From Acidobacteriota bacterium (GTDB lineage: Bacteria; Acidobacteriota; UBA890; WLXD01): DNA of 64,000 nt. The translations under genes were made by a program, and so were the position numbers. Position 1 is the stretch's first letter. Every line of letters begins with the position of its first letter. Below are positions 1 to 64,000 of the stretch, one piece after another. The notes under the pieces are model-generated. The model was given only the letters and a program-made list of their open reading frames with translations. It did not search any database and was not told where the DNA came from. The stretch lies in contig CAXWPL010000004.1 of assembly GCA_963666215.2 (NCBI GenBank), positions 544,001 to 608,000 on the forward strand, in the 5' to 3' direction.

Positions 1-1465
1 CGACGACGCGCAGATCGAGACCCACCTGCGACAGGCGCGGCAGCGTGGATGGCAACAGCGCCACCAGAGCGGTGTGGCTCGCCGCGGCCAGGAGCAAGCC
101 GAGCCCACCGCCAGCGATCGCCAGCAGCAAGCTCTCGGCGACGAGCTGACGAACAAGACGGCCGCGGCTGGCGCCCAGCGCGCTGCGCACGGCGATCTCC
201 CGTTGCCTGCCCGTGGCCTGCGCCAGCAACAGGTTGGCGATGTTGGCGCAGGCGATAAGAAGAACGAACCCGACGGCGCCGAGCAGCGCCAGTAACGCCG
301 GTCGCACGCCGCCAACGATCGACTCTTGCAGAGGTAGCACGACGATCTCGCGGCCGGCCTCGTCGTCCGGGTACTGCTCCTCGAGCGCGGCGTGGATCGC
401 GTTCATCTCCTCCTGCGCCCGCTCGACGGTGGTCGTCGATCCCAATCGACCCACCGCGTCGAGGTAGTGCAGGCCACGCACCTCGCGGTAGTCCTGTCCC
501 AGGTCCATCGGCGGCGGCGGAATGACGAGAGGCGCCACGGCCCAAAGCTGGGCAGGCCGAACGAACTCGAACTGCGGGTTCATCACGCCAACGACGTGGA
601 AAGGGTCGCCGTTGAGCAGACTCGACTCGCCGACAATCCCCGGATCGGCGCCGAAGCTCTCGCGCCAGTAGCCGTCGCTGAGCATGACCTGCCGTGGTGC
701 TTCTCCACCCTCACCACTGGCGAACGACACGCCGAGCTGCGGCGCACCACCGAGCACGTCGAAGAAGGTCGGCGACACCCACATCGCTCGCACGCGTTCA
801 GGATCGCCGCGCCCGGTCAGGTTGAAGGTCGTCGCGATGAATGCCGCGATCTGCTCGACCTCGCTGACCTGCTCTTGCCAGTCGCGGAACGAGGCGGCGC
901 TGATGTTGGCCGATTCCTCGTCGGAGCGCTCGTTGATCAGCACCACGCGTCCGGCGTTGTCGAGCACCAGCGGCTCCAGGAGCACGCCGTTGACCACCGA
1001 GAACATCGCACTGTTGGCGCCGATACCCAGCGCCAGCAACAGCACGACGAGCGCCGAGAACCCCGGGCGCGCGCTGATCGCGCGAGCAGCGTACCGCAAG
1101 TCTTGTAGATACAACGACATCTTTCGATTTCCTTGATGACCCTTCCGGTGGCCGGGCTCGAGCCCGCCGCCATAGCGCGCGGTTCGATCGGCCAGGCTCG
1201 GTCGACCGAGGAACGCGCGCGCCCACTCGAGCAAGCCCACGGCCAGGCTTTGTAAGAACGTCAGACCCACCGCCAGCGTCAGACGGGCGGTGGCGGGAAA
1301 GCGAATTCCGACGGTTTGGGCCGTGTGCGCATCGAAATCGGCCACGATGTCGGCAACCGCCGGCGCGAACACACGGGCTTGTAGCCAGTCGGGCAGCAGC
1401 CGTTCGAGGCCCTGCGCCAGCGCCAGCGAAAGCGCGCCATGATTCGAGCTCGGCGCCTCAGGCAT
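1..1465 (-). CDS. ADOP-family (duplicated MacB-like) ABC permease, runs off the window edge
   Basis: Hand translation of the minus strand: ATG at 1465 overlaps the PadR stop and is in frame with [48 protein letters not shown] (from 1120), the typical ADOP start. Confidence 0.85.
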
Positions 1466-1796
1466 TGGGGCGGCCCGCAATCCCGGCATCTTCGAGTGCT
1501 ACGGCGTAGATCTCCCGCGTCCGTTCCCACATCCGCGTGCCCGCGGGCGTGATCTGATAGCGGCGCTCCTTGACCGGCCGCGTCGGTCCCTCCGTGCGTT
1601 CGTAGCGCCCAGAAAGGAGCCCTGCGTCCTCGAGGCGACCCATCAACTGGTAGAAACCCGGGCCGCTCCGGCGCACGCCGCGCTCGGCAAGGTAACCCCG
1701 TAGCTCACGCCCCGAAGCATCCCCGCCTCGCACCGCAGTCAACACGAGGAACTGAAGGTGCGTGATGTCGGGCAGCTGTTCCTTTTCCTTGGCCAT
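1458..1796 (-). CDS. PadR-family transcriptional regulator
   Basis: wHTH pattern ([14 protein letters not shown]...RRYQITPAG); coupled to the ADOP gene; paralogous to 56729-57046. Confidence 0.85.
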
Positions 1797-1919
1797 GGGT
1801 GAGGCTCCTCTGTCGATCAATCTCATATTACATAACGTGACATTAGGTCATACGAGGTTATCGTCTATCTACGGAGCCGAACAAGGGCGAGTTTCACCCT
1901 CTTTTCGATTGCCGCTGAG

Positions 1920-2532
1920 CGGCCCCATCATTCAGCTCTACGCTCGTGCCGGCACCGTCTACACGCCAACGCTCATCGTCGCCTACGGCGGGCCCGACTA
2001 CGAGAAGTGGTTTCACACCAACGAATCACTGCACAACGACGCCAAGCTGCGCCGCTTCACACCGCACGTCGACGTCGACGCGATCAGCCGCCGACAGCCG
2101 TGGAACCACGACGACGAGTACATCGTCGATCGTCACGCCGCGGTAGCGGCGCGCATCGTTGCCGCCGGCGGCAAGGTTGGCGTGGGTGGGCACGGACAAC
2201 GCCAGGGACTCGGCACCCACTGGGAAGTCTGGTCGATGGCGAGCGGCGGCATGCCGCCGCACGACGTTCTGCGCACCGCGACTCTCTTCGGAGCCCAGGC
2301 AATCGGCCTCGGCAACGAGCTCGGCTCACTCGAGCCTGGCAAGCTGGCCGACATCCTCGTGCTCGACGCCGACCCGCTCGAGAACATCCGCAACACGGCG
2401 GCACTGCGCTACGTGATCAAGGACGGCCAGCTGTTCGAGGCCGAGACCCTCGACCAGGTGTGGCCCGAGCAACGTCCGCTGCCAACGCAGTACTGGCAAA
2501 CTTTCGACCCCGATCGTCGCGCCGGCTCCTGA
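1920..2532 (+). pseudogene. Amidohydrolase-family protein, C-terminal fragment
   Basis: YTPTLIVAYGG, GGHGQRQGLGTHWE, GSLEPGKLADILVLD motifs; no credible N-terminus. Confidence 0.75.
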
Positions 2533-2627
2533 GCTGGCCCACGAGCTTCCGGCGCGCTTCGGTGGACAGCGCCAGGACGAGTTGGCACAGTTTCAGTCGT
2601 CCTTCCAAAAAATCCAGGAGAGAGCCG

Positions 2628-3422
2628 ATGACGGCCAATCTTTCACTTGCAGCGAAACCCATCAATCTCGACACCGACGTCCTGCGCGAGGCCATCAAGG
2701 GCGAGTACAAGGTTGTTGCCGAAGACCCTGGCAAGGGGTTTCACTTCCATACCGGCCGCCGGCTGACCGGGATCGTCGGCTATCGAGACGAATGGTTCGA
2801 TGGTGTGGCGGAGTCGGCCATCGAGTCGTTCGCGGGCACCGGCAACCCCTTTGCCATGGGCGAGCTGGTTGCCGGCGAGAAGGTTGTTGATATCGGCTCG
2901 GGCGGCGGCATCGATTCACTCGTCGCGGCTCGCATGGTCGGCCCCGACGGCGAGGTCGTTGGCATCGACATGACGCCGGCGATGCTCGAGAAGGCCCGCG
3001 CCGCGGCGGCCGAGTCGGGAGTCCGTAACGTCGAGTTCCGCGAAGCCTTCATGGAGGAGATCCCTGTCGCCGACGGATGGGCGGACGTGGTGATCTCGAA
3101 CGGCGTGCTCAACCTGACCCCCGACAAGCCGAAGGTCATGGGCGAGATGTTTCGAGTGCTGCGCCCCGGAGGGCGGCTGCAGCTCGCCGACATCCTGGTG
3201 ACCCGGGAGGTCTCGAACGAGGCGAAACAAAAGATCGACCTGCGGACCGGTTGAATCGCCGGCGCTCTGCTGGAAGCAGAGCTCGAGGCGACGGTCGTCG
3301 CAGCCGGTTTCACCGATTTCGAAATCACCTGGAGGGCCGAGGTCTTTGACGGCGCCCCGCAGGCGTCGAGCGCCAGCAAGTTCGGCACGGTCGGCATCAA
3401 CTTCCGCGCCAACAAGCCGTGA
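2628..3422 (+). CDS. ArsM/AS3MT-like SAM-dependent methyltransferase, probable selenoprotein (UGA at 3252-3254)
   Basis: AGGAG RBS before ATG 2628; VDIGSGGG SAM motif and DVVISNGVLNL; TG-UGA-IAGAL aligns with the ArsM C-IAGAL cysteine; frame continues 55 codons to TGA 3420-3422. Confidence 0.8.
3255..3291 (+). promoter_or_regulatory. Bacterial SECIS-like hairpin
   Basis: GCTCTGCT-GGA-AGCAGAGC (3264-3282) perfect stem, lower stem TCGCC/GGCGA, G-led loop 17 nt after the UGA. Confidence 0.7.
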
Positions 3423-3516
3423 CCTGGCCTCGGTGAGGAGCGATCGGACGACACCAGGGCGAGCCTGTCGGTCCTAGGGCAGCCTGTCGAGTCGATCCTA
3501 GCGGAGTCTGTCGGTG

Positions 3517-4245
3517 CTAGCGGAGCGAGGGGTCCGCCCGCAGATAGAGCGCCTCTGCGCGCACCTCGACATGGTTGAGCGACAGGAGCAACAGGTCGAT
3601 CAACAACGCCTTGCGAAGCTCATCGTCGAACCCGAACATGCGGCCCAGCCATGAGGGCAGCGGCAGGCTGCCGATACGGATGACGACGTCCGACCCGATG
3701 TCGAGATCGCCGTCGCGCACCGCGGGTGCGGAGTCGAGGGCAATCCAGATCGGTCGTCCGATGAGGAACGAGGCGTAGCGCCGGAGCCTGGTGATGAGCT
3801 GGCGCGTGTCGGCGCTGAGCTCATCAAGCGGCACCTCGCGCAGATCGATAACCGTGCCGGCCCGAAGCCGGTCACCGGCGAACGTCACACGGATCGGCTC
3901 CGCGTGGCGCAACAGCACGCGCCCATCAGGGTCGGCACTGGTGGCCGCGGTGATGACGTCGGCAACCTCCTCAGCGGTGGCCTCGACTTCGCCATTTTCC
4001 ACCACCTCCTGGAACAGCCTGTAGGTGGTATCGGCGGCGCCTGAGTCGATGCCGAAGAGCCCGGCGATCGCTCCGACGAGGGACTCGCCCTCCGAGTCCG
4101 CAGACTTGGCGTCGTCAGCTGCGACGGCGGCCGGGGGAATGCGCCCGGCGAGCAGATAGCTGGCGCTCAGTACGAACAACAGCGCCGCGATCAGCACGAC
4201 GGTGGCACCCACGATCTTCTTGCTCAAGGCCTGTCCCGGTGGCAC
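3517..4245 (-). CDS. Hypothetical protein with N-terminal membrane anchor
   Basis: 242 aa ORF with hydrophobic N-terminal segment. Confidence 0.6.
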   Translation of the reverse strand: MPPGQALSKKIVGATVVLIAALLFVLSASYLLAGRIPPAAVAADDAKSADSEGESLVGAIAGLFGIDSGAADTTYRLFQEVVENGEVEATAEEVADVITAATSADPDGRVLLRHAEPIRVTFAGDRLRAGTVIDLREVPLDELSADTRQLITRLRRYASFLIGRPIWIALDSAPAVRDGDLDIGSDVVIRIGSLPLPSWLGRMFGFDDELRKALLIDLLLLSLNHVEVRAEALYLRADPSLR

Positions 4246-4344
4246 TGACTAGAGTCCCGGGATGGTAGGCCGCCGCCTGAACACGCTCAACCGGTTTTGC
4301 GCCCGACATCCCGGCCGAGCGCCGATGATGCCGTCCTGGACGTC

Positions 4345-5430
4345 TCACTCGTTGCGTAGCGTGGTGATCGGATCGATGCGTGTGGCTCGTCGCGCCGGTA
4401 GGTAGGCAGCGGTGGTCCCGGCAATCGCGAGCGCGGCGGCGACTCCGATAAAGACCAGGGCGTCTCGAGGCTGAACCCCCACCAGCTTGCTTTCGAGCAG
4501 TCCGCCGACGAACCACGCGAACACCATCCCGAGCAGCAAGCCGAAGGCGAGCTGCAGCAGGCCTTGGCGGACCACCATGCCACGCACGTCGGCAATCTTG
4601 GCCCCGAGTGCCATACGCACAGCCACCTCGCGACCGCGACGATTAACCGCAAACGACATCACCCCGTACAGGCCCGTGCCGGCGAGAAAGAGCGCACCGG
4701 CACCCATGATCGCGAACAGCGTGCTCAGAACGTCGGCCACCCAAGCCTCCTCCTCGATCACGCCGCGCATCGTCTTGGCCCAGTAGATGGGAACATCTCG
4801 ATCCACCGAGGCGACCGCCGCCCGGATCGCCGGCACGAGCGTCAGCGAGTCGCCGGTGGTCCTGACCGCCAGGCTCAAGAAGCTGAGATCCCATTGCGAC
4901 ACCGGCACGTAGAGCCCGTACGGCATGTCGTTCTCGAGTCCATCCATATACAGATCCGGCACGACACCGACGATCGTGCGCCAGGCATGCGTGGACTCGG
5001 TCGAATCGGCAGCTTCCGACCCGCCGAACCGGACGCGACGCCCGATAGCAAGCGCTCCCATGTCAGCTGGGGAGTCGCCTGCGTCGGGGCTCTTCAGAAA
5101 GAATTGCTCGACGAAGCTGGTATTCACCACCACAACCGGCTCGCTCTCGTTGACGTCGAGCGCACCGAACAGTCGGCCTGACAACAGGCTCGTCTCGAAC
5201 GTATCGAAGTAGCCGGGGCTGATGAACTGCAGATTGGTGATCGGGTACTCGCTGTCGGCGGTGTACGCCTCACCGTCAAGCGCGAAGCGGGTGCCCCACA
5301 CGTATCCCGTGGTTGGCAGCCCCGAGGTCAGCGAGGCCGCCGTCGCGCCGGGCAGCGCCTCGAGTGCTGTCAGCGTTTCCTCGAAGAAGCGTCGGCGGCT
5401 CTCGGCATCGGGGTAGTCGGCTTCCATCAC
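4345..5430 (-). pseudogene. ADOP permease, C-terminal half only
   Basis: MacB periplasmic region plus FtsX domain (GLYGVMSFAVNRRGREVAVRMALGA...RRATRIDPITTLRNE); N-terminal half missing. Confidence 0.8.
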
Positions 5431-5463
5431 GCCGAATCTCGCAGTCGAGCGCCGGCGTGGCGG

Positions 5464-6486
5464 ATGGTTTCGGATGAGGGTCCGTACCTCAACGGCACCG
5501 ACCTGGCGCTTTTTCCACTTGCCTTCTTCACCGCCGGCATGCAGTTCAGCTTGCTGTCGGAGCTGCTGACCGCGGCACGCGCCGCGGACGTCCGACTGCG
5601 ATCGGTGACGATCGACTGCGACAACCGTTATTCAATGGAAGGATCCTTCCTCCGCGGCGACGCGATTGGCGGGGCGATGCCGGCCGACATCGCGGTGCGA
5701 CTCGACGGTGATCTCGATGCCACCCAAGGCCAACGGCTGATCGCCACGGCCGAGCGCGGCTGTCCGGCACAGGGTCTGATACGAGCGGCGTTGAGTAACC
5801 GATTCGCCTTGCGGCTCGACGGTCGGCCGATCGAGCTCGCCGAATTTTCAGCCTGCGATCCAGTAACACCAACGCTCTTCGAGGAAGTCTTCGCCGTGGC
5901 GGCTCCACAACCCGGAGATCCCGCCATCATCAAGAAGCTGCGCGCCGCCGAGGCCATCGCAGGCGTCGAGGGAGGCGCCGGAAGCAGCCTTCAGGCCGTA
6001 CAGAAACGGACCCTGCACGTACGCGGCCGCGCGCACTGGCTTGGCGGCTTTCGAGCCGAGACGAAGATTCAGCTCCTGCACCCGATCGGCAGCACCTTCC
6101 GTTTCGTCAGCGACGAATCCGCCGAGCGCGGCGGTGACGAAACGGCGCCGCCGCCGCTCGCGTATCTCAACGCTGGCGTCGGCTTCTGCTATATGACCCA
6201 GCTCGGACGCCTCGCTCACATCCGCAGGCAACCGCTGGAGAGCTACGCCATCGGGCAGGACAGCGGCTTCGCTCGGGCGGCCGACACCGATGCGTCGTCA
6301 CGGGTTGCCGTAGGTCCGTTCAACACCACCGTCGATCTCAGAAACCCTGCCGTCGAGATGCCGCAGCAAGGCCTCGACGAGCCGCACGCCGCCGACCTCG
6401 TGCGTATGGGCCAGCGCACCTGCTTCCTCCACGCAGCCATGCGCGGCTCCTATCCCAGCAAGCTCGAGCTGACCGACCGCAACTGA
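5464..6486 (+). CDS. OsmC-like protein with two OsmC-type domains, probably 5'-truncated
   Basis: SDEGPYLNGTD and SDESAERGGDETAPPPLAYLNAGVGFCY...TCFLH motifs. Confidence 0.6.
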   Translation: MVSDEGPYLNGTDLALFPLAFFTAGMQFSLLSELLTAARAADVRLRSVTIDCDNRYSMEGSFLRGDAIGGAMPADIAVRLDGDLDATQGQRLIATAERGCPAQGLIRAALSNRFALRLDGRPIELAEFSACDPVTPTLFEEVFAVAAPQPGDPAIIKKLRAAEAIAGVEGGAGSSLQAVQKRTLHVRGRAHWLGGFRAETKIQLLHPIGSTFRFVSDESAERGGDETAPPPLAYLNAGVGFCYMTQLGRLAHIRRQPLESYAIGQDSGFARAADTDASSRVAVGPFNTTVDLRNPAVEMPQQGLDEPHAADLVRMGQRTCFLHAAMRGSYPSKLELTDRN

Positions 6487-6775
6487 GGGTTTCCGGACAC
6501 GAGCCTCGGGTCTCCTGACGGCGGTTCCGCTGCAGTAGTCTCCGGCCTGCCGATATCTTGTACGCAACGGCGGAGAGCCGAGGGGCACACATGCCTCGGG
6601 TCCGGGCACGCCTTGCGTCTGCGTTCGTCTTGCGCCCTCGGAAGCTCTCCTTCAGGCTTGACGATCCGTGCTCGAATCTACCTGATCCTCGAACGCCGAG
6701 ACAGAACGTGATGCGCTCGCGTTCGCTGGCACGGGATGCCTTTCTGCTGCCCACGCTCGACCTCGTCGGAGGCTA

Positions 6776-8041
6776 GTGATTATCGATCGTCTCGTCACCT
6801 ACTTCGCGCTCGCGCTCACGATCAGCCTGTCGGTGACGCGACCGCGGATTCTGAATGGGCACCGGCTGGATCCGGCGATCGCCGCGACGTGCAGTGTGGT
6901 TCTGCTGCTGCTGGCCGGTGTGGTGCGCCCCGCCGACGTGATCAGCACGGCGCTGGAGCTCTGGCGCCCCATGGTGACGATCGTCTCGATCATGGTGAGC
7001 GCCGCGGTTGCCCATCGTCTCGGGGTCTTGAGGCAACTCGGAGCGATGCTCTTCGCCGATCCTTCCGCCCCAGCCGGGCGGGTGTTTCTCCGTGTCTTTG
7101 TGCTGACCGCGGTCACGTCGACTGTGCTCAACAATGACGCGGCGGTGCTGCTGCTCACGCCGCTCGTGCTGTCGCTGGTCAAGGAGCGGTTTCCCGGCGA
7201 GGACAGGCTGGCCACCGCGTTCGCCTTCGCCGTGTTCACCGCCGTCGGCGTCGCGCCCTTCGTGATCTCGAACCCGATGAACATGATCGTGGCCGCCTAC
7301 GCCAACCTCGATTTCAACCACTACGCGGCGTGGATGCTGCCCATCACGGTGATCGGCTGGTTGATCGCGTTCCCGATCTTGCGGCGCCTCTTCGCGCGTG
7401 ATCTGAATCGCGCCCCGGCGGCAGCGGCCATGGTCAACACGGGCAAGATCGATGTGACGCAGAAGATCATGCTCGGCCTGCTCGTGGGGGCGATTGGGGC
7501 CTATCCGTTGATTGCGATCGTCGACAGCTCGCTGATCTGGGTCGTTGCGGCAATCGGCGCCATCGCCGCGTTGCTCTTGGCCTGGTCACGAGCCGGACAC
7601 AACCCTGTGACTCTGCTCAGGCAAGGAGTCGCCTGGAACGTGCTGATTTTTCTGGGCGCGGTGTTCGTACTGGCGATCGGCCTGCGCAACGTCGGCGTCG
7701 TCGATGCGCTGGCGCGCGTTTACGCCGACGGCAACGTTCTTCGTATCGGTACCACGGCTGCCCTCGGCTCGGCGGTGCTCAACAACCATCCAATGGCCAT
7801 CATCAACATGATGGCTCTCGAGACGACCTCGACCAGCGGCCTGCGGCAGATTCTGGCGGCGCTCATTGGCGGTGATCTGGGCCCGCGGCTGCTGCCCATC
7901 GGCTCACTCGCGGGCCTGCTCTGGATGGAAGCGTGCCGGCGCGAGGGCGTCGAGATTCGCGTGGTGCAGTTCATCAAGGTCGGCGTCGCGGTTACCGTGC
8001 CCACACTGCTGGCGTCGCTGCTCATCCTGCAGCTTCGCTGA
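6776..8041 (+). CDS. ArsB/NhaD-superfamily membrane permease
   Basis: Multi-TM; LNNDAAVLLLTP, ISNPMN, LNNHP, DLGPRLLPIGSLAGLLW motifs. Confidence 0.85.
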   Translation: MIIDRLVTYFALALTISLSVTRPRILNGHRLDPAIAATCSVVLLLLAGVVRPADVISTALELWRPMVTIVSIMVSAAVAHRLGVLRQLGAMLFADPSAPAGRVFLRVFVLTAVTSTVLNNDAAVLLLTPLVLSLVKERFPGEDRLATAFAFAVFTAVGVAPFVISNPMNMIVAAYANLDFNHYAAWMLPITVIGWLIAFPILRRLFARDLNRAPAAAAMVNTGKIDVTQKIMLGLLVGAIGAYPLIAIVDSSLIWVVAAIGAIAALLLAWSRAGHNPVTLLRQGVAWNVLIFLGAVFVLAIGLRNVGVVDALARVYADGNVLRIGTTAALGSAVLNNHPMAIINMMALETTSTSGLRQILAALIGGDLGPRLLPIGSLAGLLWMEACRREGVEIRVVQFIKVGVAVTVPTLLASLLILQLR

Positions 8042-8151
8042 CCCCCCCCCCCCCCCCCCCCCGGGGGGGGCGTCGGACCGCCGAAGCCGCGGTGGCCAGC
8101 GGCGACGAAGGTCGCGGCTGGGTTTCAGGCTGGCGTGGCTCAGCGCGTGCG

Positions 8152-9015
8152 CTAGCTCTGGGATGCGAGCCAGCGATACATGCCGCGGACGTTCAGCGGG
8201 AAGTACTCTTCGTAACGGCCCCAGCTCTCGTACTGCGGCAGGCGCACCGTCGCGGCGGCCTCGTCCTCCGATTTGCCCTCGGCCAGGGCCTGTCCCACGG
8301 CGTCGCGAAGGGCATCGTAGTAGACGATCTGATCGTCGATCGACTGACGGTTCCCCGGCCTGTCGTGCGCGAACAGCATGGTCTCGTAGTCGAGCTCCTG
8401 CACCGCTGCCAACGTATCGAAGAAGTCCGGGAACTCGTGCGCATAGAGGTCGCGGTACGGGGTCGTGCCGTTGGTGACGAAATCAACCGCGAAGGCGATC
8501 TTGTCCTGCCGTAGGAGTGCCACGAGCATGTTGTCGGTGTGGCTCTTGCCCAGGTAGTGCAGGTCCAGAGTCCGGCCGCCGAAGTGCAGGGTCATCCTGT
8601 CGGTGAACGTGATCCCAGGGGGCGGCAGGTTCGGGTCGCCTGCCTCGAGGATCGGTGCGACGGCGTTGGCGTGCGCGATGATCGGTGCGTCCCCGAGCGC
8701 CGCTGTCAGGACGGCGGCACCCGTGGCGTGATCATCGTGGCTGTGGCTGTAGACGATGGCGAGCAGCGGCGACCCTGGAGCCAGTCGCTGGATCTCCTCG
8801 GCGTAGACTGCCGCAGCCTCGACCGACAACGGATCAAAGGCCACGACGCCCTCCGAGGTCACGAAGAAGAAGTTGTAGTGCCCCTCGTAGCGAAACTGAT
8901 AGACACCGTCAACGATGGTGATGGTCTCCCAATCGGCCTGCGACCCCGCACACGCCAGGCCCGATGCCGAGATCATGGCCAGCGCTACTGCTCCAATGCT
9001 GTGCATCCGTCGCAT
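8152..9015 (-). CDS. Exported metallo-beta-lactamase-fold hydrolase
   Basis: Signal peptide; YSHSHDDH, SHTD, AVDF motifs; AGGAG RBS. Confidence 0.85.
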   Translation of the reverse strand: MRRMHSIGAVALAMISASGLACAGSQADWETITIVDGVYQFRYEGHYNFFFVTSEGVVAFDPLSVEAAAVYAEEIQRLAPGSPLLAIVYSHSHDDHATGAAVLTAALGDAPIIAHANAVAPILEAGDPNLPPPGITFTDRMTLHFGGRTLDLHYLGKSHTDNMLVALLRQDKIAFAVDFVTNGTTPYRDLYAHEFPDFFDTLAAVQELDYETMLFAHDRPGNRQSIDDQIVYYDALRDAVGQALAEGKSEDEAAATVRLPQYESWGRYEEYFPLNVRGMYRWLASQS

Positions 9016-9257
9016 ATCGATCTCCTTCGGTGAGCTGAGCTTCCCGGGTGACCGTGGTGCGGCCACATGTTGCTGTCTGCGGCTTCCCCAACGGCAGAAC
9101 TGTACCCAGGACTCCGAATCCGGACAACAGTTGGCCTGGCCAGCGAACCGCAAGCCTCGACTCGAGGGATGGAACTCGGGTGTCGCTCGGCGAGCCACCG
9201 TGATCAAGTCGGGCCGTCCAACAGCGCTCTTGTGGATGGCTCGTTGCTTCGACTAGG

Positions 9258-12003
9258 GTGGCGACGTTCCCGCGCGGAAGGGAGGGGGCTGCAGAATTGC
9301 ACGAAGAGCCAACGCTTCGACCAGGGAAGTTAGGCCCGGGCACCCGGATCGGCAGCTACGAGATCGTCTCGGCTCTCGGGGCCGGCGGCATGGGCGAGGT
9401 ATGGCGAGCCCGCGATACCGAGCTCCAGCGCGACGTCGCGATCAAGGTGGTTCCTCACGAGCTGGCCGACGACGAAGCCGTTCTGCGCCGCTTCCGGCGC
9501 GAGGCGCGCATGTTGGCGGCGGTCAACCATCCCCATATCGCGACGATACACGCCGTCGAGGAGGCCGACGCCGTGCGCTTCATCGTCATGGAGCTGCTCG
9601 AGGGAGAGACGCTCCAGGCTCGACTCGAGCGCGGCGCGCTGCCGATGGACGAAGCGCTCGAGATCGCCAGGCAGACGGCCGAGGCACTCGAGGCGGCACA
9701 CGACCGCGGACTCGTACACCGCGATCTCAAGCCGGCGAACGTGTTCCTCACCACCGGTAGTCGGGTGAAGGTGCTCGATTTCGGCATCGCGAAGGACGTC
9801 GCAGCGAAGCGTGGCAAGGACGAGGTGACCAGAGCTTCCACCAGCCTGACGATGAGCGGCACGTTGCTCGGCACCGCTCCGTACATGAGCCCCGAGCAGA
9901 CACGCGGCATGTCGATCGACGTGCGCACCGACATCTGGGCCTTCGGGTGCGTCCTGTACGAGATGCTGACCGGCCGCAGGGCGTTCGCTGGCAGGCACGT
10001 ATCGGAAACGATGGCGGCCATCCTCAAAGAGGAACCCGACTGGAGCTTGTTGCCGCCGGAAACCCCCGCGCTCGTCACGTCGCTCCTTCGTCGATGTCTT
10101 CGCAAGGACCCCGATCGGCGCCTGCATCACATCGCGGACGCGCGTATCGAGATCGACGAAGCGACAGCACCCGACCCCCGGGAACCGGACGTTCTGGCAG
10201 CCGCGGCCAGCGAAGATCGCGCCGCTCCACTCTGGAGGAATGTGGCTCTTGCGCTGGGTGCGGTTGTGCTCGTTCTTGGCGGCTACCTGCTGGGCAGAAC
10301 CCGGACGCCGGCGGCCCCGGAGGTCTGGAACACGCGACAGATAACCCGTGGTCCGGCGATTGAAAGTCAGGCGAGCCTCGACCCGGCCGGCCAGTTCATC
10401 GTCTATACGAGCAACGAGCACGGCAACCTCGACATCTACTGGCAGCTCGTCGAGGGGGAGAACGTACAAAACCTGACCGACGATTCGGAAGCCGACGACC
10501 TCCAGCCAGCGATCTCGCCTGATGGATCAACCATTGCCTTCCGTTCGGAGCGCAGCGGAGGCGGCCTCTAGCGGAGGCGGCCTCTATCTGATGGGCGCGT
10601 TTGGCGAGAACCCGCACCGGCTGACACCTCGAGGCTACGATCCGGCTTGGACGCCCGACGGCGAATGGGTCGTTTTTGCCGACCGCGGGATCTTTCACCC
10701 CGGAAACCTGACGCTCAGCGGCCTCGCGATGGTCGAGGTCGACGACCCGACCCACATCGTGGAGATTCACGACAGCGGCTACCTACCCGTCGTCTCGCCC
10801 AACGGGCACCGGATCGCCTACTTCGACAGCACCGAGGGCGGTCAGCGAGACATCTACACGATACCGACGCGTGGGGGCGAGCCGGTGAAGGTGACCGACG
10901 ACGTCGCGCTCGACTGGGCGCCAGCGTGGGCACCCGATGGGCGGCGACTCTACTACTCGAGCGACCGGGGCGGAGTGGAGAACATCTGGTATGTCGAGAT
11001 CGACGAACGCTCCGGCGAGCCACGGGGCGAGCCGCAGCGGGCCGGGGCCAGCGAGGTCGACCAGGGGTGGCCATCGCTCTCTCGAAACGGTCAGTTGATC
11101 GCCTACACGTCGCGCCGACAGCAGATGAACCTGCATCGTGTGGCCTTCGACCCGCAGTCGCGCACCGTAGTCGGTGAGCCGCAGGCGATCACGCGCGGCG
11201 CAAATACGGTGATTCGATTCGACCTTTCTCCCGACGGCGAGTGGTTGGTGTACGGCAACCGCACCGGCCAACTCGACATTTTCCTCGTACGCGCCGACGG
11301 AAGCGGCGAGATCCAGCGACTGACCGATGACGAGCATCGCGACACGGGTCCCAGGTTCTCGCCGGACGGGCGCCAGATCGCTCTGGACTCCGACCGCGGA
11401 GGCTCGGCCGAGCTCTGGCTCATGGATGTCGAGTCTCGAAACCTGACCCAGCTCACCGCAGCCGGCGGCAGGTTTGTCCAGGACCCGGTGTTCTCGCCCG
11501 ACGGCTCCAAGCTGATGTACCGCGTTGGCGAGGGCGACGCCTACAACAACTACCTGATGTCACTGGATCAGGCATGGGACGCCCAGACGCCCGTGAAGCT
11601 CCCGACTCCGGAAAACGATTCCTTCCAACCGAGCTACTGGTCGCCGAACGGTTCGTGGGTAGTCGGGTGGACCTACGCTTTCTTGGATCCTCGCCTTTTG
11701 CTGTTCGACGTGGAGCGGCAAACCTACGAAGATCTCAGCGACTTTCGTGGCCATGCCCATCCCGCCTGGCTGGGCGACGATTACCTCGTCTTCGTCTCCA
11801 CAGCGGAGACCCGCGGCGTGACGACACGACGAGACGAGATGCTCGTGATGGATCGGCGCACCGGCACCACCGAGCGGCTTCTTGGTGATGGCGTGGACTG
11901 GACCTTCGAAGAGCAGATGGTCGCGTCTCCTGATGGTCGGTGGCTTTACTACATCCGTGCAGCCCTGGACTCGGATATCTGGCTGTTGACCCGGGCACAC
12001 TGA
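9258..12003 (+). pseudogene. Ser/Thr protein kinase with TM and PD40/TolB-like beta-propeller, frameshifted
   Basis: GAGGMGEV, HRDLKPAN, DFG, YMSPE motifs; PD40 repeats; frame broken by a 16-bp tandem duplication at 10555-10586. Confidence 0.85.
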
Positions 12004-12117
12004 GGCTGCACGTCGGCGTACCGCCTGGATGGCGGAACCACGACCGGCAACGTCGTACCGACGGCCCCTCTCTTGCTCGCCCAGTACGGCCTCTTCGTGC
12101 CTCACGGATTTCAAAGG

Positions 12118-12191
12118 CGCGCCCGGCAGGATTCGAACCTGCGACCTGCGGATTAGAAGTCCGCTACTCTATCCAGCTGAGCTACGGGCGC
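12118..12191 (-). tRNA. tRNA-Arg(TCT)
   Basis: GCGCCCG/CGGGCGC acceptor, AGCTCAGCTGGATAGAG D arm, GCGGA-CTTCTAA-TCCGC anticodon arm, GGTTCGAATCC T arm; CCA not encoded. Confidence 0.95.
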
Positions 12192-12206
12192 GTGAAGCGT
12201 AACTAC

Positions 12207-13382
12207 CTATTTATCAGAGGCTTGGGAAGAATCGGCGAAGTCCAAGACGCGGCCTGATTCGGCTGACCTTCCCTTTCCCTTCCCCGTCAGCTTCCCGAGC
12301 GCGCTCCTCAGATCGGCCTCGTTTGCGACGGCATACCTGTCGAACACGGAGCGCGTCGTGTGACCGCTGATCTTCATTGCGACCGTGTCGGGCACCCCGG
12401 CCCTGACCATGTTGCGGATCGCCGTCCGGCGAAAGTCATGCAGCAGCTTGCCCGGGCAGCCCGCAGCTTTGCAAGCCGACTTCCACGCCTTGCGGAAGCC
12501 CTTGATCTCGGCCCCGTCGCGGTGAAAGACATGAGGGCAGAGCACGCCCTCGGCGGCCAGGCGCCGGTGCTCCTCCCATTGCCGCTCGATGACGTCGACG
12601 AGCTCGGGCAATAGATCGTAGGGCAGGTTGCGACCCTCTTTGTTCTTGGTGGTGCCAGGCTCGAGGCGGATCGTCCGGGACCGACGATCTACCTGTCCCC
12701 AGGTCAGCGGAAGGACCTCCGACGGAATCCTCCATCCCGTGAAATACGCAAAGGTGATGATGGACTGTAGCGGCGCCGGCAGATGCTCCTGCACGGCCTC
12801 GAATTCCTCCCGCTCGAAGAAGCCGGTGCGGACATTGTCCTCTTTCAACATCGGGATGTGCGGCACGTGCAGGAGTGTGCCGGCCTGTAGGGCGAGCGTG
12901 AAGGCTCTCTTGAGCGCAGCGAGCTCACGGTTGATCGTTGCTGCTGCGGCGCCGGGCTTCTCGGTTCCGTCTTCGAGCCTGATCGGTGCTTGGCGGCTGG
13001 CGACGTACCTACGAACGTCCGCGGTCGCAATGGACGCCATCCGTCGACCGCCGAAGAACGGTTTCAGGTGGAGCCGAATCCGGGTTTCGACGTCACCGAG
13101 CGACCGCTTGCCGTTGACCCGGTAGTCGGTGATGACGTCGGCCGCGGCTTCGTCGAATCGAAGCCGACCGACCTTTGCGGAGACGGGAACGCCCTCCGCA
13201 ACCTTGCCCTCCCGGATCTTCAACAGACGTTGAGCTTCGCCCTTTCTCGTGGTGTGGGAGCTCTCCTCGTGGCGGCGGCCGTCGCGGTAATAACGTAGCC
13301 ACCAGATGCTCGACGTTCGCCGTACCTTCTTGCCAGTCTCCGAGTCGGTGACATAGTAGTACGGTCTGCGGACTTCGCCCAT
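12207..13382 (-). CDS. int: Tyrosine recombinase / integrase
   Basis: TGWR, HDFRR, SGH, and catalytic Y in FDRY; ends 15 bp from the tRNA. Confidence 0.95.
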   Translation of the reverse strand: MGEVRRPYYYVTDSETGKKVRRTSSIWWLRYYRDGRRHEESSHTTRKGEAQRLLKIREGKVAEGVPVSAKVGRLRFDEAAADVITDYRVNGKRSLGDVETRIRLHLKPFFGGRRMASIATADVRRYVASRQAPIRLEDGTEKPGAAAATINRELAALKRAFTLALQAGTLLHVPHIPMLKEDNVRTGFFEREEFEAVQEHLPAPLQSIITFAYFTGWRIPSEVLPLTWGQVDRRSRTIRLEPGTTKNKEGRNLPYDLLPELVDVIERQWEEHRRLAAEGVLCPHVFHRDGAEIKGFRKAWKSACKAAGCPGKLLHDFRRTAIRNMVRAGVPDTVAMKISGHTTRSVFDRYAVANEADLRSALGKLTGKGKGRSAESGRVLDFADSSQASDK

Positions 13383-13404
13383 TTACTTCCTTCCTTTCGA
13401 TTCC

Positions 13405-14022
13405 CTAACGGAGCCCAATGTTGACGATAGTGTTGATCGCGGAAAGCAGTTCTGGGTCTGCATCGAGAATCTGACCTTCACCGGCGAGACGCACAATGAT
13501 TCGCCAACGTTTCGACTTCCTGAACGCGGCAAGCTGGCCCTCCCAAAAGTCACGGTCGCCAAGATCATCTTCTGGCGAATCCGCGTCTGATCCGGCTCGC
13601 GTTCTCCTCAACCCCAGATTCGCGAGCGTGCTCTCGATCCATGCGCGTTCGGCGAGAGAAATGGAACCGCCGCGCTCGGCGAAGACTTCCTTCAAGGTAT
13701 CCGGCCAGTCGCCCAAGCTGTGATACTCGACCGTCTCGCCGAGCAGTTCGCAGAGGGAGCAATCTAGGGCGACCGCGAGGGCCTCGAGCGTTTCCACCTT
13801 CGGCGATTCTGCAGTCTTTGGGTTCTCGAGCCGGGACAACGTCGACGGCCCGACCTTCGATTTCTTTGCCAGCTTGCGAAGCGACAAGCCGTGCTCCTCG
13901 CGCGCTCTTTTCAGAGCCTTGGCAATCAGTTGAGCCCTGCTCTGCATCCGCCCTTCTGCTGAGATTTGTTTGTTGTGTGCCATAAACAGTAGCGTCTTAC
14001 GTGCTACGAACGGTTGCACCAT
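13405..14022 (-). CDS. XRE-family HTH repressor
   Basis: LKRAREEHGLSLRKLAKKSKVGPSTLSRLEN; divergent from cro-like gene; true start probably near 13983 or 13947. Confidence 0.85.
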   Translation of the reverse strand: MVQPFVARKTLLFMAHNKQISAEGRMQSRAQLIAKALKRAREEHGLSLRKLAKKSKVGPSTLSRLENPKTAESPKVETLEALAVALDCSLCELLGETVEYHSLGDWPDTLKEVFAERGGSISLAERAWIESTLANLGLRRTRAGSDADSPEDDLGDRDFWEGQLAAFRKSKRWRIIVRLAGEGQILDADPELLSAINTIVNIGLR

Positions 14023-14106
14023 CGCTACGTCCGTGTATTACTAACGATAGCAGGAATCGTGCCATGTGTAAACACGGACCTGAGAGCAGAACGAGGCGCA
14101 AGGGGA

Positions 14107-14340
14107 ATGACGGCGACTGAGGCGGTAATAGTCCGAGCCCGACACCGTCTCCGCGCGACCCCGGCGACGGCCCGCGTGATGCGACAGGAAGCGGGCCTAA
14201 GCCAGCAAGACGTTGCCGACGTGCTCAGCGTAACCCGTGCCGCTGTGTCGCGATGGGAGCGGGGGTCACGACTTCCCAGCGGCCCACGAGCTGTTGACTA
14301 CATCCGTTTCTTTAAGCGCGCCTGCGGGGGCACACCATGA
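14107..14340 (+). CDS. Cro-like XRE HTH protein
   Basis: RQEAGLSQQDVADVLSVTRAAVSRWERG. Confidence 0.85.
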   Translation: MTATEAVIVRARHRLRATPATARVMRQEAGLSQQDVADVLSVTRAAVSRWERGSRLPSGPRAVDYIRFFKRACGGTP

Positions 14341-14531
14341 GCGCCTCGCCAAAACGCCTCCTCCGGCTTCTGACCGTCCGCGCCATTGCTTCGGCGAGCA
14401 CGATCCCGCCGTCGACGATTTATCGCTACGTGGCTTCGGGGGATCTCGTTCACTACCGGCTGGGTAAAAGCGTGCGCATCGCTGAGGAAGATTGGGACAA
14501 GTTCATCCAGGCGCGGCGCGAGGCCTCATGA
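14337..14531 (+). CDS. Excisionase-like HTH protein
   Basis: LLTV...PSTIYRYVASGDLVHYRLGKSVRI, HTH_17-type pattern; ATGA overlap. Confidence 0.8.
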   Translation: MSASPKRLLRLLTVRAIASASTIPPSTIYRYVASGDLVHYRLGKSVRIAEEDWDKFIQARREAS

Positions 14532-16222
14532 CATCGACGGTCGACACCCGCTCGATGCCCGCGGACCTCGAGGCCGAGCGGGCGATTCTCGGCGCGGTGC
14601 TACTGGCGCCGAGTTCGATCGACGAGATTGCCAGAATTGTGGTCTCGGAGGTGTTCTCCTCGGATGCCAACCGCATCATCTTCGAGACGATGCTCGTCCT
14701 TCATCGGAACGGCAGTCCGATTGAACTGACCACGCTCCGCAGCGAGCTCGCGGACCGTGACGCGCTCGAGCTCGCCGGCGGCGCCGCCTACATTTCCAGC
14801 CTGATCGATGGCTTGCCGTCTGCGGTGAACGTCCAGCACTATGCCGACATCATCAAGAGCAAGGCGAGGCTGCGTACCATCGCCAATGCCGCCAACGCGG
14901 TGCTCTCCTCGGCGATGAACGGCGTCAAGGATCTCGACGATCGCCTGGCGCAGTTGGCTGTCAGTGCCTGGGCCGAGACGGAACACTCCGCCGAGTTCGA
15001 GCGTCTCGAGGAGGGTCGCTACCGCTTGACCGAGTCGCGCTTCGGAATCGGGATCGAGGCCGACCACCTGCGTCGCGAGCGCGGCCAGCTGTACGGTGAG
15101 GTGACTACCAAGTGCGCGATCGGGGGGGGGGCTCGGACTACCGGCGATGGCATTTTGTCGAGTGGCAATGTGAACCTCTCGAGCCAGCAGGTCCGCGACA
15201 CTCAAGGCAAGTACCTCGCGGCGCGTGCCCGGATAGGGACCGAACTCGACTGGACTGGGCTGCTCGAGGAGTTCTGTCATCGTGTCCTAACGGCAGAGCG
15301 TCAAGGTGACCCGGCGGTTTCGCTGCGTGACGTTCAGCTGCCCTCGACCGCTGACGAGATGGTGGTCGATATCGACGGACTTGCCGTCTTGCTGCGGCAC
15401 CCGGCCATCATCTACGGCGATGGGGGCGTGCTGAAGTCCATGCTCGTGCTCTACATCCTGGGCCGCCTGGCGCAGCGTGGTATCCGCGTTCTGTTCTGCG
15501 ATTGGGAGCTCGATGCTGCCGACCATCGCAGTCGCCTCGAGCAGCTGTTCGGTGACGCGATGCCGGACGTTGCGTACCTACGGTGTGACCGTCCTCTAGT
15601 GCAGATGGTGGACCAAGTACGTCGGACAGTGCGTGACCAGGGCATGCAGTTCGTCGCCTTCGATTCGATCGGCATGGCGTGCGACGGGCCGCCAGAAAGC
15701 GCCGAGACAGCCATGCGCTACATGCAGTCGGTACGGCGACTCGGGGAGATTGGCAGCCTGCATGTCGGACACGTCAGCAAAGGTGAGGATGCCCATCGCA
15801 AACCATTCGGCTCCGTGTACTGGCACAACACTGCGAGAGCAACATGGAACGCCAAGCTTGCTGAGGGTGGCTTTGATGAGGGGCGGGTCACGATCGGGCT
15901 GTACAACAAGAAGGCAAATCTCGGACCGAGGCAACAAGCAGTGGGATTCGAGTTCGCCTTCGGCGCAGACGGCACACAGGTTCGTCGTGTGGACCTGGCT
16001 GAAGTAGACGACCTGGCTGCGGAGCTCCCCCTACACCAGCGTCTCCGCACGTACCTGAAACACGGGGCAAGGACCCGCGACCAGATTTCGGCACACTTCG
16101 AGGACGTCAAATCCTCGACGCTTAGATCGGCGCTGCATAGGGGTACGAAGCGAGGGCAGCTCGTCCAATTCCCAGCTCCCGATGGCGACAAAATCGGCCT
16201 CTCCAAGGAGCCTCAATCATGA
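14528..16222 (+). CDS. Replication protein: DnaB N-terminal domain plus RecA-like AAA helicase
   Basis: PADLEAERAILGAVL (DnaB-N); YGDGGVLKS Walker A; VAFDS Walker B; HVSK and PFGS motifs. Confidence 0.75.
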   Translation: MTSTVDTRSMPADLEAERAILGAVLLAPSSIDEIARIVVSEVFSSDANRIIFETMLVLHRNGSPIELTTLRSELADRDALELAGGAAYISSLIDGLPSAVNVQHYADIIKSKARLRTIANAANAVLSSAMNGVKDLDDRLAQLAVSAWAETEHSAEFERLEEGRYRLTESRFGIGIEADHLRRERGQLYGEVTTKCAIGGGARTTGDGILSSGNVNLSSQQVRDTQGKYLAARARIGTELDWTGLLEEFCHRVLTAERQGDPAVSLRDVQLPSTADEMVVDIDGLAVLLRHPAIIYGDGGVLKSMLVLYILGRLAQRGIRVLFCDWELDAADHRSRLEQLFGDAMPDVAYLRCDRPLVQMVDQVRRTVRDQGMQFVAFDSIGMACDGPPESAETAMRYMQSVRRLGEIGSLHVGHVSKGEDAHRKPFGSVYWHNTARATWNAKLAEGGFDEGRVTIGLYNKKANLGPRQQAVGFEFAFGADGTQVRRVDLAEVDDLAAELPLHQRLRTYLKHGARTRDQISAHFEDVKSSTLRSALHRGTKRGQLVQFPAPDGDKIGLSKEPQS

Positions 16223-16432
16223 GTGTTGCACGCTGCAACGCCCCTGCAACGCGCATGAGCGTTGCAATTGGGGACGGGGTGCAACGCTTGAGCACACGAG
16301 AGCCGAGAAGCGCCCTAGCGGCGGGGACTTTCTTGGGCGTTGCAGTTGCAACAGAAGAGCGTTGCAGCTTTTCCGTATTGCAACGCGTTTGCACACCCAC
16401 CCCCTTTAGGGGGTGGTGCAACGCGCAACGGG
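16222..16432. repeat. Iteron cluster, putative replication origin
   Basis: About 11 TGCAAC/GTTGCA-type motifs in both orientations plus palindrome CCACCCCC-TTTA-GGGGGTGG. Confidence 0.7.
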
Positions 16433-16605
16433 GACAGAAACCGAACAGACCCTCAAACGAGCCGAGATTCGCGTGGAGGCTTGGACTCGTCGTAAGTCCT
16501 TACGTGTCAATAATTGACAAGCGACACACGGCCTCTTTTGCTCGGATCTCACGCTCCCCGGAAAGGGAAGGTTTCGGGGAAGGTGGGAGAGAGTAGCGGC
16601 TGTAA

Positions 16606-17172
16606 ATGGTTGAGCATAAATATATTCCAGATGCCGACGCAACGGATTCACAATCCTCTGCGCCCGCTATCGAGCGTCCTAATCCACCGTCTGACACAGC
16701 CGAAACCTCCGGTCCGGAGACGGTCCGTTGCCGCAGCCGCAGCTGCGGCTGGGAGGGCGACCCTTCCGAAGCCGGCAAGGGCAGCTGCCCGAAGTGTGGA
16801 TGTTTCCTCCCGACGAACACCGTTGCGCTGATCCATGGTGGTCGGAGTCTTGCGGCACGGAGCGGGACGGCGCTCGACCCGGCTGAGTATGTCGCCATCC
16901 GCGACGCCGTGCTCGATGACCTCGGCGGCGAGGCCGAAGTGTCGACGGCCATGTACGAGCTCGTCTGCCTCTTTGCTGCCGCGTGTGTGCTGTGCAAGGT
17001 CATGTGGCGGCACATCGAAGCGACGGGCCCTCTGACCAAGGTCGGTCGCAAGCGAGCTTGCGTCGATCTCTACTTGGCCGCCAGCACACGAGCCGATCGC
17101 CTCGCGAAGCAGATCGGGACAGATCGCCGGGCCGTGAGGGCGACGCTGGCGGAGGTCATGGCCGATGAGTAG
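16606..17172 (+). CDS. Putative terminase small subunit with Zn-ribbon
   Basis: CRSRSC...CPKC, NTVALIHGGRS motif, helical C-terminus; overlaps terL start. Confidence 0.5.
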   Translation: MVEHKYIPDADATDSQSSAPAIERPNPPSDTAETSGPETVRCRSRSCGWEGDPSEAGKGSCPKCGCFLPTNTVALIHGGRSLAARSGTALDPAEYVAIRDAVLDDLGGEAEVSTAMYELVCLFAAACVLCKVMWRHIEATGPLTKVGRKRACVDLYLAASTRADRLAKQIGTDRRAVRATLAEVMADE

Positions 17173-18763
17173 CCGCCCGATCCTGACGCTGATGTCGAAG
17201 GTGCTCGGCAACCAGTTCGCCGGCGAGACGTGGGACGGCTGGCGTGTGCTGTTGAAAGCCATGTTCGCTCTGCCCCTCACCGACGCCGAGCTCGAGGCAT
17301 TCGAGGAGCTCACGGGCAGGTCGACGGCGCCGACCGTTCCGGCCCGCGAGGTGTGGGCGATCGCCGGTCGGCGCGGTGGCAAGAGCATCATCGCGGCGCT
17401 GGTGGCCGTGTACCTGACCACGTGCCGGACGTACAAGCTCGCTCGAGGTGAGGTAGGCACCTTCATGGTGATCGCCGCCGACCGCCGACAGGCGCGTGTC
17501 GTAGCTCGATACATCAAGGGTCTGCTCCACTCGACGCCGGTGCTCGAGCAGCTCATCGCACACGAGACGAAGACGGAGATCCAACTCGCCAACGGCCTGT
17601 CGATCGAGATCCATTCGGCAAGTTTCAGAAGCGTGCGCGGCTACACGGTTGTCGGCGCCATCCTCGACGAGATCGCGTTTTGGCCGACGGACGACGCAGC
17701 GAATCCGGACCGCGAGATCCTCGCCGCGTTGCGTCCCGCGATGGCCACCGTGCCGGGGGCGATGTTGCTATGCGTGTCGAGCCCCTACGCCCGCAAAGGC
17801 GAGCTCTACCGGGCACACCGTCATCACTACGGAGTCGACGGTGACGTGCTGGTGGTACAGGCCGAGACACGTCTGCTGAATCCAGCCGTTCCCCAGGAGA
17901 TCATCGACCGGGCTTATGAGGCGGATCCGGTTGCCGCCGCGGCCGAATACGGGGCGCAGTTCCGCAGTGACGTCTCTGAGTTCATTTCCCGCGAGGTCGT
18001 CGATGGCTGCACAGTGCCCGGGCGGCACGAGCTACCGCCCGTGCGCGGCGTGTCATATGTCGCCTTCATCGATTTCGCCGGAGGCTCCGGGCAGGACTCC
18101 GCCACGCTGGCCATCGCGCACCTTGAGAAGCGGGACGGACGCAGCGTAGCGGTACTGGACCTGGTGCGAGAGGTCCGGCCGCCGTTCTCTCCGGAGCAGG
18201 TGTGTCGCGACTTCGCCGGCGATCTGAAGCGCTACCGGGTCACCCGCGCGACAGCCGATCGCTACGCTGCCGACTTCGCGACAGAGGCGATGAGACGGCA
18301 GGGGATCGACCTCAAGGCGGCAGACAAGGCGAAGGCCGATCTGTACCGTGAGTTCTTGCCTGCGCTCAACAGTGGCGGCATCGAGCTGCTAGATCTGCCG
18401 CGACTAGCAGCCCAGCTCGGTGGCCTCGAGAGGCGTGTGGCCCGTGGTGGCCGCGACAGCATAGATCATGCTCCCGGCGGCCACGATGACGTCGCCAACG
18501 CTGTCGCCGGTGCGCTGGTTGCGATAGCGGAAGGGAAGCGCCGGCGCTGGGGCATCGTCCTGAGCGCAAGAGAGACCGCCGCGACGGGTTGCGCCGATAC
18601 GAGCTCGCTCGCCGAGCGCGCACGACAACTCGGCGTCAGTGGCAGTTGGGATGAAATGTTCCGCGCCGTGGCACGTGCCCACGGGGGCGAGCAACAGCAG
18701 GCCGGAAGCTCGGCAGAAGAAGAATTCATCCCCGGCGGACCGCAGCGCATCGGGATGCTCTGA
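17165..18763 (+). CDS. terL: Terminase large subunit
   Basis: AGRRGGKS Walker A, ILDEIAFW Walker B, VSSP coupling motif, nuclease acidic residues FID...D and HDD. Confidence 0.85.
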   Translation: MSSRPILTLMSKVLGNQFAGETWDGWRVLLKAMFALPLTDAELEAFEELTGRSTAPTVPAREVWAIAGRRGGKSIIAALVAVYLTTCRTYKLARGEVGTFMVIAADRRQARVVARYIKGLLHSTPVLEQLIAHETKTEIQLANGLSIEIHSASFRSVRGYTVVGAILDEIAFWPTDDAANPDREILAALRPAMATVPGAMLLCVSSPYARKGELYRAHRHHYGVDGDVLVVQAETRLLNPAVPQEIIDRAYEADPVAAAAEYGAQFRSDVSEFISREVVDGCTVPGRHELPPVRGVSYVAFIDFAGGSGQDSATLAIAHLEKRDGRSVAVLDLVREVRPPFSPEQVCRDFAGDLKRYRVTRATADRYAADFATEAMRRQGIDLKAADKAKADLYREFLPALNSGGIELLDLPRLAAQLGGLERRVARGGRDSIDHAPGGHDDVANAVAGALVAIAEGKRRRWGIVLSARETAATGCADTSSLAERARQLGVSGSWDEMFRAVARAHGGEQQQAGSSAEEEFIPGGPQRIGML

Positions 18764-18764
18764 A

Positions 18765-19133
18765 ATGACGAAGGCGCATGCAACGCTGTCGGCCAGCATA
18801 GGCTCACCGGCGAAGAAGTCGCCGCACGTGTTGAAAGCGGCGTTGAAGGGCATTCTGTCGCGACCCACGCGCTGGCACCTGCGCCGAGTCGGCAAGTTCC
18901 CGGAGCCGATCAAGGCGACTGCCGAGCGCTCCCTGCACTGGGCCACAGACATCAACGCCTGGATGGATGACCCGCGGGAGTGGGGCGCGGAAACACGGGC
19001 GGGGGACTTCGTGAGTCGCCCTCGTCGCGGCGGATGGTTGGTAACTTGCCCGTGCTGCGGGGCGAACGAGGGGGCGGAGTTCGCGGACATTTGGGCAGGC
19101 GCAGAACTGAGCTCTTCTGCGAGGACGCAATGA
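18765..19133 (+). CDS. AlpA-like regulator
   Basis: GILSRPTRWHLRRVGKFPEPIK...W...DINAWM matches the AlpA pattern. Confidence 0.55.
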   Translation: MTKAHATLSASIGSPAKKSPHVLKAALKGILSRPTRWHLRRVGKFPEPIKATAERSLHWATDINAWMDDPREWGAETRAGDFVSRPRRGGWLVTCPCCGANEGAEFADIWAGAELSSSARTQ

Positions 19134-21508
19134 GCTTCACGTGCGTCGACGTCGCTCGGGCCGCGGGATTGGAGAAGGGCCGTCGCGTCGGCGCGGAGAG
19201 ATTGTTCCGGTGTTGCCAGCATGACGACACTCGGCCCTCTCTGTCGATCAATGAGCGCAAGAACCGGTGGATTTGCGGGCCGTGTGAGGCTGGTGGCGGG
19301 GCCTGGAAACTGGCGGCGTTCCTTGGTGGCTTCGATCCGGACGACAAGCAGGCCGTACTCTCGTGGCTCCGCGACCACGATCTGCTTGATGGCGAGCGGG
19401 TCTCGTCGAAGTTCGTTGCCACTCACGACTACACGGACCACGCCGGTGAGCTGCTGTTCCAGGTCGTGCGCCTGCGGCCCAAGTCCTTCCGACAACGGCG
19501 TCCGGACGGCAACGGCGGGTGGGTGTGGAACGTCGACGGTGTGCGCCGCGTGTTGTACCGGCTGCCCGAGCTTGGCACGGCCACGGTCGTGCACATCACC
19601 GAGGGAGAAAAGGACGCCGACGCACTTCACGGCATCGGTCTCACGGCCACATGTAACCCCGGGGGTGCGGGGAAGTGGCGGGACGAGTACACGGAGTCCT
19701 TCACTGCCGAGCACCAGGTCGTTGTCTTGCCGGACAACGACGACGCCGGTCGCCGGCACGCCGAGACGGTGGCCGCATCACTGCACGGTCAGGTCGCGTC
19801 GGTGAAGGTGCTCCAGCTGCCGGACCTAGCTCCCAAGGGGGATGTCACGGACTTCATCAACGCGTGCAGAGACGCGGAGGAAGCTGCCGAGCGGCTTGCC
19901 ACCATAGCGAATGGGGCGGATCAATGGGAGCCGCAGGCTGCCGACGAACCGACTGTGGAGGACCGCTGCACAACCATCGAGATCCGGCCCGACCTGACTG
20001 GCGTAACCGATGAGGCCATCGACGCGATAGCCGCGCAGCCGAGCCTCGGAGTCTACGTCCGCGGCCGCCAACTCGTGCGCGTCGCGCGGGACGGGTCTCC
20101 GCCGGAGTGCTGGCTGGAGCGATGGCCCGGGTCTCCGGTGATCGTTCCCATGGCGAGCGCACAGGTACTCGACGTCCTCGACCGAGCCGCCGCGTGGGTG
20201 AAGTGCGACGGCCGCCGCAAGGAGTATGTTGCCGCGATACCGCCATCGTGGGTCGCGCAGCAGGTGGGTGCAAGGCTGGAGTGGCCGCTGCCGTACCTGG
20301 AGGCGGTTACCGAGACGCCGACCATCCGGTCTGACGGGTCGATCCTGGAGACGCCGGGGTGGGACCAGGCGTCCCGTCTCCTATACGAGCCGATCCCGGG
20401 AGCAGCGACGTGGCCGCCGGTGCCGGAGCAACCGACTGGGGAGGACGTACGCCGTGGCATCGCGATGCTGCGGGACCCATTGGAAGACTTCCCTTTCAAA
20501 GCGGAATCGGACGGTGCGGCCGCCATCGCGGTCATTCTGACTCTGTTGGCGCGGCACCTCATTCACGGGCCGGTTCCGTTGATGGCCATTCGGGCGCCGA
20601 CGCCGGCGACCGGCAAAACGCTGTTGGCCGACGTTATCGGGATCATGGGCACAGGGCGTGTCCCGCCCGTTATGACGATGACCTTCGAGTCGGAGGAGCT
20701 GCGGAAGCGGGTTACCTCCCTTGCGGTCGAGGGTGCTGCGCTAATCCTCCTCGACAATGTGTCGGGCACCCTTGGGTCCGACACCCTAGCCGCCGCGCTG
20801 ACGGCGACCGACTGGGAGGACCGCATCCTCGGGACGAACACGGTTGTCCGCGTGCCGCTGCGCGTGGTGTGGATGGTGACCGGCAACAATCTCGGCTTTC
20901 GTCGCACGCTCGGACGGCGTGTGATCCCGATCGACCTGGACGCGGGGGTGGAGCAGCCGGAGGACCGGGTCGGATTCCGCCACGCGGACCTGAGGGGGCA
21001 CGTCCGCGAGCGCCGGCCGCACCTGGTGACCGCGGCCCTGACGATCCTGCGAGCGTTTCACCTAGCAGGTCGGCCGGCGCACGGGGGACCACGCATGGGC
21101 AGCTTCGAGGCCTGGGATGACCTGATCCGATCCGCGGTCATCTGGGCCAGTTTGGCCGACCCTGCGTCCGCGGATCCGGAGCACGGACGGGGGCGAGTAC
21201 GGTCGCAAGCGGATGACGATACGGAGACGCTGCGGCTGCTGCTGCGCGCGTTGGCCGACGCCTTTCCCCACGGCGGGGGCTTTACGGCCGCGGACGTGGT
21301 GACCCGCTCGCGCAGTGACGAGGATCTAGCCGCTGCGCTGGACGTAGCGGCTGCGCCGAGACGTGGTGGGAAGCCGACCGGCCGATCGTTGGGGTACGCG
21401 TTCCGGAATGCAGTTGACCGACCGGTCAGAGGCCTCGTGCTGCGCCGGTGGATGCAAGAGCGATCTGGGGTTGTCTGGCTGGTCGAGAGCCCGGAGGAGA
21501 CGCGGTGA
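19130..21508 (+). CDS. Primase-helicase (CHC2 Zn finger, TOPRIM, P-loop ATPase)
   Basis: CCQHDDTRPS...CGPC; ITEGEKD; PDNDDAG; APTPATGKT; LLDN. Confidence 0.85.
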   Translation: MSFTCVDVARAAGLEKGRRVGAERLFRCCQHDDTRPSLSINERKNRWICGPCEAGGGAWKLAAFLGGFDPDDKQAVLSWLRDHDLLDGERVSSKFVATHDYTDHAGELLFQVVRLRPKSFRQRRPDGNGGWVWNVDGVRRVLYRLPELGTATVVHITEGEKDADALHGIGLTATCNPGGAGKWRDEYTESFTAEHQVVVLPDNDDAGRRHAETVAASLHGQVASVKVLQLPDLAPKGDVTDFINACRDAEEAAERLATIANGADQWEPQAADEPTVEDRCTTIEIRPDLTGVTDEAIDAIAAQPSLGVYVRGRQLVRVARDGSPPECWLERWPGSPVIVPMASAQVLDVLDRAAAWVKCDGRRKEYVAAIPPSWVAQQVGARLEWPLPYLEAVTETPTIRSDGSILETPGWDQASRLLYEPIPGAATWPPVPEQPTGEDVRRGIAMLRDPLEDFPFKAESDGAAAIAVILTLLARHLIHGPVPLMAIRAPTPATGKTLLADVIGIMGTGRVPPVMTMTFESEELRKRVTSLAVEGAALILLDNVSGTLGSDTLAAALTATDWEDRILGTNTVVRVPLRVVWMVTGNNLGFRRTLGRRVIPIDLDAGVEQPEDRVGFRHADLRGHVRERRPHLVTAALTILRAFHLAGRPAHGGPRMGSFEAWDDLIRSAVIWASLADPASADPEHGRGRVRSQADDDTETLRLLLRALADAFPHGGGFTAADVVTRSRSDEDLAAALDVAAAPRRGGKPTGRSLGYAFRNAVDRPVRGLVLRRWMQERSGVVWLVESPEETR

Positions 21509-21649
21509 TGACGTTGATCGCGGTGATGGATCCTCCGTACGCGCGGGGAAGTGGCGGCTACAGGGCGGTTTCCGGTGTGCGAATCGGGGTCCTGGGGCGG
21601 TATCCATCGCCACCATCGCCGCCATCACCACCGGCAGCGGCCTGCTGAC

Positions 21650-21739
21650 GGGACAGGCCATGACGACGTCGCCAATGCCGTGGCCGGGGCGCTGGTAGCG
21701 GTGGCGAGGGAACGTCGACCACGCTGGGGCTTTGCCTGA
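21650..21739 (+). pseudogene. Diverged copy of the TerL C-terminus
   Basis: GHDDVANAVAGALVAVARERRPRWG versus TerL GHDDVANAVAGALVAIAEGKRRRWG (18478-18555). Confidence 0.8.
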
Positions 21740-21865
21740 GCGCAGAGGAGGAAGAAAGTCGTTCACGTCGCCAGCCGCGCTCGTCTTGTTGACATTGCCG
21801 GCTTGGAACCGGACACGGAGGTCCAGCCCCCTCCGGGGCCGCCGGGTTGGCGTGAACAGGTTCAA

Positions 21866-23251
21866 TTAGGTTCAGGACCTAGCAGGCTGCTGAAAAACTC
21901 CTAGCGTTCATGTAGCTTGACCCATGCAGCCCCGTGCCAACCGGAAGCATCGACGAGGTGAGCAGATGCGTGGTGAAGACGCGGGTCAAGTGGCAGCGTT
22001 CAGCTATATCTCGCCCGAGCAGAGGGTACCGAAGGACCATCCGCTGCGGCGGCTGCTGAAGATCGTCAACAACGTGCTGGAACAGATGTCGCCACTGTTC
22101 GCCGGCATGTACTCGCACACGGGGCGGCCGTCGATCCCGCCGGAGAAGCTGTTGCGGGCATTGCTGCTGCAGGTGCTGTATACGATCCGCTCCGAGCGCA
22201 TGCTGATGGAGCAGCTCGACTACAACCTGCTATTCCGCTGGTTCGTGGGCTTGAACATGGACGATGCGGTGTGGGATGCGACGGTGTTCACCAAGAACCG
22301 AGACCGGGTGCTCGGTGGTGAGGTCGCCGAAGTGTTCTTCGAGCAAGTCGTGGAGCAAGCGCGCAGGCGCGGACTGCTATCGGACGAGCACTTCACCGTT
22401 GATGGAACGCTGATCGAAGCGTGGGCATCGCACAAGAGCTACCAGCCCAAAGACCCGAGCGGGCGGCAGGATCCACCCAGTGGTGGCGGCCGGAACCCGG
22501 ACGTCGATTTCCGCAAACAGCGGCGCAAGAGCGATACACACGCCTCGAGAACCGATCCTGACGCCCGCCTGTATAGGAAGAGCAAGGGATCCGAGGCGAA
22601 GCTCTGCTACATGGGCCACCTGGTAGTCGACAACCGCCACGGGCTGCCGACCAACGCGATGGTAACGAAGGCTTCAGGCACAGCGGAACGAGATGCGGCA
22701 GTGGCGATGGCCGGCGAGATCCCCGGGACAGATCGCGTGACTATGGGTGGCGACAAGAACTACGACACCAAGGAGTGCGTCGGCAAGCTGAGAGATCGGA
22801 ACGTAACGCCGTATGTGGCGCAGAACGACACCAACAGACGCAGCGCGATCGATGGCCGCACCACGAGGCACGCCGGGTACAAGCAAAGCCAGGTCAAACG
22901 CAAGCTCGTCGAGCAGGTCTTTGGCTGGGGCAAGACAGTAGGACTGATCCGCCAGACGAAGCACCGAGGGGTCGACCGCGTCGGCTGGATGTTCGTCTTC
23001 ACCGCGGCAGCGTTCACCTTGGTGAGAATGCGCAATCTCGAGGCGCTGACGTGAAGGTAGTGGGACCCGGGAGCGCCAAACCGCCTCTCGAGGTGACGAG
23101 CGAAGGGTCGTTTGCGATCGCCCCCCTTCAACGGTGCGCGCCATGCCTACTCCACGCTGCCGCTCGGGGACCGGATCGACACTCGTGAGCCGTTTTTCAG
23201 CAGCCTGCTAGTGGGTGCAAGCCCGTGGGGGTTCAAGTCCCTCCTTGGGCA
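21866..23251 (+). other. 3' half of a tRNA-Leu(CAG), att-like fragment split by IS5
   Basis: Removing the IS gives TTAGG-TTCAGGA-CCTAG TGGGTGCAAGCCCG T GGGGG-TTCAAGT-CCCTC CTTGGGC A; no D arm or 5' acceptor strand. Confidence 0.75.
21883..23207 (+). mobile_element. IS5-family element (transposase ~21966-23054)
   Basis: Terminal IRs CAGGCTGCTGAAAAA; CTAG target duplication; GRPSIPPEKLLRA, VDGT, GGDKNYD motifs. Confidence 0.92.
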
Positions 23252-23368
23252 CTCGGTTCAAGTCATTGATATAAAAGCCTCGGAGATTCCGGGTGTGTTC
23301 ATTGGCGGCTACGCAAGTCCGGGCGGAATCCGTCGGGCGCGTTACAGGGACTCAGAGGTCAGAACAAC

Positions 23369-24202
23369 TCATTGGCCGACAACCCGAAGGGAGAGCTGCT
23401 TCGCCGGCAGTTCGAGAACGCCCGCCAGTTGCTCGGCGAACGCAGTTAGTTGCTTTCGCAGGGCGTCAGTGTCCCCAGAGCCTTTCCCTTCACCCAACCA
23501 GTGTGCGGCCAGTACGACATCTGCGTGGAATCTCGATTCGCCCTTGACCCCGGTGTGCTTCAGCGGGGGGCAAGTCAGGCGCCAAGCGCCCGGTAGATGC
23601 TCCTTCAGTAGCTTGTCGAATCGCTGGCCGACCCGATTTCCTGGATCCAGGTTCAGCGCGAACAACAGCACTGCGGCACGCTTGGCCATCTTGGCCATCA
23701 GCGGTACGATCGTCGGTGCTCGACGAAGTAGGAACTCGGAATAGGGATCAATGAGCACCAAGTCGCCGTCCTTTGCGTTGGGGATCACGTCGTTCTCGAA
23801 CGCCGCGTAGCCGTCGGACAGATCAGCGTTCGGGAAATCCTCTGTGATCAAGGACAAACCGGAATCGCGGAGCAGCTCGCGGTGCCCCTGATCCCGATCG
23901 GTGGTCAAGACGCGCACAGTGCCGCACTCGGTTGCCTTGCCCACGTTCCGGACCACCCAGCCACTGCCATAGTAGCGGCCGTGCTCGATGCTGGTTTGGG
24001 CCGCACGAAGTACGCATGCCGACCCGAGGCCCCGAACGCGCCTCGCAACTTTGCAGCAAACGGGTTCCTCCCAAGGCTTGCCACCGAACAGGTCAATGAA
24101 ACGTAGCGCGACGCCCTGTTCGCATTGCCAACGGACAACCTCCGCGAGGACGCCGTGCTTCAACAGATCGCCGGCATTCCCCATGTCGTACAGAAAAGTC
24201 AT
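23369..24202 (-). CDS. Divergent RlmJ-like SAM-dependent methyltransferase
   Basis: GNAGDLLKH, IDLFGG, YYGS, DGY, LIDPY occur in RlmJ motif order. Confidence 0.55.
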   Translation of the reverse strand: MTFLYDMGNAGDLLKHGVLAEVVRWQCEQGVALRFIDLFGGKPWEEPVCCKVARRVRGLGSACVLRAAQTSIEHGRYYGSGWVVRNVGKATECGTVRVLTTDRDQGHRELLRDSGLSLITEDFPNADLSDGYAAFENDVIPNAKDGDLVLIDPYSEFLLRRAPTIVPLMAKMAKRAAVLLFALNLDPGNRVGQRFDKLLKEHLPGAWRLTCPPLKHTGVKGESRFHADVVLAAHWLGEGKGSGDTDALRKQLTAFAEQLAGVLELPAKQLSLRVVGQ

Positions 24203-24456
24203 TGGCGGTTGGGCAGGTGGCGCGTTAGCGCCATCGTAGGGGCAGCGGCAACAACGGAATCGTAACCGTGTGCGACCAAGAACTGCACTACTAGACCCCC
24301 TATTCGGCTTTGATCATCTTGGATTCTTCCCTATGGTCGTGCCTGGCAAAAGGTAGCGACCGGGTCTTGTATCGCAACCGCACCAGCACGTGACCGTTGC
24401 TGGAGCGAGGGACGAGCTCCTCTTGGCTAGCGAGCTCAACCACAGGAGAGGCAAGC

Positions 24457-25209
24457 GTGAACGACACGGGGGGCGCGGCCCCTGGCTCCATCCATTCGTT
24501 GGTTCCCGACCCGGAGGCCATGCTCGCGCTTGAGCCCGAGGAGCTCGCCGGTGTCCTGATGGAACACCTCAACTCTCTCCCTGCCTCCGAACAGAGAAGC
24601 CTAAACCGATACAACTTCAGTCTCCGGCACACAGTTCGAGACTATCCAGAGGACGCGCAGGACGAGCTGAGTCTGGCCCTTATGGAGGCGTGGGTCTGGC
24701 TTGAACGTGAGGGGCTCCTGGTGCCGAAGCCTGGGTCCGCGGGTGAGTCGGTAGTCATCTCGCGACGCGGTCAACGGCTGCGGACACGCGATCAGGTGCG
24801 CTCTTACCGTTGTGCGAACCTGCTTCCGCGTGGCCAGCTTCATCCGAGAATCGCGCAGAAGGTGTGGGCGTTGTTCCTCAGGGGCGACTACGATACGGCG
24901 GTGTTTCAGGCATTCAAAGAGGTCGAAGTGCGGGTCCGGGAGGCCGCGGAATGTGCAGACACGGACATCGGAGTCGCTTTGATGCGGAAGGCGTTCGTGA
25001 CAGGCGGTGCTCTGGCGGACGCTGAGGCGCCGAAGGCGGAGCAGGATGCGCTCGCTCATCTTTTTGCCGGCGCCATCGGGTCCTACAAGAACCCCCATAG
25101 CCACCGTAGCGTGACCATCGAACGAGCCGAGGCCGTGGAGATGATAGTGCTAGCCAGTCACCTACTCGGCATTGTGGACAAGCGTTCAGCCGACGATTCG
25201 GATGCTTAG
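24457..25209 (+). CDS. TIGR02391 (Ymh-like) family protein
   Basis: LHPRI...YDTAVFQAFKEVEVRVR...GVALMRKAF...LFAGAIGSYKNPHSH. Confidence 0.8.
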   Translation: MNDTGGAAPGSIHSLVPDPEAMLALEPEELAGVLMEHLNSLPASEQRSLNRYNFSLRHTVRDYPEDAQDELSLALMEAWVWLEREGLLVPKPGSAGESVVISRRGQRLRTRDQVRSYRCANLLPRGQLHPRIAQKVWALFLRGDYDTAVFQAFKEVEVRVREAAECADTDIGVALMRKAFVTGGALADAEAPKAEQDALAHLFAGAIGSYKNPHSHRSVTIERAEAVEMIVLASHLLGIVDKRSADDSDA

Positions 25210-25317
25210 CCAAGCCGCGCACCTGGCGGCACCGGGGGCCTGCGCTGAACTGTCGCGAAGGATGATGCTGATCCCCGACACGAATCCCTTAGCCGCAGCC
25301 GAGGTCTTGGACACGAC

Positions 25318-27447
25318 ATGAACCACAGCGAGATCACGAGCTTCATCTGGGGCGTGGCGGACCTGATCCGTGACACCTTCAAGCGAGGCAAGTACCAGGA
25401 CGTGATCCTGCCGCTCACCGTGCTGCGGCGCCTCGACTGCGTGCTGGCCCCCACCAAAGGGCAGGTGCTGGCGGTCCAGGCCAAGTACCGGGGCAGGATC
25501 GAGAACCTCGAGCCGCAGCTTCGACGCGCCTCCGGCTTCGCGTTCTACAACACCTCCCGCTACGACTTCGATAAGCTCCTCGCCGACGCGTCCCACATCG
25601 CTCAGAACCTGCGTAACTACATCGCAGGGTTCAGCTCCAACATGCGTGAGGTGCTGGAGAAGTTCGACTTCGACAACACCATCGCCAAGCTCGACGAGGC
25701 GGGACTCCTGTTCCAGGTCGTGCAGCGGTTCGGCGATCCGAAGGTGAATCTGCACCCGGACCTGGTCGACAACTTCACGATGGGCACGATCTTCGAGGAG
25801 CTCATCCGGAAGTTCAACGAGGCGCTGAACGAAAACCCAGGGGAGCACTTCACTCCCCGCGACGTTGTCCATCTCATGGTGGACCTGTTGCTGGCTGGCG
25901 ACGAGCAACGGCTGCGCACCAAAGGGGTCGTGCTGAGCGTCTACGACCCGTGCTGTGGGTCGGGCGGCATGCTCACCATCGCCAAGGAGCACATCAACGT
26001 CGGAGAAAGGCGCGAGGGCGAACTCTGCGGCAGCGCCGTGAACCCTGATGCCGACATTCACCTGTTCGGCCAGGAGGTGAACCCGGAGACCTTCGGCATC
26101 TGCAAGTCCGACCTGTTCATGAAGTCGGAAGACGGCCGCGACGCGGACAACGTCCTGTTCGGCAGCACGCTCTCCAACGACCGGCACGCCAGCACAACGT
26201 TCGACTACATGATCGCCAATCCACCCTACGGCAAGGACTGGAAGCGCGACCAGGACGCGGTGCGAGCCGAGCACGACCGGGGAGACGCCGGCCGCTTCGG
26301 TGCGGGGTTGCCGCGGATAAGCGATGGCCAGCTGCTGTTCCTGCTGCACATGCTCGCGCACTCCAAGGAGCAAGCTCAGGGCGGCTCGCGGGTCGCGATC
26401 ATCATGAACGGCTCGCCGCTCTTCACCGGCGATGCGGGCAGCGGTGAGAGCGAGATCCGCCGCTGGATCCTCGAGAACGATCTGCTGGAAGCGCTGATCG
26501 CACTGCCCGAGCAGCTGTTCTACAACACGGGCATCGCGACCTACGTCTGGGTGCTCACGAACCGGAAACGGCCTGAGCGACGCGGCAGAGTCCAGATCAT
26601 CGACGCCACCTCGTTCTGGGTCCCACTGCGCAAGAGTCTGGGTGCGAAGCGTCGCGAGGTTCCGGTCGAGCGAAAGGAGGAGGTCCTGGGGCTGCTGGCG
26701 GAGTTCGAGGATGGCGCGACCCGCAAGGTCTCCCAGGACGGCGAAGAGCACGAGGTTGTCGTCAGCCGCGTCTATCCGACCACGCACTTCGGCTTCCGCA
26801 AGATCACGGTGGAGCGTCCGCTGCGGCTCGACTTCCAGGCCAGCCCCGAACGGATCGCACGGCTCGAAGAGGAGCGCGCTTTCGTGAGCCTGGCGGTGTC
26901 ACGCAAGAAGGGCGAAGCGAAAGCGAAGGACGAGGAGGCGGGCCGGAAGCAGCAGGCCGAGATCCGGGCCCTGCTGAAGAATCTATCGGCCAAGCTGTTC
27001 CTGGAGCGTGCGGTCTTCGAGGACGAGTTTTCCCAGGCGGCCCAAGAAGCGAAGCTCAAGCTAGCTGCTCCCATCAAGAAGGCAATTTTCTCCGCGTTGT
27101 CTGAGCGCAACGACGAGGCAGAGATCTGCCGGGACCGGGAGGGTCGCCCTGAGCCTGATCCCCAGCTTCGCGACACGGAGAGCGTGCCCCTCCTGGAGGA
27201 TGTTGAGTCGTTCTTCGAGCGGGAGGTGAAGCCGCACGTTCCCGACGCCTGGATCGACACGAAACGCCGGGATGCGCGGGATGGACAGGTCGGGCTCGTG
27301 GGCTACGAGATCAACTTCAACCGGTACTTCTACGAGTACCGACCACCCCGCCCGCTGGAGGAGGTACAAGCCGACATCCGCGCCATCGAGAGAGAAATCG
27401 TCGAGGCTCTGGGTACCTTGACGAAGTCATCGGGGACAACGATGTGA
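25318..27447 (+). CDS. hsdM: Type I R-M methyltransferase subunit
   Basis: GEHFTPR, YDPCCGSGGML, ANPPY motifs. Confidence 0.95.
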   Translation: MNHSEITSFIWGVADLIRDTFKRGKYQDVILPLTVLRRLDCVLAPTKGQVLAVQAKYRGRIENLEPQLRRASGFAFYNTSRYDFDKLLADASHIAQNLRNYIAGFSSNMREVLEKFDFDNTIAKLDEAGLLFQVVQRFGDPKVNLHPDLVDNFTMGTIFEELIRKFNEALNENPGEHFTPRDVVHLMVDLLLAGDEQRLRTKGVVLSVYDPCCGSGGMLTIAKEHINVGERREGELCGSAVNPDADIHLFGQEVNPETFGICKSDLFMKSEDGRDADNVLFGSTLSNDRHASTTFDYMIANPPYGKDWKRDQDAVRAEHDRGDAGRFGAGLPRISDGQLLFLLHMLAHSKEQAQGGSRVAIIMNGSPLFTGDAGSGESEIRRWILENDLLEALIALPEQLFYNTGIATYVWVLTNRKRPERRGRVQIIDATSFWVPLRKSLGAKRREVPVERKEEVLGLLAEFEDGATRKVSQDGEEHEVVVSRVYPTTHFGFRKITVERPLRLDFQASPERIARLEEERAFVSLAVSRKKGEAKAKDEEAGRKQQAEIRALLKNLSAKLFLERAVFEDEFSQAAQEAKLKLAAPIKKAIFSALSERNDEAEICRDREGRPEPDPQLRDTESVPLLEDVESFFEREVKPHVPDAWIDTKRRDARDGQVGLVGYEINFNRYFYEYRPPRPLEEVQADIRAIEREIVEALGTLTKSSGTTM

Positions 27448-28700
27448 TCAGCGAGTCTCCAGCAACACCTCGCTACCCGAAGTACCGCAGCGCGGGCATC
27501 GAGTGGTTAGAAGAAATCCCCAGCCACTGGGATGTGAGCCCTTTGTTCTTGGTCTCTAAGGAGAACGACGCCCGTAACCACCAACAGGTCGAGAGCAATG
27601 TACTTTCCCTGTCGTATGGTCGAATCGTGCGCCGAGATGTGAGCCTCCATCACGGTCTCCTACCGGAGTCTTTCGAGACGTACCAGGTATTGCAGCCTGG
27701 CGATATTGTCCTGCGCTTGACGGATCTTCAGAACGACAAGCGGAGCCTGCGCGTTGGGCTTGTTCCCGAGCCGGGGATCATCACGTCCGCATACGTTGGG
27801 TTAAGTCTCCGCGATTCACTGGAGTCGCGGTTCGCCTACTATCTGCTGCACTCCTACGACGTGACGAAGGTCTTCTACCGGCTGGGCGGAGGTGTCCGGC
27901 AAACGATGAAGTTCGCGGATCTAAGACGCCTCCCTATCGTTCTTCCGCCAGCCCAGGAACAGCACGCCATCGCCGATTTCCTGGACCGCGAGACGGCGAA
28001 GATCGATGGGTTGGTGGCGAGCAAGGAGCGGCTGATCGAGCTACTTCAGGAGAAACGCACCGCCCTGATCACCTCTGCCGTCACCCGAGGCCTGGACCCG
28101 AACGTCCCCATGAAGGATTCCGGCATCGAGTGGCTGGGGGAGATCCCGGCGCATTGGGAGGTAATCCGCACAAGATTCCTCTGCGACATGACCACAGGGG
28201 ACAAGGACACGCAGGACGCGATGGAGGAAGGGGAGTATCCCTTTTTTGTCAGATCCGACAACGTCGAACGTCTACCCACCTATACATTCGACGGTGAAGG
28301 GGTCCTTACGTCGGGTGACGGCGCTGGCGTGGGCAAGATATTCCATCACTACATTGGCAAGTTTGATTTCCATCAACGAGTCTACTTGTTCTGTCATTTT
28401 CGGCGCGTTGTAGGGCGCTTCTTCTACTATTTCGTCAAAGCCAATCTCTGCAAAGTCGTTCTGGCCCTCTCGGCTAAATCCACCGTTGACTCGTTAAGGC
28501 GACCAATGCTCCAGGACTTCCCGGTCGCGGTCGGGCCCGAGCAAGCAGAGATCGTCGCGTTCCTCGATAGAGAGACGGAGAACATCGACGCCCTCACCGC
28601 CAAAGCCCACCAAGCCATCGCCCTGCTCAAAGAATTCCGCACCGCGCTGATCTCCGCAGCGGTCACCGGCAAGATCGACGTCCGGGGACAAGCGGCATGA
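27444..28700 (+). CDS. hsdS: Type I R-M specificity subunit
   Basis: Two TRDs with conserved SGIEWLGEIPAHW repeats and AVTGKIDVR end; GTGA overlap. Confidence 0.95.
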   Translation: MISESPATPRYPKYRSAGIEWLEEIPSHWDVSPLFLVSKENDARNHQQVESNVLSLSYGRIVRRDVSLHHGLLPESFETYQVLQPGDIVLRLTDLQNDKRSLRVGLVPEPGIITSAYVGLSLRDSLESRFAYYLLHSYDVTKVFYRLGGGVRQTMKFADLRRLPIVLPPAQEQHAIADFLDRETAKIDGLVASKERLIELLQEKRTALITSAVTRGLDPNVPMKDSGIEWLGEIPAHWEVIRTRFLCDMTTGDKDTQDAMEEGEYPFFVRSDNVERLPTYTFDGEGVLTSGDGAGVGKIFHHYIGKFDFHQRVYLFCHFRRVVGRFFYYFVKANLCKVVLALSAKSTVDSLRRPMLQDFPVAVGPEQAEIVAFLDRETENIDALTAKAHQAIALLKEFRTALISAAVTGKIDVRGQAA

Positions 28701-31700
28701 GCCCGGAGGTCTCCGAGCAGGCCTTCGAGGAGGCGATCGAATGCGCGCTGCTGCGAGACGGACTCGACGCGCGCCCGCACGATGCGACGGCAGTGAGCGA
28801 GTCGCCGCCCGAACACGACGATGAGCCGGTGCCGGGCGGCTACCGCAAGCGTCGGCCGGAGGACTACGACCGCGGCCTCTGCCTGATTCCGACCGACGTC
28901 GTCGACTTCCTCCTGGCCACCCAGCCCAAGGAGTGGGACAAGCTCAAGCAGCACCACGGCGCTCACGTGAAGGTGCGCTTCCTGAGCCGGCTGTCGCGCG
29001 AGATCGGCCGGCGGGGGGCACTCGATGTACTCCGCAATGGCGTCAAGGACTCAGGCTGCAGGTTCCGGCTCGCTTACTTCCGGCCCGCGAGCGGGCTCAA
29101 CGAACAGCTGCAGCGCCTTCACGCGGCCAACCTCTTTTCCGTATCCCGCCAGCTTCGCTTCAGCGAGCAGAGCGAGGAGAGCCTCGATCTCGCGCTGTTT
29201 TTGAACGGCATCCCCATCTTCACGGCCGAGCTCAAGAACCCGCTCAACGGCCAGGACGTGCAGGATGCCATCCGGCAGTATCGGCACGACCGTGACCCGC
29301 GGGAGCCGCTCCTGTCCTACGGGCGCTGCCTTGCCCACTTCGCCGTGGACCCGGAGCTGGTGTTCGTGACGACGCAGCTGTCCGGGCCCGGGACTCGTTT
29401 TCTACCCTTCAACCAGGGGCGCTTCGGCGGCGCGGGGAACCCACCGGTCCCGCCCACCCGTCCGGGCTTTCCGACCGACTACCTGTGGGAGCAGATCTGG
29501 GCCCGGGACAGTGTCCTGGACCTGCTCCGTCAGTTCATTCACGAGGTGCAGGAGGAGGACGATGCCGGACGCAAGACCGGCAAGCGCTTCCTGATCTTCC
29601 CGCGCTACCAGCAGCTGGACTGCGTGCGCCGCCTTGTGCGCCATGCGCGAGAGCACGGCACCGGCGAGCGCTATCTGATCCAGCACTCTGCGGGCAGCGG
29701 CAAGAGCTTCACGATCGCCTGGCTCGCCCACCAGCTCTCGGTGCTGCATGACCGAGAGGACCGGCGTGTGTTCGACTCGGTCATCGTGGTGACCGATCGG
29801 CGGGTGCTCGATCGCCAGTTGCAGCGCACCATCCGGCAGTTCGAGCAGACCCTCGGCGTGGTGGAAAACATCGACCAGACCTCCCGCCAGCTGCGCGAGG
29901 CTCTCGAGGCTGGCCGGACGATCATCGTCACCACGCTGCAGAAGTTTCCGGTGATCGCCGAGCAGATCGGCCAGCTCCCCGGCCAGCGCTTCGGAGTCAT
30001 CGTGGACGAGGCACATTCGTCGCAGTCTGGCGAAAGCACCAAGAGCCTCAAGGCGGTGCTCAGAGCAGGGAGCTCTGGAGCAGGCCGAACAAGAGGAAGT
30101 GGGTGCGCAGACCCCCGAAGAGGAGATCGACAACCGGGTCCTCGATGAGATCCAAAGCCGCGGACGGCAGCCGAACCTCTCGACGTTCGCCTTCACGGCG
30201 ACCCCGAAGCCCAAGACGCTGGAGCTGTTCGGCCACAAGCGGCCGGACGGGAAGTTCGAGCCCTTCCACCTTTACAGCATGCGCCAGGCGATCCAGGAGA
30301 GGTTCATCCTCGATGTGCTCGCCAACTACACCACCTACAAGGCCTACTGGCGCCTGCTGAAGAAGATCGAGCAGGATCCGCGGTACGACAAGAGCCAAGC
30401 GGAGTACCTGCTCAAGTCCTTCGTTGAGCTGCACCCGCATGCCATCCGCGACAAGATCGCCATCTGCGTGGAGCATTTCGCCGCGCAGGTCGCACGTGAG
30501 ATCCGCGGGCGGGCCAAGGCGATGATCGTGACGCGCTCGCGCCTCCATGCAGTGCGCACCAAGCTCGCTCTGGATCAGTATCTGGCCGACAAGGGCCATC
30601 CGTACAAGGCGCTCGTCGCCTTTTCCGGAACGGTGAAGGACCGTGGCGCCTCCTACACGGAATCGGGCATGAACTCCGCCGGGCAGGAGCGAGTGATCGG
30701 CGAGCGGCAGACGGCAGCCGAGTTTGACACGCCTCAGTGCCGCTTCCTGGTGGTCGCCAACAAGTTCCAGACCGGATTCGATCAGCCACTGCTGCACACG
30801 ATGTACGTGGACAAGAAGCTCGGTGGCGTGAACGCGGTCCAGACGCTGTCCCGCCTGAACCGCACCCACCCCGGCAAGAAGGGTGCGATGGTGCTCGACT
30901 TCGCCAACGAGGCCGAGGAGATCCGGAAAGCCTTCGAGCCGTACTACGAGACCACCCTGCTTTCCGAGGAGACCGACCCCAACCTGCTGTACGAGGTCCA
31001 GGGCAGACTATTCAACTACGGTGTGTTCGCGGCCGACGACGTCGATGCCTTCGGGCGGGTGTACTTCGACCCCAAGGGCACCCAGGACCGGCTGTACGCG
31101 GCACTGGAGCCGGCGCGACAGCGGTTTAACTGAGCTTGGTCCCGAGGAAGGAAGCGACTTCCGCGGCCAGCTCACCGACTACGCACGCCTGTACGCGTTC
31201 CTGTCCCAGGTGCTGACATTCGCCGACCCCGACCTCGAGAAGCTCTACGTCTTTGCCCGGCACCTCAGGCGCCTGCTGCCGGCCAGCCGTGAGGAGTTAC
31301 CTCTCGAGGTGCAGCAGAACATCGACATGGAGTCCTTCCGCATCCAGCAGACGAGCCAGGGACCGATCGCGCTGGAGCGGCAGGCCTGGCCGCTCGACCC
31401 TGCCGGGAGCAAGCCGCACAGTGGGGCCGGCGCGCAGGAGTTGGAGGCGCTCTCGCGCATCATCGAGGCGCTCAACGAGCGTTTCGGCCTGGACCTCGGC
31501 CCCGAGCACCGCGTCGCGCTCGAGCGCATCCGGTTGGCCCTGGACGAGGACGACGGGCTGGAGGCCAGCGCCCGGGTGAACACGCGCGAGAACGTGCGGC
31601 TGACCTTCGACCCCAAGGTTGAGGACAAGTTCCAGGAGTTCGTCGAGACCAACTTCGAGCTGTACAAGCGCATCACCGACGATGCGGACTTCGGCGGGGC

Positions 31701-32236
31701 GCTCAAGAACTTCCTGTTTGACGACTACATCCAGCGGCACCGACGAGCAGAGGAACTGCTCAAGCTCCAGGAGTCCAAGACGCTCGAGTTCAAGTCGAGC
31801 CTGCGCTGGAACCTGAAACAAGACCGCAAGGACGACAAGCACGTCACCCACGCGGCGCTCAAGAGTATCGCCGCGTTCCTCAACACCGAGGGCGGCGACC
31901 TGCTGATCGGCGTGGACGACGACCGCAAGGTTGTCGGCATCGAGCATGACCGCCTCGACAGCGACGATAAGTTCATGCGGCACTTGGCCCAGGTCGTGCG
32001 CAATGGCCTCGGTGACCGCGCCGGAACCTGCATCGATCCCAAGGCGCAGATCGTCGAGGGCAAGACCGTCTGCCTCGTGAGCTGCCAGCGGAGTCCCGAG
32101 CCGGTGTACCTGCGATGGGAAGGGTATGGAGAAGGCCGTTGACGGCGATCTGTACGTCCGCAGCGGCCCCGGTACGGTGCGACTTGGCAAGGAGGATGCC
32201 GACAAGTACGTCGCCACCAGATTTGGCGCGACGTGA
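28697..32236 (+). CDS. hsdR: Type I R-M restriction subunit with C-terminal Schlafen/AlbA_2 domain; three frameshifts (~30068, ~31127, ~32118)
   Basis: AELKN, QHSAGSGKS, VDEAH, FTAT, QTGFDQP, QTLSRLNR; then ESKTLEFK...AAFLNTEGGDLLIGVDDD; last frame ends YVRSGPGT...TRFGAT. Confidence 0.85.
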
Positions 32237-32279
32237 TCCCGGCGGACTGACCCTCCCGGGGTCAGCGCGTCGATGTAGC

Positions 32280-32395
32280 CACTTTGCGAGGCGGAGGGAG
32301 GGACTGCGAGCTCCCCGCCGTGCGGCGGCGGTCCTGTTCTTCACCAATTCCTGAGCGAACTCCTGCTGCTTCGGGGTGAGCCCGTGATGTCTCAT
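32280..32395 (-). pseudogene. Decayed terminase small subunit N-terminus
   Basis: MRHHGLTPKQQEFAQELVKNRTAAARRG resembles LTPKQxxFxxEY...NATxAAxRAG. Confidence 0.4.
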
Positions 32396-32575
32396 GTATC
32401 TGCTCCTCGACAACATCAGCTATCAGCCCGAGGGCGCGGAGGCGCCGGTCCCGCTGCCTCGTACAATGCGAGTCAGCAGATGACTCACGCGCCGATGGTC
32501 CCCGAGTCACCCTGCGCACCACCAAGGGACCGCACCCGCGCCACTTCCGAAGGCACGCCGAGCCCAAAACGCGCG

Positions 32576-34684
32576 TCATCCCCAATGGGTCTGGATATAG
32601 GCATGTGCGGCCTGCGGATCTAGGGAGCGCGTTGTTGTATTCACGCGGATGAAGAGGCTGAGATCAGCCTTCCATTTGCAGAAAACGGCGTCCGGTGCCT
32701 TATCCACGTCGATGACAAAGACCGTTCGATCTCCGATGTCCTCAAAACGGCTCCGAATCAGACCTGAGTGCTCAGCGCCAAGGTGGTCGACGACAAGTGC
32801 TCCGATCAACTGCTCGAACTTATCCTTCGATCCGTCCAAGAGCTTCATATCTGGACCGATTCCGGCGACCGTTCCATCGTCTTCTACGCCTATCACTAGC
32901 GTCCCGCCTTCGGTGTTTAGGAACGCAGCTAGCGTCTTGAGTACCAAGAGCCGTAGCGCCGGATTCTTCTCGTTGCGTCGAATGTCCCATTGCAAGGTTG
33001 TCTTGAATTCGCGGCTGAGGCTCTCGCCAAGCTTGATGAGCTCAGTCACTGGCCGCTCACCGATCTCCTCTGGTTCTGTGATCAAGTCGGTCATGAAGTC
33101 GTTTAGCTTTGTCGCAATCAAATCGCGCCGCGCGGCCAGAAAGTCTTCATAGTGCGTTACTTCCCAGATCTCGGGACGCATCGGAATGAACTGCTTCGTT
33201 AGCGCTCCTGGATACCTCTCCTCGACCTCGTGCAAGTACTCGGCCGGTCGGCGATTCGACAGAGACCGATTGCTCTCGGCCGTAAGGAACCCCCGATTCG
33301 CGATCTCGTTCACCTTTTTCCGATCAAGATGGCTGCTGGAGTCGTAGAGCTCTTCATAGAGAACCGACTGCGGGAAAATGTGATGGCTGTGCAGGCGATA
33401 TCGACCGTCCAGTCGACTGGTGAGGGGCATACCGTTGAACCAGTCAATCCCACCTAGGGCCTTCGCGAGCAGGAGCGTCATTCGGTAGAGGGGATGTGCA
33501 GCGCCTCGGCCCTCGAAGTCTGCCGCCTTGACCTCGATGCGACCCCGCTGATCGATGATTTGCTCCCGGAGGCTCTCCCATGGAGCCATCTCGCGAACGA
33601 TAAGACTCAGATCGTGCTCCAATCGATTGTCGGTCTGGGCTGCATACCTTCCCCATGTATGAGCCGCGTACAACCAGTGAAGTGCGTTCTGCAGCGCTCG
33701 TTCGTCTGGGAACTTGCCCTCGTGAGTCGATAGATAAACGACTAGCGGAACGAAAATGTTGGTGCTGTTTACGTCCTCGGTTGACTGGATGAACGCCTTC
33801 TCAGGTAACAATCCAGCGAGGTAGTCAAGAATCTTTGAGAGTTGTGTCCAGCCCGCCTCAAGAACCTCGCGCTCCTTCGGGTGGATCGTCTCGAATAGCG
33901 CCCTCTGCGTGACAACACCCGTCAATGCTCGGGTCATGAAAGTGAGGTCGAAGTAGAAGCGTTGGGTATCAAGCCATTCGATCTTCTTCTTCATTTCTCG
34001 TCGCGCCGTAGGCCATCGGGCAGTGACGTGCGTCAACGCTAGATCAGCGTCTGTTAACTTCGTACCTTTACTGTTTACGCGATCGAAGATGTCGATTGCT
34101 TCGCCCAGGCTCGCGTGGGCAGGAACTATCTGCACAGGCAGATCGATGGACCGGATCCCTTTGAGAGTCTCGACGCGCTCGTTGAAGATTTGGGCGAGGC
34201 GCAGATGCTCGTCGGCGTCGTCAGCTTGATTCTGCGCGATCTGGAAGACGTTCAATGACGCGGAATCTGTGAATACGTCAACGACGCGCCGCCACAGAAG
34301 GTTCCCCTTCATCCGCGTCGGTTGGTAATACTGAAAGTCGCCGTCGGCAATGTTAAAGAACAAATCCCGCGGGTCGTAGGTTATATCTCGCTCACGGTAG
34401 TAGGGTGGGATCTGCCCTGAGATGAGAAGGAATAATGTTGTGAGACGTTGTTGGCCATCGAGGATTATGGATACCGTCCCGAGTGAGTCAGGTAGTTGGT
34501 CGACGTTCTTCAATTCTGGTGGTTCAGTTGTCTTCCAGAAAAGGACTCCGCCGACTGGATATCCTCGCGATAGAGACACCATTAGCTGTTTGGATTGCTC
34601 GCGTGTCCAAACGTACTCACGCTGGAATTCGGGAAGCACCAAGTTGTGGTTACGAATGTCATCTGTGAGTTCGGCGACTTTCAT
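32576..34684 (-). CDS. GmrSD-like (DUF262 plus HNH-like) protein with C-terminal Schlafen/AlbA_2 domain
   Basis: LPEFQREYVW, LDGQQRLT, FDRVNSKG, HHIFP...N; ESLSREFK...AAFLNTEGGTLVIGVEDDG. Confidence 0.85.
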   Translation of the reverse strand: MKVAELTDDIRNHNLVLPEFQREYVWTREQSKQLMVSLSRGYPVGGVLFWKTTEPPELKNVDQLPDSLGTVSIILDGQQRLTTLFLLISGQIPPYYRERDITYDPRDLFFNIADGDFQYYQPTRMKGNLLWRRVVDVFTDSASLNVFQIAQNQADDADEHLRLAQIFNERVETLKGIRSIDLPVQIVPAHASLGEAIDIFDRVNSKGTKLTDADLALTHVTARWPTARREMKKKIEWLDTQRFYFDLTFMTRALTGVVTQRALFETIHPKEREVLEAGWTQLSKILDYLAGLLPEKAFIQSTEDVNSTNIFVPLVVYLSTHEGKFPDERALQNALHWLYAAHTWGRYAAQTDNRLEHDLSLIVREMAPWESLREQIIDQRGRIEVKAADFEGRGAAHPLYRMTLLLAKALGGIDWFNGMPLTSRLDGRYRLHSHHIFPQSVLYEELYDSSSHLDRKKVNEIANRGFLTAESNRSLSNRRPAEYLHEVEERYPGALTKQFIPMRPEIWEVTHYEDFLAARRDLIATKLNDFMTDLITEPEEIGERPVTELIKLGESLSREFKTTLQWDIRRNEKNPALRLLVLKTLAAFLNTEGGTLVIGVEDDGTVAGIGPDMKLLDGSKDKFEQLIGALVVDHLGAEHSGLIRSRFEDIGDRTVFVIDVDKAPDAVFCKWKADLSLFIRVNTTTRSLDPQAAHAYIQTHWG

Positions 34685-34773
34685 TCTTCATCCTTGCCTT
34701 GGTATCGGTTATCCATTTCACGTTCGTAGACAAGCAAGTTCTGTTCCCAAACTACACACTCTCCCGCTCCAAA

Positions 34774-34935
34774 CCAGGAGCTGAAGCGGACCAACGAGGT
34801 CCTGCACAAGGCATCAGCGTATTTCGCCCAGGCGGAACTCGGCCGCCGAGCGACGGGATGGTGCGGTTCATCGATGAGCATCGAGACGACCACGCGGTCG
34901 AGCCGATCTGCGCGCAGGTGCCGATCGCCCCAACG
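34774..34935 (+). mobile_element. IS3-family internal remnant
   Basis: ELKRTNEVLHKASAYFAQAEL and MVRFIDEHRDDHAVEPICAQVPIAP (orfA/orfB junction). Confidence 0.7.
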
Positions 34936-34989
34936 ACCGCAACGTGGCGCACGCCGGCGTTTCGTCGGCCCACTACGCGCGTCATCCCT

Positions 34990-35428
34990 CTAGAACAGCA
35001 GCCTGTAAACCGTATCCCAGCTGCTGTCGCAGTATCCGTGGCCTGTGGCCGAGTCGAAGGTCACGTACTCGCACTTGACCCAGTGCTCCGAATCGGCCGC
35101 GGTGGCGATACCCGCCAGCATCCCGTGGACGCTCTCGTCGGTATGGTACTCGCGGGACCGCTTCCGGAAGATCGTGCCCCACCCGGGGGGGCTTGTCCGC
35201 AAAGGCCTGGTAGTGGCCCACGAGGACACGGCCGTCGGATAGCGATACGACGAATTCACCGGCGCTGGCTGGATCGCTCGCGAAGCCAGCGTTTAGTAGG
35301 TCCGAGCTGCTAAGGTCGTACAGACGCCCCGGAACGACCGGGTTTGGAACCGGATCACCCCGTGATGGTGCCGTGCTGGCGCATCCAAGAACCCATCCCG
35401 GCAGCAGAAACATCGCGATCAGCGTCAT
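34990..35428 (-). pseudogene. Putative lipoprotein, frameshifted in a C run at ~35185-35191
   Basis: Lipobox VLGC; second frame supplies a C-terminus with KCEY...GHGYC. Confidence 0.5.
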
Positions 35429-35698
35429 CAGAGTGTCAGTCCCAGCAGGTCCTTCGCGTCTCGTTACCGGTCGGCGGCGTAGATGATGTGGTCCGAGACT
35501 GATGCCGGGATCGGACGACTGCCGGCGGCCGGGATCGAGCACGGTCCAGTTCAACAGCTTCAGCACGCGCCTCAAGCGGGCCGGTATGGAGCGGAGCAAT
35601 GCTTCGTTCGTGGCACGGGCTGCAGAGGGCGACGTCAAGGCGGTACGGCTCGGCCAGAGGATCTGGATAGATCCCCAGCAGGGGCCTATCATATCTCC

Positions 35699-36073
35699 AT
35701 GACCAGCTTCCGGATTTTAGTGACGGTGCTCGCCGTGATTCACGCGGTGTTCGCAGGATTCACGGCCCTGGTTGGAGCATTCGCGAACGGCGGAGACGTT
35801 TGGCAACGGTTGCTGCTGATCCTCCTTCACCCTCTTGGCGCTGCGGGAGTGCTTCTGCTTGTGTTGCGGCCCCGCCTCACCACGACGACGATCCTCGCCC
35901 TAGTGGCGCTCCTGATGGCGAACGTGATCGCCGACCTAGGCTTTGCGCAACTGATGGCCGCGGGCAGAGTGCGGGGAGATTGGGAGCTTGCGCTGACATT
36001 TTCGGTGGTTCCGGCGATCGGGATTGTCTACGCGCTGGCCCTGCTGCGCACGGCTCGCGGAACGGCCGGATAA
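35699..36073 (+). CDS. Small four-TM membrane protein
   Basis: Hydrophobic 124 aa ORF starting MTSFRILV. Confidence 0.65.
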   Translation: MTSFRILVTVLAVIHAVFAGFTALVGAFANGGDVWQRLLLILLHPLGAAGVLLLVLRPRLTTTTILALVALLMANVIADLGFAQLMAAGRVRGDWELALTFSVVPAIGIVYALALLRTARGTAG

Positions 36074-36535
36074 GGCTCCGTCTGGAGCCGGAGACGCTCA
36101 GGCAATCGTAGCAGCGGCGCCAGGAAGGCCACGGAGCCGCGACAGGGCTCTCTGGCCCCCTGTCCAGGGCTACGCAGGCCGCCGACTGACCTCGGCGAGC
36201 ATCCCGAGATTCTTTTCGCCGATATGGATACGACCGACGAAAAGGAGCCGCGGCGGTCGCCGCGAGGCGACGGGGGTGGCAGGGTGGAACCTTGCGGCGT
36301 CGGCCCAACGGCTGAGCACGCGTATACGGGTCTGTCCAGGCGCTGCTTGAGATGGCGGCGAAGCTGCTGCCGGTGGAGCACGAGCGACGACGACCGTTGC
36401 GCCCGGCGCAGACTGCGGCCGAGCCCTCGAGCTCGACGCCGGCGACGTCCGACTGAGCCCGCCCTCAAACATCCACTACAACGCCCCCCCCCCCCCCCCC
36501 GGGGGGGGGCCGCTCGGGTCCCCAGGACGTCTAGG

Positions 36536-37413
36536 TGTGTTTTCTAAGTAGGTTGTTCACATCGGGGCTCACTTCTGAGATCAATGGGGTTGTTCAAAAG
36601 ACTCCACGACCTCAGAAGGAGCGCCCGATGCAGCTGCATGGTAACGCCCGCACGACGCCGTATATACGCCGAGAGATGGTCCGCCGAGTCCGGGAGCGGG
36701 CGGAGCCCGTGACGGATCTGGGCTACAGTCGGACTCCCCCCGCCGAAACGCGTTCGGTCGACAGCCAGTCGATTCTGTGCTCGACCGTCTCGGCGTGGCT
36801 GAAGCGGCTCGGACTCGCCAAGCTTGATGCGCTCGAGCCCAAGCCCGAGATCGTTCGCTACGAGTACGAGCACCCCGGTGACCTACTGCACCTGGATACG
36901 AAGAAACTGGCCCGTATCCGTCCGACCTGGACACCGCATCCACGGCGACCGGCTCCAAGCGGGCCTACGGCGTCGGCTGGGAGAACGCCCACGTCGCTAT
37001 CGACGATCACTCTCGGGTGGCGTACGTCGAAGGCTGCCCGCCGAAGACCAACACACCTGCACAGCGTTCCTGCAGCGAGCCGTCGAGCACTTCGCTTCGA
37101 TGGGAGTAGCGGTGCGCCGAGTGTGACAGACAACCCTACGTCTCGAAGCGCTTCAATCGCCTATGCCATCAACTCGAGAGGCACATTTACACCCGGCCCT
37201 ACACCCCCAGAACCAACGGCAAAGCCGAACGCTTCATCCGCACACTCAAGGAGCAGTGGGCCTACGCACCTGCTACCAGACCTCAGCTCGACGTACTCGA
37301 GCTCTACGGCCCTGGCTCAACCACTACAATCGTCACCGTCCCCACGCCGGCATCGGCATGAAGATCGTCGGCTCTCAGGGGTGAGTTCGTGAACAACCTA
37401 CCTAGAACTCACA
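36536..37413 (+). mobile_element. Degenerate IS481-family element
   Basis: TGT...ACA ends with 25-bp imperfect IRs; 6-bp TSD TCTAGG; HGNARTT, HLDTKKL, PRTNGKAERF motifs in broken frames. Confidence 0.85.
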
Positions 37414-37832
37414 TCTAGGGATCTGGGCTACAGTCGGACTCCCCCCGCCGAAACGCGTTCGGTCGACAGCCAGTCGATTCCTTCAAGGTGGGACGCGAGT
37501 ACCCAAAGATAGGGAGGTTCGTCCGCCGGACTTTGCGCCGCAACGCCCGAGCGCCCCGCGCACCCAAAGGTGGCTCAACGTGCCGTCCATCCATTGTCCA
37601 TCATGACTTGCCAAGGTCCGTCCGTCCGTCCGCCTTCCCAGACGGACTCACGCCGAGGCGATCATCGGCCACTATGCCCCTCGCCCCCCCCGCCGGCTGG
37701 GGACCCGGGGGTGATAGATATCCGTCCCTCAGCCATTTCATTTGCGAAACCAGGTGATGCTGGGAGTCGTAGGCATTTCCCCACGACGGTTCTTGCTTTG
37801 GCGCGGTTTCGGGTCGCCAAGCTCTGCGAGCG

Positions 37833-38753
37833 CTAGCCGCCGATTCTTTGATACGCCATCTCGATGAACGGCTTGGCGGTGTCGAACTCCTCCACGGTCT
37901 TCACATAGAGGCCGAAATCGCCCGTGCCGTAGTGCCCCACCTCAGAGAGGTCTTTGAAGATGGGAGACGGCCCTTGCGTCTCCTTCGGATCGAGCTTGAG
38001 GAACAGCAGGACCTGCTTCTTTTGAATGCGCATACAGACGATGTTCTGAGTCGCTTTGTACGCTACGTAGAACTTCTTCGGGGCCTCCTGGATCGACGGA
38101 TCAAGCGAGAGGATGAACTCCTGGGCGGAGAGAGCAATCTCTCGGATGTGGGCCGGTTTGCCGGCGACATGCTCTTCGAAGGTGTTGCTGCCGGTCTGTC
38201 GAGTGATGGCGGCCTTCTGGCCAGCTGTAAGCCCCGCAGACGGGGTGTCCGGCGTGGTGGAGTCCAGTGATGACCGGAGTACCTCTTCTAGATACAGCGA
38301 CTGATTCTCGAACAACCGGTACGTCCATAACTCGAGATTAGCCCCCATGACCTGAGCCGCATATAGGTCGTACTTCTGGAAGGTCGGTGCGATGCAGATC
38401 ACCCGCACCGAAGACCAGTCAATCTCGACATCACCGATCGCGCTCCGGGCTGCCACCTCGAAGTCACCGCGGTGATCGTGAAGCCACGCCAGATAGAAAA
38501 GGCCCTGATTGATGAGGCTCGAGGACTCGATCTTCTTGTACTCCAGAATCACCGGGTGACTCTCCTCGGAGAGCGCCAGTGTATCGATGCGCCCGGCGTG
38601 TTGGGCACCGGTGCTGAACTCGGTGGCGACGAGCCGGCACTTGAACACCTCGTCGAGGTTGGCCTCGATCAGCCCCTGGAGTTCCTTCTCAGTTCGGAAA
38701 TTGGACTGTCCGACTCTCTCCAGCTTCGCCTCATGAAGCGTGAAAAGCGGCAT
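37833..38753 (-). CDS. NucS/DUF91-like PD-(D/E)xK nuclease fused to DUF5655-like domain
   Basis: EKELQ, GRIDTLAL, ILEYK, QGLFY; C-terminal KFYVAYK and GHYGTGD. Confidence 0.75.
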   Translation of the reverse strand: MPLFTLHEAKLERVGQSNFRTEKELQGLIEANLDEVFKCRLVATEFSTGAQHAGRIDTLALSEESHPVILEYKKIESSSLINQGLFYLAWLHDHRGDFEVAARSAIGDVEIDWSSVRVICIAPTFQKYDLYAAQVMGANLELWTYRLFENQSLYLEEVLRSSLDSTTPDTPSAGLTAGQKAAITRQTGSNTFEEHVAGKPAHIREIALSAQEFILSLDPSIQEAPKKFYVAYKATQNIVCMRIQKKQVLLFLKLDPKETQGPSPIFKDLSEVGHYGTGDFGLYVKTVEEFDTAKPFIEMAYQRIGG

Positions 38754-39092
38754 ATGGCCTCGTCTCCCTCTGTGAGTTCGAGCGTCGCCTTCGATTCCCA
38801 GGAGGGCAGCTCCTGGCAATTGGATGACTCACGGTATGCTGGCGCGACCAAAATGATAACTGGGAGCAGCTGGAAGAATCCCTAGAGTTGTCCCGAGGAC
38901 GCAGTTCCAGGCAGGTGGATTCACATGCGCGCGCATGTCCTGCGCCCGATCGCGGGAAGTCGAGGCCAGCCGAGCCTCACTGCTCCGAGCGTCGAGGACG
39001 ACGACTTGGTAACGATCAGGCGGCCGCCCGCGCGCTCAATGGGATCGCGCCGGGGGCACAGCCGATCTTTTACCTCAGTGCACCGCCTTGCT

Positions 39093-39833
39093 TCACACGG
39101 CCGCCACGATCCGCTCTACCTGCTCCTCGCGTAGGCCGTACGCAGCGGCGACCTCGGCAACTCCCCGGCCGGCCCCGACCGCTTCGACGATCGCATCGCC
39201 CGCCCACGCGACCGCCACAATCATCTCCACCGTGTCCTCGCTCAGCCTGCATTCAGCGGCAAGCTCGGCAACTCCCCGGCCGGCCTCGACCGCCTCAACT
39301 ATCTTGCGCTCGATCACAGCGCGGTACGCCTTCGGGAGCTCCTCGATCAGAGCGTAGTAGAGCGCCGCCTTGTGTCGTGCGATCCACTCCACCAGGTCCT
39401 CGCGTAGCCCGTACTCGCCAGCTAGCTTAGCGACCCTCCGGCCGCCCTCGACCGCCTGGGCAATCGCAGCACACCAGCGCGGCACCACGAGCCACTGGAT
39501 CGCCACCATCCGCTCCACTAGGTCCTCGCTCAGCCCGTACTCGGCAGCGACTTCGGCAACTCCCTGACCGTCCTTGACCGCCTGGGCGATCCTAGGGCGC
39601 AACACCTCGAGCGCCACGATCCGCGCCACTCGACGCTTACTCAGCCCCCACTGGGTGGCGACCTCGGCAACTCCAGGGCCGGACCTGACTGCCGTAGCGA
39701 TTATGCGGCGGAGCGCTACCACGGCCACCTTGAACGGCCCTGCCTCGCGCTCGCTCAGCCCGCGTTCGTCGGCGATCGCGGCAACTACCTGGCCGGACTC
39801 GACCGCCTCGACGATCGCCGCGCGGATGGTCGT
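39093..39833 (-). CDS. Protein of six tandem HTH-like repeats (start disrupted)
   Basis: Repeats of IxxAVxxGxxVAxxAxxxGLSExxVxxxV; open frame extends upstream to TAA at 39834-39836. Confidence 0.6.
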   Translation of the reverse strand, partial: TTIRAAIVEAVESGQVVAAIADERGLSEREAGPFKVAVVALRRIIATAVRSGPGVAEVATQWGLSKRRVARIVALEVLRPRIAQAVKDGQGVAEVAAEYGLSEDLVERMVAIQWLVVPRWCAAIAQAVEGGRRVAKLAGEYGLREDLVEWIARHKAALYYALIEELPKAYRAVIERKIVEAVEAGRGVAELAAECRLSEDTVEMIVAVAWAGDAIVEAVGAGRGVAEVAAAYGLREEQVERIVAAV

Positions 39834-40179
39834 TTAGGCATGGTTCCATCTGTCAGCAGCCGGCACGTGGAACTCTCGGTTGCCGCCGTGATCGCAGCGG
39901 GCCGTGAGCTCGATTTCGGAGGGTTTTTCTTGGCTTGTTTTCAGTCTGTAGGGCGGCCGGCCGTCCGGCCGTCCCAGGATATAGCGTGCCAAGCAAACTG
40001 TAGCTGGGGTCCGGGCCAGTCTCCCCGCGCCCGGGATCTCGTCCGGACGCTGGAGGCGATAGCGCCCAACCTCGAGCCCCCGGGGGCCGGCCGGGGACCC
40101 GGGGGGTGAGAGATATCCTGTCACAGTCGGACTCTCCCAGCCGAAACTCGTTCGAGCACTGGTGTCGGCGGGGATCTCC

Positions 40180-41770
40180 TAGGAAAGCGTGCTCGCTTCT
40201 TCGAATCCGGGACCTTCTCTCCGCTTGCACGGGTCCGTACCCAGGCTTCCGGTAAGTAGTCGAGATCTTGATCGGGATCCCAGACCTCGTCACCGATGAT
40301 CAGATAGCCGTCCGTGGCGTCTTCCCCGACATCCCCGGCCGCCCGGAACTCCCGAGGCACCAAACGGCCATCCGCCACAGAGACGCAGATGAAAGGATGC
40401 CCCGTGGCCCGGCTGAAGACGTTGGCGAAGATCGGCTTGTTGCTGTCGTCGTGCTTGTAGATCCCCGGCTCGAGCGTGATGAATCGCTCTTCACCCTGGT
40501 CGAGTGTCGTATAGACCGACCCAGTCTGAGCGATGAACTGATGCAGCTTGAAGGGAAGAAGCGTGTAGCGGGACCCCCGGTCCTGAATCTGCTGATTGAC
40601 GGCACTGACCCATTGAAGGGTCTCCTCCAGAGCCTGGCGGCATCTGCCTTGTGATTCGCCGGACTCCCCGGCCAAAGCCGCGACGACGTCCTCGAATCCC
40701 ATGGGCGTTCGCCGAACGAGCCGCCCGTCTCGCTCCTCGAGCGCGATGCGATTCTCGAGCCAGACCGCCACCGGGTGCTTCCGTAGTTCAGCTCCTCCTG
40801 CCGCGGCATCGATTGGGGCGCCGATGGCTGCGGAGAGTTCCTCGGGGGAAAACTGAGTCTCGGCCCGGGCAAGAGACCTCGTCAGCGTTTCGTCAACGAT
40901 TTGGCCCGCTTGGAACGGCCGGCCGAACACCGTGCTCGCCACGCGCGCGACTTCCGATCGCTGCGACTCGGCGTTGCCTATCGAGACCATCGTTGCGGAG
41001 GTCCCGATGCAGCAGACCGACCGCTTGCATTGAGCCTGGATGCGACGGATGAGCATCGAGACGTCCGCGCCCTGCCTGCCGCGGTACGTGTGCAGCTCGT
41101 CGAAGACCAGGTAACGGAGGTTCGCGAAGATCGCATCTCGGATGGGCCGCTCCTGCACCCGGGTGAGGAGGAGCTCGAGCATCATGTAGTTGGTAAGGAG
41201 AACTTGCGGGGGCTCCTCCCGCATCTCTTGCCGCCGCTCCTCCTTCTCCTGGCCGGTGTACTGGCCGAAGGTGATGGGAAATGGACGGCCTGTACTCTGC
41301 TCGTAGTTGCCCTTGTAGGTATTGAATTCGTTTGTCTGCGAGTTAATCAGCGCGTTCATCGGATAGACGACGACCGCCGCCACTCCCTCGGTCTCTCGAT
41401 TGGCGAGCAGGTGATTGAAGATCGTGCCGATGTAGGTCAGCGACTTGCCTGAACCGGTCCCAGAGGTGACGACGAAGTCGGTACCGGCCACGCCCAGTTG
41501 AATGGCCTCGAGCTGGTGGCGGTATAGCGAGTACCCACCGAAGATGTGCCGGGCGTCGTCATGCAGCAGTCCTGAGCCGATGACTTCTTCGACGGAGCCC
41601 CCCTGCTCGTAGGCGGGATTGAACTGCAGCAGCGGCTGCGGCCAGAGACGACCCTTGGACAAGGAGTCTTCGACGTTCCGCGCAATTTCCTCGTCGGAGA
41701 TGTTGATGAAGCTGCGGATGTATTGCGCATAGTCATCTACGATCCGTCTGTGGGTGTCGAAGACATTCAT
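40180..41770 (-). pseudogene. YprA/DUF1998-type DEAD/DEAH helicase, N-terminal part only
   Basis: SGTGSGKS, YPMNALINSQ, TNYMMLELLL, FDELHTY, TSAT; ends before the second RecA domain. Confidence 0.8.
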
Positions 41771-41790
41771 TGCTCGACCTGTAGTCAGGT

Positions 41791-41908
41791 TCAGGGTCTA
41801 AAGACCGCGTCAGAGTGCCACTCCAAAAAATTGCGGTCGGGCCGGTTATTCGAACTCGGCGGCACCCAGATTCGCTGCTTGTGGTACGGGTAGTAGGGTT
41901 CGCCGTTG
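41791..41908 (-). pseudogene. C-terminal remnant of an HNH putative restriction endonuclease
   Basis: Hand translation NGEPYYPYHKQRIWVPPSSNNRPDRNFLEWHSDAVFRP*, cut by the IS3. Confidence 0.65.
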
Positions 41909-43168
41909 TGACCAGACCCCGCGGTTAGTACCACCTTCTATCCCAGTAACACGGTGCTGACAAGAGGTTGTTGAGGCCGGCGAAGCGTAGCGTAGCCGGT
42001 TTCAACAACACCGCTTCCGGTGCCGGTGGTCGATAGCCCAGCGAGCTGTGCGGTCGTACGCGGTTGTACTGCTGGCGCCATCTCTCGATCAGAACCTTTG
42101 CCTCCTTCAGCGTGTAGAAGATCTCCCCGTTCAGCAGCTCGTCTCTGAGCTTGCCGTTGAAGCTCTCCACATAGCCGTTCTCCCATGGGGAGCCCGGCTC
42201 GATGAACAGCGTGCCGACGCCGAGCCGGCCCAGCCAGTCGCGAACCGCCTCGGCGGTGAATTCCGGTCCGTTATCTGACCTGATGTGCGCTGGAATACCT
42301 CGATGAACGAACAGTCGTCCTAGTCGGTGAAGTACGTCCTCGGAGTTGAGCTTCCGCGCCACGTCGATTGCAAGGCTCTCCCGTGTGTACTCGTCGACGA
42401 TCGTCAGCAGCCTCATAGCCCGACCGTCATGCGTCCGGTGGTGGACGAAGTCATACGCCCAGACATGATCCTTGTTCTCGGGGCGCAGTCGGATGCAGGA
42501 GCCATCGTTGAGCCACAGCCGTGCTCGCTCGGGCTGTTTCTTCGGTACTTTCAGCCCCTCGCGCCGCCAGATCCGTTGCACCCGCTTGTGGTTCACGAGC
42601 CAGCCCTCCATGCGCAGTAGCGCCGTCACTCGCCGATACCCATAGCGGCCATACTCTCGGGCTAGGTTCACGATCCTCTCCGTCAGCACCTGCTCGTCGT
42701 CCGGTTGCCGTGGCACGTACCGCTGCGTCGTGCGCGACTGTTTCAGCACCCGGCACGCTCGTCGCTCGGAAACGCCCAGCCTCCGCCGAACATGCTCAAC
42801 CGCATCTCGGCGACCTGCCGGGCTCAGAAGTTTCCCTCCGCAACTTCCTTCAGGATCGAAAGATCCAGCTCCTTTTCCGCCACAATCTTCTTGAGCCGGA
42901 CGTTCTCCTTCTCGAGTTGCTTCAGCCGCCTGGCCTGGTCGACCCTCAGCCCCCCGTACTCGCGTCGCCACCGATAGTAGGTGTGCTCGGTGATTGCTAG
43001 CTTGCGGCAGGCATCCTTGACCGTCGCGCCTCGGGCCAGCTCCACCTCAGCCTCCCGTAGCTTCCGTACGATCTGCTCTGCGCTGTGCCTCTTCGCCGGC
43101 ATTCTGACCTCCCTTTTTCGACCCAGATCGTGAGATTACCTCTGGATCCGTTTTGGGGGGTCAGGTCA
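41909..43168 (-). mobile_element. IS3-family element (orfA 42824-43102, orfB 41925-~42830)
   Basis: TG..CA ends with IRs TGACCAGACCCC/TGACCTGACCCC; WAYDF, SDNGPEF, ESFNG DDE motifs; GGGAAAC at the orf overlap; no TSD. Confidence 0.92.
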
Positions 43169-43467
43169 AATCACCGATCGCTTCAACTCGTCATCGTCCC
43201 CGGTAGCCGTGCGCTCAGCACTCGCGAGCGTCGCTTCGACCTCCCAGGCCGGCAGACCGGCATCGCGGGCAGCAGCATCGTTGGCAACCAGGATCAACGT
43301 CTCCGGATCGTTCATGAACGAATGAATGATCTTCCTACGCTCCTGTCGCTTCACCGATCCGTGGATTTCCACCACTGGCTCATCGCGCCCGAGACGCTTA
43401 CCTCTCGGCCTGGTGGCCGCGCTTCCCGAGGCGGACCGAATTGCCTTCGGGAGCCCGCCCGACGATG

Positions 43468-44190
43468 TCATATGGGCGCGCCTCCACGGATGTCAATAAG
43501 GACCGATCCGGCGCAGCATTTCGCGCTCTCATTCCCTCGGGCAAACGCCACGCTTAGATGAGAGGGTTTTGGAGATCCAGAGAGCGACGCCGCACAATTA
43601 GCGGACAGTTGTGTGCAGGCGACGTGAACGCCGGGGAGTAGCCGGGTCACCGTCGAGACAACCTCTGGTCGGGGCAGGCTGTGCTTGGATCGATCGATCG
43701 AAAACACTACCGTGCTGGGCGAGAACAGCGAGCATATCTCTCTCGAGAACCCCTCCAGATCGGCCGCGCCCGATCGCCCTCCATGGTGGGGGAAGACCAA
43801 TACAGGCGCGGTCGTATCGTCAGCTCCGCCGCAGTCGTCGAGCAGGTTCGCTAGTCCGATCGCATCGAGATCACCGACAAGTATCACGACAGGTGTCGCG
43901 CCCTTCACGACGCGAATGACGGCACTGACCGAGTTCGCGGTGAGCTTTCGGCCTTCTCGGTCCACTCCACCCGGCCCCTTGGTTGCCAGGTAGGGTCTCG
44001 GCGCTAGTATCTGGATACTGAGATCGTCATGGTCGAATGAACCGGTGTCCTCTGTCGTTAGCGAGGGGAGGAGCTCAATTCCGCTGGTATCGAGCTCGAA
44101 GACTAGATCGTCCCAAGTCTTCGAGCCCTTCTGGGAATCTGAGTTTACCCGGACTCGCCCAATCCTGAATTGATTGGAACTTAGTATTCC
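43468..44190 (-). pseudogene. ComEC/Rec2-type MBL-fold protein lacking its N-terminus
   Basis: IQILAP, NSVSAV, LVGD, FPHHGG, VFSI, ACTQ motifs; frame is open upstream of the listed ORF but HxxxDH is missing. Confidence 0.6.
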
Positions 44191-44228
44191 CGATTCTCGA
44201 GGACTCGTCGTCGATCATGGTCGTGGCG

Positions 44229-44296
44229 CTCCCACCTTCCCTATCACCTTCCCTGAGAGGGCAGAACGCCTGGTAAACCTAGTAAACCTGGTAAAG
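44229..44296. repeat. Short direct repeats beside att, putative integrase arm / Xis sites
   Basis: CACCTTCCCT x2 and CCTGGTAAA-CCTAGTAAA-CCTGGTAAA. Confidence 0.55.
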
Positions 44297-44370
44297 ACGT
44301 AAGCCGTTGATTCTACCGGTGTTTCGACTCAAACCCTTGCTGACAAGAGATCGGCAAAAAGTAGAGCCGC

Positions 44371-44413
44371 CGGATTAGAAGGCCGCTGCTCTATCCAGCT
44401 GAGCTACGAGCGC
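44371..44413 (-). other. att site: 5' half of tRNA-Arg(TCT)
   Basis: GCGCTCGTAGCTCAGCTGGATAGAGCAGCGGCCTTCTAATCCG, then no T arm. Confidence 0.9.
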
Positions 44414-44444
44414 GTGATCTATCTAGTCGTTTGTTTTCAACAAT

Positions 44445-45536
44445 TTAGGCCGATGCTGAGAACTCCGTGACACGTCCGGATCGGCCCGATTGTCCCTTTT
44501 TTGTCCCTGTCACGCCGGTCAACCGCCCGAGCGCGTTCCTCAGATCGGCCTCGTCGACGATGTCGTAACGGTCGAACACGGAGCGCGTCTTGTGACCAGT
44601 AATTGCCATTGCCGTCTTCTCCGGGACGCCGGCGCGGACCAGGTTGCGGACCGCCGTGCGGCGGAAATCATGCTGCAGCTTGCCCGGGCACCCAGCGGCG
44701 ATGCAAGCCGACGCCCATGCCTTGCAGAACCCCTTGATCGCCTCCCCTTCACGGTGGAACACATAGGGGCAGATTTCGCCCTCAGCCGCCAGCCGCTGAT
44801 GCTCCTGCCACTGGCGTTCGACCACGTCGACGAGCTCTGGAAGCAGATCGTATGGAAGCGTCCGACCGTCCGAGTTCTTAGTCGTGCCGGGCTCGAGCCG
44901 GACGGTCCTGGCCTCCCTGTCCACCTGCCTCCAAATCAGTGGCAGGATCTCGGAGGGGATCCGCCAGCCGGTTAGATAGCCAAACGTCACGATCCCCTGC
45001 AGCTTCTCAGGCAGCTTGTCCCGCACGTCCTCGAATTCCTCGCGCTCGAAGAAGCCGGTCCGCACGTTGTCTTCGTGGAGCATCGGAATGTGGGGCTGGT
45101 GCAGGAGCTTGCCGCCCTGGACGGCGAGCCGGAACGCTCGTTTGAGGACGGCCAGCTCGCGATTGACAGTGGCGTTCGCAGCGCCGGCTTCTTGGCGGCA
45201 AGCGGTGTAGGAGCGCACGTCAGCTGTCGTGATGGACGCCATCCGGTGCCCACCGAAGAACGGCGCCAGGTGGATCCGGATCCGACGGGCGACGTCGGGG
45301 AGCGATCGCTTGCCGTTCACCCGGTAGTCAGTGACGACGTCCGCCGCCGCCTCGTCGAATCCGAGGCGGCCGACCTTCGCGCTCACGGGGACGCCCTTCG
45401 CGATGTCGCCTTCCCGCAGCTTGAGCAGGCGCGTAGCGTCGCCCTTTCGCTCGCTGCCGGAGCTCTCCTCGTGGCGGCGGCCCGCGCGATAGTAGCGAAC
45501 CCACCAAATGTTCCCGCGCTTGCGCAACTGTCCCAT
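44445..45536 (-). CDS. int: Tyrosine integrase of a second tandem element
   Basis: Close paralog of 12207-13382 (shared long peptides such as RLEPGTTKN, HDFRR); same position relative to att. Confidence 0.95.
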   Translation of the reverse strand: MGQLRKRGNIWWVRYYRAGRRHEESSGSERKGDATRLLKLREGDIAKGVPVSAKVGRLGFDEAAADVVTDYRVNGKRSLPDVARRIRIHLAPFFGGHRMASITTADVRSYTACRQEAGAANATVNRELAVLKRAFRLAVQGGKLLHQPHIPMLHEDNVRTGFFEREEFEDVRDKLPEKLQGIVTFGYLTGWRIPSEILPLIWRQVDREARTVRLEPGTTKNSDGRTLPYDLLPELVDVVERQWQEHQRLAAEGEICPYVFHREGEAIKGFCKAWASACIAAGCPGKLQHDFRRTAVRNLVRAGVPEKTAMAITGHKTRSVFDRYDIVDEADLRNALGRLTGVTGTKKGQSGRSGRVTEFSASA

Positions 45537-46381
45537 TACTTGCCTCCCTCTTGTCGATCCCCTTCTGAAACTTCTTGCAGCAACTGTTTTCCATATGGCG
45601 TGAGTAGGCCGCCGGGCTTTCCGCGCTTTACGGGTTTCGTCAGGATTCCGAACTTGTACCGACACCTGTGCAGGGCGTCGCTCACCTGCGAGACCGAAAG
45701 CCCGAAAAGCTCTCCCACGTCGGCATTCGGAGAGCGACTACCTCCCTTGACACGCTGAACGTAGGCCTGGGCGATCTCGGCGTAGCGGCGATCAGGCCAA
45801 CCGCCGGACGCGCCGCGCGAGGGTGACACGGCATGCCTAGGGCTGAATCCAGCCGCCGCGAGCTCAAGCCCGCCGCCAGACACCAGCCTCGTCATGCCGT
45901 CCTCGTCGACGTGGCCGACGGCGAACTTATCGAAATCGCGCGCGTATTGCTGGACTACTCGAAACGGCACCGCTCGAAGAAGTTGGGCGGAAACCCCTTG
46001 TCCAATCGATGGGAACCGGGTGTCTTCGGAAGCCTCCCGATCCTCCCGCCTCCAAAGTCTGTCGAGGCCTCGCGAAAGTACCCCGAGGACGTGCGCGCGC
46101 CAGCGGCCCGGCTTGCGACCGGGCCAGTGATCGGCCGGAAAGATCCGAACTTCCGCAACGACCGGCTGCCCGGCGTAGGGGACCAAGCGGAACGCGGCGC
46201 ACCAGTCCTCGTCGATCTCGACCTCCAGCCAGGCGTCTGTGACGCGAGTGAGTCGACGACTTCCGTATCGGGCCGTTTTTGGCCGCGTCCAATCACCAAA
46301 CAGCCGCTCCTCCTCGTCGGAAAGGGTGCGGCGTTTCTCGGTAACGGAGAATCTGCTCTTCGGTGCTTTCTCTGTCGGCAT
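45536..46381 (-). CDS. Hypothetical protein with C-terminal HTH-like region
   Basis: TAATG coupling to int; PNADVGELFGLSVSQVSDALHRCR. Confidence 0.6.
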   Translation of the reverse strand: MPTEKAPKSRFSVTEKRRTLSDEEERLFGDWTRPKTARYGSRRLTRVTDAWLEVEIDEDWCAAFRLVPYAGQPVVAEVRIFPADHWPGRKPGRWRAHVLGVLSRGLDRLWRREDREASEDTRFPSIGQGVSAQLLRAVPFRVVQQYARDFDKFAVGHVDEDGMTRLVSGGGLELAAAGFSPRHAVSPSRGASGGWPDRRYAEIAQAYVQRVKGGSRSPNADVGELFGLSVSQVSDALHRCRYKFGILTKPVKRGKPGGLLTPYGKQLLQEVSEGDRQEGGK

Positions 46382-46505
46382 GCCCTCAATGTGCCATATC
46401 TGTGACACGTCGTCAATACTCTGCTTACTAACGTCGTTCGGTGCAGAAGAAGCTGCCTGCCGATACTGGAGCAGAGGTGCCACTAGTGTGCATAGTAACG
46501 TCGAG

Positions 46506-46739
46506 ATGGACACACACGAGATCATCGAACGCGGTCAAGCTCGTCGCCGGCTTCGCTCCGAGCCAAGTTTCGCGCGGCTCGTGCGCGAGCGCTCTGGCCT
46601 GACACAGTCCGAGCTGGCCCAGTTGGTCGGGGTTGATCGGTCCGCCGTCTCCCGTTGGGAAACAGGACGACGGATCCCGGGCCCGCGGGTCATCGACCGC
46701 TACGCTGAAATTCTGAAGCGCTTGGAGATTCAAGCGTGA
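46506..46739 (+). CDS. Cro-like XRE HTH protein
   Basis: RERSGLTQSELAQLVGVDRSAVSRWETG; homolog of 14107-14340. Confidence 0.85.
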   Translation: MDTHEIIERGQARRRLRSEPSFARLVRERSGLTQSELAQLVGVDRSAVSRWETGRRIPGPRVIDRYAEILKRLEIQA

Positions 46740-46939
46740 AGGCAGGCGCGCAGCTCACCAAACGCGGCGTACCGCGCCTCCTCAGCGTCGGCGCTATCTC
46801 CGAGGCGACCTCTGTCCCAGCGTCGACCTGGTACACGATAATCGCCCGGGGCGAACTACCCGCGGTAAAGATCGGGCGCGCGGTGAGGGTGAAGCCCCGG
46901 CCACCCGAAGGCGACCGGGGCCAGGTCAAGTCCGACTAG
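46736..46939 (+). CDS. Excisionase-like protein, C-terminus probably truncated
   Basis: RLLSVGAISEATSVPASTWY...GELPAVKIGRAVRV; homolog of 14337-14531. Confidence 0.7.
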   Translation: MKAGAQLTKRGVPRLLSVGAISEATSVPASTWYTIIARGELPAVKIGRAVRVKPRPPEGDRGQVKSD

Positions 46940-48165
46940 ATGACCGGCAGCTTGGCCTGAGCCATCAGGTCGCGAACCTGCACCGCGCGGAACAGGTTTG
47001 CCCAATGACCACGGCTCTTGCCAATCGCGTTCGGGTTGCGGCCGAGATCCTGACTGGTTTGCTGCGTTGCCGTCATCAACTCCGCGGCAGTCGACTCCCA
47101 CAGCCTTAGCACGTCAACGAAGGCTTTGCGCCAACGAATCTGACCGTCACACTCCTCGACCATCCAGCGGAACGCGGCCAGCATCGGGTACAGCGCCCCG
47201 TTCATCAGGCGGAACTTACTCGTCTTACCCGTGAACACGAACTCGTATTGCTTGTATGCCTTCGGCGACTTGGACTGAATGAATTTCATCCCGCCCGCCT
47301 TACCTTTGGTGGCGCGGTTGTATTTCTCGCGAGCGTCACGCCGAATTGTGTCGTGCAGGGTCAGGATGTCCTTCACGATCGGCTTCAGCTTCTCGAACGT
47401 CTCCGGGCGATCCTTGAACAGATCGAGCGCCACCTTCTTTTTCTCGTACGCCATGATCGGGTGCATGTCCTCAGAGACCGGGAACAGGTCAATGTTGAAG
47501 CACAGCAGCAAGCTGACCAGTTCCCGGGCGTCGATGACGCCATCTTCACCCTCGCGCCACGCAATACGCTTGTAGTATGGCTCGTCACGTAACAGGTCCT
47601 TCAGCCACTGGAAGCTTCCAGCGAGGTTCTCCAGCGACATGTCCTGTACCTGCACCGACGTGTTCAATCCCGCCGACAGATCCACGACCCACGCCTGAGG
47701 AACTCCCGTCAGGATCTCGACTTTCACGTACTGGTCCCGGTCGGCGTCACCGTCTGCTTCAGCCGCCTCCCGAGCCTCCACGATCGCGTCGCGGTTGTCC
47801 ATCAGAAGCTGGTACGTGTGACCACCGTCGAGGATCCCGTGGCCCTCCCCGAATTTCACCTTCCAGTCACCTTCGGCATCGCCCTTGTTCACCGAGCGAG
47901 CCACCAGCACGATCCCCTTGTGCTTCAGGTGGAAGGTGTTTGGAACGGTCTCGTCATCGTTGAGAAGACTCCGAAGAATCCCCCTGTAGACCAGCTTGTT
48001 GACCTTCGGCAAGCGAGCGTTCGGGTCCAGTGAAAGACCCTCGGGCAGGTCGAGCGCACGCACGAACAGGATGTGCCTCTCGATCTTCGGGACGCCAGTA
48101 CCACCGTTGAAGTTGGGGTCGGCGAAGCGCCGCGAAAGCGACGACTTGAAAACGTGCGTATCCAT
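46936..48165 (-). CDS. AIPR-family (abortive infection phage resistance) protein
   Basis: PNAR, FHLKHKGI, GILDGGHT, VKVEI, GLNTSVQV motifs. Confidence 0.75.
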   Translation of the reverse strand: MDTHVFKSSLSRRFADPNFNGGTGVPKIERHILFVRALDLPEGLSLDPNARLPKVNKLVYRGILRSLLNDDETVPNTFHLKHKGIVLVARSVNKGDAEGDWKVKFGEGHGILDGGHTYQLLMDNRDAIVEAREAAEADGDADRDQYVKVEILTGVPQAWVVDLSAGLNTSVQVQDMSLENLAGSFQWLKDLLRDEPYYKRIAWREGEDGVIDARELVSLLLCFNIDLFPVSEDMHPIMAYEKKKVALDLFKDRPETFEKLKPIVKDILTLHDTIRRDAREKYNRATKGKAGGMKFIQSKSPKAYKQYEFVFTGKTSKFRLMNGALYPMLAAFRWMVEECDGQIRWRKAFVDVLRLWESTAAELMTATQQTSQDLGRNPNAIGKSRGHWANLFRAVQVRDLMAQAKLPVI

Positions 48166-48512
48166 CAACTTACTCCCTGCAGGTGAGCGCATGCGCCCCC
48201 CGATTGCGGACGTGCTCGAATCCACGAGCCGTCCTGTTTGGGGTATACGCGGCTATTGTACCACCGCCACTGGCACCCACCCCACACCGGGCCTCAACAG
48301 TTACCCCGCAAACGTGGAGTAGATTCTATGGGCGTCGGCCCGGGACGCCAAGGTTACGTCCCCTACAGGGCTCCACCGTTTCAGGCGAGCCATCTCCCGC
48401 GGGAGGCGCGCGAACGATCACGCGTAATTTCGCGGCCGCCGGTGCCTGTCAACGCGGATGAGACGGTGGTCACGAGTAATTAGTGAGCATTCTCGAGGGT
48501 GGCAGGCTTGTT

Positions 48513-48930
48513 TGACCCAAACCCCGAAAACGGGGCCAGGTTGATCTTTAGGAAATCGGTGTACCGTCGTCCTCCAAGCAGGAGGACAGATGAAGCGCAA
48601 GAGGTACACAGACGAGCAGATCGCCTACGCGCTGCGGCAGGCAGAGGCCGGCACACCGATCAAGGAGGTGTGCCGCAAGCTGGGCGTCAGCGAGCAGACG
48701 TTCTACACATGGCGCCGCAAGTTCGCCGGGATGGGTGTGGCCGAACTGCGGGAGTTACGGCAGCTGCGCCATGAGAACGGGAAGTTGAAGCAGCTGGTGG
48801 CAGATCTGAGCCTGGACAAGCACATGCTCCAGGAGGTGCTGTCAAAAAAGGTCTGAAGCCGGCGCGCAAGCGCAAGGTGGTGCGGTACCTGCAGGAGGGG
48901 TTCCGCATCAGTGAGCGTCGAGCGTGTCGG
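48513..48930 (+). mobile_element. Truncated IS3-family element (orfA 48590-48856)
   Basis: TGACCC left end; MKRKRYTDEQIAYALRQAE orfA; AAAAAAG slippery site; orfB cut after SERRAC. Confidence 0.85.
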
Positions 48931-49201
48931 CTGACGCAGTTCTCGCGTTCACGGCCCGGGATTACCGCTGGATCGGCTCGTTAACCATCGTCCGTGACAA
49001 TCAAACCTATGGTTTGACTTGGCGCGGCCAGCCCGCCAATTCGGATCGAGGTGCGATGCAGACGTTCCACGGAATCGGGATCCGAGACGACGATCGACTC
49101 GCTGCGAACTATTGGGCTGCGTGACCGCCGGTCGTGTGGTGGGGAGAGCGACCGGACTGGCGGCCTGGGCCTGAATGCCAGCAGCACAGCAGAGGTGTCC
49201 C

Positions 49202-49414
49202 TCAGAGGCGGTCTTTCGAATAGAGGGCGATGATCGCGCCGATCACGATCAGCGCGATGCCCCAGACGATCTCGGGCGAGTGCGGGAAGAAGGTCGACAG
49301 AATCATCGTGCCGCCGAGTAGAACCGTAGCGATGCCGCAAAGCACGCCGCCGAATGGCCAGCACGTATAGAAGACGCGCTTGTCTTGATCGTGGCTCTCG
49401 TTGTTCATCGACAT
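49202..49414 (-). CDS. Small two-TM membrane protein
   Basis: 70 aa hydrophobic ORF. Confidence 0.5.
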   Translation of the reverse strand: MSMNNESHDQDKRVFYTCWPFGGVLCGIATVLLGGTMILSTFFPHSPEIVWGIALIVIGAIIALYSKDRL

Positions 49415-49533
49415 AACTACTACTCGTGTAGGATTTTAGGGTTGGAAGAACGGCTCTTCAGCCGGAGAAAACGGCTACCGCCAGGACCATCCACAACATC
49501 GCGAAGTAAGGCAGCTGCGCCGACAGCGACCGG

Positions 49534-50942
49534 GGGGATGTCCCACCGTCCGTTGAACTAAGGCGACGGTGAAGTGGTTGGGGATTGTTACGCAGTACGG
49601 CGCTCCTGCTCAAGGGGAACGTCGACGGCGGTGTTGAGTGCGGCATCGAGCTTGGCGATGTCGCGGTAGCCACGAACCCTCCGGAACTTGCTCTCGGCCT
49701 CGATGAGTGCAGTAACCGCCCATCGAACGATCATGCTCCCGGAGCGCCACCGCTTTACGTTGCGGCTGACGTGTTTGATCGTCCCGTTCAGGTTCTCGAT
49801 CGTATTCGTTGAACGTAACGTCCGAAGCAGCGGCCCCTGAACTCGGAGCCGAGTGACGGTGAGCGTCTCTTGCATTCCTTCTCTGAGCGAGGCCGCTGCA
49901 CCGGGGTGATCGGTCTCCAGCTCCTTGACCACGGCGTCGAGCTGCTTGGTCGCTGCCGTGGCCGTCTCCGCCTTCCACGCCTTGCGGATCTTGGCTGCGA
50001 ACCAGGGCCGGATATGCCCTGGCAGATGCTCCAATACATTCTTGATCTTGTGGACACGGCAGCGCTGGATCAGGGCCCACTCGCCGAACGTGTCGCGCAC
50101 TGCTTTACGGAGGCCCTTGGAGCCATCGATTACCACCAACCGCGCCCGTTCGACGGGCATGCCGCGCTCGATCAACTGCCGCAGCAGCGACCGGCACACG
50201 TGGGAGCTCTCCGTGGTGCCCTCTACGACACCCAGCACATGCTTGACGCCGTCCGCGTCGATGCCCATGGCGATCACCAACAAGTGCTTGCCCATGTGCG
50301 TGCCGTCGATCACCAGCACCGGCAGGTCCACTTCATTGAGCGGTTGGGCCAGGTACTGCTGCACCTGCTTGGCTGTACGCGCTACGAACCGCCGCGACAC
50401 ACTCGAGCGACTCGTTCCCGACGAAGCTCGCCCGTCGTCGAGCCGCTCTAACGAGCGCTCGTACTTGCGCGTCGTGACGCCGCACAGGATCTGCTCTACG
50501 GCGCGCTCTTCGAGCGGATCTGTTGCCTTGAACCTCTCCCAGTGCGGCAGCGGCAGCTCTTGGCCATCGACGCTCCGAGCCCGCGGCTTGCGTACCTTGA
50601 CCCGCCGGCCGCCCATCACCAGCGAGCCCTCGTCGTAGCCGTGTCGGTACGCCCGCCGCTGCTGTGACCGCGCGTAGCGCTCTCCGCAGAGCTCCGCCCG
50701 GTCTTCTTCCAGCAGCGAACCCAACACCCCGAAGCCCGCGTCCATGACCAGCGCTCGTAGATCCGATCGCGCCGCTACCACTGCCTCCAGGAGCGGGTTC
50801 TCTTGGCGCTCCGCTTTCCTACTTGTCTCTGTTCTGCGACTCTTGCTCATGACGGTGATCCTCCATGCCAGTGGATTGACCCCGACACACTATCGAGGTC
50901 GGATCACCGTCACCCTTTTTCAACGGAGCCTGTGACATCCCC
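49534..50942 (-). mobile_element. IS256-family element (transposase 49588-50850)
   Basis: IRs GGGGATGTC..TCCGTTGAA..GACGGTGA; 8-bp TSD GCGACCGG; IDG, QRCRVH, STNTIENLN motifs. Confidence 0.92.
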
Positions 50943-51148
50943 GCGACCGGCGATTCTCGGGCGCCTCGAGCAGACGCTCGACTTTCTTCCCATCGGATGA
51001 TCCTCGCGCTCGGGCGCACGTGATCTACAACGCTCGGTTCGACGGCCAGGAAAGGCTCTTTGCTCGAATCCCCTGGAGAACCCGCGGGGCGGAGTGTAAT
51101 ACCGTCGGACGCCGAACCTGGCCGCGACGACGTAGGAGACTCCACCGC

Positions 51149-52313
51149 ATGCGAACGCAAATACGCCAGCACCTCAGCGCGGTAGCAGCAAAGACGTTGC
51201 TGGCGGTCTTCCTCACGAGCCTGACGAGCTGCGCGATGCCTACCAAGCCTGCTCCGACGACGGACGAAATCGCCACCGCCTACGTCAAGCTCGTCCTCGC
51301 TCTCGGGCAGCACGACGCCGATTACGTCGACGCCTACTACGGCCCCGCCGACTGGCGCCAGCAAGCCGAGAGCTCTGATCGCGATCTGGGGAGCATCGCC
51401 GCCGAGGCCGATGAGCTCAGCACGGCCGTCGATAACTCGGCGATCAACGACCTCGACGAAATGGAGCTGCTCCGTATCGTGTACCTGGACAAGCAGATCG
51501 CCTCGCTCGCGGCTCGGGTGGCGATGCTGCGCGGCGACCGCTACAGCTTCGACGAGGAGTCGAGCGCCCTCTACGACGCGATCTCGCCGCGCAACAACGA
51601 GGCTCACTTCGCCGAGCTCATCGAACAGCTCGAAGCGCTGTTGCCCGGCGACGGCTCGGTGGCCGAACGCTACAACGCCTTCCGCAGCGACTTCGTGGTT
51701 CCGCCCGAGCAGCTCGACGCCGTGTTCAGAGCCGCCGTCGACGAGGCGCGCACGCGCACGCGAGCACAGCTCGAGCTCCCCGAGGACGAGAGCTTCACCA
51801 TCGAGTACGTCACCGACAAGTCGTGGAGCGGCTACAACTGGTACCAGGGCCGCTACCGGAGCCTCATTCAGGTGAACACCGATCTGCCGATCTTCATCGA
51901 CAGAGCTGTCGATCTGGCGGCACATGAAGGATATCCAGGCCACCACGTCTACAACGTGCTGCTCGAACAGCACCTCTCCAACGAGCGCGGCTTGGTGGAG
52001 TTCACGGTCTACCCGCTGTTTTCGCCGCAGTCGTTCATTGCCGAAGGCAGCGCGCGAATACCTCAACGGCAACACCGACGCGGCGGCTGCCGCCGACTGG
52101 CTGCAAAGCTACGGGTTGATGACACCCGCCAGCGCCGAGCAACGCATGCGCTTCATCGACCAGTACCGCGCCTACGTCATCAACTACAACCTCGGCCGCG
52201 ACATGGTGGCCGGCCACGTTGAGTTTGGCGGCATCGACGCCGCCCAACGGTGGGAGCGCTTCAAGGAACTGCTGGCGTCACCGAGGCTGCCTTCCGGACT
52301 GGAGGAGTTCTGA
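51149..52313 (+). pseudogene. DUF885-like zinc-metallopeptidase lipoprotein with internal deletion/frameshift at ~52055
   Basis: Lipobox LTSC; AHEGYPGHH; AEGSA; second frame YRAYVINYNLG. Confidence 0.7.
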
Positions 52314-52412
52314 ATGATGAGCATGAGCCCCCGTTGCAGAGCATTACGCTCATGTTGGGCTGCAACACGGGCCGCGACGGCCAATACCCGAGCAGGATGT
52401 ACGGCCGGGCTC

Positions 52413-54085
52413 GTTCGAGGCAACGCCACTCGTGATCGACGGCGTCATGTACGTGAGCACGCCGTACAACCGCGTCGTCGCTCTCGATGCGGCGACCGGC
52501 GACGAGCTCTGGGTTTATGACCCGGGAACCACGGAGTGGGGGCAGCCGCCAAACGGCACGGGTCTCGTACACCGTGGCGTCGCGGTCTGGGAAGGCAGCG
52601 AGCCCGCGGCACCCGACAGCCAACGACGGATCTTTCTGAATACCCGTTGGCGCCTGATCGCCATCGACGCTACTACAGGCCAACCGATCGATAGCTTCGG
52701 CCACCGAGGCGAGATCGATCTCACCGAGCAGCTGCTGCGGCCGACGAACCGGCTGCACTACACCCAAACCTCGCCGCCGGTTGTCTTCGGTGACCTGGTG
52801 ATCCTCGGCAACGGTGTGTGGGACGGCTTCGTGTACAAGCAAGACCCGCCGGGCAACATTCAGGCCTTCGATGTGCGCACCGGCGAGCTGGTGTGGAACT
52901 TCAACCTGATCCCCCAGGAAGGCGAGCTCGGCAACGACACCTGGGAAGACGAATCCTGGCGTTTCACCGGGCACACGAACGTTTGGGCGCCGTTCACCCT
53001 CGATGCCGAGCGCGGGCTTCTTTACCTGCCGGTGGGCACGCCAAAGCAACGACTTCTACGGTGGCCACCGCAAGGGCAGCAACCTCTTCGCCGAGTCGCT
53101 GCTGTGCTTGCGCGCCGACACCGGCGAGTACGTCTGGCACTACCAGATCGTCCATCACGGCCTGTGGGACTGGGACCTCGGCTCGCCGCCAACGCTGATG
53201 ACGGTCACCGTCGATGGAGTGGCGATCGACGCCGTGGCGGCTCCTTCAAAAGTCGGCTTCGTCTACGCCTTTGATCGTGTGACAGGCGAGCCGCTGTGGC
53301 CCATCGAGGAGCGCGCGGTACCGGCAAGCGACGTTCCTGGTGAAGTGGCCGCGGCGACGCAGCCCTTCCCCACCCGACCGGCGCCCTTCACGCCACAAGG
53401 CCTTTCCGAAGATGTCCTCATCAACTTCACTCCGGAGCTGCGGGCGCAGGCACTCGAGACCATCGCGCCCTACCGCTACGGCGAGCTCTTCACGCCGCCG
53501 TCGCTGCAGGGGACAATCAGCCTTCCCGGCATCATCGGTGGGGCCAACTACGGCGGCGGCGCGGCCGATCCGAACGGTGTTCTCTACGTGAAGTCCACCA
53601 ACCAGGCGTTCCTGATCAAGATCAAGGAGAGCGACCCGGCGCTCGTCGAGGCCGACTACGACGCCGACCTGTCGGTTCTGAGCATCCGGTTGCCCAACGG
53701 CTTGCCACTCCTGAAGCCGCCGTACGGCACCCTTACGGCAATCGACATGAACAGCGGCGAGCACCTCTGGCAGGTGCCGGTAGGTGACTCAACGAACGTT
53801 CGTTTTCATGCGGCTCTGCGCGGAGTCGAGCTGCCCGACCGCCTCGGTGCCATCGGTCACTCCGGCCCGATCGTCACCGCGAGCGGACTCGTGTTCGTCA
53901 CCGGCGGCTCTCGCAGCCTGCATGCCTTCGACGCCAGCAGTGGTGACGAGCTCTGGTCAGCTGATCTCGGCGGGCGATCGGGAGCCAACCCGATGACCTA
54001 CGCCGCGGACGGCCGCCAGTTCGTCGTCATCGCAAGTGGCTCCGGCCGTAACGCCAAGCTCACCGCTTTCGCTCGACCGGACTAG
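52413..54085 (+). pseudogene. PQQ-dependent glucose/quinate dehydrogenase-like; N-terminus missing, frameshift at ~53042
   Basis: FEATPLVIDGVMY, HRGVAVW, QIVHHGLWDWD, KPPYG, NPMTY motifs. Confidence 0.8.
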
Positions 54086-54090
54086 CGGGA

Positions 54091-54253
54091 TTGTCGGATG
54101 CCACGACGCTAGCTACCTCACTCGCGGTCCTGGGACAACGTCATGAGGTTGCCTGGCACGGCGATCGTGGGCGGCGGCCGACGCTCGTCTTCCTGCACGA
54201 TGGGCTCGGTTGCTTGTCGACGTGGCGCGACTTTCCGGCCGAGCTCTCCGCAC
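54091..54253 (+). pseudogene. Alpha/beta hydrolase N-terminal fragment cut by a MITE
   Basis: PTLVFLHDGLGCLSTWRDFP. Confidence 0.6.
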
Positions 54254-54384
54254 GGTACTGTCAAGTTAAGCCGATTCCCGCTCATTTCGACACCGCGCTC
54301 TGACTGAGAACGCCTGAGATTCAAGGGTTCCCGGTCCACGGATCACGCGTCTCTCCTCGGATTCCGGCTTAACTTGACAGTACC
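54254..54384. mobile_element. 131-bp IS6-type MITE
   Basis: Perfect 20-bp terminal IR GGTACTGTCAAGTTAAGCCG, similar to the IS6 ends at 55776/56579; no coding capacity. Confidence 0.8.
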
Positions 54385-54478
54385 CTTCCAGGAGCTCCAT
54401 CGACTCGGTGGCGGCGGCGACGAACACCGCCTGTAAGCGAGGTTCCAGTGTTGCGAGCGGAGGCAAGGCTACCCTCCT

Positions 54479-55719
54479 CTAGTTCATCCCGTTGGGTCTT
54501 TTCCCCGTTCGCAGCCCCGCCAGATCCGCGCCGGCGAGTCGCTGGTACAAGCGCAAACCGAATTCGGGCGCGATCGCGCCGATGTGGTCGAAGATGTCGG
54601 CCTGGATCCCTTCGTACGCGACCCAGTCGATGTCGTTGCTGAAGCAGTAGATCTCGATCGGCAGGCCTTCGGTACCCGGTTGTAGCTGCCGCACAATCAG
54701 CGTCATACCGTCGTGAATCTTCGGGTGATGCTTGAGGTAGTTGTAGATGTAGGCGCGGAAGGTGCCGATATTGGTCAGCCGCCTCAAGTTCACGCCCGAC
54801 TCGCCCGGGGCATCCAGTGCCTCGTTATACGCATTGAGCTCCGCCTCCTTGGCGTCGATGTAGCCTTTCAGCAGTGCGAAATCCTTGAAGCGTTGCACTT
54901 CCTCGTCCGTCAGAAACCGGATCGAGTTGAAATCGACGTTGATTGAGCGTTTGATGCGCCGGCCGCCCGACTCCGACATGCCGCGCCAGTTCTTGAACGA
55001 ATCGGAGATCAGCCGGTGGGTGGGAATTTTCGTGATGGTCTTGTCCCAGTTCTGCACCGTCACCGTGTAGAGCGCCACGTCGATGACGTCGCCGTCGGCG
55101 CCGAACTGCGGCACTTCGAGCCAGTGTCGCCGACCCGGATCATGTCCTGGCCGGTCAGCTGGAGGCTGGCAACCAGCGACAGCAACGTGTCCTTGAACAC
55201 GATCAAGAGCACTGCGGTCATCGCGCCCAGGCCGCTCAGCAGGATCACCGGCGAGCGGTCGATCAGCGCGGCGATCACGAGGATCGTGCCGAGGATGTAG
55301 GTCGCGACCTGGGCGAGCTGCACGAATCCCTTGATCGGCCGGTCGCGCGCGATCGGCCGACTCTCGTAGACGTGGTTGGCCGCCGACAGTGCCGCGGTGA
55401 GCGTCAGGATAATCACCAGGATCATGTAGCCGGCGGCGACGTTGCGCACTACTGCTTCGTCGGCTTCACGCAGGCCCGGCACGAGCTCGACGCCCGCAGA
55501 GATGATGATCGCCGGAATGATCTGCGCCAGGCGGCCGAACACCTTGTGCTCGACCAGCGCGTCGTCCCAGTCGGACCGCGTGCGGGTTGCAATAGCGCGG
55601 ATCGCGGTCAGCAGCAGGCGCTTCGCGACCAGGTCGGCCAAGATCGCTACCAGCAGCAAGATCAGGCTGCCGGCGACCACGGGCAGCAGCGGGTGGATAG
55701 AGGAGAGTTGGTCGAGCAT
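54479..55719 (-). CDS. MscS-family (YbdG-like) mechanosensitive channel, frameshift at ~55122
   Basis: [47 protein letters not shown]. Confidence 0.85.
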
Positions 55720-55775
55720 TGACTTGGATTCTCTTGTCGGGTGACGGCGGGAATGACCCAAACCCCGAAAACGGG

Positions 55776-56579
55776 GGCACTGTCAACTTAACCGCCCGGA
55801 CGCGGCCCCTGAGCAGTTTTGCGCCGGAGAGGTCGCTTCCTCAGGGGCTAGTGGCTTCCTGCCAAGCCATCATGGATCGAGCGCGCAGGAGTCGATAGTT
55901 TGCTGCTCGCAAACGGTGCCGTCCGAGCCGGAACAGATTCTGGACCATTCCGTGCACGGACGGGAAGCGTTGAGCCTGCGCAGCCGACTTGAACAGCCGC
56001 ATCTGCCGCTCCCGTTGTCGAGTCGGCTGATGCGAGCCCTCGCATCGATTGTTCGCGTAGCACGCGGTGACATGCTCCACCGAGGGCATCACCGCACGGT
56101 GCGCGGCCCCATAGCTTCCGAGCTTGTCGGTGATCAGCCATCGAGGTTCGCTCCCCTGCCCTTTCAGCAACTTGCGGAAGAACCGCTTGGCCCCGCAGGC
56201 ATTGCGCTGTCGCTGGACCAAGATGTCGATCACATCGCCATCTTGATCGACTGCACGCCAGAGGTAATGGCGCCTGCCGCGAATTCTTACGAAGACCTCG
56301 TCCAGGAACCAAGTGTCACCCAGACGACCTTGTCGCCGACGTAGCTTACGGGCGTAGCCGGGACCGAACTTCCCGCACCACCGCCGAATCGTCTCGTAGG
56401 TGACCTCGACCCCGCGCTCGGCCAGGAGATCCTCGACGTCTCGGAAGCTCAGGCAGAACCGATGGTAGAGCCAGACGGCGTGGCTGATGATCTCGATCGG
56501 GAAACGGTGTCGGCGATAGCGGCTCGCTGCGTTGGTCATCGCCCGACTCTGCCAGCATGTCCGTTAAGTTGACAATGCC
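55776..56579 (-). mobile_element. IS6-family element (transposase 55841-56539)
   Basis: IRs GGCACTGTCAACTTAAC / GTTAAGTTGACAATGCC; WFLDE, AVDQDG, ITDKL, NNRCE. Confidence 0.92.
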
Positions 56580-56679
56580 CCGGCTGGAGACCGAAGCTCT
56601 TCCCGATCGGCCTCGAGTCGCCGTAGTGAGCCCGCGCGAAGGCTTCGCTGAGAAGCGAAACCAGATTCGTCCGCCGCCG

Positions 56680-56700
56680 TATGTAAGGTCAGCTTACATA
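56680..56700. promoter_or_regulatory. Putative PadR operator
   Basis: TATGTAAG-N5-CTTACATA palindrome 28 bp upstream of the PadR start. Confidence 0.5.
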
Positions 56701-56728
56701 AGGTCGACTACTACTCGGACTGGACAAC

Positions 56729-57046
56729 ATGAATCTCCCGCCGATCACTCATCTGCAATTCCTCATCCTGAGCCAGGCTCTCACCGACGAGCTCTCCGGC
56801 CGCGAGATGCGCGAGCGACTTGCCGCGCACGGCGTGCGTCGCACCCTCGCTGCCTTCTACCAGCTCATGAGCCGTCTCGAGGAGTCTGGGCTAATCGAGG
56901 GTCGCTACGTCGCCAAGGCCATCAAGGGTCAATCGGTGCGTGAGCGCCGCTACGCCGTTACCACGGCGGGCCAAGAAGCCTATGAGGCCACGTGCCGCTT
57001 CTATCGCGTGCAGGTCGATACGCGATCGCAGGAGGCCCGCGGATGA
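56729..57046 (+). CDS. PadR-family regulator
   Basis: LPPITHLQFLIL...FYQLMSRLEESGLI...RRYAVT. Confidence 0.85.
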   Translation: MNLPPITHLQFLILSQALTDELSGREMRERLAAHGVRRTLAAFYQLMSRLEESGLIEGRYVAKAIKGQSVRERRYAVTTAGQEAYEATCRFYRVQVDTRSQEARG

Positions 57047-59826
57047 GCGCTCGAGACGATCCGGCGAGTCGCTTCGCAGCGTCGCTGCGCCGCTGGCTAC
57101 CGACGAGCGCGCGGACACGCGTGTTCGACCCCGCGCACGAGGAGCTTCGTGCCCGCCACATCGACTCCGCAACCGGCGGCTTCCGCGCTCACGTCGATCT
57201 TCTCGCACTCTGGCTCGACTGCTGGCGCCTGGCGCTGACTTCGCGCAGTTCGCGAGGCGCGGAGCAAACACCCGTCGCAGTGCGCCACAACAAGTCTCGC
57301 CTCGCGCCACCCCATGGCGGCAACCGCCCCTCTCCAGAACGCTTCGCCCGGACGAACATCATGCAGACCTTGCTGAACGAATTTCGTTATGCCGCCCGCG
57401 CGCTACGAGCCAGCCCCGGCTTCACCGCTATCGCCGTGATCACACTGGGTATCGGCATCGGCATCAACGCGGCCATCTTCAGCGTCGTCGACACCTTCCT
57501 GTTCCGCGACCTGCAGGGCATCGACCAGCCCGACGAGATCATCTGGGTGATGACACGCACCGAACAGATGTCGCTGCTGCTCAACCAGTCGTTCCCCAAC
57601 TATCTCGATCTGCGCGAGACCAACCAGGTCTTCGAGTCGATGGTTGCCTACGGGCCGGCATCGGTTGGGATCAGCCGTGAGGACGGTGGCGCCGACCGCA
57701 TGATGGTGGCGTCGACGTCCGACAACTTCTTCGAAGCACTCGGCGTTGACGCAGCCGAAGGACGCATGTTCACCGCCGCGGAGGTCGAGACGGAAGGGGC
57801 TCCGGCGGTGATGGCGCTGTCGCACGACACCTGGCTGTCGCGTTTCGGCGGCAACCGCGATCTCGTGGGTCGCACCCTCGATGTCAACGGGGTGCCGGTG
57901 ACGCTCGCCGGAGTTGCCGATCCGGAGTTCCTGGGCATCGAGACCATGCTCGGTGTCGAGGCCTACATGCCAACGACCACGATCCAGCAGGTGAGCCCGG
58001 GCACGTCGGCGGTGGGAACTCGAAGGGCAGGCGGCTTCCGGGTTCTCGGTCGCCTGGCCGACGGTGTCTCCATCGGCGAGGCTCAGCAGGCCATGGACGT
58101 TCTCGCAGCCGAGCTCGAGCGAGACTTCCCCATCGACAACGAAGACCTCGCGATCGCCCTCCTGCCCGAAAAGCAGGGACGCCCCGATCCGTCGGTCGGC
58201 GGTGGCTTTGCCGGCATCGCGACCGTGTTCATGGGCATGGTTGGCCTGGTTCTGGCGATTGCCTGTGCCAACGTCGCCAGCATCGTGCTGGCTCGATCGA
58301 TGGGGCGCGACAAGGAGTTCGCGGTTCGTTCGGCGATCGGTGCCTCCCGCAGCCGACTCTTCGCTCAGCTCGCCAGCGAGAGTCTGATCCTCGGAGTCAG
58401 CGGAGGGCTTGTTGGCGTGGCGCTCGCGGCGTGGGGAACCGCTGGGGTGCGCGGCATCGTAGCGCAGTGGCAGATCGGCATTCCACTGCGACTCCCGATC
58501 TCGGTAGACCTTCGCCTGGCACTGTTCAGCGTGGCTCTCGCGATGCTTTCCGCTCTCGTCGCTGGTGCCCTACCGGCGTTGCGCGGCGTACGCACCGACC
58601 TGAGCGCGGTCCTCAACGAAGGCGGTCGCGGTAGCTCGGCGGGGCCCGCCCGGCAACGTCTCCGCCGCCTCATCGTCGTTGGTCAAGTGGCGGTCTCGGT
58701 GGTGCTGTTGATCGTCGCCGGCCTCTTCATCCGCAGTGTGCAGAACGCACGCAACGCCGACCTCGGCTTCCGCGTCGATAACCACCTGCTCGTCAACGTC
58801 GATCCCGGCCTGGTGGACTACACGGGAGAACCACTCTCGCTGTGGTACGACGAGCTACTCGACAGGGCTCGGGCGTTGCCGGCCGTGCGGTCGGCGGCGC
58901 TGACCTCCTCGATGCCATTCGGTATCCGCCTTGGCTTCAGCAACATCTTCGCCGAAGGTCGCGATCCCGAGGCCGCGCTCGAGTTCTCACCGTTCTTTCG
59001 CGTCAGCCCCGACTACCTCGAGACGGCGCAGACGCGGTTGTTGCAGGGCCGTGACCTCACGACGGCCGATCGCGCCGACTCCGTGTCCGTCGCGCTGGTC
59101 AACGAACAGATGGCGAAGCTCTACTGGCCCGACGAAGACCCGTTGGGCAAGCGCTTCTCGACGACCGGTGACGACGGCCCCTGGCTGGAGGTCGTGGGCG
59201 TGGTCGAGAACGGCAAGTACATGCTGATCTGGGAGGCCCCGGGTCCGGCGGTGTTCACGCCGTTTGCGCAGAGTGTCCCCGGCACCGCGACATTGCTGTT
59301 GCACACCGAGGGCAACCCGCTGCTTGCGGCGACGGAGGTTCGCCAGCTGGTAGCAGAGCTCGACGCCAGGGTCCCGATGTTCGACGTCCGCGACGGCGCC
59401 TCCTTCCTGCAGTACGGGCGCGCGTTGATGGGCGTGCGACTGGCGAGCACGCTGGTCACCGCCTTCGGTCTGGTGGGTATCGCGCTCGCCGCGATCGGGC
59501 TTTACGGCGTCATCGCCTACTCGGTGAGTCAGCGCACGCGCGAGTTCGGCGTTCGCGTGGCCATGGGAGCGGCAACCGGTAGCCTCATGCGGCTGGTGTT
59601 GCGGCAAGGCTTGATGTGGATGCTGCCCGGGGCGCTCCTGGGGCTCGTCGCCGCATTCGCCGTATCGAGGCTGGTCGCGAACCTGCTAGTGGGTACGTCA
59701 CCGACCGATCCCATCGCCTACCTCGGCGGCGGGCTCGTAGTGGTCTTGATCGCGATAGCGGCAAGCCTGGTTCCGGCCCTGCGAGCAGCGCGTGTCGACC
59801 CAGCTGAGGCACTGAGATCGGAGTAG
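57043..59826 (+). CDS. ADOP-family ABC permease
   Basis: ATGA overlap with PadR; duplicated MacB/FtsX domains; ends RAARVDPAEALRSE. Confidence 0.92.
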   Translation: MSARDDPASRFAASLRRWLPTSARTRVFDPAHEELRARHIDSATGGFRAHVDLLALWLDCWRLALTSRSSRGAEQTPVAVRHNKSRLAPPHGGNRPSPERFARTNIMQTLLNEFRYAARALRASPGFTAIAVITLGIGIGINAAIFSVVDTFLFRDLQGIDQPDEIIWVMTRTEQMSLLLNQSFPNYLDLRETNQVFESMVAYGPASVGISREDGGADRMMVASTSDNFFEALGVDAAEGRMFTAAEVETEGAPAVMALSHDTWLSRFGGNRDLVGRTLDVNGVPVTLAGVADPEFLGIETMLGVEAYMPTTTIQQVSPGTSAVGTRRAGGFRVLGRLADGVSIGEAQQAMDVLAAELERDFPIDNEDLAIALLPEKQGRPDPSVGGGFAGIATVFMGMVGLVLAIACANVASIVLARSMGRDKEFAVRSAIGASRSRLFAQLASESLILGVSGGLVGVALAAWGTAGVRGIVAQWQIGIPLRLPISVDLRLALFSVALAMLSALVAGALPALRGVRTDLSAVLNEGGRGSSAGPARQRLRRLIVVGQVAVSVVLLIVAGLFIRSVQNARNADLGFRVDNHLLVNVDPGLVDYTGEPLSLWYDELLDRARALPAVRSAALTSSMPFGIRLGFSNIFAEGRDPEAALEFSPFFRVSPDYLETAQTRLLQGRDLTTADRADSVSVALVNEQMAKLYWPDEDPLGKRFSTTGDDGPWLEVVGVVENGKYMLIWEAPGPAVFTPFAQSVPGTATLLLHTEGNPLLAATEVRQLVAELDARVPMFDVRDGASFLQYGRALMGVRLASTLVTAFGLVGIALAAIGLYGVIAYSVSQRTREFGVRVAMGAATGSLMRLVLRQGLMWMLPGALLGLVAAFAVSRLVANLLVGTSPTDPIAYLGGGLVVVLIAIAASLVPALRAARVDPAEALRSE

Positions 59827-59956
59827 ACGACTGTCGACGTCGCTCCGGCAGAAAAACCTCGAAAGGCTGGCTACGAGTCCCTGAGCGCAACCATCGGATC
59901 AGCCCTTCCGGCCACCAGAGCTGGTAGGACCATGCGCGGGGGGCCGGGCGGGTGCG

Positions 59957-61156
59957 CTACTCGGCGCGCAGTGCCTCGATTGGATCCAGCAGCGAGGCGC
60001 GCCGCGCTGGGGCGACGCCGGCGATCATCCCCGTGAGCGCACTGACCAGCATGGCGATGGCAACGAACTCCACCGGCGTGTGTACCGGCAAGCCCGGTAC
60101 CGCGGTCCGTAATAGCGCGGCGATTCCGAGCCCGCCGCCAACCCCTATCAGGCCACCGACCAGCGCCAAGACCGCCGACTCGACGACGAACAGCGCTTGG
60201 ATCTGTCCAGAAGTCCCGCCGAGGGCCTTCATCAGACCGATTTCGGGGGTGCGCTCGTTGACGCTGATCCACATGATCGTCAGGATGCCGATCGAGCCGA
60301 CCAGCAAGGAGATCCCGGCGATCGCACCCACGCCGAGCGTGATGATGTTCATCACGTTGTCGAAGACTTCCATCATCTGGGCCTGCGTCGTGATGCTGAA
60401 GTCCTCCTTACCGTGACGGTCGGTCAGCAGGCGCCGCACGGCGTCCTCTACCTGCCGCTCGAGCCCGAGGTGGGTGAAGATCAGGTCGATCTCGAAGAGC
60501 TCGTCGAGGTTGAAGAGGCGCATCGCTGAGGCTACTGGGACGTAGGCCGCGTCGTCGATATCCATTCCGAGGATCTGGCCCTTCGGCTCCATGATGCCGA
60601 TGACGCGAAAGCGCTGGCCACCGATGCGCACGAAGCGGCCGAGAGCGTTGACCTCGCCAAAGAGCTCTCTCTTGAGCGTGGGCCCGAGGACAGCAACCGC
60701 CGCGCCGCGCCGCGGGTCGCCGGGCGGCAAGAAGCTCCCCTGTCGAACGTTGAACGAAAGCACCTCGGGAAACGCGTCGGTAGCGCCATAGATGTAGACA
60801 CTGCGACCGCGACCCTCCGCCTCGACCCGAGCCGAGCCCATGGCGAACGGTGCCACGCGCTCCACCCCCGGCAAGCGCGACAATGCTACGGCGTCGTCGA
60901 TGGTCAGCTTTTTGGTGGTGCCACCAAGCACGCCAGGAATGCCGATGGTTTCCTGCTTGCCCGGGTTGATTCCGATGAGGTTAGTGCCGAACTGGGTGAA
61001 CTGGTCGAGCACGTAGCGACGAGTGCCCTCGCCGATCGAGGTCAACAGGATGACGGCGCCGATGCCGATGGCGATCCCGAGCATCGACAGCGCGGTGCGC
61101 AGCCGATGGCTCTGTAACGCGCCGAGCGAGAGCGTCAGGAGGTCGCGAGTCGCCAT
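59957..61156 (-). CDS. MacB-type ABC permease
   Basis: ISLLVGSIGI...ERTPEIGLMKALG...LDPIEALRAE. Confidence 0.92.
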   Translation of the reverse strand: MATRDLLTLSLGALQSHRLRTALSMLGIAIGIGAVILLTSIGEGTRRYVLDQFTQFGTNLIGINPGKQETIGIPGVLGGTTKKLTIDDAVALSRLPGVERVAPFAMGSARVEAEGRGRSVYIYGATDAFPEVLSFNVRQGSFLPPGDPRRGAAVAVLGPTLKRELFGEVNALGRFVRIGGQRFRVIGIMEPKGQILGMDIDDAAYVPVASAMRLFNLDELFEIDLIFTHLGLERQVEDAVRRLLTDRHGKEDFSITTQAQMMEVFDNVMNIITLGVGAIAGISLLVGSIGILTIMWISVNERTPEIGLMKALGGTSGQIQALFVVESAVLALVGGLIGVGGGLGIAALLRTAVPGLPVHTPVEFVAIAMLVSALTGMIAGVAPARRASLLDPIEALRAE

Positions 61157-61157
61157 G

Positions 61158-62360
61158 TCAGCCTCGTAGTGCGGCGATGGGGTCGAGCCGGGTGGCGTGC
61201 CGCGCCGGCAGCACACCGAAGATGGCGCCTACACCGAGCGAGACACCGGCGGCCGCGGCAACCGCCCAGGCAGGAGGCGCCGCGGAGAAACCCGGGTACG
61301 CTGCCAGCAGGGCTTCGATCGCCAGCCAGCCGGTGAGCAGGCCCACGGCACCGCCGGCCGCGGACAGCATGATCGACTCCACCAGGAAGGCGGCGAGGAT
61401 TTGGCGCGGATGCGCGCCGATGGCTTTCAGTAGGCCAATCTCGTGTGTCCGCTCGCTGACCGAAACGAGCATGACGTTCATGATTCCGATTCCCGCCACG
61501 GTCAGCGAGATCGCGGCGATGCCGACGACTGCGGCAGTGAGCGCCGCGAAGATCTGCGAGAAGGCCGAAGCCACGGCGTCTTGGGTGACGATCGTGAAGT
61601 CCTCGTCGCCATCATGGCGATCACGCAGCACCTCGCCAATCATGAGCTCCGCCGCCTCGATCTCGGTGTAGACCCGCACCGAGACCAGCAGTCGGAAAAG
61701 CGACGTCCGGTTGAACAAGCGCATCGCGGTGGCGACCGGAACAATGACCACGTCGTCGAAGTCGACACCAATCGCGACGCCGCGTTGCGCCATCACACCG
61801 ATCACACGCATGCGAAACTCGCCGATTCGTAGCACCTGGCCCACGGGTTCGATCCCGGGGAACAGCTCGCGCGCCGACTTGGGTCCGAGCACAGCCACCG
61901 ACGTGCCGCGATCCCAGTCGCCAGTGGGGAGAAACCGGCCCGAGCGCATCGACAGATCGCGCACCTCGAGCATCTCCGCCGTGGCACCGAGGATCGCTAC
62001 CTGCCGGCTGCGCTCACCGAACGACACCGTCTCGTTGCCCATCGCCACCGGCGACAGCGCCCGGATCTGCCGCACGCGTCGCAACACCGCGACAGCGTCG
62101 TCGATGGTCAGGTCGTTGGGCGTGCCGCCGAAACCGGGCATTCCACCGGTTGTCTCGGTGCGTCCCGGCACGACGATCAGGAGGTTCGTGCCGAGCGAGG
62201 CGAACTGATCGGTGACGTAGCGGCGGGCCCCCTCGCCGAGTGCCGTGAGCATGATCACCGCCGCGACGCCAATGGCGACGCCAAGCATGCTCAGGACGGT
62301 GCGCAGCCCGTGGCCGCGCAACGCGCTGGCGGCGAACCGCAGAACGTCGAGCGCGCTCAT
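61158..62360 (-). CDS. MacB-type ABC permease
   Basis: GIGIMNVMLVSVSERTHEIGLLKAIGA. Confidence 0.92.
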   Translation of the reverse strand: MSALDVLRFAASALRGHGLRTVLSMLGVAIGVAAVIMLTALGEGARRYVTDQFASLGTNLLIVVPGRTETTGGMPGFGGTPNDLTIDDAVAVLRRVRQIRALSPVAMGNETVSFGERSRQVAILGATAEMLEVRDLSMRSGRFLPTGDWDRGTSVAVLGPKSARELFPGIEPVGQVLRIGEFRMRVIGVMAQRGVAIGVDFDDVVIVPVATAMRLFNRTSLFRLLVSVRVYTEIEAAELMIGEVLRDRHDGDEDFTIVTQDAVASAFSQIFAALTAAVVGIAAISLTVAGIGIMNVMLVSVSERTHEIGLLKAIGAHPRQILAAFLVESIMLSAAGGAVGLLTGWLAIEALLAAYPGFSAAPPAWAVAAAAGVSLGVGAIFGVLPARHATRLDPIAALRG

Positions 62361-63250
62361 GCCCTCGCGCCTTTCTCAGCTGCCCCGGTCTCCGCGACCT
62401 CCTCGATCTGTCCGCTGTCCCGCGCGTTCTCGGTGGCCTCGGCGCTCTCGGGCGGCTCGGCGCTCTCGTCGCCCTGGACGTGCTCCGCGTTCTCGGCGTT
62501 CTCGGCGTTCTCGGCGGCTTGGGCGTCTTGGGCGTTCTCGGCGAACGCTATGTAGGGATTCACTTCGCCCAGGTCGTCACCACGGATGCGGCTAACGATG
62601 CGACCGTCGACCAGCGTGATCACCCGATCGGCGCGCCGCGCAACGTTCGGATCGTGGGTCACGACGATCAGCGTCATGCCGCCGGCGCACAGCTCGTCGA
62701 GGAGCTCGAGAACCTGACGGCCCGAGCGGCTGTCGAGATTGCCCGTGGGCTCGTCGGCGAGCAGCACCTTCGGCCCCATGGCGGTGGCTCTGGCAATAGC
62801 AACGCGCTGGCGCTCTCCCCCCGACAGCTGGTCGGGCCGATGATCGGCGCGGTCGGCCATGTTGACCACAGCCAACGCCCGCTGCGCACGGTCGCGACGC
62901 TCCCGGCGAGCGACTCCCGCGAAGACCATGGGTAGCTCGACGTTGGCGACGGCATCGAGTCGCGCCACCAGATGGAACGACTGGAAGATGAAGCCGATGT
63001 GATGACGGCGGATCTCGGCGAGCTCTGACTCGTCGAGGTCGCCGACTTCGCGCCCGTCGAGCTGATACGACCCCCGCGTTGGGCGATCGAGACAGCCAAT
63101 GAGATTGAGGAGCGTCGACTTACCGGATCCCGACGGGCCCATGACGGCAACGTGCTCGGCGTCGACGAGAGTCTCGTCCACTTCGCGCAACGCGTGCAGG
63201 GGCCGCCCGCCAACGTCGTAGGTGCGCCAGATATCGCGCAGTTGAATCAT
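62357..63250 (-). CDS. ABC transporter ATP-binding protein (LolD/MacB type)
   Basis: [23 protein letters not shown]; acidic low-complexity tail. Confidence 0.93.
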
Positions 63251-63259
63251 AGCGGCAGC

Positions 63260-64000
63260 TCAGCTGCCTTCCCCGGCAACAACCACCTCGGCTCCAGGCT
63301 GGATCTCGGGGCGATCGAGGCTGGTGACGATCCGATCGCCCGGCTGTAGGCCGCCAAGGATCTCGGTGAAGTCCCAGTTGCGCACCCCAACCTCGACCTC
63401 GCGCCGCACCAGCAGTCCGCCCTCAACCAGCAGGACCGCCTGTCCTTCAATCAGAGTCGCGGTGGGAATGCGAAGAACTTCCTCGCGGATGTCCAGAATC
63501 ACCTCGACGTCGGCTGAAGTGCCCGGAAGCAACGATCCCGCGAGCTCCTGGTCGTCGAGATCAACCTCGATCTCGACTGTCCGGTTCTGCGCCTCGACGT
63601 CGAGAACGTAGGGCGCCACGCGCGCCACCGAACCCGAGAACGACTGGCCGGCATGCGAATCGACGGTGACTCGAACCGCCTGCCGCAGGGCAACCTTGGC
63701 GGAATCGACCTCGTCCATCGGCGCCGAAATGTAGTTGGCGCGCGGATCGATGAGCTCGATGACGGGCGGCACCGGCAACGCCGGAGGAGAAGGAGTGGTC
63801 CACTCGCCGAGCTCGATCGAAAGTTCGGCAACGATGCCGTCGAAAGGCGCCTTCAGGACAGTCTTGCGAAACTCGGTCTCGATCACCGCGATCGCTGCGC
63901 GCGAGCTCTCAACCGCCGCCGCCGCCGCCTCGCATCCCGCCGTGGCCGTGGCCTGTTCGCTACGCAACTGGTCGAGCAGCCGCTGCGACACGATCTGACG
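63260..64000 (-). CDS. Efflux membrane-fusion (periplasmic adaptor) protein, partial
   Basis: LKAPFDGIV, beta-barrel and membrane-proximal domains; upstream of the ABC genes. Confidence 0.88.
   Translation of the reverse strand, partial: RQIVSQRLLDQLRSEQATATAGCEAAAAAVESSRAAIAVIETEFRKTVLKAPFDGIVAELSIELGEWTTPSPPALPVPPVIELIDPRANYISAPMDEVDSAKVALRQAVRVTVDSHAGQSFSGSVARVAPYVLDVEAQNRTVEIEVDLDDQELAGSLLPGTSADVEVILDIREEVLRIPTATLIEGQAVLLVEGGLLVRREVEVGVRNWDFTEILGGLQPGDRIVTSLDRPEIQPGAEVVVAGEGS

Follow-up and report, generated by a model that had tools for sequence, protein, structure and literature searches.

Within the 64,000-nucleotide stretch of an Acidobacteriota assembly analysed here (the window), an hsdR gene was found at 28697-32236 (+), directly downstream of hsdM and then hsdS, with 4-base overlaps between the genes (Table 1). 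The window gene is not one uninterrupted frame: three one-base insertions break it, and translation of 28697-32236 yields four pieces, in frames 2, 0, 1 and 2. The initial annotation had described a feature at 31130-32236, which is only the last third of this gene. The DNA nuclease of HsdR is present in piece A (HSDR_N, E 1.2e-14), with the PD-(D/E)xK residues D164 at 29186 and E178-x-K180 at 29228-29236. The SF2 motor is also present (SWI2_SNF2, 6e-22; ResIII, 9e-15; T1R_D3-like, 1.9e-11), with the Walker A motif GSGKS at 29693 and DEAH at 30005.

Table 1. Genes, reading pieces, frame breaks and the added domain at the hsdR locus (window coordinates)
Feature	Position	Strand	Evidence
Ymh-family (PF09509) predicted HEPN RNase gene, directly upstream of hsdM	24397..25209	+	Pfam Hypoth_Ymh E 8e-26; PADLOC Aga_HEPN 6e-6, PD-Lambda-3_B 2e-6
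hsdM, 709 aa, intact, type I methyltransferase subunit	25318..27447	+	Pfam N6_Mtase 9.4e-54, HsdM_N 3.7e-25; PADLOC MTase_I PDLC03029 E 2.8e-267, end-to-end match
hsdS, 418 aa, intact, specificity subunit	27444..28700	+	Pfam Methylase_S, two stretches; PADLOC Specificity_I 7e-107, residues 8-417
hsdR piece A, frame 2	28697..30071	+	Pfam HSDR_N, SWI2_SNF2, ResIII; match to P0004 residues 1-473
Frame break 1, one extra base	30068..30074	+	GGGAGCTC in window vs GGGA-CTC in intact relative; blastn gap
hsdR piece B, frame 0, second half of motor	30072..31127	+	Pfam T1R_D3-like 1.9e-11; match to P0004 residues 458-810
Frame break 2, one extra base, locally divergent patch	31125..31131	+	blastn gap
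hsdR piece C, first part, frame 1, HsdR C-terminal helical region to canonical end	31129..31770	+	Match of piece C to P0004 residues 810-1142; comparison with non-fused HsdRs
Schlafen/AlbA_2 nuclease domain, interrupted by break 3	31771..32233	+	Pfam PF04326 E 5.1e-17; AlphaFold2 model; Foldseek; profile alignment to SLFN11, SLFN13
Frame break 3, GGG vs GG in intact relative	32117..32122	+	blastn gap
hsdR piece D, frame 2, final 38 Schlafen-domain residues and stop codon	32120..32236	+	Translation; match to P0004 residues 1141-1178
GmrSD-type (DUF262) restriction protein with C-terminal Schlafen/AlbA_2, 702 aa, intact, convergent	32576..34684	-	Pfam GmrSD_N 2.1e-31, SLFN_AlbA_2 7.9e-14; PADLOC HEC-05 1.1e-46

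Two neighbouring genes were considered as possible partners of hsdR. Ymh has been described as a HEPN family of R-M operons (PMC3710099). The Ymh gene was present upstream of hsdM in one of three related loci (L193, 86% identity; absent from L191 and L192), and it was therefore rejected as a fixed member of the operon and regarded as accessory. The convergent GmrSD-Schlafen gene adjoins a fused hsdR in only 1 of 80 related loci (L033), so that it was taken as a separate system rather than as a conserved partner. A DUF262-Slfn protein (EcoSlfn7) has been tested as a phage defence (PMC13056530).

The junction and the added domain

Past the normal end of HsdR, residues 215-326 of piece C matched SLFN_AlbA_2 (PF04326) with E 5.1e-17 (62.9 bits, against a cut-off of 25.3). 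The motif ESKTLEFK (E-x4-E-x-K) is encoded at 31771-31794, 14 codons past LFDDY (31714-31728), and no stop codon lies between the two; GVDDD, with the invariant Asp, follows at 31909-31923. The in-frame fusion and the retained E-x4-E-x-K pattern, both reported in the initial annotation, were thus confirmed, and the Pfam domains of one and the same gene bear out the covalent tie to a type I restriction subunit on which that annotation had built its functional proposal. Pfam assigned SLFN_AlbA_2 alone to the added part, with neither a HEPN nor an ABC domain.

Over residues 1-1010 the protein resembles a conventional HsdR (HSDR_N, SWI2_SNF2/ResIII and T1R_D3-like), being 66% identical to its nearest non-fused relative (L003) and 40-45% identical to others. 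L003, in which AlbA_2 was not found, stops ∼55 residues past the matching WLFERF, and a second non-fused HsdR (L006, 40% identical) ends 6 residues past the equivalent motif. In contrast to these proteins, the fused one carries ∼165 extra residues, which form the Schlafen domain. The window gene encodes the HsdR of an ordinary type I restriction-modification operon (hsdM-hsdS-hsdR), and this subunit has acquired a single Schlafen (AlbA_2) domain immediately past its usual C-terminus.

An AlphaFold2 model of this domain (pLDDT 84.2) gave 26 Foldseek matches at E<=0.001. Those listed were all AlbA_2/Schlafen structures, among them the SAMD9 tRNase domain, SLFN13, SLFN11, SLFN14, SLFN12 and SLFN5, together with DNA-bound SAMD9 (7ksp) and the "DNA/RNA binding protein" entries 6rr9 and 7q3z. 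Profile alignment placed ESKTLEFK...GGDLLIGVDD of the window protein against ESQSIEFKQ...GGSLFIGVDD of SLFN11 and ESASIEFKQ...GGYLLFGVDD of the SLFN13 entry.

Distribution and conservation of the family

The family has a length of 1178 aa, and 98 of the 120 best database clusters measured 1176-1186 aa. The fused gene was uninterrupted in 59 of 80 species loci; the initial annotation had named real frameshifts without intact homologs as a result that would refute its reading, and intact homologs proved to be numerous. The loci span about 17 phylum-level groups (by record title), and an HsdS match was seen upstream of the fused hsdR in 57 of 80 (flanks were too short to reveal most hsdM genes). 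At least two genomes that bear no metagenome-bin label, Pelomicrobium sp. G1 and Cyanobium sp. Morenito 9A2, also carry it. The HsdR-Schlafen family is widespread and horizontally spread. Broken copies made up 11 of the 80 related loci (5 by one frame change, 2 by internal deletions and 4 remnants). Public annotation mostly names the protein "DEAD/DEAH box helicase" or "type I restriction enzyme R subunit", and some sources label members "putative DNA binding domain-containing protein" or "RNA-binding domain-containing protein".

In the 59 intact genes, the Schlafen-site residues E1030, K1032 and D1074 are invariant and E1025 is kept in 58; over all related loci the counts are 80/80 and 79/80, respectively. 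The PD-(D/E)xK and motor residues D164, E178, K180, K336, D437, E438 and H440 are likewise each kept in 59/59 intact genes. Median dN/dS, from 300 random pairs (298 or 299 usable per region), was 0.13 for the Schlafen domain, 0.17 for nuclease plus motor and 0.22 for the C-helical region. The added domain, with the lowest value within the protein, is under strong purifying selection. Fold, motif alignment with SLFN11 and SLFN13, invariant catalytic residues and purifying selection uphold the assignment, made in the initial annotation, of a genuine Schlafen nuclease domain.

The domain is not confined to HsdR. It is also C-terminal on type IIG (Eco57I-like) and type IV (GmrSD) restriction enzymes: among 120 listed proteins that contain it, 80 were HsdR-type, 13 Eco57I/N6_Mtase-type and 5 GmrSD_N-type. 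In one relative (P0164, Acanthopleuribacter pedis) a self-cleaving S24 peptidase is added behind the Schlafen domain, and in genome G002 both intact hsdR-Schlafen copies adjoin a broken or truncated hsdM. Among non-HsdR proteins, the closest relatives measure 405-551 aa (open frames) and have the domain at the C-terminus. A single-sequence locus search for such stand-alone relatives found no loci; in an alignment-based search they made up 29 of the best 80 loci, and among these 29 a methylase match within 7 kb, itself weak, was seen just once. Descent of the domain from a stand-alone, R-M-linked protein is accordingly unsupported.

The three frame breaks

When the window was aligned with an intact relative (L001; blastn, 95.6% identity over 3538 bases), exactly three gaps were observed, each of one extra base in the window, near 30072, 31131 and 32117. 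The initial annotation had reported three single-base frameshifts in short homopolymers: the three one-base insertions stand, and only the third lies in a plain homopolymer. At break 1 the extra base is a G after GGGA; at break 2 it is either a T of TTT or the T of AAC-T-GAG, in a patch (31097-31246) that differs from each of the two relatives at 17-18 of 150 bases. Programmed frameshifting or phase variation was ruled out, given that intact relatives read straight through all three places.

The breaks were checked against contigs of four public short-read runs that match hsdS and the downstream DNA without difference. The extra base of break 1 was omitted in all contig depth (X8, 26.8/26.8, with two placements, 30072 and 30074; X10, 18.4/18.4), and that of break 2 in the full depth of all four runs (12.1/12.1, 20.5/20.5, 6.5/6.5 and 6.8/6.8). 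Bridging contigs from each of the four runs omit the extra base of break 3; in other contigs the match ends at 32118 and the sequence goes on as AAGGGCC, which we read as a continuation after two G. Contigs without the extra bases depart from the window at a further 2-3 letters as well and may be other alleles.

Two accounts of the breaks were weighed. Under the first, which we regard as probable, the breaks are consensus errors of a long-read metagenome assembly in a gene with many near-identical community versions. In some bins over hsdR, word depth rose to 700-3700, compared with 8-18 for the hsdS flank (three runs covering the flank); related alleles over-cover the gene many-fold in these metagenomes, a setting for consensus errors. 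Under the second, which is unlikely, the window copy is a real, freshly inactivated pseudogene with three true insertions, and the locus would provide neither restriction nor Schlafen activity in the organism. Consistent with inactivation, the region around the locus is mobile and lower in GC, with IS elements and further interrupted genes, 11 of the 80 related loci are broken, and the exact hsdR sequence was absent from all public runs examined (best share of sampled words, 0.56). The frame-break background of the assembly is also very low: 51 long conserved genes (27,163 aa) showed 3 apparent frame changes, which on inspection looked like neighbouring genes. Random indels being rare in the assembly, three breaks in 3.5 kb need a local cause. 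(The rpoB and rpoC families were not found in G000 and are thus uninformative on assembly quality; uvrA is represented there by two intact genes and one paralog in two frames.)

Against a pseudogene, contigs bridging 31131 (all) and 30072/30074 (X8, X10) lack the extra base, with perfect flanks and similar depth. Private codon changes in the window lineage (41 synonymous to 23 non-synonymous) match those of two intact lineages (39:21 and 46:25), so that no relaxed selection was seen, and stop codons were absent from the corrected frames of the window hsdR. Three indels unaccompanied by excess substitutions, non-synonymous changes or stops would be unlikely under neutral decay. The caution in the initial annotation, that sequencing errors are likely and decay possible, was apt; bridging contigs and unrelaxed selection make assembly errors the likelier cause.

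Putative function and comparison with known systems

The added domain is a putative latent RNase, most likely a tRNase like the characterised Schlafens of bacteria and mammals, which would provide the restriction enzyme with a second, translation-directed effector. As an overall explanation we tentatively propose an HsdR with a latent Schlafen RNase that fires on engagement of foreign DNA, the breaks being assembly errors. The restriction complex would be the sensor, and HsdR, on engaging unmodified foreign DNA and translocating, would activate the Schlafen domain. This would apply above all to the collision of two HsdR motors, the point at which type I enzymes cleave DNA: two Schlafen domains would be brought together and become active, and foreign DNA would be cut and translation slowed at the same moment. 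Triggers of this kind have been described: in RorSlfn5 an Ig-like domain senses the invader and then switches the Schlafen domain on (PMC13056530), in Cash cA4-bound Csx15 turns it on (PMC13462974), and in SLFN-pAgo recognition of target DNA activates it (preprint 10.64898/2026.05.29.728809). Active Schlafen forms are described as paired or stacked domains (preprint 10.64898/2026.05.29.728809; PMC13462974).

That type I, IIG and IV enzymes share the domain fits a trigger common to restriction classes better than the sensing of type I inhibitors. An engagement trigger is weakened, however, by the strict co-retention of DNA nuclease and Schlafen site (59/59): with one signal for both effectors, the loss of either in some lineages might be expected, yet the DNA nuclease is present in every one of the 59 intact genes. 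A back-up role would account for this co-retention no less well, since it is expected of non-redundant first-line and back-up effectors. Such a role would belong to a PrrC-like guard, the reading put forward in the initial annotation, in which the working complex silences the Schlafen RNase and a phage block of restriction fires it, so that infection is aborted; the proposed triggers are DNA mimics (Ocr or ArdA, for instance), Stp-like peptides, and a complex that is lost or proteolysed. A precedent for the physical linkage of an RNase to a type I enzyme is PrrC with EcoprrI, and the S24 peptidase of the A. pedis relative hints at proteolytic unmasking. The HsdR C-terminal helical region contacts the methylase core, and the added domain sits directly behind it. 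Schlafen RNases beside BREX loci have been termed back-up suicidal effectors (PMC12839542).

A guard is nevertheless ranked second, and we consider it somewhat unlikely, because the same domain occurs on type IIG and type IV enzymes, which are not targets of type I inhibitors, so that inhibitor sensing would have to be separate for every class. Positive detection by the partner activates the nuclease in the characterised Schlafen systems, as the cited papers describe them. If free HsdR-Schlafen were active, the G002 arrangement of intact copies beside a broken or truncated hsdM should be harmful, unless the hsdM breaks too are errors of assembly. AlbA_2 domains can also merely bind DNA or RNA, as DNA-bound SAMD9 (7ksp) illustrates, and the domain might then be a nucleic-acid-binding or DNA-directed accessory module (holding DNA ends, helping cleavage or assembling the complex) rather than an RNase effector. 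Such a module would agree with 7ksp, 6rr9 and 7q3z among the fold matches and with the DNA-binding or RNA-binding names given to members by some sources. We find it quite improbable: the four residues aligned to the Schlafen catalytic site are invariant or nearly so and would not be needed for pure binding, and the characterised prokaryotic Schlafens described in the cited papers all cleave tRNA (PMC13056530; PMC13462974; preprint 10.64898/2026.05.29.728809).

Extending the engagement trigger beyond HsdR, it is conceivable, if rather doubtful, that type I, IIG and IV restriction enzymes repeatedly carry a Schlafen RNase that fires on foreign-DNA engagement or oligomerisation as a dual DNA-and-translation effector, and that the pairing of motor and Schlafen seen in human SLFN11 arose independently in bacteria. 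The demonstration that bacterial Schlafens act as antiviral tRNases dates only from 2025-2026. In the fused HsdR, the switch would be one of the best-understood bacterial molecular machines, with defined states: methylated, hemimethylated or unmodified target, translocating, colliding, and inhibited by Ocr or ArdA. The family therefore makes it testable (i) whether a restriction enzyme signals to translation, and (ii) whether the signal is "foreign DNA found" or "restriction blocked". For the window itself the news is modest, namely one more copy of the family, which reads as broken. The HsdR-Schlafen fusion is strongly conserved and forms a large family across many bacterial phyla, yet it was not found in the literature searched.

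Like the present protein, PrrC with EcoprrI couples an RNase physically to a type I enzyme, and it serves as the model of how a second line directed at translation can back up restriction. PrrC combines a HEPN nuclease with an N-terminal ABC-type ATPase domain in a polypeptide of its own, and its phage trigger, Stp, is known. Unlike PrrC, the nuclease here is a Schlafen domain, covalently fused and lacking an ATPase of its own. Membership of the PrrC family was thus ruled out (Schlafen rather than HEPN, and no ABC-ATPase domain by Pfam), and the protein would be PrrC-like in its working at most. PrrC-EcoprrI has been named the first antiviral tRNase (PMC13056530).

Closer in domain type are the pSlfn proteins (RorSlfn5, EcoSlfn7; Nat Microbiol 2026, PMC13056530), described as having a single AlbA_2/Schlafen domain with Ex4ExK in one chain with a larger putative sensor, in defence islands, as here; tRNA cleavage has been shown for RorSlfn5 (PMC13056530). 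In contrast to those proteins, the Schlafen domain here is joined to an entire HsdR, which brings a DNA nuclease and a motor of its own and works within a three-subunit enzyme. PF04313, PF18766 and PF04851 have no occurrence in Supplementary Table 2 of PMC13056530 (domain compositions of pSlfn1-55). The same table holds one 516-aa T1R_D3-like + SLFN_AlbA_2 fragment, under pSlfn15 "P-loop_NTPase.pSlfn", and 109 occurrences of DUF262 (PF03235) + Slfn.

Schlafen domains exchanged with R-M proteins or joined to them, as here, are also described as a Schlatpase fused to HsdS in Poribacteria (preprint 10.64898/2026.05.29.728809) and as fusions to R-M methyltransferases (cluster 3; PMC13462974). In those fusions the partner is a specificity subunit or a methylase, the former also with a GHKL ATPase, whereas here it is HsdR, a term with no occurrence in the main texts of the two sources.

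The mammalian group III Schlafens (SLFN11, SLFN13 and SLFN14) share with the fused HsdR the presence of a nuclease and a nucleic-acid motor or helicase-type ATPase in one chain, and the motif aligns and the fold matches. SLFN11 is described as binding single-stranded DNA and as active as a dimer (PMC13462974). The mammalian proteins combine a two-lobed N-terminal module with an SF1 helicase, whereas in the HsdR-Schlafen protein one lobe-sized C-terminal domain is carried by an SF2 translocase with a PD-(D/E)xK DNase.

The fused hsdR gene and its surroundings

The initial annotation had described an HsdR that runs in frame into a Schlafen/AlbA_2 domain. This observation is correct, because ordinary HsdR relatives end at the point where the window hsdR continues. 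No stop interrupts the window gene from LFDDY (31714-31728) to the Schlafen motif ESKTLEFK, which begins 14 codons later (31771-31794) and contains the proposed E-x4-E-x-K pattern, and the domain matches Pfam SLFN_AlbA_2. The non-fused L003 (66% identical over residues 1-1010) ends ∼55 low-complexity residues past the matching WLFERF and lacks AlbA_2; in two other non-fused HsdRs, L006 and L007 (∼40% identical), 6 and 11 residues follow the equivalent motif. The interval first assigned to the feature covers only the last third of hsdR. The fused gene product belongs to both the HsdR family and the Schlafen domain family, and lies outside the PrrC family.

Features of the hsdR operon and its surroundings
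Feature	Position	Strand	Remarks
Ser/Thr kinase with PD40 repeats	9204-10568 and 10477-12000	+	split in two overlapping frames
tRNA-Arg(TCT)	12116-12191	-	adjoins tyrosine integrase
Tyrosine integrase	12210-13382		followed by HTH_17, DnaB-N/AAA_25 protein and Toprim protein (region 12116-21505)
Ymh-family (PF09509) predicted HEPN RNase	24397-25209	+	directly upstream of hsdM
Type I restriction-modification operon	25318-32236	+	hsdM-hsdS-hsdR
hsdM	25318-27447	+	709 aa, intact; PADLOC profile matched end to end
hsdS	27444-28700	+	418 aa, intact; PADLOC profile matched end to end
hsdR	28697-32236	+	four pieces, frames 2, 0, 1, 2
hsdR piece A			HSDR_N, SWI2_SNF2, ResIII (Pfam)
hsdR piece B			T1R_D3-like (Pfam)
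hsdR piece C			SLFN_AlbA_2 (PF04326), piece residues 215-326; E 5.1e-17, 62.9 bits vs. cut-off 25.3
GmrSD-type protein	32576-34684	-	702 aa, intact, convergent with hsdR; PADLOC HEC-05
DUF5655 protein	37833-38819	-	matches PADLOC candidate PDC-S18, E 1.5e-100
DEAD/ResIII helicase fragment	40124-41797	-	
AIPR protein	46939-48252	-	
PQQ-dependent dehydrogenase	52910-54082	+	profile positions 250-595 of 595 only; adjoins Mutator-family transposase

The operon lies in a stretch of lower GC content (0.58-0.64 vs. 0.65-0.67 at the window ends) that carries a tRNA-Arg gene, an integrase, replication genes, several transposases and other defence candidates. One end of an integrative element carrying the defence genes probably lies in the region 12116-21505. 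The DUF5655, DEAD/ResIII and AIPR genes lie between IS elements (DDE_Tnp_1, Transposase_mut and IS240-type). In the GmrSD-type neighbour, GmrSD_N is followed by an HNH-like HHIFPQ...N region and then by SLFN_AlbA_2; this protein is of the EcoSlfn7 kind, which defends E. coli according to the text of PMC13056530. The neighbour accompanies the fused hsdR at only 1 of 80 loci, and the Ymh gene is found upstream of hsdM in one of three related loci. Ymh, HsdR-Schlafen and GmrSD-Schlafen together make three predicted RNase modules at the locus. The syntenic GmrSD copy of the related genome G008 lacks window 32650-33343, corresponding to the last ∼250 residues including the Schlafen domain, and is 98-99.5% identical over the rest. 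Identity to G008 is 99.5% downstream of the GmrSD-type gene but 95.7% in hsdR, so the island is a recent mosaic.

The PD40 repeats of the split kinase run on across the overlap; its relatives are mostly open frames of ∼870-1100 codons, and several paralogs in the source genome (G000) and related genomes are likewise short. The first half of the PQQ-dependent dehydrogenase is missing or in another frame. Neither rpoB (TIGR02013) nor rpoC (TIGR02386) was found in the G000 assembly (4.65 Mb, 5 contigs, completeness 91.7%), from which this region is apparently absent.

The Schlafen domain and the distribution of the fusion

The last 178 residues yielded an AlphaFold2 model with pLDDT 84.2 and pTM 0.83. 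Foldseek returned 26 matches to this model at E≤0.001, and all those listed are AlbA_2/Schlafen structures (3lmm, the SAMD9 tRNase domain 9o0d, SAMD9 with DNA 7ksp, SLFN13 5yd0, and SLFN11, 14, 12 and 5). When the domain profile was compared with the sequences of solved structures, all 14 found were Schlafens. The segment ESKTLEFK...GGDLLIGVDD aligns with ESQSIEFKQ...GGSLFIGVDD of SLFN11 and ESASIEFKQ...GGYLLFGVDD of the SLFN13 entry. According to the text of PMC13056530, the Ex4ExK motif is catalytic, and tRNA cleavage requires it. In the 1178-aa family numbering, E1025 is kept in 79 of 80 loci and E1030, K1032 and D1074 in all 80, and dN/dS is lower in the domain (0.13) than elsewhere in the protein. 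Because the DNA nuclease triad, together with the motor motifs, is also kept in 59 of 59 intact genes, both nuclease sites of the fused HsdR are conserved.

Used as a protein query against longer proteins, piece C matched 3016 of 8000 scored candidates at E≤0.001. Among the 120 matches listed (82-99% identical), 98 are 1176-1186 aa long with HSDR_N, motor, T1R_D3-like and SLFN_AlbA_2 regions, and the other 22 are shorter. Intact fused copies are present in G002 and G008 among 41 related genomes, and the two of G002 are 99.94% identical to each other. Upstream of these two (loci L191 and L192), one hsdM is read in two frames, switching at about residues 152-156, and the other comprises only residues 403-698; either the methylase is broken in both operons while hsdR-Schlafen is intact, or there are assembly errors there too.

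When one genome per species was scanned with the last 178 residues, 146 relatives were recovered, and the best 80 (73-100% identical there) were analyzed. By record title and taxonomy, several classes of Acidobacteriota account for 62 of these 80, and the other 18 are labelled Gammaproteobacteria, Spirochaetota, Chloroflexota, Rhodothermales, Gemmatimonadaceae, Methylomirabilota, Thermodesulfobacteriota, Polyangiaceae, Deltaproteobacteria or Armatimonadetes. A single uninterrupted full-length gene is found at 59 loci, 11 are broken within the locus (5 one frame change, 2 internal deletions and 4 C-terminal remnants), and the remaining 10 mostly run off contig ends (9 flagged). The deletion in L061 leaves HsdR residues 1-99 and 927-1177 in one frame, a mini protein with a Schlafen tail; in L040, residues 1-534 are joined to residues 982-1178, which are in another frame. 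The Schlafen motif was the query of a second scan, which yielded at least 563 loci. HsdR fusions make up 51 of its best 80 (12 already in the first scan), adding fusions labelled Latescibacterota, Actinomycetota, Phycisphaerae, Nitrospiraceae and Alphaproteobacteria, and others in Pelomicrobium sp. G1 and Cyanobium sp. Morenito 9A2. A search seeded with a divergent member gave 80 HsdR + AlbA_2 proteins among 120 matches listed, down to ∼40% domain identity, many of them named 'type I restriction enzyme R subunit' in one source. The median dS between family members is only 0.54-0.74 though they come from different classes and phyla, which indicates that the fused hsdR spread horizontally.

P0164 of Acanthopleuribacter pedis (1329 aa) combines HsdR and AlbA_2 with Peptidase_S24, a LexA-like self-cleaving domain. 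HsdR with S24 and without AlbA_2 is found in 9 of the 120 matches listed for the divergent member, and modules added to the C-terminus appear to be a general theme among restriction enzymes. The nearest non-HsdR relatives of the domain (P0168-P0270; L111-L189), mostly Bacteroidales by title, are 405-551-aa open frames in which ∼250-280 N-terminal residues match no Pfam family and the Schlafen domain is C-terminal. The domain is fused to RNase HII, TPR and S1 domains as well.

Origin of the three frame breaks

At the DNA level, the window hsdR is 95.6% identical to L001, an intact fused copy in a related genome, with exactly three gaps; at each (near 30072, 31131 and 32117) the window has one additional base. 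The database protein P0004 (1178 aa) aligns in four collinear stretches, with frame changes at residues ∼458, 810 and 1141. The three single-base frameshifts of the initial annotation stand as one-base insertions relative to L001, but of the short homopolymers in which they had been placed, only the third is a plain one.

The breaks are probably consensus errors, and a very recent real inactivation of the window hsdR is unlikely. In four public runs, contigs agree with the DNA downstream of hsdR over up to 846 bases, and in runs X8, X9 and X10 also with hsdS over up to 561 bases, in each case with 0-1 difference. The extra base at 31131 is left out in all contig depth of four of four runs, that at 30072/30074 in all contig depth of X8 and X10, and that at 32117/32122 in bridging contigs; further contigs cease matching at 32118 and continue AAGGGCC, which we read as the sequence after two G. 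The omission of these bases in runs whose contigs match the flanks so closely argues against inactivation. The private codon changes of this lineage (41 synonymous:23 non-synonymous) likewise reveal no non-synonymous excess, the ratio being the same as in two intact lineages (39:21 and 46:25), and the corrected frames are stop-free, with a pairwise dN/dS to relatives of ∼0.19. Inactivation would require three neutral indels without accompanying neutral substitutions, which is unlikely. It would, however, agree with an otherwise clean assembly, in which 3 of 51 long genes (27,163 aa) change frame vs. a related genome, and all 3 look on inspection like neighbouring genes. The exact hsdR sequence is in no public run (best share of sampled words 0.56), and the bridging contigs may be other alleles, because they differ from the window at 2-3 other letters too. 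A local cause for consensus errors is at hand, since word depth in parts of hsdR is 700-3700 in these metagenomes vs. 8-18 on the hsdS flank (three runs covering the flank) and hsdR is a mosaic of alleles: over 29447-29896 it has 0-1 mismatches to locus L031, and around break 2 it differs from both relatives by 17-18 mismatches per 150 bases. Between the sequencing errors and the decay originally offered, the run contigs and codon changes favor the errors.

A possible switch and comparison with published systems

A type I complex has two HsdR subunits, and it cuts DNA once translocation is stalled or two motors run into each other. Engagement of foreign DNA, with subsequent oligomerisation, would switch on the Schlafen domain. 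We tentatively propose this trigger, which would be common to restriction enzymes, by analogy with characterized systems. It is the most economical switch because this domain is likewise found at the end of complete type IIG (Eco57I/N6_Mtase-type) enzymes (13 of the 120 matches listed for the divergent member) and type IV GmrSD enzymes (5 of these 120, plus the window's own neighbour). In the texts of PMC13056530, PMC13462974 and the preprint 10.64898/2026.05.29.728809, characterized prokaryotic Schlafens cleave tRNA once the fused partner detects an invader: the trigger is the T5 tail assembly chaperone for RorSlfn5 (PMC13056530), cA4 for Cash (PMC13462974) and target DNA for SLFN-pAgo (10.64898/2026.05.29.728809). 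Active states are described there as paired or stacked domains (10.64898/2026.05.29.728809, PMC13462974).

The PrrC-like guard of the initial annotation, in which the Schlafen nuclease fires when restriction is blocked, is a serious rival, albeit less likely. It explains why the DNase is retained in every lineage and agrees with the text of PMC12839542, which views Schlafens beside BREX as back-up effectors, but it needs separate inhibitor sensing for each enzyme class, and in G002 both hsdR-Schlafen copies are intact next to an hsdM that is broken or truncated (breaks that may be assembly error). A purely binding role of the added domain is less likely, because the catalytic residues are invariant.

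The HsdR-Schlafen fusion was not found in the searched texts on bacterial Schlafen/AlbA_2, antiphage defence and restriction; the figures and the preprint and PMC13462974 supplements, outside this scope, may list it. Supplementary Table 2 of PMC13056530 holds one truncated T1R_D3-like + Schlafen fragment and none of the HsdR nuclease and motor families. The closest published statements, in the texts of the respective sources, are the fusion of HsdS with a Schlafen-ATPase module in Poribacteria (preprint 10.64898/2026.05.29.728809) and R-M methyltransferases with fused Schlafen (PMC13462974), whereas the partner here is HsdR.
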